In this document: piece by piece, positions 1 to 32,000 of the stretch
Layout: the number at the start of each line of letters is the position of its first letter
How positions within the stretch are numbered: position 1 is the stretch's first letter
NCBI GenBank assembly: GCA_963662625.1
Contig: OY759726.1
Span: 1,537,446 to 1,569,445 of the forward strand
Direction of reading: 5' to 3'
Length of the DNA stretch: 32,000 bases
DNA from: Nitrosopumilus sp.
GTDB lineage: Archaea > Thermoproteota > Nitrososphaeria > Nitrososphaerales > Nitrosopumilaceae
Notes under the pieces: generated by a model
Databases searched by the model: none
Told to the model about the DNA's origin: nothing
What the model saw: only the letters and a program-made list of their open reading frames with translations
Position numbers and translations under genes: made by a program

Positions 1-1140
1 GCACGCCCAGAGGTGCGACTCCAGCAGGTTGCACCTTTCCGGCGAGGGCGGCCCGTCCCCCCACGGGAACAGCGTCTTCCTCTGCCCGCCCTCGTCCCAG
101 CAGGCGGCCTTCTCCCACTCCGCCTCCGTCGGCAGCCTCTTTCCGGCCCACCTGCAGTACGCGTCGGCCTCGTAGTAGCTGACGTGGCACACCGGCTCGT
201 CGGGGTCGATCCTCCTAGATCCGAGGAAGTCCCTGGTCGTCCACCCGCCCCCGTCCCTCTCCCAGTACATCGGCGCCTCCCACCCGTTGGCCTTGACCTT
301 CTCCCACCCGTCGGCCAGCCAGTGCCTGTAGGTGCCGTACCCGCCGTCCTCGACGAACTCCGCGTACTGCCGGTTCGTCACGGGGAACAGGTCGATCTCA
401 TAGTCCTCCAGGTAGACCGCGTGCTCGGGGAGCTCGATGTCGTAGCAGAACCCGTCCCCGCCGTACCCCATGGTGTACAGCCCGCCGCCGATCCTGGCCG
501 ACCCTTCCCCGGGCGCGGCCCGCGCCGGCGGATCGCTCCTCCTGGCCGGCCTGTACAGGTCGGCGAGCATGTGCTGCAGGTCGTACACCAGCAGCTCCTG
601 GTGCTGGCACTCGTGGTGGACGCCCATCGTGAGGAGCCCCGCGCCCTCGGCGCCCAGGGAGCCCGAGCCGATCAGCCCCTCGACCCGCCGGCTGACCTCC
701 CCAAAGTACTCGAATATCTGGCCGGCCGTCGGCCTGGTGGCGGCGCCGCGCAGCCCCTTGTCGTTTGGAACGCCGAACTGCTGGTAGTACGAGTTGAGGT
801 ACCGGGAGTACTCCTCGGAGTAGAACTCGTACCCCTCGGCCACCTTGCTCATTATCGCCTCGTACACCCAGCTCACGTGGCCGACGTGCCACTTTGGCGG
901 GCTGGCAAACGCCGCAGTCTGGACGCCGAGGTCGTCGGCCTCCAGCGTGCCGACCATCTCCAGCGTCCTCGCCCTGGTCTCCCTGAACAGTTCCAGCAGG
1001 GCGCCGGCCCGCGCCCCCGCCGCGCCGTCCCTCAGCGCGGATCGCCGCCCCCCATGCTCAGTACCCCCGGGCGAACACCGGGACCGACTCGCTTGCCCCC
1101 CCGCAGCGCACGCACCTGGAGGAGGCGTCCTCCGAGCCAA
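1..1140 (-). CDS. EgtB/OvoA-like iron-dependent sulfoxide synthase (DinB-like N-domain + FGE/SUMF1-type C-domain); C-terminus runs off the left edge
   Basis: Absent from the ORF track because no stop lies in the window. Hand translation of the minus strand (codon first bases at coordinates divisible by 3) gives LLELFRETRARTLEMVGTLEADDL..PPKWHVGHVSWVYE..YLNSYYQ..MGVHHECQH..YLEDYEIDLFPVTNRQYAEFVEDGGY..HWLADGWEKVKANGWEAPMYWERD..DEPVCHVSYYEADAYCRWAGKRLPTEAEWEKAA. Start unresolved: the only in-frame ATG (957) lies inside the conserved domain. The next canonical candidate upstream is TTG at 1140, overlapping the proS 3' end. Confidence 0.75.
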   Translation of the reverse strand, partial: MARRTPPPGACAAGGQASRSRCSPGGTEHGGRRSALRDGAAGARAGALLELFRETRARTLEMVGTLEADDLGVQTAAFASPPKWHVGHVSWVYEAIMSKVAEGYEFYSEEYSRYLNSYYQQFGVPNDKGLRGAATRPTAGQIFEYFGEVSRRVEGLIGSGSLGAEGAGLLTMGVHHECQHQELLVYDLQHMLADLYRPARRSDPPARAAPGEGSARIGGGLYTMGYGGDGFCYDIELPEHAVYLEDYEIDLFPVTNRQYAEFVEDGGYGTYRHWLADGWEKVKANGWEAPMYWERDGGGWTTRDFLGSRRIDPDEPVCHVSYYEADAYCRWAGKRLPTEAEWEKAACWDEGGQRKTLFPWGDGPPSPERCNLLESHLWAC

Positions 1141-2521
1141 ACGGTATGACCCTGATGTCCGCCCCCGTGTCCTCCTTGATCCCCTCCTCGCACTCCGTCC
1201 TGCCGCACCACGGGGCCGAGACGAACCCGCCGGCAGCCACGGCCTCCTTGAGCTCCCCGTACCCCGACGCGCTCCTCTCCATGCCGGCGGCGCGCTCCCT
1301 GGCGGCCCCCAGCATCGCCCCCTGGATCTCCTCGAGCACCCGCGCCACCCCGCCGATCCCGGACAGCGGCACGTCCTCCTTCCCGCCGGTCCTCCTCGCC
1401 ACGACGGCGCTGCCCCTGGCCACGTCCCTGGGGCCTATCTCCACCCTGACCGGGACGCCCCTCATCTCCCAGTCGCTGAACTTGTACCCCGGGGTGAGGC
1501 CCTCCCTGGAGTCGACGCGGGCCCTGACGCCCGCCGCCTCCAGCGCGGCCCTCGCCCCCTCGGCCGCCGAGAGGACGCCCTCCCTCATGCTGCCGTCCCC
1601 GTGTATCGGTATTATGACGGCCTGGACGGGGGCGACCCTCGGGGGCAGGACCAGCCCCCTGTCGTCGCCGTGGACCATTATCATCGCGCCTATGAGCCTC
1701 CACGACACCCCCCACGACGTCTGCCACGCAAAGTGCTCCACGTTGTCCCTGTCGGCGAACTTTACCCCGAACGGGACCGAGAAGTTCTGCCCCAAAAAGT
1801 GCGACGTGCCCATCTGCAGCGCCCTGCCGTCGGGCATCACGGACTCCATCGTGGTGGTGTACACCGCGCCGACGAACTTCTCCTTCTCGCTCTTCCTCCC
1901 GACGGTCACCGGCACGGCCAGCTCCGACTCGACCGTGTCCCTGTACGCCTCCATGATCCCCGCGACCTCGGCCTCGGCCCCCTCGCGGTCGGCGTGGACG
2001 GTGTGCCCCTCCTGCCACAGGAACTCCGACGTCCTCAGGAACGGCTTGGTCCCCTTGATCTCGGCGCGCAGCGCCGTGTTCCAGAAGTTCATCTTCAGCG
2101 GCAGGTCCCTCCAGCTCTGGATCCACTTGGAGTACATCGTGTACGCCAGGGTCTCGGACGTGGGCCGCAGCGCCAGCCTGTCGCCGATCTCGCCCGTCCC
2201 GGAGTGCGTCACCCAGAAGACCTCCGGGTTGAACCCCTCGAAGTGGCTCTGCTCCTTGCCGAGAAGCGACTCGGGTATCAGCACCGGGAGGAACCCGTTC
2301 CTGACCCCCCGCCTGGCGAGCCTGGCGTCGAGCGCGGCCCTCAGCGACTCCCATACGGCGTACCCGTCGGGCCTCAGCACCATCATGCCCTTGACGGGGG
2401 CGTAGTCTGCCAGCTCCGCCTTGAGGACCACCTGCGTGTACCACCCGCTAAAGTCGCCCTCCTTGGAGGCCGTGACGCCGGCCGCTTCCCTGTTCAAACT
2501 GGTATCACGACGCGCGGTCAA
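1058..2521 (-). CDS. proS: Prolyl-tRNA synthetase, archaeal/eukaryal type
   Basis: 487-aa ORF with ProRS-typical stretches FLPVLIPESLL, LRPTSETLAY, FLRTSEFLWQEGHT, MGTSHFLGQNFS, SWGVSWRLIGAMIMVHGDDRGLVLPP and a C-terminal Cys cluster (WCGRTECE..CVRCG). Confidence 0.95.
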   Translation of the reverse strand: MTARRDTSLNREAAGVTASKEGDFSGWYTQVVLKAELADYAPVKGMMVLRPDGYAVWESLRAALDARLARRGVRNGFLPVLIPESLLGKEQSHFEGFNPEVFWVTHSGTGEIGDRLALRPTSETLAYTMYSKWIQSWRDLPLKMNFWNTALRAEIKGTKPFLRTSEFLWQEGHTVHADREGAEAEVAGIMEAYRDTVESELAVPVTVGRKSEKEKFVGAVYTTTMESVMPDGRALQMGTSHFLGQNFSVPFGVKFADRDNVEHFAWQTSWGVSWRLIGAMIMVHGDDRGLVLPPRVAPVQAVIIPIHGDGSMREGVLSAAEGARAALEAAGVRARVDSREGLTPGYKFSDWEMRGVPVRVEIGPRDVARGSAVVARRTGGKEDVPLSGIGGVARVLEEIQGAMLGAARERAAGMERSASGYGELKEAVAAGGFVSAPWCGRTECEEGIKEDTGADIRVIPFGSEDASSRCVRCGGASESVPVFARGY

Positions 2522-2551
2522 CTAATGAGCCTTTCGTGTGGGGCCTGCCGC

Positions 2552-2839
2552 TCACCCCAGCGGGTCGCCCTTGCAGAGGACCTTCCCGGTCACCCTGCTC
2601 TGGAAGTTGGAGCAGACGAAGCACTTTATGAACTGCGTCTCCTCGCCCAGCACCGGGCAGTCCACGAACTCCTGCTTCATCCTCTTGAGCATCTTGGGGC
2701 TGACGCCCTTCAGCTTTATCTTCCCCTTGTCGTCCATCATGCCGGCCGCCTTCAGCTCGTCCTTGATGTCAGCGGGCAGCCTCTGCCTCTTCTCGGTGGC
2801 CACCACGTCGACCTCGAACTTGTATTCAAGCTCGCCCAT
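2552..2839 (-). CDS. Small hypothetical protein with 4-Cys C-terminal motif (C-x12-C-x2-C-x12-C)
   Basis: 95-aa ORF with protein-like composition (MGELEYKFEVDVVATEKRQ..DCPVLGEETQFIKCFVCSNFQSRVTGKVLCKG). An AT-rich TATA-like element (gcaataaatcac on the coding strand) lies about 25 bp upstream of the ATG. Confidence 0.55.
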   Translation of the reverse strand: MGELEYKFEVDVVATEKRQRLPADIKDELKAAGMMDDKGKIKLKGVSPKMLKRMKQEFVDCPVLGEETQFIKCFVCSNFQSRVTGKVLCKGDPLG

Positions 2840-2893
2840 GCATGTGCCACGATCCCCCGTGATTTATTGCTAACGCTTGCGGCCCCGTGATAC

Positions 2894-2905
2894 TTTAATA
2901 TAATT
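2894..2905 (+). promoter_or_regulatory. TATA-box-like element (tttaatataatt) upstream of the HAD/SerB-like gene
   Basis: AT-rich box in an otherwise GC-rich intergenic region, centred about 34 bp upstream of the TTG start at 2933. Spacing fits a very short leader or a leaderless transcript. Confidence 0.35.
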
Positions 2906-2932
2906 CGCGCATTTCTGCAGATCAGAAAGCTG

Positions 2933-3565
2933 TTGCTGGTAATTTTTGACGTGGAGGGGGTCCTTTACGACGCCGAGTACCTCCCGATCCTCGCCGAGAG
3001 GGTGAACAGGGAGGACGAGATATGGGAGATCACCAAGAAGGGGATCCAGGGGGCCATCGACTGGAAGGAGGGCCTGGAGACCCGGGTCGGCCTCCTCAGG
3101 GGCCTCGACTACGAGACGTGCCGGGACGTGGCGGACTCGCTCCCCGTAATGACCGGCGCCAGGGAGGCCTGCCGCAGGCTCAAGGCGGCGGGGTGGAGGC
3201 TCATGGCGATCTCCGGCGGCTTCACGATAATGACCGACAGGCTCAGGCGGGAGCTCTCGCTCGACCACGTCTTCTCCAACGAGCTGGTCTTCCGGGACGG
3301 GAGGCTGGACGGCGTGAGGGTCAGCGTCGACTCGGACAAGGCCCGGTCGGCCAGGGCGAAGATCGAGGAGTGGGGCGAGAGGCGCGAGGACATAGTGTGC
3401 GTGGTGGACGGCGCCAACGACGTGAAGCTCTTCGACGTCTGCGGCCTGGGCATAGCGTACAGGGCGCAGGACCTGGTGAGGGACAGGGCCACGGCCACGC
3501 TGGAGACCAAGGACCTCTCCATGGTGCTCGGGATAATATCTGACCACTACGGGCTGGACCTGTGA
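2933..3565 (+). CDS. serB: HAD-IB hydrolase, phosphoserine phosphatase (SerB)-like
   Basis: 210-aa ORF. Motif I is at the extreme N-terminus (VIFDVEGVL), followed by MAISGGF (motif II-like), K in DSDKARSA, and VVDGANDVKLF (motif IV, GDGxND-like). TTG start. Motif I reads D-V-E rather than D-x-D. Confidence 0.7.
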   Translation: MLVIFDVEGVLYDAEYLPILAERVNREDEIWEITKKGIQGAIDWKEGLETRVGLLRGLDYETCRDVADSLPVMTGAREACRRLKAAGWRLMAISGGFTIMTDRLRRELSLDHVFSNELVFRDGRLDGVRVSVDSDKARSARAKIEEWGERREDIVCVVDGANDVKLFDVCGLGIAYRAQDLVRDRATATLETKDLSMVLGIISDHYGLDL

Positions 3566-4341
3566 CCGGCCGGCGCGCGCAACCCATTTTAGTCCCAGGC
3601 GCCGACGTACGTTGCTTGCAGGTGATCCCGGTTGCGGTTGGAAAGGAGATAGGCCCCTCGGACGACCTCGCCGGGCTGGTGGCCTCGTCGGCGCGGGTCG
3701 AGGACGGCGACGTGCTGGTGGTGGCGCAGAAGGCGGTGTCCAAGGCGGAGGGCAGGACAGTCGACCTGTCGTCCGTGGAGCCGTCGCTGCTGGCCGAGGG
3801 GATCGCCGCCCAGTACGGCAAGGACCCGAGGGTCGTGGAGCTGGTGCTGTCAGAGTCCGGCAGGATAGTCCGGATGCGCGACGGCGTGCTGATAGTGGAG
3901 ACGCGCGGGGGGATCGTCTGCGCCAACGCGGGGATCGACGAGAGCAACGTCGCGGGGGGCCACGCCACGCTGCTCCCCGAGGACCCCGACGCGTCGGCCC
4001 GGGGGATCCGGCGCGGCGTGCTGGAGAGGACCGGCATGGACGCGGCCGTGATCGTGTCGGACACCTTCGGCCGGGCGTTCCGGTCGGGGCAGACCAACTG
4101 CGCGATCGGCGTGTCGGGGATGGAGCCCGTCCTCGACTACTCGGGGACGCGCGACGCGTTCGGCAGGATCCTGCGCGTGACGGCCATCGCGGTGGCCGAC
4201 GAGCTCGCGTCGGCGGCCGAGCTGGTCATGCAGAAGACCCTGGGGTGCCCGGCGGCGCTGGTCCGGGGGTACCGGTACGGCGCCGGCGACGGCACGGCGG
4301 CCGGGCTGCTGCGGCCCAGGGGCGAGGACCTCTTCAGGTAG
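3562..4341 (+). CDS. cofE: Coenzyme F420:L-glutamate ligase (F420-0 gamma-glutamyl ligase)
   Basis: Matches the CofE pattern: GDVLVVAQKAVSKAEGR, GKDPRVVELVLSES, CANAGIDESNV, LLPEDPDASA, VIVSDTFGRAFRSGQTNCAIG, ADELASAAELVMQK. The listed GTG start (3562) overlaps the serB-like stop. In-frame TTG 3616 or GTG 3622 are alternative starts. Confidence 0.85.
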   Translation: MTGRRAQPILVPGADVRCLQVIPVAVGKEIGPSDDLAGLVASSARVEDGDVLVVAQKAVSKAEGRTVDLSSVEPSLLAEGIAAQYGKDPRVVELVLSESGRIVRMRDGVLIVETRGGIVCANAGIDESNVAGGHATLLPEDPDASARGIRRGVLERTGMDAAVIVSDTFGRAFRSGQTNCAIGVSGMEPVLDYSGTRDAFGRILRVTAIAVADELASAAELVMQKTLGCPAALVRGYRYGAGDGTAAGLLRPRGEDLFR

Positions 4342-4391
4342 CCGGGCCCGGCTTCAATAGGATTATATCCGCAGGGGGCCCCCCCTTGGAA

Positions 4392-5306
4392 ATGCGCGTC
4401 AGGACGGAGCTGCACTGCCACAACTCGTTCTCGAACTTCCACGTGGGCGATGGCGAGCCGCCGTACGACTGCGGCGTCCCCGTGAGGGACCAGCTGGAGC
4501 GCTCCCGCCTGCTGGGGCTCGACGCCATATTCGTGACCAACCACAACACGCTCGACGGGTACGCCCAGCTGCTCGAGTGCCAGAGGGACCACGAGAAGTT
4601 CGCCGGGATCGGCGTGTACCCGGCCGAGGAGATCACCACGGACGCGGGCGCGCACGTCCTGGCGTACGGGATACGCGAGGCGATCCGGCCGGGGCTGCAG
4701 CTCGGGGAGGTGATCGACGAGGTCAGGGCGCAGGGGGGCGTCTCGTCGGCGCCGCACCCGTTCAGCCTGCTCGACGCGCTCCGCGACCAGGCGAGGCACT
4801 GCGACATGGTCGAGGTGTTCAACAGCAACAACGTCGACGTGCTCTCCAACGCGCGCGCGGCCCACTTTGCCATGGAGAACGGCATGACCCAGGTGGCCGG
4901 CAGCGACTCGCACGTCCTCTCGACCCTGGGCAGGTGCGTCAACGTGATAGAGTCGGAGGGCGGCCTGGACGGCATCCTGGACTCCATGAGGCGCGGGAGG
5001 GTCACGATCTCGCAGACCGGCTACGCGCTGCAGGGCGAGACGCTCGAGCACCTGAGGTACAAGATAAACAACTCGAGGGAGTACCTCGCCGAGTACATGG
5101 CCGAGCACTACCCCAACGCCAGGTGGCTCCTGACGCTGCTGCTGCGCATCTACGACATGAACCAGGACAGCCACCTGTGGGGCCTGTTCTACAGGGTCGC
5201 GGTCTACCTGATGCGGAGGATATCCCGCAAGATAAACTTCCAGGACCAGGACCCGGGGTTCATGAGGGACCGCGACCTCTGCACGATGTTCAGGATGGCG
5301 ATGTAG
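4392..5306 (+). CDS. PHP-domain metal-dependent phosphoesterase
   Basis: Real gene is the C-terminal part of track ORF 3612..5306, whose N-terminal 260 aa is a shadow of cofE. The product begins at ATG 4392 (MRVRTELHCHNSFSNFH). PHP His/Asp motifs present: HCHNS, VTNHNT, HVLAYG, SAPHPF, GSDSH. A TATA-like element (ggattatatcc) lies about 25 bp upstream. Confidence 0.8.
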   Translation: MRVRTELHCHNSFSNFHVGDGEPPYDCGVPVRDQLERSRLLGLDAIFVTNHNTLDGYAQLLECQRDHEKFAGIGVYPAEEITTDAGAHVLAYGIREAIRPGLQLGEVIDEVRAQGGVSSAPHPFSLLDALRDQARHCDMVEVFNSNNVDVLSNARAAHFAMENGMTQVAGSDSHVLSTLGRCVNVIESEGGLDGILDSMRRGRVTISQTGYALQGETLEHLRYKINNSREYLAEYMAEHYPNARWLLTLLLRIYDMNQDSHLWGLFYRVAVYLMRRISRKINFQDQDPGFMRDRDLCTMFRMAM

Positions 5307-5506
5307 GGCCGCGCGGGCACGATGCGCGCGTCCGGCCAGGACGCCGATCAGCCACGTGCTTCCGGAAACGGGCAGAATTGCACGAGAATAACCGATAGAA
5401 CGTACGGGAGGGGCGCACAGCGAGAGTTTGGTCCGGGTCGGGTGGCACTTTCAGGGCTGGCCAGCCGATGGGACTTGTTTCGTTTGGAAAGCACACGGGT
5501 TCCGGT

Positions 5507-5773
5507 TTACTTTCTTTTTAGAATTTTTTTCGCGATCAGTTTTTTCTTGGGATTGACCTTGACCTTGTAGACTATGGTGTAGTTGGTTAGGTTGACGTTG
5601 TTCCTCATGCTCATTTCGTGCACCGACATGCCTGATTTCTCCAGTTTCTCTAGGTTCTTGGCCGTCACCTTGATGTTTTGGGCCACGCGTTTGTAAGTGA
5701 CATGATCCTCTGTCTCTTTGATGTACTCCATTTGTTCGTTAAAAAGTTTGGAAAGGGAAACCTGAAAACTCAC
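5507..5773 (-). CDS. Small XRE-like helix-turn-helix protein (hypothetical) in an AT-rich islet
   Basis: 88-aa ORF with GTG start. The stretch YKRVAQNIKVTAKNLEKLEKSGMSVHEMSM fits the XRE HTH pattern (LA..lgvs...is.lE.G). Lys-rich C-terminal tail. Local composition is much more AT-rich than the flanks. Confidence 0.45.
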   Translation of the reverse strand: MSFQVSLSKLFNEQMEYIKETEDHVTYKRVAQNIKVTAKNLEKLEKSGMSVHEMSMRNNVNLTNYTIVYKVKVNPKKKLIAKKILKRK

Positions 5774-5890
5774 TTACAGTCTCTTCAGGATTGCTTTCAC
5801 TGCCTTATCAGCGTTTTGATAGGTGCAGGCAATCTCGTCTTCCCCTTTTTGGTATCTGCCTAATCCTGTTCTCGCCACTGTTATAGCCAT
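5774..5890 (-). CDS. Possible 38-aa micro-ORF directly abutting the XRE-like gene (TAA immediately followed by GTG)
   Basis: Hand translation gives MAITVARTGLGRYQKGEDEIACTYQNADKAVKAILKRL*. The stop at 5776-5774 is followed at once by the GTG at 5773 of the next ORF. It is below the ORF-track length cut-off and has no recognisable family. Confidence 0.25.
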   Translation of the reverse strand: MAITVARTGLGRYQKGEDEIACTYQNADKAVKAILKRL

Positions 5891-6289
5891 GGTTACCTTC
5901 GCACATGTTGTTATTTATTCTTTAAGTTTGATGCCATTTTGCACCTGTTCTGGAATTCTCACTTTCCAGCGCCGCAATTCCATCATGCTGCCTGCCCCGC
6001 TTGGTAGCCACCACGGCCAGATCCTTGCGCAGGACTACGGCCTCGGAATCGGCCAGTATTTGGCCTGGATGTGGCTGGCTCAAGGCACGCCGATCGAGAT
6101 CTATGGATTACCATATAAATTCGATTAGGCGTGGACCTAGAATGCGCATACTGTATGCTAGTTTGCACAATCTGCCTAGATCCGTCTTTATGGGGTTGTT
6201 TTTCGCGCCTAAAAACCGAGTTACGCAACAAGCTACGCCGTCCGAATAGGTTATAACGCGCCGGGCCGGGATCCAGCACGGTAGGGAAA

Positions 6290-6526
6290 TTGTCGGAACC
6301 TGATCAGAAGGTATTGGACGCCACCGGGCTGTTCTGCCCGGAGCCGGTGTTCAGGACGAAGATCGAGATCGAGAGGATGCAGGCAGGCCAGGTCCTCGCC
6401 GTGTCGGCAGACGATCCCGCGGCCGAGGAGGACATCTCCAGGTGGGTCACGCGGAGCGGCCACGAGCTGCTGGGCACGGAGAAGGACGGCGCCAGGGTCA
6501 CGCTTCGCATCAGGAAGGTAAAGTAG
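6290..6526 (+). CDS. tusA: TusA/SirA-family sulfur carrier protein
   Basis: 78-aa ORF with the diagnostic LDATGLFCPEP (CPxP) motif and typical family length. TTG start. Confidence 0.85.
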   Translation: MSEPDQKVLDATGLFCPEPVFRTKIEIERMQAGQVLAVSADDPAAEEDISRWVTRSGHELLGTEKDGARVTLRIRKVK

Positions 6527-6538
6527 CCGCCGCGCCGG

Positions 6539-7021
6539 CTAGCCGGAGCCGCCCCCGTCTCCCAGGGCGCCCCTCAGGCGGCTGTCGTAAAACCCCCTGA
6601 ACGCCTCGCTCATCGCCTTTTCGTGCCCCAGGCACCTGTTGCTGCAGTCGATGACCGCCTCCCTGGCGTCCTTGCTCCACCTGCTCTGCTGCCTGTCCCT
6701 TGGCTCCATGACGGTGGGGTTCTGCCTGATCCTCTCGAGGGCCTCCATCTGCTCCTTTCTCAGCCGGTGGAACTTGCCCAGCATCAGCAGGAACGTCCCG
6801 GCCTGCCCCGGGTCGACGAGCCTCATCAGCAGGTGCGCCTGCTCGTAGTACTCCTGGCTCTTCCCAAAGTACTCCCTGTGCTCCGCCAGGCGCCCCTCCC
6901 AGTACCCCGGATCGGTGTCCTTCTTGACCTCGTACGAGAACCCCATCCTTGCGATGTCCTCCCCGAGCCCCGCCAGCGCCCTCGCGTGCTGCCTGACCAC
7001 TTCCGTCCCGCCGTCGGCCAC
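6539..7021 (-). CDS. Hypothetical protein
   Basis: 160-aa ORF with balanced, protein-like composition (..DPGYWEGRLAEHREYFGKSQEYYEQAHLLMRL..). This contrasts with the Arg/Pro/Gly-rich shadow ORFs on the opposite strand. No family recognised. Confidence 0.55.
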   Translation of the reverse strand: MADGGTEVVRQHARALAGLGEDIARMGFSYEVKKDTDPGYWEGRLAEHREYFGKSQEYYEQAHLLMRLVDPGQAGTFLLMLGKFHRLRKEQMEALERIRQNPTVMEPRDRQQSRWSKDAREAVIDCSNRCLGHEKAMSEAFRGFYDSRLRGALGDGGGSG

Positions 7022-7054
7022 CCCTTCGCTGCGGCGCCGCGTTCTTAAAACGTT

Positions 7055-7321
7055 TTACGCCCCGCGCCCGGCCGGCAGCGAGTAGTCCCTCAGCCGGTTG
7101 TAGTGGGTCCTCAGAAAGTCCATTATCCTCCTGTCCTCGTCCCTCCCGGCACTCGAGCCGTTCGCCAGTATGCTGAGGTACTTCAGGTCGGACTCCAGCC
7201 GGTGCAGCGACTGCTCGATGCCGTCCAGCCGCCCGGCCCCGATGCGCCGGTCGAGCTCCTCCTCCGCCCGCGCGATGTCGCTCTCCAGGTCGGCGATCTT
7301 CTGGCGGGTCCTGTCCTGCAT
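7055..7321 (-). CDS. Small coiled-coil hypothetical protein
   Basis: Track ORF 7055..7489 has a Gly/Arg-rich N-terminus that looks non-coding. From the internal ATG at 7321 the product is MQDRTRQKIADLESDIARAEEELDRRIG..LHRLESDLKYLSILA.., a heptad-like helical sequence (88 aa). Confidence 0.5.
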   Translation of the reverse strand: MQDRTRQKIADLESDIARAEEELDRRIGAGRLDGIEQSLHRLESDLKYLSILANGSSAGRDEDRRIMDFLRTHYNRLRDYSLPAGRGA

Positions 7322-7619
7322 GGCTTGCGTCCCGCGCCGTCCAAGATAATCTTGTCCCGGGCGCCCCTTTACACCCGTTGAGGATCGGCCGGGTTTTCTG
7401 GACAACCCTGAGCCGGCAACCGACGCGCGTTCATGCGGCCACGTCCGGCATCCGCCGCCATGGCCCGCGCCGGCACCCTCCCGGGCCACCGCGCCTCGTG
7501 CAAGCCCGGCGGCTCCCCCCCCGGGTCCGCCCGCGCAGCCCGCGCACGCCGTCCCGACTTGCCGTAACGGCCAGAACCCGCCACGCCAACCAGCACTCTA
7601 TGGCGCCACAGGGCCCACC

Positions 7620-8522
7620 ATGCCTGTGCTGCCCAAATACTGGCAACTCATGGTGCCGGTCTTGAGAATCTGCGCAAGCAGGCAAGAATGCCATCGACGC
7701 GAACTGCCGGGCATCCTCGCAGATCAATTCGGGCTGACAGACGAGGAACGCGGCCAGCTCAAACCCAGCGGAGGCCAGACATTGCTTGACAACAGGATCG
7801 GCTGGGCCGTATTCTACATGAAAAAGGCGGGCCTCGTGCGCAGCGAGAAGGGGGCCGTCTCCATAACCGACGAGGGTAGGAAGACGCTGGAAGAAAACCC
7901 GGAAGGCATTGACAGGAAATACCTGATGACAGTCCCCCGGTACCGGGAGTACCACGACAGCATGACGGGTAGGCGGGGAAAGCGCGCGGACGACGAGGGT
8001 GCCGAGATTTCAGAACAGACGCCTGAGGACATGCTCCGGTCCGGCCACGGGATGATCAGGCGAACCGTCGAAAGCGAACTGCTGGAGAAAATCAAGAAAA
8101 ACACGCCCAGCTTCTTTGAGACGCTGGTGCTGGAATTGATCAGAAAGATGGGGTACGGGATTGACCACAGGGTGCTGGGCAGAACCCGCGACGGCGGGAT
8201 CGACGGGGTCATCCGGGAGGACAGGCTCGGCTTCAACGAGATTTACTTTCAGGCAAAAAGATGGGATTCCACCGTCCCGATTCACCAAGTAAGGGACTTC
8301 GCGGGGGCTTTGCTGAGCAAAAAGTCCAAGAAGGGGATATTCATCACGTCGTCTGACTTCTCAAAGGACGCGTACGAGTTCGTGAAAACTATCGACTCGA
8401 AGATCATCCTAGTCAACGGGGACAAGCTTGCCGAGTACATGTATGAATGCGATCTGGGGGTCAGCGTGGAGGACGCCTTTGAGATAAAGAAGGTCGACGA
8501 GGATTACTTCTCAGACGGCTGA
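7620..8522 (+). CDS. mrr: Mrr-family type IV restriction endonuclease (Mrr_N winged helix + Mrr catalytic PD-(D/E)xK domain)
   Basis: 300-aa ORF. The N-terminal part (LPKYWQLMVPVLR..LLDNRIGWAVFYMKKAGLV) resembles the Mrr N-terminal wHTH. The C-terminal part has FETLVLELIRKMGYG, DGGIDGVI and EIYFQAKRW (D...QxK catalytic pattern), then KGIFITSSDFS. Confidence 0.85.
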   Translation: MPVLPKYWQLMVPVLRICASRQECHRRELPGILADQFGLTDEERGQLKPSGGQTLLDNRIGWAVFYMKKAGLVRSEKGAVSITDEGRKTLEENPEGIDRKYLMTVPRYREYHDSMTGRRGKRADDEGAEISEQTPEDMLRSGHGMIRRTVESELLEKIKKNTPSFFETLVLELIRKMGYGIDHRVLGRTRDGGIDGVIREDRLGFNEIYFQAKRWDSTVPIHQVRDFAGALLSKKSKKGIFITSSDFSKDAYEFVKTIDSKIILVNGDKLAEYMYECDLGVSVEDAFEIKKVDEDYFSDG

Positions 8523-8649
8523 CGCAAAGCGGGACTGGCCATCTCCCCGGCGTTCGGGGCACGCGCCCGGCGCCAGCGCCCCCGGGCTCCGGCCGCCCGC
8601 CATCGGGCAGCGGGCCCGGAACGCGCGCCGGGGCCGCGGCGCGCGCGGA

Positions 8650-9669
8650 TCATCCCCCTTCGGTTAGGTACTTGTCCACGTCTATGGCCGCCATGCAGCC
8701 GTACCCCGCGGCGGTGACCGCCTGCCGGTACGTCCTGTCGTGGACGTCCCCGGCCGCGAACACGCCCTCCACGCTGGTCCTGCTGCCCCCCTTCAGGGAG
8801 ACGTAGCCGTCGGCGTCGAGGTCTATCTGGTTCCTGAACAGGGCGGTGTTGGGCTCGTGGCCTATGGCGACGAACAGCCCGCCGACGTCCAGCGTCGCCT
8901 CCCGGCCCGTCTTGACGTTCCTGACGGTCGCCTGCCGCACCTTCTGGTCGCCACTGATCTCCGTCACCTCAGAGTCCCAGTGGAACCTCACCTTCTCGTT
9001 GCCAAACGCCCTCTCCTGCATCACCTTGCTGGCGCGCAGCTTGTCCCTCCTGTGCACCAGGTGGACCGCGGAGGCGAACTTCGTGAGGAACGTCGCCTCC
9101 TCTATGGCCGAGTCGCCGCCGCCCACCACCACCAGCTCCTGGTTCCTGAAGAACGGCCCGTCGCAGGTGGCGCAGTACGACACGCCCTTCCCGCCGAACT
9201 CCCGCTCCCCGTCGAGCCCCAGCTTCCTCGGGTTCGCGCCGGTGGCGATGATCACGGCCCTCCCCTCGTACTCCTCGGACGCGGTGAGGACCTTGAACGG
9301 CCTCATCCTAAAGTCCACGTTCACGGCCTCGTCGTCGACTATGGCGGCGCCCATCCTCTGGGTCTGCTTCCTCATCTCGGTCATCAGGTCCGGCCCCATG
9401 ATCCCGGCCTGGAAGCCCGGGTAGTTCTCGACCTCCGTCGTGTTGACCAGCTGGCCGCCTGGCAGTATCCCGGAGATTATCGCCGTGTCGTAGCCGGCCC
9501 TGGAGCAGTATATCCCGGCCGTGTACCCGGCCGGCCCGGCGCCGATCACCACCACGTCGAACCGGGTCTTCTTCTTCTCCGGCATCTTGGGGGGCTCCCC
9601 CTTCTCGTCCAGCGCCGACGCCGGCGGGCTAGCTGCCATCATCCCACGCGATCTCCGCCGTCCGAGCAT
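8650..9669 (-). CDS. trxB: Thioredoxin-disulfide reductase
   Basis: FDVVVIGAGPAGYTAG (FAD GxGxxG), redox-active CATCDG, VVVGGGDSAIEEA..HRRD (NADPH site), GLFVAIGHEPN, VFAAGDV. The ATG at 9669 abuts the stop of the upstream gene (9670). An alternative ATG at 9585 (MPEKKKTRFDVVVIG) would give a more typical N-terminus. Confidence 0.92.
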   Translation of the reverse strand: MLGRRRSRGMMAASPPASALDEKGEPPKMPEKKKTRFDVVVIGAGPAGYTAGIYCSRAGYDTAIISGILPGGQLVNTTEVENYPGFQAGIMGPDLMTEMRKQTQRMGAAIVDDEAVNVDFRMRPFKVLTASEEYEGRAVIIATGANPRKLGLDGEREFGGKGVSYCATCDGPFFRNQELVVVGGGDSAIEEATFLTKFASAVHLVHRRDKLRASKVMQERAFGNEKVRFHWDSEVTEISGDQKVRQATVRNVKTGREATLDVGGLFVAIGHEPNTALFRNQIDLDADGYVSLKGGSRTSVEGVFAAGDVHDRTYRQAVTAAGYGCMAAIDVDKYLTEGG

Positions 9670-10443
9670 TTAAGTCATTGTCAGCTCCCCCAGCTTCGCC
9701 CGGTGCCTCGCGCACAGGGCCCCGATCTCGAGCTGGGAGCGCAGCAGGTCCCTCTGCCAGTGGGAGTTGTACAGCCGGCAGTCGGGGTCGCCGCAGAACG
9801 CCTCCTGCGTCTCGTAGTAGAACAGGGCCTGCATGACGTACCCCTGCACCACCCCGGCAAGCCTCGGGTCGCGGCGCTCCAGGAACTCCCCCCTGAACCT
9901 CTCCCTGATCGCCTCCGCGTCCGCGCCGGTCCTGGCGCGCGCGGCCATCCCCAGGTAGTACGCCCTGGGCTTCGCCGGCGCCTCCACGATCCCCGTGGTG
10001 GATATCACCGACGGGTTGGACCCGATGACGGCCCTCCCGTGGTACCTGCCGTCGGACTCGTCGTAGGTGCACGTCATCTTTGCCGTGAACACCACGTGGA
10101 ACACGTCCTGGCCCAGCTCGTCCCGCGGGACGGCGCCCCCCAGCGCGCCCTGCAGCTCGAACCCGTCGTAGTAGGCGCCGCCGCCGGCCCCGGGATCCGA
10201 CGCGCAGAGCCTCTCGAACTCGACCTCCCCGGCAGACGGCTCGCGCCTCTCGAACGGGGAGCCGAGCCTGGATATCCTGGACGCGGCGACCCGGCGCAGC
10301 ACGCCCTCGCCGCACCCCCGCAGGATGGGGCCCCTCCTCTCGGCCGGCACCCCGAACGTCTCCTCCACGAACGCCGCCGCGCCGTCGAGGCATATCTCCG
10401 GGACCGCGGGCTCGTCGTAAAGTATGACCCTGGACGTCTTCAA
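9670..10443 (-). CDS. Conserved-looking hypothetical protein with C-terminal Cys/His motif, sandwiched between thi4 and trxB
   Basis: This is the C-terminal part of track ORF 9670..11310; the rest is a shadow of thi4. Likely TTG start at 10443 (MKTSRVILYDEPAV..). Notable stretches: YYDGFELQG, VVFTAKMTCTYDESDGRYHGRAVIGSNPSVISTTGIVEAPAKPRAYY, and C-terminal FCGDPDCRLYNSHW..LCARH. No HExxH motif. Confidence 0.6.
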   Translation of the reverse strand: MKTSRVILYDEPAVPEICLDGAAAFVEETFGVPAERRGPILRGCGEGVLRRVAASRISRLGSPFERREPSAGEVEFERLCASDPGAGGGAYYDGFELQGALGGAVPRDELGQDVFHVVFTAKMTCTYDESDGRYHGRAVIGSNPSVISTTGIVEAPAKPRAYYLGMAARARTGADAEAIRERFRGEFLERRDPRLAGVVQGYVMQALFYYETQEAFCGDPDCRLYNSHWQRDLLRSQLEIGALCARHRAKLGELTMT

Positions 10444-10466
10444 CGGCTGGCGTGCGGCGCCGCGGC

Positions 10467-11294
10467 TTATCTTTCTAGCTCTCTTACCTTCTCGGCCGCG
10501 ATCTCCGCGGCCTTCTTGCCGGAGAACAGCATGGAGCCGAACGTCGGCCCCATCCTGGCCAGCCCGTGGGTCTCGGTGACCGACATGCCCGCGGCCACCA
10601 GGCCCGGGTACACCTCGCCCGTCTTCGACACCACGTGCTCCTCGCCCTCGTCGACGTACATCGGGTTCATGCCCTTCCACTCCGCCAGGCCCCTGTCCAC
10701 GAGCCTCTTGACCGCCACCGAGTCGTGCCCCGACGCGTCGATGACCACCTTGGACTCGAACGCCACGGGGTCCACGCAGGTGATGTTCCTGGGCAGCGCC
10801 GACACCGGCATCCAGTTGACCACGATGCCCCTCACCCTGCCCCCCTTCAGGACCAGGTCGTCGAACTTCGTCAGGTTGAGGAACTTCACCCCGGCGTCGC
10901 AGGCCCCGGCGATGAGCTTCGAGACCGCGTGCGGGCCGGGGGTGAGGTACAGCCCCTCGCCGGCCTTCTTGTACGGCACGCCGAGCTCGTCCCAGATCTT
11001 CTGCGCCGGGTCCCTCACCGTCACCGGGTTCATCATGTACCCGCCGAGCCAGTAGCCTCCGCCGAGGTAGTTGTTCTGCTCGATCACGAGCACCTTGAAG
11101 CCCATGTTGGAGAGCTCCCTGCTCGCGGTCAGGCCGGCGGGGCCCGCCCCGATGATTATCACGTCGGACTCGGCCCTGTCCATGAGGACGGCGTGGAACT
11201 CGTCGGCTATCGCGCGGGTTATCTCCACCTCGCGGACGTCGGCGAACAGCTTTGCAGGCTTTTCGGCGACGGCTGCCTCTTGCATGCGTGCCAA
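10467..11294 (-). CDS. thi4: Thiamine thiazole synthase Thi4 (Cys-containing type)
   Basis: 275-aa ORF: DVIIIGAGPAGLTA (FAD/NAD fold), VLVIEQNNYLGGG, VIDASGHDS, GMSVTETHGLARMGPTFGSMLFSGKKAA. It contains ITCVDP, which aligns with the C-M-D-P active-site motif of eukaryotic Thi4. Confidence 0.92.
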   Translation of the reverse strand: MARMQEAAVAEKPAKLFADVREVEITRAIADEFHAVLMDRAESDVIIIGAGPAGLTASRELSNMGFKVLVIEQNNYLGGGYWLGGYMMNPVTVRDPAQKIWDELGVPYKKAGEGLYLTPGPHAVSKLIAGACDAGVKFLNLTKFDDLVLKGGRVRGIVVNWMPVSALPRNITCVDPVAFESKVVIDASGHDSVAVKRLVDRGLAEWKGMNPMYVDEGEEHVVSKTGEVYPGLVAAGMSVTETHGLARMGPTFGSMLFSGKKAAEIAAEKVRELER

Positions 11295-11332
11295 GGGCCG
11301 CCGAGCCCATTAATACTTTGTCACAAGGCGCG

Positions 11333-11368
11333 GGGGCCGGGGTTAGGATCCCCTAACCCGCCGGCCCC
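11333..11368. promoter_or_regulatory. Imperfect inverted repeat (ggggccggggttagg / cctaaccc-gc-cggcccc) in the divergent thi4-sir intergenic region
   Basis: The 15-nt left arm (11333-11347) is complementary to 11352-11368 apart from a 2-nt bulge, with a 4-nt centre. It lies between the TATA-like boxes of two divergent genes, so it is not a terminator. Candidate operator or RNA/DNA hairpin. Confidence 0.35.
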
Positions 11369-11378
11369 GCGTGAAAAA

Positions 11379-11385
11379 TTTATAA
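11379..11385 (+). promoter_or_regulatory. TATA-box-like element (tttataa) upstream of the sulfite reductase gene
   Basis: Sits inside gaaaaatttataaccaaaatc, about 30 bp upstream of the TTG at 11411 and about 70 bp upstream of the ATG at 11453. Confidence 0.35.
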
Positions 11386-11410
11386 CCAAAATCACGCCCC
11401 TTTCATTGTA

Positions 11411-13219
11411 TTGACCGTCCCCGATCTCGGGCAGTCCCGCCCCGACCCCGCCATGCCGAAGACCGACTGGTCCCGGGCCGAGGAGGCCGACAACTTTGCC
11501 CGCACCGTGAAGATGTTCCGCCAGGGCGGGTACGACGAGGACAGCTTCCGCAGGTTCAGGCTGCAGCACGGCGCGTACGGCACCAGGATGACCGGCGACT
11601 ACGCCATGGTGCGGATAAAGCTTCCCGCCGGCGAGGTGTACCCGCACCAGCTGGAGAAGATCGCCCAGCTCAGCGAGCAGTTCTCGATAGGCAGCGCCCA
11701 CGTCTCGACGCGCGAGAACGTCCAGCTGCACTGGGTGGTGCTCGAGGACGTCTCGGAGGTGTTCCGCGGCCTGGCCGAGGTCGGGCTCACGTCCAGGGAG
11801 GCGTGCGGGAACTCCGTGCGCAACGTGATGTGCAGCCCGCTGTCCGGCGTGTGCCGCGCCGAGGCGTTCGACTCCACGCCCTACGCGCTCGCCACCGCCA
11901 GGTTCTTCCTGAGGAACCCGATGGCGCAGAACCTGCCCCGGAAGTTCAAGTTCAACTTCACGTGCTGCGAGGAGCACGGCATGGCCAGGATGACCGACGT
12001 CGGACTGGTCCCCCACGTCGAGGGCGACGGCGGCGCCGCCCGGAGGGGGTTCAGGGTGTTCCTCGGCGGGGGGCTCGGGAACAAGTCCTTCGTGGGCCAC
12101 CAGCTGGAGGACTTTACCAGCGAGGACGACCTGCTGCACACGTCGATCGCCGTGCTGAGGATATTCGACAGGCTGGGCGACAGGAAGAACATGGCGCGCA
12201 ACAGGATGCGGTACCTCGTCCACGACATGGGGTGGGACAAGTTCCGGAACCTCGTGCTCAAGGAGCGGGCCATAGTCAGGGCGACGCAGTCGGTGGTGAC
12301 GCGGCTGTCCGTGGACCTGGAGCCGGCCGCGATAAGGAGGCCGGTCCGGGTGTCGGACGGGGGGCCGGCGGCCGCCCCCGACGGCTACGCCAGGTGGCTG
12401 CGGTCCAACACCGTCGAGCAGAGGCAGCCGGGCTACCGCTCGGCGTTCGTGGCGCTGGAGGCCGGCGACGTCACGGCGAGCCAGCTGGTGGCGCTCGCGG
12501 GGGCGGTGAGGGACTATTCCCACGAGGGCCGCGCCCGCACGGGCTTCAACCAGAACATCGCGCTGCGCCACGTCCACGAGGACGACCTGCCGGGCCTGTA
12601 CTCGGCGCTGCTGCGGGCCGGCCTGGCAAAGTCCGGCGCGCTGACGATGTCCTCGCCGATAGGCTGCTCGGGCACCACCTCGTGCAACCTGGCGCTGACC
12701 AACTCGCACCGGCTGGCGAAGGAAATCCAGCGCAAGTTCCTGGAGCTGAAGCTCGACGAGGACGGCGACCTGGACGGCTCCTCCATAAAGATAAGCGGGT
12801 GCCCCAACTCGTGCGGCCAGCACGGGATCGCCACGATCGGGTTCTTCGGCGGCGGCGCCAGGATGGGCAAGGACATGTACCCCAACTACCAGATGTCGCT
12901 CGGCGGGCGCTCCGACGGCGGCACGATGCTGGGCGTCACGTGCATGCGCGTGCCGGCAAAGAGGGTGATACCCGTGATACTGAAGATCATCGAGACGTTC
13001 AGGCAGAACAGGGGGGAGGGCGACACGCTCAGGGACTGGATCCACAGGGTCGTCACGGGCCACGAGGGCCCGCCGGTGGCGTCGGTGGCCGACCTCAAGG
13101 GGATCCTGGCGCCGCTCGCCGCCCCGCCGGCGATCGACGAGGATCCCGACTTTTACGCCGACTACGGCGCCGACACCAGCTACCACACGAAGACCGGAAA
13201 GGGCGAATGCGCGGCTTGA
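11411..13219 (+). CDS. sir: Sulfite (or nitrite) reductase hemoprotein, ferredoxin-dependent siroheme/[4Fe-4S] type
   Basis: 602-aa ORF with NIR_SIR ferredoxin-like and siroheme-binding halves. Cys clusters SREACGNSVRNVMCSP and GCPNSCGQHGIATIGF. Alternative start at ATG 11453 (MPKTDW..). Confidence 0.88.
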   Translation: MTVPDLGQSRPDPAMPKTDWSRAEEADNFARTVKMFRQGGYDEDSFRRFRLQHGAYGTRMTGDYAMVRIKLPAGEVYPHQLEKIAQLSEQFSIGSAHVSTRENVQLHWVVLEDVSEVFRGLAEVGLTSREACGNSVRNVMCSPLSGVCRAEAFDSTPYALATARFFLRNPMAQNLPRKFKFNFTCCEEHGMARMTDVGLVPHVEGDGGAARRGFRVFLGGGLGNKSFVGHQLEDFTSEDDLLHTSIAVLRIFDRLGDRKNMARNRMRYLVHDMGWDKFRNLVLKERAIVRATQSVVTRLSVDLEPAAIRRPVRVSDGGPAAAPDGYARWLRSNTVEQRQPGYRSAFVALEAGDVTASQLVALAGAVRDYSHEGRARTGFNQNIALRHVHEDDLPGLYSALLRAGLAKSGALTMSSPIGCSGTTSCNLALTNSHRLAKEIQRKFLELKLDEDGDLDGSSIKISGCPNSCGQHGIATIGFFGGGARMGKDMYPNYQMSLGGRSDGGTMLGVTCMRVPAKRVIPVILKIIETFRQNRGEGDTLRDWIHRVVTGHEGPPVASVADLKGILAPLAAPPAIDEDPDFYADYGADTSYHTKTGKGECAA

Positions 13220-14019
13220 GCCGGGGAATGACAGCCAAGCCCACCGCGGACGTCGACTCCGTGCGCTCCGCCGCGCGGGACGGGAGCGTGCGGGTGGTGG
13301 ACGTCAGGAGGGAGGATGACTACCGGCGCGGCCACATCCCCACCGCGGTGAACCTGCCGCTCGCGTCGCTGCTCGCCGACGACAGCACCGACAGCGTCCT
13401 GGGGATGGTCAACTCGGCGGGGATCGGCGACGAGACCCCGGTGGTGGTGTACGACGACACCTTCGGCGCGCTGGCGTCCAGGATGGCGTGGACGCTGGAG
13501 TACCTGGGGCACTCCGACGTCTCCCTGCTGGAGACCACGTACGGCCAGTGGAAGTCGCTCGGGCTGGAGAGCGACGACGCCGTCCCCGAAGTCAGGGAGG
13601 AGCGCCACTCCGTCAGCCTGCGGCCGGGCATACTGGCCACGCACGAGTACCTCGACTCGGCGAGGGCCCGGGACGGCGTCGTGCTGCTGGACAACAGGGA
13701 GAGGCTGAACTACCTCGAGCAGCACATACCCGGGGCGGTCAGCCTGCCGTACCGGACCCTGGCGTCGGCGGGCAGGGTGCTGCGCCCGCGGGCCGACATG
13801 AGGCGGCTGCTCGAGAACCGCGGGATAGGGCCGGGCTCCGAGGTGATCACCTACTGCGGCAGCGTCGGCACCCTGTCGGGGCTGGCGTACTACGCGCTGC
13901 GGCAGGCGGGGCTGCGCGACGTGAGGCTCTACGTGAGGTCCTTCAGGGAGTGGAAGGGCCTGGCAAAGCCCACGGCGAGGCAGGAGGACGCCAGCTACTG
14001 GGACCTGTCGGCCGAGTAG
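13207..14019 (+). CDS. Tandem-rhodanese sulfurtransferase (thiosulfate/3-mercaptopyruvate sulfurtransferase-like)
   Basis: Real gene is the tail of track ORF 11803..14019. It has two rhodanese modules (VVDVRREDDYRRGHIPTAVNLP.. and LLDNRERLNYLEQHIPGAVSLPY) and an active-site loop YCGSVGT. ATG 13207 overlaps the sir stop by 13 bp. ATG 13228 is the alternative start. Confidence 0.85.
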   Translation: MRGLSRGMTAKPTADVDSVRSAARDGSVRVVDVRREDDYRRGHIPTAVNLPLASLLADDSTDSVLGMVNSAGIGDETPVVVYDDTFGALASRMAWTLEYLGHSDVSLLETTYGQWKSLGLESDDAVPEVREERHSVSLRPGILATHEYLDSARARDGVVLLDNRERLNYLEQHIPGAVSLPYRTLASAGRVLRPRADMRRLLENRGIGPGSEVITYCGSVGTLSGLAYYALRQAGLRDVRLYVRSFREWKGLAKPTARQEDASYWDLSAE

Positions 14020-15135
14020 CTAGGATATCTGGCTGCGGAGCTTCTTCGTGATCGTCGCCTCCACGTCGTCGAAGAGGCCCAGCATCTTCTCCTTGTTCTC
14101 GACCAGGTAGTCCCTGCCGCGGTCCTTCAGCCTGATCTTCCACAGCCTGATCTCCCTGTGCTCGTCGAAGAACTGCTCGATCATCTGCTCGCCGGACCTC
14201 TTGGGCTCGATGAACTCGTCGAAGACCTCGATCGTCTTGTCCACGTCCTCCTCGGAGATGGCCTCCTTGACGGACTGGATCGCGTGGCTTATCTCCTTGA
14301 GGTTCTTGACGGGGGCCGGCAGCCTCTTCCGGGTGATCCCGAACAGGCCCTTCTTCTCCTTGCCGATCTTCTCGGCCACGTCGGGGGCCAGGTCGTACAC
14401 GGGGATCTTGCTCAGGCCGTCGCGCTTCTCGTTCTTCACGATCAGCCCCTTCTCGAGCAGCTTGTTCAGGGACCTGTCCACGTCTGCCTTGTCCAGGAAC
14501 GTGGTCCACACTATCGAGCCGATGCTGTGGTAGCCCTGCCTGACGGACTCCAGCACGACCACCTCCACTATCCTCTTGAAGCCCTCCTCGATCCTCACGT
14601 TTACAAAGTCCTTGTCCCTGATCGACTTCCTCGCGTTCTTCACGTCGATCTCTATGGAGCGCTTGAGCGCCTCGAGGGCCTCGGGCACCTGGTTGAGCAG
14701 CGACAGGTAGCAGGCCTTGTTGTACCACGCCATCCCGTAGGTCGGGTCCGACTCTATGGCCTTCTCCACTGCGTTGAGCGCCTTGGAGTGGTTCTTCTGC
14801 TCGTAGTGGACCAGGCCCTTGAGGTTCCAGGCCTCCGGGTTGGTCACGTCGATGTCGAGTATCCTGTCGTACACCTTCAGCGCGTCGTTGTGCTCGTCCA
14901 GGTGGAACCTCGCGTACCCCAGCTTCATCAGGGTCTCCACGCTGTCCGGGTCTATCCTCAGGGCCTGCTCGAAGACGGCCACCGCCTCCTCGAGCTTCTC
15001 GTCGGCCATGAGGTTGATGCCCTTCTTGAACAGCTTCTTGCGGTTATAGTCCGAGTCGACCAGGGACCGCTCTTCCTTCCCCCCCGCGGGCTCGGCCCCG
15101 GGTTCCTTTGGTTTTCTCTGAAACGGCTTCCTCAC
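14020..15135 (-). CDS. TPR-repeat protein with a central winged-helix-like segment
   Basis: 371-aa ORF, GTG start. The N-terminal half has about 4 TPR-like units (AVAVFEQALRIDPDSVETLMKLGYARF, ALKVYDRILDIDVTNPEAWNLKGLVHY, ALNAVEKAIESDPTYGMAWYNKACYL, ALEALKRSIEID). The middle reads ..RSLNKLLEKGLIVKNEKRDGLSKIPVYDL (wHTH-like). Confidence 0.8.
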   Translation of the reverse strand: MRKPFQRKPKEPGAEPAGGKEERSLVDSDYNRKKLFKKGINLMADEKLEEAVAVFEQALRIDPDSVETLMKLGYARFHLDEHNDALKVYDRILDIDVTNPEAWNLKGLVHYEQKNHSKALNAVEKAIESDPTYGMAWYNKACYLSLLNQVPEALEALKRSIEIDVKNARKSIRDKDFVNVRIEEGFKRIVEVVVLESVRQGYHSIGSIVWTTFLDKADVDRSLNKLLEKGLIVKNEKRDGLSKIPVYDLAPDVAEKIGKEKKGLFGITRKRLPAPVKNLKEISHAIQSVKEAISEEDVDKTIEVFDEFIEPKRSGEQMIEQFFDEHREIRLWKIRLKDRGRDYLVENKEKMLGLFDDVEATITKKLRSQIS

Positions 15136-15151
15136 TAGGTAAAAGCTGACG

Positions 15152-15167
15152 ATTTATCTAGATAAAT
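15152..15167. promoter_or_regulatory. Perfect 16-bp AT-rich palindrome ATTTATCTAGATAAAT; candidate bidirectional TATA element between the TPR gene and the collagen-like gene
   Basis: Self-complementary by inspection. Its centre lies about 25 bp upstream of the TPR GTG (15135), which fits leaderless spacing, and about 90-125 bp upstream of the collagen-like gene starts. Confidence 0.4.
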
Positions 15168-15251
15168 ACTATCCCCAACGGGTGCCTGCTGCCCGGGAGG
15201 CGGCCGCGCCTGCCCGGGGAGGGGCGGGGCGCCGGGACGGGGGGCGATCTG

Positions 15252-17345
15252 TTGAAAATACAGAAATACCTGAAATTTGCATACATGCTTATGTCCTCGC
15301 CACAGCTGCGCGTCAGGGGGCCGGCCCCGTCCAGAAAGTCCGGCGTATACGAGGTGGAGATCGCCCTTGCGGGCTCCAGGCCGTCAGACGGCGCCATAAA
15401 AGCCAAGGGCTTCCGGCCCCTGTGGAAGGGTTCGTTCCACCTGCGCGTGAGCGACGGGACGTTCTCCGAGGTCCTCGGGTCAGGCGACAACCCGATCCCG
15501 CCTTCCGTCGGGCAGGCGCCGGAGGTCTGGGTGGTGGTGTCAGACGTCCTTTCCCCGGCATATTCCGTTTTCAGCGCGCCGACGGGCGCCAAGCCAAAGC
15601 CCGGGCCTGCAGGCGGGCAGGATGGGCGGGATCGGCCCCCCGCCGCGGAGGTGCGCCCGCCGGAGCAGGAACGGCCGGCACCGCCGCCCCCCGCCGCGGA
15701 GGTGCGCCCGCCGGAGCAGGAACGGCCGGCACCGCCGCCCCCCGCCGCGGAGGTGCGCCCGCCGGAGCAGGAACGGCCGGCACCGCCGCCCCCCGCCGCG
15801 GAGGCGCGCCCGCCGGAGCAGGAACGGCCGGCACCGCCGCCCCCCGCCGCGGAGGCGCGCCCGCCGGCGGAAGAGCAGGCGCCTGCCCCCAAGCGCGCCC
15901 AGGAAGGCGCCGGCGAGGGGCCGCCGAGGCGGCAGTCCGGGCGCGCCACAAAGGCAGTCTCAGACGGTGCCGCGCGCCAGGGCGAGAAGGGCCTGGCAGG
16001 AGAACAGGGCCCGCCGGGCGACCGCGGCCCCACGGGCCAGCCCGGACTGCAGGGCGCGCCGGGCCCCAAGGGCTCCCCCGGCCCGCAGGGGCCGCCGGGC
16101 GACCGCGGCCCCGCGGGCCACCCGGGAATGCAGGGCCAGCAGGGCCCCAAGGGCCAGCCTGGAGAGCAGGGCCCTCCCGGGGACCGGGGATCGGTGGGGG
16201 AGCGCGGGCCGTCCGGCGACAAGGGAGCCCCGGGCCCCACCGGGATTACCGGCGACAAGGGGGACAAGGGGGACAAGGGCCTGACCGGCCCGCCCGGAGA
16301 CAAGGGGGACAAGGGACTCCACGGCGCGCCCGGAGACAAGGGGGACAAGGGGATCACCGGCCCCCCGGGAGAGAAGGGCCAGCAGGGCCCGAGGGGCCCG
16401 CCCGGCGACAAGGGGATGACGGGCGCCCCGGGAGACAAGGGCCCGGCCGGCGACCGGGGGCCGGCGGGGGAGAAGGGCCCCACGGGACATGCCGGAGTCC
16501 AGGGCGAGAAGGGCATATCGGGCAAGCCCGGCCCGCAGGGCGAGAAGGGCAACCAGGGCCCCCCCGGCGACAAGGGCCACGCGGGCATGCAGGGCCCCCC
16601 CGGCGACAAGGGGCCGGCGGGAGCCAAGGGCCCCCCCGGCGACAAGGGAATGCGCGGCCCGCAGGGCCAGGTCGGTGAAAAGGGATCCAAGGGCCAGGAG
16701 GGCCCGGTGGGAGAGAAGGGCCCGCAGGGACTGCAGGGGCCCGCCGGCGAGAAGGGCCTGACCGGGGTACCCGGCCCGCAGGGCGAGAAGGGCCCGCAGG
16801 GGTCGCAGGGGCCCGCCGGCGAGAAGGGCCTGACCGGGGTGCCCGGCCCGCAGGGCGAGAAGGGCCCGCAGGGGTCGCAGGGGCCCGCCGGCGAGAAGGG
16901 CCTGACCGGGGTCCCGGGACCTTCCGGCGGGAAGGGCGAGACGGGGCCGGTGGGCCCGCCAGGAAGCAAGGGCCCCGCAGGCCAGGTCGGGCCCGCGGGG
17001 GACAAGGGGCCCAAGGGCCCGGCCGGCCCGCAGGGCGAGCGGGGCCCGGCCGGCCCGGCAGGAGAGAAGGGCCCGCAGGGCCCGCAGGGGATCCAGGGCC
17101 CGCAGGGCGAGCGCGGCCCGGTGGGCCCGGCCGGCCCCGCGGGGGAGCAGGGCCTGCAGGGAAACCAGGGCCCGGTGGGCCCGGCGGGGCCCAGGGGGCC
17201 GCCCGGGCCGCCCGGCGAGAAGGGCGCGGGCGGGGGGATGCCCGCGGAGCAGAAGGCGCTGCTCAAGGACCTGCTGGAGATTCTCACCGACAAGAACGTC
17301 ATCACGACGGAGGAGCAGATCAAGCTCATGAGCAACCTGTACTAG
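15252..17345 (+). CDS. Collagen-like triple-helix-repeat protein (N-terminal unique domain, Pro-rich 17-aa repeats, 139 G-X-Y triplets, short helical C-terminal tail)
   Basis: 697-aa ORF (TTG 15252; alternative ATG 15285). Hand-checked uninterrupted G-X-Y run from 15981 to 17231 ([19 protein letters not shown]...[12 protein letters not shown]), rich in GEK/GDK/GER/GDR and GPP/GPQ triplets. C-terminus is [35 protein letters not shown]. No obvious signal peptide or TM segment. Confidence 0.9.
15636..15866 (+). repeat. 51-bp tandem repeat, about 4.5 copies, encoding PPAAE(V/A)[11 protein letters not shown]
   Basis: Exact 51-bp periodicity: ccgccgcgga recurs at 15640 and 15691, and so on. Copies 1-3 carry GTG (Val) and copies 4-5 carry GCG (Ala). 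The last copy decays into [10 protein letters not shown]. Confidence 0.9.
16713..16921 (+). repeat. 72-bp tandem repeat, about 2.9 copies, inside the collagen domain ([24 protein letters not shown])
   Basis: ccgccggcgagaagggcctgaccgggg recurs at 16741, 16813 and 16885. The copies differ almost only at a Val wobble position (gta/gtg/gtc). Confidence 0.9.
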
Positions 17346-17358
17346 GAGGGCATGCGGG

Positions 17359-17643
17359 ATGAGCGAAAACAGGGAAAAGATCGAGTTCGAGATGCTGGAC
17401 TACAGGAGGCTCGAGAACGACTTCGTGGCATTCGAGCTGGAGGACGGGACGGTGGTCAAGGTCAAGGTCGACCTGGACAGGGTCGGGAAGGCAGTGAACT
17501 TTACGAACCCCGACGGCACGCCGCACTACGCGATCAACACGGCGGTCAAGCTCTCCATAATGCCGCCCGGCAAGAGGTTCACGGTGCACAAGAACTCCGC
17601 CAAGGGTAAGAACCCGCACCCCCCGGACCAGATGTTCAGCTAG
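17359..17643 (+). CDS. Small hypothetical protein co-oriented with, and 14 bp downstream of, the collagen-like gene
   Basis: 94-aa ORF with ATG start and protein-like composition (MSENREKIEFEMLDYRRLENDFVAFELEDGTVVKVKVDLDRVGKAVNFTNPDGTPHYAINTAVKLSIMPPGKRF..). No family recognised. Confidence 0.6.
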   Translation: MSENREKIEFEMLDYRRLENDFVAFELEDGTVVKVKVDLDRVGKAVNFTNPDGTPHYAINTAVKLSIMPPGKRFTVHKNSAKGKNPHPPDQMFS

Positions 17644-17661
17644 CCGCGCGGCCGGCGCCGG

Positions 17662-18771
17662 TCACACGCCCCGGGTCTTGACTATGGTCAGCACGTCCTC
17701 GTCCTGGAGCACGTGGTCCAGGCCGACGCGCTGCCCGCCGAACTTGACGCTCTTCCCCCAGACCATGCCGTACCTGAACTCCCTCCTCATCCTCCTGTGC
17801 AGCTTGTTGCAGATGTCCTCCACGCTGTCGCCCTCGCGCGCTATCAGCGGCTCCTCGTAGTCCGTCTCCCCCCCCTTGGGCCTCATGTACACCCTGATGA
17901 AGTTGAGCTTCTCGTAGATCTTCTCCTTGAGCAGGCCTATGTTGGTGTTGGAGTTCGCCGAGACCTCCACGACGTCGGTCGCCAGCTTCGACCTCAGGTC
18001 CTCTAGGAACCCCTCGTCCACCAGGTCGATCTTGTTGAGGACGGTCAGCGCCTTGGAGTAGCTCACGTTCCCGGCGATGTGGTCCGCCAGCTGCTCCGAG
18101 GTGACGTCCTCCCTGATCACCACCCTGGCGCTCACTATCCCGTAAAGGTGCAGGATGTCCTTGAGGTGCTTCTCGGTGATCCTCTCCATCCGCGCCTGCT
18201 GGGCCACGGCGATCCCGCCCATCGCGGCCTTCTCGATCGTGATGTTCGGGGGCAGCTGGTTCAGCCTGATCCCTATGTTTCCCAGCTCGGTCACCAGCAC
18301 GCCCTCGTGGTACGGCTGGAAGACGTCCAGGACCAGCAGCACCAGGTCCGCGCTCCTGGCCACCGACAGTATCCTCTTGCCCAGGCCCTTCCCGGTGGAG
18401 GCGCCCTTGATTATCCCCGGCAGGTCCAGAACCTGTATCCTGGCCCCCTTGTACTCCATCATGCCTGGCACCACCGTCAGCGTGGTGAACTGGAACGCCC
18501 CCACGGCGGACTTTGCGTCCGTCAGCCTGTTGAGCAGCGTCGACTTGCCGACGCTCGGGAGGCCGATGAACACGACCGTCGCGTCGCCCGACCGCCTCAC
18601 GTCGAAGCCGTCCGACTTTGCGCCGCCCTTCTTCGCCTCCCTGTCCTCCTGCTCGCGCTTGAGCTTCGCGATCTTCGCCTTGAGGAGCCCTATGTGGTGC
18701 TCCGTGGCCTTGTTCAGCTGCGTCTTCGCCATCTCGTCCTGGATGGCCTTGATCTTCTCGGGGATCCCCAT
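17662..18771 (-). CDS. DRG-family (Obg-like) GTP-binding protein with C-terminal TGS domain
   Basis: Real start is the internal ATG at 18771 (MGIPEKIKAIQDEMAKTQLNKATEHHIGLLKAKIAKL). G motifs: GLPSVGKSTLL (G1), FTT (G2), DLPG (G3), NKID (G4). The TGS-like end is GDSVEDICNKLH..VWGKSVKFGGQRVGLDHVLQDEDVLTIV. The upstream 63 codons of the track ORF are GC-shadow. An A/T-rich box (aaaaaaaataatacc) lies 30-40 bp upstream. Confidence 0.92.
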   Translation of the reverse strand: MGIPEKIKAIQDEMAKTQLNKATEHHIGLLKAKIAKLKREQEDREAKKGGAKSDGFDVRRSGDATVVFIGLPSVGKSTLLNRLTDAKSAVGAFQFTTLTVVPGMMEYKGARIQVLDLPGIIKGASTGKGLGKRILSVARSADLVLLVLDVFQPYHEGVLVTELGNIGIRLNQLPPNITIEKAAMGGIAVAQQARMERITEKHLKDILHLYGIVSARVVIREDVTSEQLADHIAGNVSYSKALTVLNKIDLVDEGFLEDLRSKLATDVVEVSANSNTNIGLLKEKIYEKLNFIRVYMRPKGGETDYEEPLIAREGDSVEDICNKLHRRMRREFRYGMVWGKSVKFGGQRVGLDHVLQDEDVLTIVKTRGV

Positions 18772-19170
18772 GTCGTCCTCTCCGTATTCGTTTTCCCGTG
18801 CGGTATTATTTTTTTTGATTGCCGCGGCCTTCCCAGGAGCGCCCAGCTGGTGCCCCGGCGGGGGTTCCCGCGGCACCCCGCAGCCAAACACGCGTGACGT
18901 GGCGCCTGGCGCGGAGCGCAGAACCCGTGATCCTGCGCACGAAACCGGCCTTGCCTGCAAGCCAGCGCGGGCATGCGGGGCCCAGTGTCATGCACCCGTT
19001 CGCCACAATGCGCCGGATCGCAACGCATCGCCCAAGGACGCGCGCATCGTTCCTGTGCCTGGCGCGCGCAGGCTCCCTCCGGCAGAGCCCGCCGTACCGT
19101 TCCGTTACGTGCATGTTCGCCGCCACGCAGAGCTTCCGGCCCCGCCGGCCAGCCCCAGCCGTTACGGGAC

Positions 19171-19278
19171 GCGCAGCTGCCGTATTGCCGCACCAGCCAT
19201 GTGGCCCGTCCACCAGGCTCTGAATCTGGGGTGCTATCCTAATGCGCAGCTGCCGTATTGCCGCACCAGCCATGTGGC
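19171..19278 (+). repeat. Two identical 35-bp direct repeats (gcgcagctgccgtattgccgcaccagccatgtggc) separated by 38 bp
   Basis: Copies at 19171-19205 and 19244-19278 are identical by inspection. They lie in a roughly 700-bp GC-rich stretch (18.83-19.56 kb) with no convincing ORF. No third copy: at 19316 only a 10-nt core (ccgcaccagc) recurs. Confidence 0.85.
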
Positions 19279-19507
19279 AGCATGCCGCCCCGGGAATGGC
19301 CTTGGACGCCACGTCCCGCACCAGCTCGTCACAGGGGCGTCCGCGCCCCGCAGTGCCGCTTATCCCCTTGGCCGATCTGGCGCATCACGTCACCTGGCTG
19401 CCGTAGGCGGCAGCTGGGATCTGGCCGCGGCGGTTGGAACGATGCCCGGATCCGGCGCGGACAGGCGCCTCGGATGGGAGATCCGTCCGGCAGCCGCGCA
19501 ATCCCGC

Positions 19508-21125
19508 TTACGTCAAAAGCAGGAATGCCGAGGCCGGGACTACGTATTCCTGCCTTGTCTCTAGGCGTGACTTTGAGATAACCAGCCCGCTTTTGGCGCC
19601 GGTCTTGCCAAGGAAGCTGGCCAGCCCTGCCATCTCCCTGGGGTTGATCCTCCCCCTGTATTTCACCTCGATTGGGACCTCCATGCCGTTTACTTTAGAC
19701 AGGACAAAGTCCACCTCCCTTTTTTTTCGTCCTTCCAGTAGAATACGTGGTTGGAATGGTCAAATGTCTGTTTTTTGTCACTCAGTGCAAAGGCCCACCC
19801 GTTCAGGTGATCTGCCATGATGCCCTCCACGATCTTGCCCCGGTTGCCCTCATCGTGGACGTATTCCAAGCTGGCATCAAAGCTGCCATCCGTGCTTATC
19901 AGGCCATTGAATATGTGCAAAAAATAGGGGTCGCTAAAGTAGATTTTTCTGTCGCTTCTCGCCATCGGTATTTTCCTGCCCCCGCCATACCTGCAAATGG
20001 TTGACAAGACAAACAAGTCCTTTAGGGCATGCGCATAACCAAGAGCTGTGTTTGGGCTACCCAGATCTGCCTCTTTGGAAAGGTTATTCCACGACGTATG
20101 GCTTCCCTGGCTTTTGATTACGGCCCCGCAAAACTGCTTTAGCATAGTCTCGCTTTTTGAAAGTGCGTTCCATTCGCCTGTAATCCCCTCCAAATGACTC
20201 GTATACAGGCTTTCGCCTATGGCAGGTGCCTTGATCTTTTCGTCTACCACCCTTGGAGTTCCCCCGGCCAGCATGTATTCTTCCAAGAGTCCGCCTAGTT
20301 CATTTTGGCATGCGCAAAAGGTGTCCAAGGTCTCGCCAATTTCCCCGCTCAGCAGTTTCATGAATATGTCCTTTCTGTGATCCAAGGCAGGCACGTGATT
20401 TTCCATAACTAAATCATTGATGTCGCTACTCGCCACCGATGCATACTCTGCAAACTTCATCGGGAGTAAAATCTTGTCGTAATTGTCGGCAACCCTGCCC
20501 CTGCGGCCTGGCAGTCTTTCTGCGGCATTTCTTATGTTGATTGCCTGTGATCCAGTGGCCATGACTGTGCAATTTTTTAACTTGTCGCCGTCAATTAGCC
20601 ACTTGATGCCTTTCTGCCATTCAGGCACTGATGAAACCCACCCAAGAATAGGCAGCAACGATTATCCTTGCGCTGCCTGGAACTTATTCTCAGGTAGGTT
20701 TCAATAACATCAACCACGTCCTGCCGCGTACTGGCTAGATCCAGTGCATAGTATAGAACGTTCCACGGAGAGACATTCTTGTCCAACAAATCCCCTATCT
20801 GCAATTTAACCAGAGTTGTTTTGCCTACTTGCCTTGGGCCACGAAGTGAATACACCACAGTATTGGAGGGTTCAAAATCAAAAGTAACATTGTGTTTGAG
20901 CCTGGGAATGTATCTTATTGCCGAGTCTCCCCATCCCTTGATTTTCGGGTCATTTTTTATGCTTGCAGGATCTTTCCACCAAGGATTCGAATCCCGTACT
21001 TCCTTTCTCGAGTCATATTTATGTTGACTGAAAGGTTCTTTATATATTGGGCACAAAACCACTGAAATGTCCTTTATATATTGGTCGCGAACCCACTGAA
21101 AGGTCCTTTGTATAATACGGCCCAA
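19508..21125 (-). pseudogene. AAA+ ATPase of the archaeal AAA_14/DUF4143 (COG1373-like) type, disrupted by at least 2 frameshifts
   Basis: Three consecutive ORFs (20595..21125, 19690..20658, 19508..19714) together reproduce the family layout: NPWW N-terminus, Walker A GPRQVGKTTL, then ..SSVPEWQKGIKWLIDG.., TGSQAINI, LPMKFAEY, ..KIYFSDPYFL.., and a C-terminal nuclease-like EVDFVL..PIEVKY. Shift 1 (about 20635-20645) falls where Walker B is expected, and the sequence there reads LFLGG instead of hhhhDE. Shift 2 is in the A8 run (T8 on the plus strand, 19720-19727). No clean in-frame start follows the last TATA-like box. Confidence 0.8.
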
Positions 21126-21128
21126 GCG
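21027..21128. repeat. 34-bp tandem repeat x3, each unit carrying a TATA-like box, at the 5' end of the ATPase pseudogene
   Basis: Units are 21027-21060 actgaaaggttctttatatattgggcacaaaacc, 21061-21094 actgaaatgtcctttatatattggtcgcgaaccc (29/34 identical to unit 1), and 21095-21128 actgaaaggtcctttgtataatacggcccaagcg (more diverged). The period is not a multiple of 3. Confidence 0.85.
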
Positions 21129-21233
21129 TCCAGCGCCAGTCCAGTGGACACGACTGGCGCAAGATCGGCCCCGACATCCTTTCGCCCTGCAGTACTTGTT
21201 CGGGGCGCATCCGGCACCTTGGCTGATCCCTTT

Positions 21234-21944
21234 TCACGGCCAAGACCTGCGTGGGTTTGCAATACGTATGCCCCGAGAAGGGTTCCAGCACCCGCGGATT
21301 CCCCGGCCGGCCATCACCGGCACTCGCCCTGACTGTTTTGCCACATCTCGGGTTGTTCTCTGGTGCTTCTGAATGCTGCCAACTGACCTGCGTGGGAGCC
21401 GGCGGCCTTTCCCAAACTGTAGCATACGCAAGAGCCCCGCAAGCAGGTTGGTTGGCAGATCTAGCCATGAACTGGACTTGAGTGATGCCACAAGCCGCTT
21501 AAAACTGGCGTAGCCTTGCAGTTTTTCGCAGTCCAGCCTTTCTGCATATCTGGGCAACTGGTTCTTTGTGTAGTTCTTATGGTGCCTTAGGGCGTCTGAT
21601 GGTTTCTGGTCACCAAACCGGATGCCTTCTGAATGGCATATCCATTCTTCTATCTCGTGGTCCAGCAGTACCACTTTGACGAACTCTTTATCCTCGTCTT
21701 TAACATGTTTGAGCACTTTCTTCATCTTCTCTTCAAGGCTTTCGCCATCCGCATCCGCAATCACTATGGCCCGATCCACCTTTCCCACGTTTGCGCTAAT
21801 CATCCTGCCCATCTTGCTTCCTATTGGACAGCGAATAACGCGTTCCAGCCTGCCGCCAAGAACCCCCTCGGAATTCTTTTTATGGAAAAACCTTGGAAAA
21901 AACACCTGGCCAAAGCAGTCTTCTACCAGAAAACAGAGTTTCAT
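21234..21944 (-). CDS. Small TOPRIM-like protein (DUF4276/RloB/AriB-like by motif pattern), partner of the upstream ATPase; C-terminal ~80 codons probably non-native read-through
   Basis: ATG 21944 overlaps the ATPase stop (ATGA). The N-terminal strand plus acidic residue MKLCFLVED, the DxD motif in AIVIADADGES, and later LLDHEIEEW follow the E...DxD TOPRIM order. AT-rich coding composition ends near 21480 (..FKRLVASLKSSS). The ORF then runs on in GC-rich sequence with Arg/Gly-rich, non-protein-like translation to 21234. Confidence 0.6.
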   Translation of the reverse strand: MKLCFLVEDCFGQVFFPRFFHKKNSEGVLGGRLERVIRCPIGSKMGRMISANVGKVDRAIVIADADGESLEEKMKKVLKHVKDEDKEFVKVVLLDHEIEEWICHSEGIRFGDQKPSDALRHHKNYTKNQLPRYAERLDCEKLQGYASFKRLVASLKSSSWLDLPTNLLAGLLRMLQFGKGRRLPRRSVGSIQKHQRTTRDVAKQSGRVPVMAGRGIRGCWNPSRGIRIANPRRSWP

Positions 21945-23248
21945 AACTCACCATACAGCCACGATTCGCTAGCAGTAATGCCCTTGCTTTGTAATTCTTT
22001 TCTCAGTTCGCCTGGATTTTCAACCTTGCGGCATGTGCTTTCCTCCTTGTTCGTTTCCAACAGAACCAAGTCGCCAATATCGACATAATCTACGACAAGT
22101 GGCGAATGACTCGTGACTATCACGGTGGATTCTGTGTTTTTTAACAAATCCACAACGTATTCTATAATCCTCGCGTGCAGTGATGTCTCTATCTCGTCAA
22201 TCAGAATAATCCTTGGTTTCAGTTCAATGGCTGCAAGAATTGCCAGTAACTTGTAAAACCCATCGGGTATGGAGGTTGGGGCAAGTGTCATCGTGCCCAC
22301 ATTTACTTCCATTATTATGTTTCCCTCTTGAGTAATTTGGAATGATATCTGCCAGTTGGGAAACAACGCTTCAAGTGCAAGTGTGAAGATATCAGGAAGC
22401 TTACGTTTTTCGTTAAACCATTTGAACAACAAGTTTACCAAACCGTCTCCGTCCTCATCTAGCTCGTCAGAATAGTTGACGGGAGTTGATTTACGCAGGT
22501 AATCATAGTTTAATTGCCTTAGCAGGATGATGTTTCGTGGATCAACCAGATAGCTTGCAGCTAGCGCATACAGTGATCTAGCAATCCTGTTATTTTTGAT
22601 GGGGGGTGACGGAAAACTGTACACTTTCAGCTCGTCGCCATCAAACATGCCAGCTCGTAGCAGAAAAATGGCAGTTTTCCCCATGCGTTCGTGCCACTTT
22701 GTGGCGTTGAGAATAGACACGTCGCTGTCATTATGTGGCACCGTGAAGCCTTTTTCCAAATCAATCGAATCCCTCTCCAGTATTCGCCTAAGCCGTGTTT
22801 TTTCGCCAACGGAGTTGACTTCCTTGATGATGGGAGGCTTGAAGTGATAGCCGACCTTGTTAACATCAAGCGCCACGTCTAGGTAATCTTCAATCTGTAT
22901 TCTCTCTTCGAGTATCCCCAACCGGCCGTTGTTTGAGCCCGTTACCGTAAAGTCATAAATGACGTTGCGGCCGTCCACAACATAACTGATCTGCGAGTGG
23001 ATCGTCTCGGATTCGTCACCTCTCCACACTATGTTTCGGTACCCTCCCCAGTCCGCAAAAGGATATGCGGGAGTCTTTTGCGGCGACACGCATAAATTCA
23101 CAAATTTAATCAGCTCAAGCACGTTTGTCTTGCCGGACCCGTTTGGCCCAATCAGCACGTTGAATTGCTTGAGCGGGATCTCGAAATCCTTCAGGCTCTT
23201 GAACCTTTTAACCTTGATCTTGGTGAGCGTCTCCATATTGACAAGCAT
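21941..23248 (-). CDS. ABC-type (AAA_21/AAA_15-like, SMC/RecF-fold) ATPase
   Basis: 435-aa ORF. Motifs: KRFKSLKDFEIPLKQFNVLIGPNGSGKTNVLE (Walker A), signature-like SIPDGFYKLLAILAAIE, Walker B RIILIDEIETSLH, H-loop VIVTSHSP. A TATA-like element (catttatattg on the coding strand) lies about 20-25 bp upstream of the ATG. Markedly AT-rich relative to the core genes. Confidence 0.85.
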   Translation of the reverse strand: MLVNMETLTKIKVKRFKSLKDFEIPLKQFNVLIGPNGSGKTNVLELIKFVNLCVSPQKTPAYPFADWGGYRNIVWRGDESETIHSQISYVVDGRNVIYDFTVTGSNNGRLGILEERIQIEDYLDVALDVNKVGYHFKPPIIKEVNSVGEKTRLRRILERDSIDLEKGFTVPHNDSDVSILNATKWHERMGKTAIFLLRAGMFDGDELKVYSFPSPPIKNNRIARSLYALAASYLVDPRNIILLRQLNYDYLRKSTPVNYSDELDEDGDGLVNLLFKWFNEKRKLPDIFTLALEALFPNWQISFQITQEGNIIMEVNVGTMTLAPTSIPDGFYKLLAILAAIELKPRIILIDEIETSLHARIIEYVVDLLKNTESTVIVTSHSPLVVDYVDIGDLVLLETNKEESTCRKVENPGELRKELQSKGITASESWLYGEL

Positions 23249-23480
23249 CCTGATCTGTTTTCAATATAAATGGAAAACGTCGTTGCCGGCGTTGTAAAGT
23301 TTTGTTGATATAAAAAACGCCAGCGTTGCCGGACCGCGCCGTCCGGCAGGCCGGCCGTGTGCCCGGAAGCCGAGTCCGTGTGCGTGTGCAGGCTGCCGGG
23401 GCCGGACGGGGTTGGCAGCCGCGCGCGGGGCCGCCCGCAGTCATTAAATACCGGCGCGCGCCACTTAACCCATGCCAAGC

Positions 23481-23603
23481 ATGAAATGTACCGCGTGCGG
23501 GATCAGCTTCTTCTCGCCCACGGGCTCGGACAGGTGCTCGAGGTGCGTCCCGAAGGCGGAGCACGCCGGGCACGGCTCCTGCGGCTGCGGCCACGGGCAC
23601 TGA
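23481..23603 (+). CDS. Possible 40-aa zinc-ribbon micro-protein with Cys/His-rich tail
   Basis: Hand translation gives MKCTACGISFFSPTGSDRCSRCVPKAEHAGHGSCGCGHGH* (CxxC-x12-CxxC plus an H/C tail). A TATA-like attaaata (23443-23450) lies about 35 bp upstream. The ORF is below the track length cut-off and convergent with argS. Confidence 0.4.
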   Translation: MKCTACGISFFSPTGSDRCSRCVPKAEHAGHGSCGCGHGH

Positions 23604-23620
23604 GCCGGGCCGCCGCGGGG

Positions 23621-25513
23621 TCACATCCTGTCCGGGGCGGATATGCCGAGCAGGCCCAGCGCCCCCCCGAGCGTGGCCCTGAACGACCCCACCAGGAACA
23701 GCCTGGCGTCCTCCAGCTGCGCGTCGCCGGCCCCCAGGACGCGGACCCCCTCGTAGAACTCGTTGAACGAGACGGCCAGGCCGTGGCAGTACCTGGCAAT
23801 GACCTTGGGCGACAGGTTCCTCGCGGCGTCGCCCACGTGCATGCCGAACATCCCTATGCCCCTGACCAGCCCCAGCTCCGCGGGTTCGGCCAGCAGGGCA
23901 AAGTCGGCGTCCTCCGGGGGCGCGCGGCCGGCCTTTTCCATGATGCGGGCCGCCCTCGCGTTGGCGTACTGCATGTACGACGCGGTGTCCCCCTCGAGGC
24001 TCAGCGACCTGGCCAGGTCGAACGTGATCACCTTGTCGAGGTCCTGCCTCACCATCTCGTAGCGCAGGGTCCCGACGGACACCTGGTGGGCTATCTCCTC
24101 CACCTCCGCGCCGCCCATCCCCGGGTGGCGCCCCGCGGTCTCCTCGGCGGTCCTGCCCTTCAGCAGGTCGTAGACGGAGTCGGCGTTGACGTACAGGCCC
24201 TTCCTGCCGGACATCTGCGCCTGCCTCCCCCGCGTGTCCAGCCCCAGGGTCCTGGCGGTGTCGGGGCTGAGGGTGACCGACTCGTAGCCCAGGTGGACGT
24301 ACGCGCCGCCCGGCCTGAACCTGGACATCAGGTCTGCGATGATCTTCTGGAGGCGCGCCTGCCTGGAGTCTATCACGGTGATCACCCTGTCGCCAGAAAA
24401 GCGCGTCGCGCCCCCGCCGGGCCCGCCGCCCCCGCCGAGCGTGGTCTGCCACAGCGCGCGGCCCCCGGGCTGCCCGCGCTCGTACGGGGCGTACCCGAAC
24501 GGGTCGTCCAGGACGCCCATCTTCCACGCCGCGTACGGGATGTCCTTTGCGATGTACGTGGCGGTGCCGTTGCTCCGGACTATCACCTTGTCCTCCTCGC
24601 CGTCCCGGCCGCGGATCACCCAGCACCCGGCGTTCTTGCCGCCCTCCTCCAGCTCCGCCAGGCCCATCCCCTTTAGCCTCTCGAAGACGCCGCGCCACAG
24701 CCCGGAGCGGACTATCTGCGACTCGAAGTTGAGGCAGTCGTACGTCACGCCGAGGTTCCAGCACGTCTCCAGCTGGCACGCCAGGACCCTCCCCGTCACC
24801 CTGCCTGCGAACCGCGCGGTCTCGGACCCCCCGTCCTCGATCTCCTTGAGGGTGTCCTTCCTGACTGCCTCCAGGCCCGGGTCCTCCACGTACCTCGCGG
24901 ACGTCCGGACGTAGACGTCGTCGCCGCAGTAGTGGTCGAACTTCTTCCCGTCCGGGGGCTCCTCGGGGAACCCCAGGTGCCTGAAGCCGATCACGATGTC
25001 GGCCACCTGCAGCCCCGAGTCGTCGACGTAGTTCAGGACCTTCACCCTGTAGTTGGCCTTCCGCAGGATCCTGGCCACGGTGTCCCCCACCACGATGTTC
25101 CTGACGTGGCCTATGTGGAGGGCCTTGTTGGGGTTGACGCTGGTGTGCTCCACCACCACGGGTGAGCCGCCCCCCAGGTCGACGTCCCCGAACCCGTCGA
25201 GGCGAGACCCCCGCAGGATCAGCCCGCAGAGCCTGCCCCAGTCGGCCCGAAAGTTGACATAGCCCGAGTCGTGCGGCTCGGCCCCCGCCACCAGGGGGCC
25301 GGCGCGCCCGCGGTACCTGGCCGCGATCTCCCGGGCCACCTCCCCGGGGCCCTTCCCGAGGCGCTTGGCCAGCAGGAACGCCGCGTTGCAGCTCGCGTCG
25401 CCGAACCCCGGCCTCGAGGGCGACACCGAGAAGCCGGCGTCCCCGGCCCCCATGCCTGCCAGGACCTCCCTGACGCCGCCCTCGATCTCGTCGAGGAACG
25501 CCTGGAACGTCAC
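23621..25513 (-). CDS. argS: Arginyl-tRNA synthetase
   Basis: Real gene is the C-terminal 630 aa of track ORF 23621..26002. GTG start at 25513 (VTFQAFLDEIEGG..) overlaps the stop of the upstream HAD gene (GTGA). Class I HIGH motif (NPNKALHIGHVRN), MSGRKG (KMSKS-equivalent), anticodon-binding DALR-type C-terminus (..ARYCHGLAVSFNEFYE..), terminal M. Confidence 0.93.
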   Translation of the reverse strand: MTFQAFLDEIEGGVREVLAGMGAGDAGFSVSPSRPGFGDASCNAAFLLAKRLGKGPGEVAREIAARYRGRAGPLVAGAEPHDSGYVNFRADWGRLCGLILRGSRLDGFGDVDLGGGSPVVVEHTSVNPNKALHIGHVRNIVVGDTVARILRKANYRVKVLNYVDDSGLQVADIVIGFRHLGFPEEPPDGKKFDHYCGDDVYVRTSARYVEDPGLEAVRKDTLKEIEDGGSETARFAGRVTGRVLACQLETCWNLGVTYDCLNFESQIVRSGLWRGVFERLKGMGLAELEEGGKNAGCWVIRGRDGEEDKVIVRSNGTATYIAKDIPYAAWKMGVLDDPFGYAPYERGQPGGRALWQTTLGGGGGPGGGATRFSGDRVITVIDSRQARLQKIIADLMSRFRPGGAYVHLGYESVTLSPDTARTLGLDTRGRQAQMSGRKGLYVNADSVYDLLKGRTAEETAGRHPGMGGAEVEEIAHQVSVGTLRYEMVRQDLDKVITFDLARSLSLEGDTASYMQYANARAARIMEKAGRAPPEDADFALLAEPAELGLVRGIGMFGMHVGDAARNLSPKVIARYCHGLAVSFNEFYEGVRVLGAGDAQLEDARLFLVGSFRATLGGALGLLGISAPDRM

Positions 25514-26208
25514 CCCCTGCCGCCCCCGAGCGACGGCGCCAGCTCGTCGAGCGCCTCGAGCACCCCGTCCCCCGCGCCGGCGGAGACTGCCATGGTGGCC
25601 TCGGACCGCACCCCGCCTGGCGCGTTTCCCAGGGCCACGCTGGTGCCCGCCGCCCTGAACAGCGGGACGTCCGTGGCGCTGTCCCCGATGGCGATGACGT
25701 CCTCCTCCCGTATGGACATCCTCCCCATCAGCTCCCTGAGGCCCGCCCCCTTGTCTATCCCGCGCGAGTTGATGTGGTACGCGTACCGGCTGTCGGACAG
25801 CGCGACGTCCAGGCCCCTCTCCCGGGCCAGGTCCCGGGCCAGGTCCAGGTCGAACGTGCGCTGCAGCACGACCTCGGTCATCCTGGGGAACACCGGCTTC
25901 TCGACGACCCCGTCGATCCCGGCCCGGATGATCTCCAGCGCGTCCCTGCACTCCTTCATGTCGCCGAGCAGGACGTGCTCGTTGGCGCCCAGCGTGATGC
26001 ACCCGCCGTTCTCGCCCACGGCGGCCTTGGTCGTGCCCCCGAAGACGGACAGCAGGAACCCCTCGACCGACGACCGCCCCGTGACGAAGATCACGTTGTG
26101 CCCCGAGTCGGCCAGGTGGCGCAGCGCGGCCAGCGCCCCCAGGTGGATGCGCCCCCCGCCGTTCTCCGTGATCGTCCCGTCGATGTCCACCGCGAACGTC
26201 TTTGCCAT
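25510..26208 (-). CDS. HAD-IIB hydrolase (archaeal phosphoglycolate phosphatase/Cof-like)
   Basis: MAKTFAVDIDGTIT (motif I DxDGT), VIFVTGRS (motif II), K in RGIDKGAG, AIGDSATDVPLF (motif IV). ATG 26208 is preferred over 26247 because a TATA-like box (aaatattatt on the coding strand, about 26229-26240) lies between them. Confidence 0.8.
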   Translation of the reverse strand: MAKTFAVDIDGTITENGGGRIHLGALAALRHLADSGHNVIFVTGRSSVEGFLLSVFGGTTKAAVGENGGCITLGANEHVLLGDMKECRDALEIIRAGIDGVVEKPVFPRMTEVVLQRTFDLDLARDLARERGLDVALSDSRYAYHINSRGIDKGAGLRELMGRMSIREEDVIAIGDSATDVPLFRAAGTSVALGNAPGGVRSEATMAVSAGAGDGVLEALDELAPSLGGGRG

Positions 26209-26403
26209 GATCCGGTACCCAGGAGCCGAATAATATTTGCTACGCATGCCGCCGGCAGCGTGCGCCAGGCGGGCGCGGCGCCGCCCCGGCGCAAACCCAG
26301 ATCCCAGTTGGATTCATGCCTACTGGGGCAACGGCCACGCTGATTTTGTGCCTATGGCGCCATGGGATCTGAGCATGCACGTAGGGCCTACCCATTAAAT
26401 TTT

Positions 26404-27363
26404 TTAAGCGTTACTTGGTTGAGGCGGTCCGACATAATCGGCGACGAATTTTTCAACTTCTGCGAGGTGGCTTAAACAGAACACGCGGCCGTTGCCTGGG
26501 ACATCATAAAACTGCTCCTGCCTGTCAGAAGTAAAATACATTAATTTATCGTATGGGATATTTGCCGCTTGCAAATTTTTGATTTTGCGATTAATTACTT
26601 CAAGAATGTTAGAGCTGTCTCCCTGCTTGGTGACTTCTGCAAGAATTAAGCGTTTATCTGTAGTTACGGCGATCACATCAATTTCTAAACCGGGTCGAAT
26701 TTCGCCGTTTTCGTACATTTGAATTTTTTTATGAACATATATCTTTTCAATAAAATCTAATTTTGCTAACGCAAACCCAATGAACACTTCATAAATCCAA
26801 CTGCTGTCAAAAACTAATAGCCCTTCTAATATCTTGGGATAATTAACATCGATTTTATGTATAACGCCCTTGCCTCCGCACAGCTTACATTCAGAAATCA
26901 AGTCCAATTTCTGAATACGGGACACCTGGTAGCTAAACGGCAGTTGGTTATGTTCGTACCAGCAATCAAGGCACTTGGATTCGATAGATAAAGTAACATG
27001 TTTGGCTAACTTACCCAGCGCCGTCGAAATTTGTTGCTTCTGATCAGGCAATTTCAAGAATTTGTTGCTCATGGAAATGGAGTTTTGTCTTGCTTTTTTG
27101 GATAAACTCGCATATTTTTCCACATCAGCTAGGATCTGATGTTCGTAGGCATATTCACTAAATGTCTGATACGTATCGGTGTTAATGTCTTCTAATTTTT
27201 GATTATCTTTCAGAGCTTTTTGAACACTATCTGTAAAATCATCAAAAGTGGACGTTCTTGATTTTAACACGCGTGAAACTTCAGAATTTGAAGATATGGT
27301 ATCAAAAGTGGCAGAAAAGATATTTTTCCATACTTCAAAAATTTCCTTTTGGTGTATGCTCAT
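26404..27363 (-). CDS. Hypothetical protein: helical N-domain + CxxC..CxxC zinc ribbon + PD-(D/E)xK nuclease-like C-domain
   Basis: AT-rich ORF. Likely ATG at 27363 (MSIHQKEIFEVW..); the track ORF extends to 27453 into GC-rich sequence. Zn ribbon: SKCLDCWYEH-x17-SECKLCGGKG. Nuclease-like order: E in SSWIYEVFIGF, D in GLEIDVIAV, ExK in LILAEVTKQ. Confidence 0.65.
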   Translation of the reverse strand: MSIHQKEIFEVWKNIFSATFDTISSNSEVSRVLKSRTSTFDDFTDSVQKALKDNQKLEDINTDTYQTFSEYAYEHQILADVEKYASLSKKARQNSISMSNKFLKLPDQKQQISTALGKLAKHVTLSIESKCLDCWYEHNQLPFSYQVSRIQKLDLISECKLCGGKGVIHKIDVNYPKILEGLLVFDSSWIYEVFIGFALAKLDFIEKIYVHKKIQMYENGEIRPGLEIDVIAVTTDKRLILAEVTKQGDSSNILEVINRKIKNLQAANIPYDKLMYFTSDRQEQFYDVPGNGRVFCLSHLAEVEKFVADYVGPPQPSNA

Positions 27364-27455
27364 TCGTTTCTCTAGAGTGACGCTCACAAATAATTTCTCC
27401 CCTGGGAGGTCGCACTGCAGAAAAGCCTGTTGATCGCCGGATCGCCGAACCATCC

Positions 27456-28454
27456 ATGGACGAGACCGACAGGAAACTACGGGACCTGACGGAGGCCATG
27501 CGCGCAGGGAGGGACGCCAGGATCCGCAACAGGACGGTGGCAGTGCGCGGGGTGCCCGGCGGATACCCCGCGAGTGACGCCGCGTACTTTGCGGACGCGG
27601 GACAGCGCACCGTCCGCCTGCGGGCGGGACGGCCCGGCGACGGCGGCGCCGGCGGCCTCCGGGACATTCCCGGCAGGGGAAGGAACCCGCGCGTCCGGTA
27701 CGGCCCCATGGGCGGGCCTGCAGGCAGGCCCGGCCGCACGGGCATGCCCGCGCCGGGGAGGCCCCGCGACGGGACGCGCCGGAAGCCCGGGCGCGCGCAC
27801 GGCCCGCGCGGCGCGCGCGGGATCACGGGGGAACCGGGGCTCTCCCCCAAGGGGCCCACGACAGGTTACGCCGCGGCCGCAGACGACGACACGGTGCGGC
27901 GGCGGCGGGCCGACGCGGCAGGCGCGGTTGCGTGCGCAAGGAGGCGCAAGACGGCGACAGTCGCGCAGGACGGGCCCGCCTCCGCCGGGACGGGAACCGA
28001 CGGCAGGAGGCTCTGGTCCCGCGCAGGGGAGGGGGCCGCCGCCGGCAGGCCCGGCAGGAGGGACAGGGCAGCCGCGTGCGGCTCCCCCGCGGCCGACGGG
28101 ACGGGGCCGGTGCGGCCGTGCGGCAGGTCCGGCGGGGACACCTTCCTGACGTACCCCAGGGAGATCCGGCGCGAGCGGGGGCGCGCGCTGGTGATAACGG
28201 GCAACGCGGGGCAGCACAGGGCGGCGGACGTGAGGGAATACCTGCGGGACCACCGAGAGATCGGGGTGCCGTGCCTTCCCACCGCCACGCCGAAGCCCAG
28301 CGCGGTCGAGGCCGTGTGGAAGGAGGCAAAGTACGGGCTGGTCACGTCAAGGCACTACGAGACGCTGGATGGACTGAAGCGTGCGGTCTCGGAGTATTTC
28401 AGGACGTGCCCGATCAGGGTGGACATCTACAAGTTCCTATACCGTTCCATCTGA
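27456..28454 (+). pseudogene. IS630-family-like transposase remnant (N-terminal HTH and C-terminal DDE_3-like tail retained, catalytic core degenerate)
   Basis: The C-terminus ..RALVITGNAGQHRAADVREYLRDHREIGVPCLPTATPKPSAVEAVWKEAKYGLVTSRHYETLDGLKRAVSEYF matches the IS630 pattern vlDNa..H....v..fl......l.fLP.ysPeLNpiE..W...K, but with D->G in the DNA motif. The N-terminus has an HTH-like segment. The middle ~170 aa is Gly/Pro/Arg low complexity with no DDE residues recognisable. The ORF is GC-rich, unlike the AT-rich DNA on both sides. Confidence 0.6.
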
Positions 28455-28477
28455 AGGGAAATTTTCAATGATCGTCA

Positions 28478-28813
28478 CTATAGTTTCTCGTTTTGTTGTT
28501 TGTAGTCAGCTCTTTCTTCCAGGCTTTGCGCAAAATTGTAAGAAGGATCTAAACAGAAAGGATAGCTCATAACAATGCCAGAAGGCCCATAACCTGTCAA
28601 GTTAGAATCGGACTCAAGAAATAAAAATTTCAGCAATATTGGATTATCTGCTACTTCGAGAACAATTTTAGAACTAATACTTTCTAAACCTTTAAACGAT
28701 TCAAAAAGAACCTCCTTTTTTGTTTTAACCACGCGTACTCTTTCATTATTTTGTAGAGTAATGTCAACTTCGGTTAAGAGGTGTGGGATGACCTTTTCAT
28801 AAGACAATGTCAT
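28478..28813 (-). CDS. Hypothetical 111-aa protein, downstream partner of the wHTH gene
   Basis: AT-rich ORF whose ATG overlaps the stop of the upstream gene (ATGA at 28810-28813). Sequence MTLSYEKVIPHLLTEVDITLQNNERVRVVKTKKEVLFESFKGLESISSKIVLEVADNPILLKFLFLESD.. matches no recognisable family. Confidence 0.55.
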   Translation of the reverse strand: MTLSYEKVIPHLLTEVDITLQNNERVRVVKTKKEVLFESFKGLESISSKIVLEVADNPILLKFLFLESDSNLTGYGPSGIVMSYPFCLDPSYNFAQSLEERADYKQQNEKL

Positions 28814-29076
28814 CTGTGAGGATTTTTAAGAATAGATTTTCCTCGTTTTGTTAAAGTCAATTTAAAATCATCGCCCTCTTCATCACTATACACCTTGTTT
28901 GATTCAATAATTTTCAGTACCAATAACTTTCTGATCTCGGTTGAAATATTATTTACATCTCCATACCTTTCAACAAGCTTAGCGTTATTAATCAGCGTGG
29001 AATATGAAACCCCATGGTCAGAAATATACTCCATAATTTGATAAGATAGCAATGGCGGCTCGCTAATTTCACTCAT
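28810..29076 (-). CDS. Small winged-helix (MarR/PadR-like) DNA-binding protein
   Basis: 88-aa AT-rich ORF. LLSYQIMEYISDHGVSYSTLINNAKL..ISTEIRKLLVLKIIES..DDFKLTLTKRGKSIL fits a helix-turn-helix plus wing pattern. An AT-rich promoter-like tract lies upstream (29077-29110). Confidence 0.6.
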   Translation of the reverse strand: MSEISEPPLLSYQIMEYISDHGVSYSTLINNAKLVERYGDVNNISTEIRKLLVLKIIESNKVYSDEEGDDFKLTLTKRGKSILKNPHR

Positions 29077-29238
29077 GTTGAATATTCAAAAAATTACTAA
29101 TTAAATCTTCGGTAACTGTATGCTAGCCTAATAAACATTGTGTCAATTCTAGTCTTCTCTATTGTACATAAATTAGGTCGCACTAACTTGAGGAGGCTTG
29201 CAAAGGATTACTTTACACTTTACCGATCAAGAAAACCG

Positions 29239-29427
29239 ATGGTAACCAGGCTGACCGGAAGGCAGATCAGGTACGCCGTAGCCCAGAGGCAGGAGGGGAG
29301 ACCGGCTGCGGACATTGCGGCGGAGATCGGGGTGACCGTGAGGCACGCCCGGAGGCCGTACGCAGAATTCGTCATGACTGGCGCCCCCCACGCGCCGCGC
29401 AGGGCCGGGAGGAGGGCGCGCGACATG
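29239..29427 (+). pseudogene. N-terminal HTH fragment of an IS630-like transposase
   Basis: From ATG 29239: MVTRLTGRQIRYAVAQRQEGRPAADIAAEIGVTVRHARRPYAEFVMTGAPHAPRRAGRRAR. This matches the pattern l..r.r......G.s...iA...gVs...v.R....f..tG...p.r.GRp. The downstream sequence (to the stop at 29565) degenerates into Ala/Pro-rich sequence, and no DDE domain follows in any frame. Confidence 0.5.
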
Positions 29428-30000
29428 CCGTTCTCGCTCGTGAACCCGGACGGCGCCAGGTACAGCGTGTCTGGCGCGCCGGGCCCGTTGCCGGGGACGC
29501 CCTGCCAGGTGGCCGCCCTTCCCGCACCGCCTGCAGTGCCCGCTCTCCCTGCCGCTGCTGCATGAGGGCCAGGCGGGTCGGGACGGCGTCAGCCCGCTAC
29601 TCACCCGTGTTGACCACCCAGGCGTGGTTGCCACGTGCACTGGATCTGATGATGTACTCAGTTGAGGGCGGCGCGGCGGATCCTCGTAGGGCCGCCGGTT
29701 GCCGACTCTCGCTAGGCGTCCGCGCTCACCCTACCCCGTCCCAGTCTACCTCGGGGAACATCCCCTCTATCCTCCTCTTGTCCCTGTTCACCGCGTCGAT
29801 CCTGTCCCTGAGGTGCCTGGCCAGCCTCCCGTCGGCCTCGGCGGCCAGCTCCTCCTCGGCGCCCGCGATTACCGCGTTCAGCGACCTGTAGTACCTGACG
29901 TGCTCCTCCCTCGACGCGGCGGACCTGTCCTCGTCCCTCCCGCCGTCCGTGCCGCCCGCGGCGCCCCCGCCCCCGCCAGTATCGGCCGCCGTGGCGCGCC

Positions 30001-32000
30001 TCACTCCTTGTCTATGAACTCGCCGGCGCCCGGGACCTCGGGGGCCAGCCCCTTCCTCTTCCTGATGTCCGCTATGGCGGCGGCGTGGATGGACTTTGGG
30101 ACCTCGGTCCACTCCTTGAACGAGGTGTTCCACGTGGCGCGGCCGGCAGTCTGCCCCCTCATCTCCTCGGACAGGGTGAACGTCTCGGACGCCGGGATCT
30201 CGCCGGTCACTATGCTGGCGGCGCCCTTCTGGACCATGTCCATGACCTTCCCGCGCTTGCCTGAGAGGACAGTCGCGACGCTGCCCACGAGGTCGGTGGG
30301 GACGCGCACCTCTATGGCGAGCATGGGCTCCAGCACGGTGGTGCCCGCCGTCAGCAGGGCCCCCATGCACGCGCGCCTCGAGGCAGGCCCCAGCTGGGAC
30401 AGCCCCCTGTGGGCGGTGTCCTCGTGGGGGACGAAGTGCGTGAAGACGAACTTGCAGTCCCTCATCTGCTCCCTGCACAGCGGCCCCTCCTTCATGACCT
30501 CGTCAAAGCCGGAGTTTATCGAGTCGGTGGACTCTTGCACGAACTGGACGCCCTTGGTCCCGTTGATCAGCACGTTGCCCCTGGAGTCCAGCCTCATGAC
30601 CCTCTTTATCGTGTCGGTGTCCCACCCCGCCCCCTTGAGCAGGTCGGCCACCACCTTCTTGTCCTTCATGTCGCTGATCTCGCCGGTCCTCAGCATGTGC
30701 GCGATCTCCGGCTCCAGCGGCTCCACCCTCATGAATATCTTGTTGTGGCGGTTGGGAGACTTTGCCATCACCGCCTCGCAGGATCCCTTCACGGTCTCCC
30801 TGTAGTTGATGAGCGGCTCGGAGGTGACTATCTCGACCTTGGCGTCCTGGATGCGGTGGGTCGCGACGTCCAGGTGGAGGACGCCCATGCCTGCCACGAT
30901 GGTCTCGCCGCTCTCGTCGTCGATCTTCACGACCAGGTTGGGGTCCTCTATGGTAAGCTGCTTCAGGACGTCCACGAGCTTCGGCAGGTCCTTGGGGTGC
31001 TTCGGCTCCACGGCGACCTGGACCACCGGCTCCGAGACGTACTTTACCCCCTCGAACATGGGCATGCCCTTGACGGTCGAGACGGTGTTGCCCGCCCGGG
31101 CCTCGGTGAGGCCCAGCAGCGCGGGGATGTTGCCCGAGCCGAGCTCGCCGACCTGCTCCCTCTGGTTCCCCATGAAGAAGTTCACCGACTGGACGCGCCC
31201 CTCGCGCTTCTCGTCGATTATGCTGACGGTCTGCCCGTCCCTGATGGTGCCCGAGAACAGCCTCCCTATGGCCACCGGCCCGGCGGCGGGGTCGAGCACC
31301 ATGTTGACTATCATCATGATGGTGGGCCCGTCGTCGCTGCACGCCAGCAGCGCCTTGCCCACGTCGGAGTCCAGGTCGCCCTTCCAGATCTGCGGGATCC
31401 TGTATGTCTGGGCCGCGTGCGGCGGCGGGTGGTGCTTTACCACCATGCCAAGCACGGCGTCGGCCAGCGGGGCCCTCTCGACTAGATCGGGCACCTTCCC
31501 GTTCTGGTACGCGTCGATCACGTCCTTGAACGTGATGCCCTTCTCCTTCATCCTGTCCACGTTGATGGCCCACCTGTCCTTGGCGGAGCCGAACGTCACG
31601 CTGGCGTCCTGTATGGACACCTTCCACTTGTCCCTGTACTCCGGCTCGGCGTAGGTCTCCACCAGCTGGTTGAAGTTTGACACGACCCCCGCCAGCGTCT
31701 CCTGCATCTTCTCGGGCGTCAGCCTCAGCTCCTTTATGAGGCGGTCCACCTTGTTGATGAACAGCACGGGCTTCACCCTCTCCTCCAGCGCCATCCTCGT
31801 CACGGTCTCCGTCTGCGTCATGATGCCCTCCACGGCGTCGCAGACCACCACGGCCCCGTCTATCGCCCTGAGGCTCCTGATGACCCTGCCGCTAAAGTCC
31901 ACGTGGCCGGGGGTGTCTATCATGTTGATCACGTACTCCCTGTCCTTCTGGGTGAAGTGCAGCGTCACGTTTGCCTGGTATATGGTGATGCCCCTCTCCT
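30001..32000 (-). CDS. fusA: Translation elongation factor 2 (aEF-2); N-terminus lies beyond the right edge
   Basis: The frame stays open to the window end (..ERGITIYQANVTLHFTQ..). Motifs: NMIDTPGHVDFSG (G3), FINKVDR (G4), domain IV loop FVPHEDTAHRG (diphthamide His region). Stop at 30001. The M at 31968 in the track is internal. Confidence 0.95.
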   Translation of the reverse strand, partial: ERGITIYQANVTLHFTQKDREYVINMIDTPGHVDFSGRVIRSLRAIDGAVVVCDAVEGIMTQTETVTRMALEERVKPVLFINKVDRLIKELRLTPEKMQETLAGVVSNFNQLVETYAEPEYRDKWKVSIQDASVTFGSAKDRWAINVDRMKEKGITFKDVIDAYQNGKVPDLVERAPLADAVLGMVVKHHPPPHAAQTYRIPQIWKGDLDSDVGKALLACSDDGPTIMMIVNMVLDPAAGPVAIGRLFSGTIRDGQTVSIIDEKREGRVQSVNFFMGNQREQVGELGSGNIPALLGLTEARAGNTVSTVKGMPMFEGVKYVSEPVVQVAVEPKHPKDLPKLVDVLKQLTIEDPNLVVKIDDESGETIVAGMGVLHLDVATHRIQDAKVEIVTSEPLINYRETVKGSCEAVMAKSPNRHNKIFMRVEPLEPEIAHMLRTGEISDMKDKKVVADLLKGAGWDTDTIKRVMRLDSRGNVLINGTKGVQFVQESTDSINSGFDEVMKEGPLCREQMRDCKFVFTHFVPHEDTAHRGLSQLGPASRRACMGALLTAGTTVLEPMLAIEVRVPTDLVGSVATVLSGKRGKVMDMVQKGAASIVTGEIPASETFTLSEEMRGQTAGRATWNTSFKEWTEVPKSIHAAAIADIRKRKGLAPEVPGAGEFIDKE

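Follow-up and report, generated by a model that had tools for sequence, protein, structure and literature searches.

The window analysed here, a 32,000-nt stretch of Nitrosopumilus sp. DNA, encodes a collagen-like protein that probably represents, at this locus, a structural protein family which the Nitrosopumilaceae have inherited vertically. Its predicted organization into head, spacer, rod and knot is, on balance, best explained as a homotrimeric rod that would act within the cytoplasm as a fixed-length spacer or tether. From one end to the other, the protein consists of a beta-sandwich domain (the N-domain, 100 aa), a Pro-rich spacer (132 aa), 140 G-X-Y triplets and a two-helix tail (34 aa; Table 1). 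An earlier, sequence-only reading of this locus had proposed an archaeal collagen-like protein with non-collagen flanks, and this is borne out by the match to the Pfam Collagen family (PF01391; E=1.8e-66, 220 bits against a gathering cutoff of 27.2), by the triplets themselves and by the architecture of the orthologs. The longest G-X-Y run covers 420 residues. It had correctly been described as uninterrupted, but the count of 139 triplets, ending at position 17231, falls short by the final GGM, which takes the run to 17240. Even with a glycine frequency of 0.33, the chance of 140 in-register glycines is ~1e-67. The triplet composition reported earlier also holds, with GPA (15), GEK (14), GDK (14), GPP (12) and GPQ (12) being abundant. 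KGD/KGE motifs number only 5 in the window copy, a scarcity that was counted against the main reading.

Table 1. Features of the collagen-like gene and its immediate neighbours (window coordinates)
Feature	Position	Strand	Description
TPR protein, divergent	14020..15135	-	371 aa; four or five TPRs, ~120-aa C-terminal domain
Divergent intergenic region between TPR gene and collagen-like gene	15136..15284	.	Sequence read directly
Collagen-like CDS	15285..17345	+	686 aa from ATG 15285
N-domain	15285..15584	+	Residues 1-100; predicted seven-strand beta sandwich, family-specific
Pro/Ala/Glu/Arg low-complexity spacer	15585..15980	+	Residues 101-232, 132 aa
51-bp tandem repeat	15635..15867	+	4.6 copies, 99% matches (TRF); encodes PPAAE(V/A) followed by 11 residues
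Collagen domain, uninterrupted	15981..17240	+	140 G-X-Y triplets, ~120 nm if triple-helical
72-bp tandem repeat	16701..16917	+	3.0 copies, 94% matches; 8-triplet unit of 24 residues
Imino-acid-rich clamp (putative nucleation site)	17187..17225	+	13 residues; adjoins tail; C-anchored conservation, 61 proteins
C-terminal tail	17241..17342	+	34 aa; predicted amphipathic helices 17244-17291 and 17307-17339
Conserved 94-aa protein	17359..17643	+	14 nt 3' of collagen gene; GGAGG precedes

The mechanically called open reading frame extends from 15252 to 17345 on the forward strand and opens with a TTG codon. Of the two candidate starts that had been put forward, 15252 and 15285, the TTG is disfavoured, and translation most likely begins at the ATG at 15285 (or 15291), because the orthologs start at the column aligned to a 12-residue stretch of the window protein and because a TATA-like island occupies 15252-15284. 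A second AT-rich island of this kind lies at ~15150-15175, on the side of the TPR gene, and a GC-rich, partly palindromic core separates the two. Each start codon is located ~25-35 nt downstream of its respective island, and the islands may represent the promoters of the TPR and collagen genes. With either start, no exact match to the window protein was found in the protein collection. On the opposite strand, a 725-aa open reading frame had been named as a possible expressed product. It was rejected as a real gene, as the antisense frames are broken to at most 76 aa in a low-GC ortholog and purifying selection acts on the forward frame, according to dN/dS and the orthologs; it is a by-product of GC-rich collagen codons.

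No description of the collagen-rod family was found in a literature search. When a collection holding one genome per species was scanned with the N-domain as query, 190 stretches were found to encode N-domain relatives, and among the best 80 of these 190 records all but one are titled Nitrosopumilaceae or unplaced archaeon; the first syntenic ortholog was reached by way of a TPR cluster mate. Record titles place orthologs in Baltic plankton, Gulf of Mexico water, groundwater Nitrosarchaeum and Crystal Geyser filtrate, another is present in the enrichment culture N. salarius BD31, and the family as a whole spans marine, freshwater and sediment ammonia-oxidising archaea. The earlier remark that such proteins are rare in archaea is misleading, in that this protein is the rule within the Nitrosopumilaceae. 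The whole architecture is common to all 60 complete orthologs, the rods of which contain 109-163 uninterrupted triplets (median 123, mode 124). Across the last 50 triplets, conservation at the X and Y positions is 0.72-0.88, and the dN/dS of the collagen domain lies between 0.09 and 0.27 in 14 ortholog pairs. The gene order is likewise conserved and reads, in the window as elsewhere, NIR_SIR, rhodanese, TPR (divergent), collagen gene, GTPase. A collagen-like protein that likely belongs to the same family has been reported as transcribed and detected in the proteome of Ca. Nitrosotenuis chungbukensis, in which this 'adhesin' is upregulated at low salinity and was grouped with cell-surface genes (PMC13037477).

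The N-domain had been estimated at ~125 aa, which is too long: in the AF2 model, calculated from a 121-sequence alignment (mean pLDDT 84.4, with ~85-95 for residues 11-100), the folded part spans ~100 aa. No match to this domain was found in Pfam, NCBIfam, PHROG or PADLOC, a sequence search of its profile against the PDB returned nothing, and its predicted fold has no significant match among PDB and viral (BFVD) structures. Among 1.84 billion proteins, its relatives make up only 69 clusters. The window copy carries the motifs G..P...SG.YE, W..FHLRV, NP.P and W...D.FS, shares 42-58% identity with 23 orthologs and retains all 22 invariant columns. The same domain stands at the N-terminus of a 1767-aa helicase-nuclease (TPR, DUF4011/AAA_11/AAA_12 and MTES_1575) that matches the defence-type PADLOC model PDC-S37 at 3.5e-192; this fusion is represented by a single cluster. 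In a membrane protein of 982 aa, it also comes after a transmembrane segment flanked by KIRKTKKEK and is predicted, from a topology judged by eye, to lie on the cytoplasmic side.

The spacer of the window protein is the family's longest, as those of the orthologs measure 21-83 aa; the latter are S/T/K/P/E-rich, often contain PETK tandem repeats and are not conserved in sequence. Both near-identical tandem repeats noted previously, of 51 and 72 bp, were confirmed by TRF. Three copies of the 51-bp unit are identical and the next differs by a single T>C change (V>A), and the repeat is absent from all 60 complete orthologs. The 72-bp repeat is an expansion of a family-conserved motif, and it is this that brings the window rod to 140 triplets, where 124 is the commonest number in the family. 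The recent expansion proposed from these repeats proved to be lineage-specific: the closest relatives (loci L001 and L081) possess one 24-aa unit and no Pro-rich 17-mers. The window copy has been enlarged in its own lineage, by 16 triplets in the rod and by 4.6 units of 17 aa in the spacer.

The rod ends in a family pattern, also present in the window copy, in which a 16-residue sequence leads into the 34-aa tail. The clamp listed in Table 1 is invariant or nearly so across the 61 proteins. Collagen folding nucleates C-to-N in the manner of a zipper, with charged pairs stabilising the helix (PMC11923368), and because collagens are known to fold in this direction, the clamp is by analogy a putative nucleation site. 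The tail itself is exactly 34 aa long in 60 of 60 orthologs, has a mean major-residue frequency of 0.90 in the C-anchored alignment of 61 proteins, and in the window is 60-80% identical to other family tails. AF2 (monomer) models it as a two-helix hairpin, with pLDDT values of 89-98 across the helices. A profile search with the tail matched fragments of its own family only, and a sequence search against the PDB found nothing. The suggestion that this amphipathic segment serves in trimerisation has thus gained from the two modelled helices, with pLDDT broadly >90, and from their ~90% conservation, and the tail qualifies well as a candidate trimerisation knot. For a D-like fibril stagger, a Hulmes-type charge/hydrophobic autocorrelation revealed only a 12-residue (36-bp) periodicity; as its z-scores are inflated by the kinship of the sequences, the autocorrelation was dropped as evidence for such packing.

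The divergent TPR protein matches Pfam TPR_1/TPR_2 at E=1e-23 and gives a weak winged-helix match (TrmB, Sta1 and Lrs14 all being weak), while a sequence search of its C-terminal half against the PDB found nothing. Of 82 loci, 80 have its gene beside that of the collagen-like protein, with 71-90% identity, which does not agree with the earlier view of this neighbour as a sign of the symbiont class. Synteny of the two genes inside one family is weak evidence of a functional link. The TPR region of the helicase fusion was examined as a 'Rosetta stone' for such a link and set aside as weak, its likeness to the neighbouring TPR protein being generic (28% identity). Downstream, the conserved 94-aa protein lies 10-31 nt 3' of the collagen gene in ~19 loci, at 71-84% identity, and has no match in Pfam, NCBIfam, PHROG, PADLOC or a PDB sequence search; it is probably co-transcribed with the collagen gene.

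Hydropathy analysis and motif searches found no signal peptide, transmembrane segment, LPXTG or PGF motif in any of the 61 family proteins. In the window protein, LPXTG, PGF and twin-arginine motifs were not found, and the sole TM-like stretch, of 19 aa, is a beta strand of the N-domain. The missing secretion signal, previously described as a puzzle, is therefore genuine and family-wide rather than a quirk of the window copy. All 61 proteins are, in addition, almost Cys-free. Since no export or anchoring signal is present, synthesis and assembly are most likely cytoplasmic, and the recurrence of the N-domain in proteins with a predicted cytoplasmic location argues in the same direction. In the arrangement that we infer, three chains would be set in register by the tail, the invariant GPR-GPP-GPP triplets beside it would nucleate the helix, and zipping from C to N would produce a single uninterrupted triple helix. 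At the 0.286 nm per residue of collagen geometry, this homotrimeric rod would be ~120 nm long here and ~106 nm long in a typical 124-triplet member. The disordered spacer, expanded and Pro-rich in this copy, would then bear three N-domains as docking heads, and the rod would function as a rigid fixed-length spacer or tether inside the cytoplasm, not as a secreted adhesin.

Comparison with known systems reveals partial likenesses. The streptococcal Scl1/Scl2 (SclA/SclB) adhesins share with the window protein an uninterrupted, charged and Pro-rich G-X-Y rod without hydroxyproline, a non-collagen trimeriser (putative here) and a length that varies by repeat number. However, they begin with a signal peptide, trimerise through a helical V domain in their N-terminal part and are anchored to the wall by LPXTG at the C-terminus, whereas the window protein is without these, and its candidate trimeriser is the C-terminal hairpin; neither the Scl signal peptide nor LP.TG, nor any hydrophobic N- or C-terminal segment, was found among the 61 proteins. 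Scl2/SclB is the best NCBIfam match, yet the Scl1/Scl2 models NF038329 and NF038330 score 231 against a curated cutoff of 325 and 172 against 400, and the Legionella Lcl model NF046116 scores 214 against 500. BclA, of the Bacillus exosporium nap, has no signal peptide, like the window protein; it is assembled onto its structure within the cytoplasm and carries, behind a brief targeting stretch at the N-terminus, a collagen rod whose repeats vary in number. The two would share a head-and-stalk filament design if the architecture is as predicted. BclA, however, trimerises through a C-terminal C1q/TNF-like beta-jellyroll, where the window protein is modelled with its two-helix tail, and the globular domain is C-terminal in BclA but N-terminal, as a beta sandwich, in the window protein. 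Furthermore, the BclA rod is highly polymorphic, with GPT-rich glycosylated repeats, whereas the rod of the window family is conserved at ~124 triplets. Among animal collagens, the FACIT NC2 domain resembles the tail in being a short helical non-collagen segment directly beside the triple helix, and the C-terminal (GPP)n of fibrillar collagens corresponds to the imino-acid-rich C-terminal triplets, in keeping with C-to-N zipping (PMC11923368). As the tail has no sequence relation and no detectable fold relation to FACIT NC2 or other animal trimerisation domains, this is an analogy only. Collagen-like fibres of phages and giant viruses are also cytoplasm-made rods without a signal peptide, and PHROG matches reach 6.9e-90, but the window gene, unlike theirs, is chromosomal, syntenic and family-wide.

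These likenesses bear on the alternatives to a cytoplasmic rod. To our knowledge, all characterised prokaryotic collagen-like proteins are located at a surface, be it the cell wall, outer membrane, exosporium or virion, and the trimeric rods might accordingly be exported without a signal peptide onto or through the S-layer, forming a fibre or nap for envelope stability or attachment. The best NCBIfam matches being adhesins (SclB and Lcl) agrees with this, as does the precedent of BclA. The S/T/P-rich spacers, with their K and E residues, recall the glycosylated stalks of archaeal surface proteins, and the sole expression report groups the Nitrosotenuis protein with low-salinity-induced cell-surface genes; both observations count against the cytoplasmic reading. 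Nevertheless, signal peptide, TM segment, LPXTG and PGF-CTERM are lacking throughout the family, the NCBIfam scores are far under their cutoffs and derive from the G-X-Y part alone, the N-domain recurs on the helicase-nuclease and, in a membrane protein, on what is predicted to be the cytoplasmic side, and a 106-nm rod far exceeds the archaeal pseudo-periplasm. We therefore regard a surface fibre as a fairly unlikely alternative. Considerably less probable is a viral or defence-related origin, in which a viral fibre would have been domesticated as the rod, or viral components would be sensed by the N-domain, with the collagen protein taking part in defence. The top PHROG matches are indeed tail-fibre families, and the N-domain is fused to the PDC-S37/Hhe-like helicase-nuclease within a transposase-rich island. 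The PHROG matches, however, fall within the triplet run alone. Neither flanking domain is represented in PHROGs, BFVD or IMG/VR, with no N-domain relative among 2.9 million IMG/VR contigs and no viral fold match. The neighbourhood, moreover, is stable and of housekeeping type, with no island, and both the strong purifying selection and the conserved length speak against such a history. An artefact, whether mis-assembly, contamination by host collagen or the antisense frame as the real gene, is next to inconceivable. In its favour, the repeats, being very rich in GC, are easily mis-assembled, 22 of the 82 loci and almost every database entry break inside the gene, and the antisense frame is open here. 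Against it, the gene lies within an archaeal contig of 1.86 Mb, its flanking domains are archaeal-specific, and its 60 complete syntenic orthologs include chromosome-level assemblies spanning 36-61% GC; low-GC orthologs do not keep the antisense frame open, and dN/dS in the forward frame is far below 1. Assembly error could affect only how many 51-bp and 72-bp units there are.

The sequence-only reading had also envisaged a host-associated source and a eukaryote-like protein for adhesion to, or mimicry of, the matrix of its host. In the form weighed here, the host is a sponge, the matrix its collagen, and the TPR gene another of the symbiont's tools. The first part is plausible: the GC content of the window, ~65%, resembles that of sponge-derived thaumarchaea, and no other relatives have been reported to be so rich in GC (Ca. 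Cenporiarchaeum stylissum, with 66%, is one of the sponge-derived ones; PMC6697440). The window lineage is unusually GC-rich and probably host-associated, although Ca. Cenarchaeum massiliensis, with 37% GC, is excluded as the source. The expansions specific to the window copy also suit a role at the host, and locus L003, which has the most similar N-domain and a host association guessed from its isolate name, reached 140 triplets independently. The host-matrix role, on the other hand, does not stand. The gene, its architecture and its synteny recur in free-living Nitrosopumilaceae from plankton, groundwater and sediment, by record titles, as well as in an enrichment culture, and the host-mimicry reading therefore fails. 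Eukaryote-like proteins of sponge symbionts would be enriched in or restricted to host lineages and secreted or surface-exposed; here, orthologs are found in all of these other settings and no export signal is recognisable, although unconventional export is conceivable. The retention of the TPR neighbour across the family and the occurrence of 139-163-triplet variants in records without sign of host association weigh against it as well, leaving this reading very improbable.

Most of what is known of prokaryotic collagen-like proteins concerns the variable adhesins that pathogens, spores and phages display on their surfaces. The window family differs from these in being orthologous, syntenic and under purifying selection, with a rod conserved in length and sequence and without an export signal. 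Together, the conserved rod, the unmatched flanking domains, the lack of an export signal and the family-wide occurrence suggest that ammonia-oxidising archaea have a structural component which has gone unrecognised. Annotations such as 'LPXTG-anchored collagen-like adhesin' and 'integrin beta 3/collagen type V' are misnomers for this family, host-mimicry readings of the copies from sponge symbionts would be an over-interpretation, and short-read assemblies routinely fragment within the gene. A more specific and quite speculative proposal, which we hold to be unlikely as it stands, is that of a cytoplasmic collagen strut fixed at ~106 nm, roughly half the width of a Nitrosopumilaceae cell, the heads of which would dock onto a cytoplasmic or membrane-proximal target and the tail of which might be recognised by the divergent TPR protein. 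The family is distributed throughout a globally important archaeal family, the Nitrosopumilaceae being among the ocean's most abundant archaea, and an intracellular structural collagen would, if true, constitute a cell-biological element without a described prokaryotic counterpart.

Mechanical translation confirmed the collagen-like open reading frame at 15252-17345 on the forward strand, with glycine at every third position over 420 residues (nt 15981-17240). The perfect periodicity described by the sequence-only reading thus stands, while its count of 139 triplets was one short of the actual 140. The probability of such a run is ~1e-67 even with glycine at 33%, so chance cannot yield it, and the protein matches the Pfam Collagen family with E=1.8e-66. 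Two starts had been considered for this gene, 15252 and 15285. The start positions of the orthologs align with a 12-residue stretch at the start region of the window gene, and an AT-rich, TATA-like island spans 15252-15284; the likely translation start is therefore ATG 15285 (or 15291). A GC-rich, partly palindromic element at 15176-15251 (CCCGGGAGGCGGCCGCGCCTGCCCGGG…) separates the promoter-like AT-rich islands of the collagen gene and the divergent TPR gene, and may be an operator site.

Positions and assignments of features in the window
Feature	Position	Strand	Basis or remark
Mrr restriction endonuclease	7620-8522		low-GC island
NIR_SIR reductase	11411-13219	+	family search
Rhodanese	13222-14019	+	family search
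TPR protein	14020-15135	-	family search
51-bp tandem repeat	15635-15867	+	Tandem Repeats Finder: 4.6 copies, 99% matches
72-bp tandem repeat	16701-16917	+	Tandem Repeats Finder: 3 copies, 94% matches
94-aa ORF	17359-17643	+	without family match
DRG/TGS GTPase	17662-18771	-	family search
Split AAA_14/DUF4143 ATPase	19690-20658 and 20595-21125		frameshift probable
236-aa partner ORF of the AbiEii-like ATPase	21234-21944		low-GC island
AAA_21 AbiEii-like ATPase	21941-23248		low-GC island
DDE_3 transposase	27456-28454		low-GC island

Tandem Repeats Finder recovered both near-identical repeats noticed by eye. Three copies of the 51-bp unit are identical, and the fourth carries one T>C change. No other family member has a spacer as long as this Pro-rich one of 132 aa, whose 17-aa repeat occurs in the window lineage alone. 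Within the rod, the 72-bp triplication consists of copies of a family-conserved 8-triplet motif (28-residue context), and accounts exactly for the difference between 140 triplets and the modal 124; the proposed recent expansion is supported. The copy with the most similar N-domain, L003, also reaches 140 triplets, via an independent triplication of another 8-triplet unit; in-frame 72-bp duplication is thus the family's route to length change. Contamination and artefact were excluded, save for the exact repeat copy numbers, which are still open to error: the sequence ends within the gene in 22 of 82 loci and in nearly all database entries. Short-read assemblies break there; the public proteins (P0007-P0257) are nearly all fragments, 24-181 aa long, and the 35-aa tail, from its Met onward, is often all that gene callers report.

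The first syntenic ortholog was reached via a cluster mate of the TPR protein, on a Tara scaffold of 43-46% GC (L001); it encodes 553 aa, with a homologous N-domain, 125 triplets, a near-identical tail and an equivalent syntenic position. When the N-domain alignment was scanned against one genome per species, 190 stretches encoded the domain. The best 80 of these are titled Nitrosopumilus, Nitrosarchaeum, Ca. Nitrosomaritimum, Nitrosopumilaceae/Nitrosopumilales or unplaced thaumarchaeote/archaeon, with the sole exception of an Alphaproteobacteria bin (L038), and protein searches added Nitrosotenuis and N. limnium BG20. The scan does not support the expectation that such proteins are rare in archaea, nor eukaryote-like mimicry of a host: seawater, groundwater, sediment or enrichment culture is the origin of many of the best 80 (e.g. 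N. salarius BD31).

One design is common to the 60 complete orthologs: an N-domain of ~100 aa, a low-complexity, S/T/K/P/E-rich spacer of 21-83 aa with frequent PETK repeats, an uninterrupted rod of 109-163 triplets (median 123, mode 124), and a tail of exactly 34 aa in every case. An N-domain profile, searched exhaustively against 1.84 billion representatives, retrieved no more than 69 clusters carrying the domain, while the tail profile retrieved nothing beyond fragments of its own family, and neither flank matched Pfam, NCBIfam, PHROGs or PADLOC. QGP ranks with the most frequent Y-G-X triplets (9.4% in the window rod, 7.0% in the family). Its frequency in archaeal collagen-like proteins is reported to be anomalously high (PMC11923368), a signal that may stem from this Nitrosopumilaceae family.

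Literature searches found no published description of the family. Databases list its members as "hypothetical", as "collagen-like protein, partial" or as "integrin beta 3/collagen type V…"; public labels of the last type ("integrin beta 3/collagen type V/XI"), as well as "LPXTG-anchored adhesin", misname the family. The family is of a known kind, the prokaryotic collagen-like protein, yet differs in being a family-wide syntenic ortholog without sorting signals, with a rod conserved in length and sequence, a new N-terminal fold family and a new putative C-terminal helical knot.

Three of the neighbor proteins in the window are 69-90% identical to those of Nitrosopumilaceae MAGs, with gene order kept, which places the source within Nitrosopumilaceae. 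The TPR gene, noted earlier as of a class often enriched in symbionts, is the divergent neighbor in 80 of 82 loci (NIR_SIR in 75, rhodanese in 76), and its use as a symbiosis marker is not supported. Its product contains TPRs, a weak winged-helix match (TrmB 1.3e-3, Sta1 1.4e-4) and a C-terminal domain without assignment; a role as regulator or as tail binder is speculation, and synteny inside one family is weak evidence for a link to the collagen protein. The gene for the 94-aa protein, which has no match in family libraries or the PDB, lies 10-31 nt after the collagen gene in ~19 loci (identity 71-84%), and is not at that position in most other genomes. This short spacing, together with a preceding GGAGG in the window, suggests co-transcription with the collagen gene in a subset of lineages. 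Some genomes without the 94-aa gene encode a 70-aa, extremely basic Lys/Ala/Arg-rich protein with KRKAATKRR… repeats, as at L008:7770-7982 (-), between the collagen gene and the GTPase.

The window is ~65% GC, against a median of 36% for related loci. The GC-rich thaumarchaea reported are sponge-derived, at up to 66% (PMC6697440), and a host-associated source is plausible. In the closest relatives, L001 and L081, neighbor proteins reach 90% identity at a GC of just 42-46%, which implies a strong, fairly recent GC shift. Islands of 45-53% GC, against ~65-70%, at 7620-8522, 18800-23600 and 26400-28454 hold defense or mobile genes. A comparison with L001 shows an inverted ArgRS-HAD block, with the island between it and the GTPase as an insertion.

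The antisense ORF, once considered a possible product, is broken in a low-GC ortholog, and 14 pairs of equal length give dN/dS values of 0.09-0.27 for the collagen domain; the forward-strand protein is therefore the selected product. The window N-domain is 42-58% identical to others, against a mean column identity of 69% within the family, and is thus unusually diverged; its TPR and GTPase neighbors, by contrast, share 90% identity with their L001 counterparts.

AlphaFold2 modeled the N-domain as a seven-strand beta sandwich (mean pLDDT 84, 121 homologs), for which no significant structural neighbor was found in the PDB or among viral folds, and the tail as two helices of 16 and 11 residues (pLDDT 89-98, 54 homologs). 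At 0.286 nm per residue, the rise of collagen, the rod is predicted to be ~120 nm long in the window and ~106 nm at 124 triplets. The strongest constraint falls on the short, fixed-length helical tail and the GPR-GPP-GPP directly before it, the most helix-favoring triplets. Collagens begin to fold at their C-terminus, and the helix then extends towards the N-terminus (PMC11923368). If the protein behaves like every collagen studied so far, three of its chains would join in a parallel triple helix, folding in this direction; the tail and GPR-GPP-GPP match the features expected of a nucleator, and the earlier suggestion of a flanking trimerizer is reasonable, if putative.

Where would such a rod assemble? 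Three points make the case for a surface location. To our knowledge, all characterized prokaryotic collagen-like proteins are surface structures, and the family's spacers resemble glycosylated stalks. Furthermore, Ca. Nitrosotenuis chungbukensis has a candidate ortholog, a collagen-like protein labeled "LPXTG-anchored adhesin", which is present in the proteome and, together with surface proteins, is induced when salinity is low (PMC13037477). SclB is the family's top NCBIfam match, below cutoff, so an annotation pipeline would give it that label. However, the lack of a secretion signal noted in the sequence-only reading holds across the family: neither a signal peptide nor a TM segment, and no LPXTG, PGF or twin-arginine motif, occurs in any of the 61 proteins, and Cys is essentially absent.

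Reuse of the N-domain in two further architectures also speaks against the surface. In P0153 (L083:8001-13304) it begins a 1767-aa TPR + DUF4011/AAA_11/AAA_12 + MTES_1575 helicase-nuclease matching PADLOC PDC-S37 (3.5e-192), within a transposase-rich island, flanked by IS66 and DDE transposases, of a 2.47-Mb archaeal genome; here it is an uncharacterized N-terminal module on a candidate defense helicase. The 982-aa P0147 (L084:6001-8949) starts with a signal peptide and extracellular repeats; a single TM helix and KIRKTKKEK follow, and then, on the predicted cytoplasmic side, the N-domain (residues 678-824). The P0147 gene adjoins two-component-system genes. Since both contexts put the domain in the cytoplasm, cytoplasmic assembly is modestly favored, and a surface location is somewhat the less probable. 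With cytoplasmic assembly, the N-domains would be docking heads for a partner.

On a C-terminus-anchored alignment, the tail is 90% conserved, a 13-residue motif-xx-GGM before it is invariant or nearly so, and X/Y residues are kept at 72-88% over the last 50 triplets, against ~55% conservation in the N-terminal half of the rod. A rod that keeps its length, and whose C-terminal half keeps its X/Y sequence, points to a structure of defined geometry or one with specific binding sites, and not merely to a variable adhesin stalk.

Follow-up and report, generated by a model that had tools for sequence, protein, structure and literature searches.

A probable horizontally acquired ABC-ATPase and Toprim-type gene cassette of the defence class on an AT-rich island of Nitrosopumilus

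The window considered here is the whole stretch of 32,000 nucleotides that was analysed from the Nitrosopumilus sp. contig OY759726.1. Its minus strand carries an ABC-type ATPase gene directly followed by a small gene for a Toprim-like partner protein, both located on an AT-rich island. The features are listed below by their positions in the window.

19500..23300, no strand assigned: AT-rich island of about 3.8 kb, with both genes of the pair and a second, decayed candidate for defence
19508..21125, minus: frameshifted AAA_14/DUF4143 ATPase gene, PDC-S01-like, in three ORF pieces
23263..23270, minus: TATA-like box TTTATATT, 27 nt 5' of the annotated ATG
21941..23248, minus: longer ATPase ORF, 435 aa, from the in-frame ATG at 23248
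21941..23236, minus: ABC-type (AAA_15/AAA_21) ATPase gene as annotated, starting with the ATG at 23236 and encoding 431 aa
23123-23149, minus: Walker A, GPNGSGKTN, read directly
22175-22207, minus: Walker B/D-loop, ILIDEIETSLH, read directly
22100-22114, minus: H-loop, TSHSP, read directly
21941..21944, minus: start/stop overlap ATGA, read directly
21234..21944, minus: small ORF as a whole, 236 aa, starting inside the ATPase stop
21468..21944, minus: partner gene, conserved codons 1-159, Toprim-like, DUF4276/RloB-related
21918-21923, minus: E8 D9 (FLVED), end of the first strand
21747-21755, minus: D64-A-D66 (IADADGE), DxD motif
21645-21656, minus: E97-I-E99-E100, acidic ExE motif
21465..21467, minus: lost stop, codon 160, TGG (TGA in the closest homologue, L001)
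21234..21464, minus: read-through tail, codons 161-236 and stop, codon 160 being counted separately

The ATPase ORF of 435 aa described in an earlier note on this DNA is present with its Walker A, Walker B and H-loop motifs, and the second ATG, which gives 431 aa, is the start preferred by public annotation and by homologues (P0156). The ATGA overlap, also described in that note, implies a translational coupling of the ATPase and its partner. It goes beyond chance, since the same gene order, with the ATPase directly upstream of the partner, is found in 24 of 26 related loci across archaea and an identical 4-nt overlap (ATGA or GTGA) in 20 of the 24 loci where the genes are adjacent; the synteny check proposed for the pair thus came out in its favour. 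The two proteins are encoded separately in all 24 of these loci and diverge in parallel (pairwise identities, r = 0.96). The TATA-like octamer TTTATATT, thought from the outset to be common to both genes, occurs once in the window, where 0.06 chance matches are expected. It is a putative single promoter of the pair, and its 27-nt spacing to the ATG at 23236 would fit a leaderless transcript.

The ATPase covers the full Pfam AAA_21 profile (3.2e-25). Among the PADLOC models, it matches PDC-M25A (2.5e-34), HEC-01A (1.1e-28 to 1e-14), AriA (8.8e-25), mad3, AbiLi (1.5e-19), Old (6.3e-17) and GajA (3e-16), the last two being confined to the ATPase motifs. The AriA matches are of a generic AAA_21 type. 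Homology to HEC-01A of the experimentally tested HEC-01 representative is full-length (hhalign, 99.1%, E 1e-18, 350 columns). The best NCBIfam match is MAD3 (6.8e-23, 81.5 bits for a cut-off of 420). An AF2 model built with database homologues (pLDDT 93.3) predicts an ABC fold free of coiled coils, in which the insert is beta-rich, and its top Foldseek matches are GajA, TsOLD and PtuA.

The partner had been called short and divergent, and it is both: the conserved part has about 159 aa and remains sub-threshold in curated models. The profile of its family comprises 202 cluster representatives of about 155-175 aa, typically ~159, and homologues of 156-159 aa align end to end with window codons 1-159. 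The window copy itself misses every curated family threshold; it has no relevant match in Pfam, and none to DUF4276 (PF14103) at E <= 1. It matches neither RloB nor AbiLii; its match to HEC-01B (E 0.0074) is without any single significant stretch, and its best NCBIfam match is MAD4 (E 0.011, 15.9 bits for a cut-off of 160). At the family level, the profile-HMM searches that the earlier note had called for do find relatives. Pfam DUF4276 is matched by 40 of the 109 members (E < 0.1; best E-value 1.4e-7), RloB by 13 and Toprim by two, while in PADLOC mad4 is matched by 38, AbiLii by seven and HEC-01B by at least 31 (31/109 for the best HEC-01B model). For ten relatives, the DUF4276 search gave either colinear matches of 18-24 bits, under the gathering threshold of 30.2 bits, or nothing. 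Neither the partner nor its family matches DUF4435 or AriB (Pfam, PADLOC) or Toprim_OLD (Pfam). In an hhalign comparison with a five-sequence DUF4276/HEC-01B profile, the family aligns over 130 columns (E 4.2e-4) and its E, DxD and ExE motifs fall in register; the probability is only 34%. Significance is reached only with this profile, a single HEC-01B sequence giving a non-significant E-value of 0.15. Searched against PDB sequences, the family profile found nothing significant, the best match being a topoisomerase DxD segment (E 0.26). Judging from the sub-threshold HMM matches, the profile-profile E-value and the AF2 model, the partner is a divergent relative of the DUF4276/RloB Toprim nucleases, DUF4276 and RloB both being Toprim members (PMC12065111). 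Its family is apparently archaeal, all named relatives being archaea.

The AF2 model of the partner (pLDDT 96.5) has the order b-a-b-a-b-a-b-a. E8 comes after the first strand (residues 2-7) and D64-A-D66 closes strand 58-64, which is the E...DxD order of Toprim proteins that had been read from the letters alone. These positions are conserved across the 109 family members (E8 in 103, D9 in 106, D64 in all, D66 as D or E in 99), as are E99 (109/109) and K127 (107/109), and E100 also belongs to the near-invariant set. The corresponding residues of BpOLD are E400/E404, D455xD457, E508 and K562 (PMC6755086). At the sequence level, E8/D9, D64xD66, E99/E100 and K127 of the partner mirror this set, and E8/D9, D64xD66 and E99/E100 would provide a complete two-metal acidic set. 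The structural comparison that had been proposed as a check points tentatively to a Toprim-type fold: the best PDB match found by Foldseek is the Toprim region of BpOLD (6nk8), and GajA is matched with a TM of 0.50. At 1.4e-3, the Foldseek E-values of the partner are marginal, and flavodoxin-like lumazine synthases rank only a little lower. Among viral structures, an RloB-like protein is matched best (probability 1.0).

As had been noticed from the letters, the genes are AT-rich in GC-rich surroundings. GC is 0.485 for the island and 0.465 for the pair alone, the remainder of the window having 0.655 and the genome about 66%, and the pair lies below its flanks in 15 of 17 loci. Two relatives with the same housekeeping neighbours are devoid of the island, and this, together with the foreign composition, supports the proposal of a horizontal acquisition by an archaeon; the host is Nitrosopumilaceae-like. 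The island occupies a rearranged junction close to a transposase; its flanks carry no direct repeats, and the two GC-rich stretches have no mutual similarity. Besides the pair, it contains only the AAA_14/DUF4143 pseudogene, a neighbour that lies outside the pair. In this pseudogene, Pfam AAA_14 is split over two ORFs and is followed by DUF4143, and a match to PADLOC PDC-S01 (1.7e-11) is colinear across the break.

The pair had initially been likened to OLD, PARIS and AbiL. The ABC ATPase/Toprim class stands, whereas the nearest described systems are HEC-01 and MAD3-4, of the DUF4276 type, and not OLD or PARIS proper. HEC-01, the "Hma-embedded candidate 01" of PADLOC, consists of the ABC ATPase HEC-01A and the DUF4276 Toprim protein HEC-01B (bioRxiv 10.1101/2024.01.29.577857). 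Like the window pair, it has two overlapping genes in the same order, with an ATPase homologous over its full length; according to its supplementary-table coordinates, the two P. agarici genes likewise share 4 nt, and the plasmid pairs from Synechocystis and Pseudanabaena are annotated as "AAA family ATPase" and "DUF4276 family protein". The partners are homologous at the profile level, with aligned E, DxD and ExE motifs, at the low hhalign probability given above. However, the window partner, with 159 aa against 186-193, is some 30 aa smaller, and its family is archaeal in all named relatives, the HEC-01 systems described so far coming from bacteria. Furthermore, the window pair stands alone, outside any Hma, BREX or RM system.

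In the same way, MAD3-MAD4 (NCBIfam NF047739/NF047734) associates an AAA_15/21 ATPase, encoded first, with a DUF4276-type protein. Both window proteins score far under the corresponding equivalog cut-offs, the island lacks a methyltransferase and MAD6-8, and MAD3-MAD4 is an accessory part of the eight-gene MADS, whose defence is lowered by deletion of mad3 or mad4 (bioRxiv 10.1101/2023.03.30.534895). AbiL and MADS3-4 have been grouped with OLD-like ABC and TOPRIM systems (PMC11464382). AbiL, an abortive infection system of Lactococcus, is also split into an ABC ATPase (AbiLi) and an RloB-like protein of the Toprim superfamily (AbiLii), and the likeness extends to the RloB and AbiLii matches of the partner family and to the best viral structural match of the partner. 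However, the window partner itself has neither match, and its family favours DUF4276 over RloB. PARIS combines the ABC ATPase AriA, whose models the window ATPase matches, with the Toprim nuclease AriB (PMC11464382), but AriB is a DUF4435 protein of about 35 kDa whereas the window partner has 18 kDa and no DUF4435 match, and AriA has helical dimerisation or coiled-coil regions where the insert of the window ATPase is beta-rich. Lastly, the window ATPase is predicted to fold like GajA and TsOLD, the top PDB matches of the partner are the BpOLD Toprim and GajA, and the acidic two-metal set is conserved in the partner family; by contrast, OLD and GajA fuse ATPase and Toprim in one polypeptide, while the window genes are separate and without Toprim_OLD match.

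The window pair adds a new, archaeal and divergent member to the class of ABC ATPase and Toprim systems already known (HEC-01, MAD3-4, AbiL, PARIS). [quoted passage not shown] The neighbourhood of the pair in relatives and the PDC-S01-like pseudogene beside the window pair speak for this role; the unprotective HEC-01 representative and the lack of relatives on IMG/VR viral contigs, both described below, speak against it. The upstream gene of the cassette encodes an ATPase of the ABC type (AAA_15/21) whose insert is predicted to be beta-rich, and its downstream gene a probable minimal Toprim protein of ~159 aa. Complex formation, nuclease activity, substrate and trigger can be proposed by analogy. 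As in OLD, Gabija and PARIS, an ATPase oligomer would bind the nuclease and sense an invader-associated cue. ATP binding or hydrolysis would then release or license the nuclease, whose Mg-dependent activity could cut DNA, as for OLD/GajA, or tRNA, as for AriB of PARIS, so that the virus would be stopped or the infection aborted.

The window copy, however, may be inactive, judged by what has happened to the end of the partner gene and to its neighbour. The earlier note placed a replacement of the native C-terminus at about 21480. Instead, the stop codon was lost by a change from TGA to TGG (window codons "TCA TGG CTA", L001 codons "TCT TGA CTG"), and the C-terminus was not replaced there, since homology to the relatives of 156-159 aa extends to residue 159 (nt 21468). 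In each of the six homologues compared, the stop falls at the aligned position or a few codons from it, and no homologue extends into the tail, while the window partner gains 77 read-through residues from codon 160 onward. The tail DNA (21234..21464) has a GC of about 0.60. Rfam, scanned at gathering thresholds over the whole window and by E-value over 20900-21600 and 18900-19600, returned nothing, and neither did ARAGORN, so that this GC-richer region corresponds neither to a known RNA nor to a tRNA integration site. On either strand, 21125-21465 folds no better than shuffled sequences (z = -0.44 and -1.5), and the downstream region of the window has no DNA or protein similarity to the related loci.

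With its nuclease stop codon lost and a tail added, the activity of the window copy is uncertain, and the cassette could possibly be a decaying, non-functional remnant that is being lost from this genome after horizontal transfer. The adjoining PDC-S01-like gene broken into three ORFs and the position at a rearranged junction near a transposase point in the same direction. This is nevertheless rather doubtful. Both conserved domains are intact, the genes being full-length with their motifs kept; the partner departs from its family at 0 of 18 conserved columns and the ATPase at six of 86, for a family median of five. The overlap and the TATA-like box are also intact, and a C-terminal extension need not destroy activity.

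The distribution of the relatives raises a second alternative. A survey of 185,579 species genomes, whose query of six aligned partner sequences biases it toward close relatives, found 23 sporadic loci, with two copies in one genome; in the viral contigs of IMG/VR, no relatives were found. In the related loci, the neighbours are transposases, TA genes, AbiEii, ThsB_TIR and other ATPase-nuclease pairs. Some of these loci also hold second ATPase and small-protein pairs, which were considered as paralogues and rejected, BLAST similarity between the partners being absent. The pair might be a selfish module for addiction or inter-element competition, in which a nuclease toxin curbed by the ATPase would stabilise the mobile island rather than fight viruses. 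Such a module would be compatible with the transposases and TA genes that adjoin the pair in relatives, with its patchy occurrence and its GC below that of the flanks. The single HEC-01 representative put to the test so far did not protect E. coli against the phages used (bioRxiv 10.1101/2024.01.29.577857), and in MADS a mad5 deletion appears to be lethal on its own and tolerated only together with that of mad2 or mad3, implying a toxic activity for which MAD3 is needed. However, no mobility genes are conserved beside the pair in relatives, and the relatives of known role (OLD, Gabija, PARIS, AbiL, MADS) are defence systems (PMC11464382). A purely selfish module thus seems unlikely, and addiction and defence are in any case not mutually exclusive.

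A housekeeping DNA-repair pair analogous to RecF-RecR, with an SMC/RecF/Rad50-like ATPase and a Toprim partner, is highly improbable: the ATPase does match Pfam SMC_N (3.8e-14) and RecF (7e-13), both only on its N-terminal P-loop segment, Rad50 and SMC heads are among its structural matches and RecR has a Toprim domain (Aravind 1998, cited in PMC11464382), but the equivalog scores (recF, 48.5 bits for a cut-off of 172; SMC, 27 bits for 729), the full-length homology to HEC-01A and the predicted beta-rich insert in place of a coiled coil speak against the clustering with SMC, RecF or RecN that had been named as a check, and the pair is sporadic, on variable islands, of foreign composition and missing from relatives with the same housekeeping neighbours.

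Pairs of ABC ATPase and Toprim protein recur across prokaryotic immunity (OLD, Gabija, PARIS, AbiL, MADS3-4). To our knowledge, the DUF4276 branch represented by HEC-01 has neither a demonstrated phenotype nor a known mechanism, and we know of little experimental work on antiviral defence in marine ammonia-oxidising and anaerobic methane-oxidising archaea. The relatives of the cassette come from ammonia-oxidising (Nitrosopumilaceae), methane-oxidising (Methanoperedens) and thermophilic archaea, and this compact divergent version probably circulates as a mobile cassette in the marine ammonia-oxidising and the anaerobic methane-oxidising groups. On the scores obtained here, which for the partner stay under the cut-offs of the models searched in Pfam, NCBIfam and PADLOC, current family and defence models would probably miss it. 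More speculatively, the ~159-aa partner and its ATPase might form a distinct ABC-ATPase/mini-Toprim immune clade, so far seemingly restricted to archaea. Its minimal nuclease could then have a substrate or activation logic of its own, unlike OLD, Gabija and PARIS, and the pair would join a small number of candidates for innate defence in marine Thaumarchaeota. For the window genome the weight is modest, as it concerns one accessory cassette with a stop-loss mutation beside a decayed neighbour. Direct targets for mutagenesis can be taken from the conserved residues listed here, together with the alignment of the family and the confident models.

The island at ~19500-23300 has a GC content of 0.485 and the gene pair alone of 0.465, against 0.655 in the remaining window, in agreement with the AT-rich pair in a GC-rich genome described in the earlier note. 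The ORF list and the sequence also bear out the ATPase motifs, the small ORF with FLVED and IADADGE and the 4-nt overlap that it reported:

21941..23248, minus strand: ATPase ORF, 435 aa, with Walker A GPNGSGKTN, Walker B/D-loop ILIDEIETSLH and H-loop TSHSP
Start at 21944, minus strand: partner ORF, beginning MKLCFLVED, with IADADGE inside
21941-21944, minus strand: start/stop overlap ATGA, the partner start lying within the ATPase stop codon
23263-23270, minus strand: TATA-like octamer TTTATATT, 27 nt upstream of the second in-frame ATG (23236)

The 435-aa start proposed initially is not favoured. Since the public annotation (protein P0156, 431 aa) starts at the ATG at 23236 and the N-termini of homologues agree with it, the ATPase product is likely to be of 431 aa. 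The octamer occurs only once within the window, and the ATPase transcript is probably leaderless.

The first database search for the partner gave five relatives, 44-61% identical and 156-159 aa long, aligned end to end with window residues 1-159. A profile built from the five and the window protein, run against 1.84 billion cluster representatives, led to 202 proteins at E <= 1e-3, among which nearly all full-length members have 150-175 aa. The window partner itself has no relevant Pfam family match and gives weak MAD4 and HEC-01B signals. When 109 family members were scanned singly against Pfam, DUF4276 was found in 40 (best 1.4e-7), RloB in 13 (best 1.2e-8) and Toprim in 2; the PADLOC models matched were mad4 (38 members), the best HEC-01B model (31), ‘ATPase-Toprim_I-B’ (8) and AbiLii (7). 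Ten relatives from named genomes have DUF4276 scores of 18-24 bits, colinear with the profile and below its gathering threshold of 30.2 bits. The HEC-01B of Pseudomonas agarici, which has been tested by experiment (bioRxiv 10.1101/2024.01.29.577857 supplement), and four bacterial homologues served to make a DUF4276/HEC-01B profile. Its hhalign comparison with the archaeal family (E = 4.2e-4, 130 columns) pairs the archaeal motifs E(D), DaDG and EIEEW with EE, DQD and ELESW, respectively; because the probability is only 34%, this link is supportive rather than decisive by itself.

The AlphaFold2 model of the partner, based on the 109-sequence alignment, is very confident (pLDDT 96.5, pTM 0.90); in it, four beta-alpha units lead into a short, helical C-terminal part. 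In the Foldseek search of the PDB, the first match is the C-terminal Toprim region of the Burkholderia OLD (6nk8, probability 0.97, E 1.4e-3); Xanthomonas OLD and Gabija GajA (TM 0.50) are near the top, and flavodoxin-like lumazine synthases score nearly as well. Among viral models, the best match is an ‘RloB-like protein’ (probability 1.0, TM 0.55). Within the family, conservation is highest at the acidic and basic positions that a two-metal Toprim nuclease is expected to have:

Conservation of partner residues among 109 family members
E8: 103/109
D9: 106/109
D64: 109/109
D66: 99/109, D or E
E99: 109/109
E100: 109/109, E or D
Y125: 108/109
K127: 107/109

This set parallels that of BpOLD, which comprises E400/E404, D455xD457, E508 (in the helix that follows strand four) and K562, a helical-domain residue (PMC6755086). 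DUF4276 and RloB have both been placed in the Toprim superfamily (PMC12065111). The TOPRIM-like character first read from the small ORF is supported by family-level matches, predicted fold and acidic residues: the partner is probably a minimal and divergent member of the DUF4276/RloB branch of Toprim proteins, outside Pfam DUF4276 by the curated threshold.

The ATPase matches Pfam AAA_21 over the whole profile (3e-25), with AAA_15 and SMC_N at the N-terminal P-loop. Its best PADLOC matches are PDC-M25A (2.5e-34), several HEC-01A models (to 1e-28), AriA and mad3, and its best NCBIfam match is MAD3, with 81.5 bits for a cut-off of 420. According to the PADLOC preprint tables, one ATPase family (FAM_00005) is common to HEC-01, HEC-02 and PDC-M25, whose partners differ (bioRxiv 10.1101/2024.01.29.577857). 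An hhalign comparison of 62 archaeal ATPase homologues with the tested HEC-01A gives a probability of 99.1% (E 1e-18, 350 columns). The AF2 model (pLDDT 93.3) shows an ABC ATPase whose insert is rich in beta structure and which has no coiled coil; in the PDB it is closest to GajA, Thermus OLD and PtuA, then to Rad50 and SMC heads, all at E ~1e-11 to 1e-12. A housekeeping ATPase of the RecF or SMC type, the alternative raised with the earlier claim, is not supported, because the protein falls far short of both equivalog cut-offs.

The two genes form one unit, as seen from their linkage in three metagenomic and 23 genome loci. A Walker-A ATPase of 419-465 aa lies directly upstream of the partner in 24 of these 26 loci (one ATPase ORF being truncated); of the other two, one has no upstream room at a contig end and the other has a match cut by the contig end. 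The overlap is exactly 4 nt (ATGA or GTGA) in 20 of the 24 pairs: the co-occurrence with conserved overlap that was to be looked for in other archaea does exist. Across the 24 loci, the identity between two ATPases correlates with that between their partners (r = 0.96). Bacterial HEC-01-type pairs have the same gene order and also overlapping genes. In the retrieved loci, the pair has no third gene as a conserved neighbour.

All named genomes are archaeal (Nitrosopumilus/Nitrosopumilaceae, Methanoperedens, Hydrothermarchaeota, Desulfurococcales), the closest being Nitrosopumilus/Nitrosopumilaceae (47-57% identity); labels on ATPase relatives include Thermoplasmata, Archaeoglobaceae and Sulfolobaceae. 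The distribution is patchy, since 23 loci were found among 185,579 species genomes by a pattern-based scan that favours close relatives, with two copies in one genome. These are divergent and more than 1 Mb apart on a Nitrosopumilus sp. chromosome (OZ252243.1, loci L011 and L014). No relatives were found in IMG/VR viral contigs. The GC content of the pair is below that of its flanks in 15 of 17 loci, and neighbours in relatives encode IS66, DDE_3 and IS110 transposases, ParE, UPF0175/DUF3368, AbiEii, ThsB_TIR and an HSDR_N protein. In Ca. Methanoperedens nitroreducens Mnv1 (L027, 3192-4489), the ORF upstream of the partner has 270 aa and no Walker A; this ATPase is probably truncated. In two related loci, L001 (17352-19304) and L004 (147-2026), the gene of another AAA_15/21 ATPase (468-496 aa) precedes that of a 150-158-aa protein unrelated to the Toprim partner. 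These small proteins resemble each other weakly (E 7e-4), and this second pair may be another ATPase-effector module.

The C-terminus of the partner was initially thought to have been replaced at ~21480. Homology actually reaches residue 159, the native end, and a stop codon was lost instead: around codon 160 the window reads TCA TGG CTA and L001, the closest homologue, TCT TGA CTG. All six homologues compared stop at the aligned position or within a few codons, and a TGA-to-TGG transition is the simplest reading. Read-through adds 77 codons in ~0.60 GC DNA, a region with no homologue, Rfam match or unusual folding. Apart from this stop loss, both window copies look healthy from their conserved columns: the partner deviates at none of 18 strongly conserved columns and the ATPase at 6 of 86, the family median being 5.

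By analogy with OLD and PARIS, an ATPase oligomer would bind the mini-Toprim nuclease, restraining or positioning it, and sense an invader cue; an ATP-dependent change would then license metal-dependent cleavage of DNA or tRNA in a putative defence role. The 4-nt overlap fits co-translation in a fixed stoichiometry. The nuclease of OLD is of the Toprim type and works with two metals (PMC6755086). PARIS is built from the ATPase AriA and the Toprim effector AriB, which assemble with each other; it is triggered by a viral protein and cleaves tRNA (PMC11464382). The single HEC-01 tested gave no protection in E. coli (bioRxiv 10.1101/2024.01.29.577857), and deletions of mad3 and mad4 weaken MADS (bioRxiv 10.1101/2023.03.30.534895). 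The earlier reading as an OLD/PARIS/AbiL-like defence module is supported with three corrections, to the start codon, to the C-terminus (stop loss instead of replacement) and to the closest relatives: the ABC-ATPase/Toprim class stands, but HEC-01 and MAD3-4 are the nearest relatives, rather than OLD or PARIS. The locus represents an already known kind of system in a new and divergent archaeal form and reveals no new architecture or mechanism; it carries a poorly understood ABC-Toprim branch into marine ammonia-oxidising archaea, with clear experimental handles.

The window also encodes an archaeal EF-2 (TIGR00490, 718 bits despite truncation by the window end), a TGS-domain GTPase of the DRG type and an arginyl-tRNA synthetase. 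The last shares 65-71% identity with its Nitrosopumilus and Nitrosarchaeum counterparts, which argues for a Nitrosopumilaceae-like (Nitrososphaerota) host of unusually high GC content. In two Nitrosopumilaceae relatives (L033, L034), the GTPase and HAD-hydrolase/ArgRS genes are adjacent and divergent, ~110-125 bp apart, without the island between them. Compared with these, the HAD-ArgRS block is inverted relative to the GTPase gene (rearranged region: window 23621-28454). The island lies at the 3' end of ArgRS, and the opposite block end meets an AT-rich ORF and a transposase. The absence of the island and the inversion indicate that the pair is accessory DNA at a rearranged junction, where the following features are found:

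26404-27453: AT-rich 349-aa ORF at the far junction, without family match
27456-28454: DDE_3 transposase at the far junction
19508-21125, minus strand: AAA_14/DUF4143 ATPase gene downstream of the pair, in three ORF pieces (20595..21125, 19690..20658, 19508..19714)

The three pieces are colinear with Pfam AAA_14 and DUF4143 and also with PDC-S01, a single-gene candidate of PADLOC (1.7e-11). Together they represent a second candidate defence gene of the island, broken by frameshift. Directly upstream of this pseudogene, at 21027-21128, a 34-nt unit occurs three times in tandem, the other two copies being 82% and 71% identical to the first. Each copy has the TATA-like CCAATATATAAAG on the minus strand, and the copies may be promoter elements that were duplicated. 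Positions 28500-29000 form a further AT-rich islet. The 540 GC-rich nt that separate the GTPase gene from the island (18960-19500) hold no convincing gene or Rfam match; a perfect 35-nt direct repeat occurs there (19171-19205 and 19244-19278, 73 nt apart). Finally, a 697-aa ORF (15252-17345, plus strand), adjoining a TPR protein (14020-15135), consists mostly of collagen triple-helix (G-x-y) repeats with 9-nt periodicity (Pfam Collagen 2e-66), which is unusual for an archaeon.
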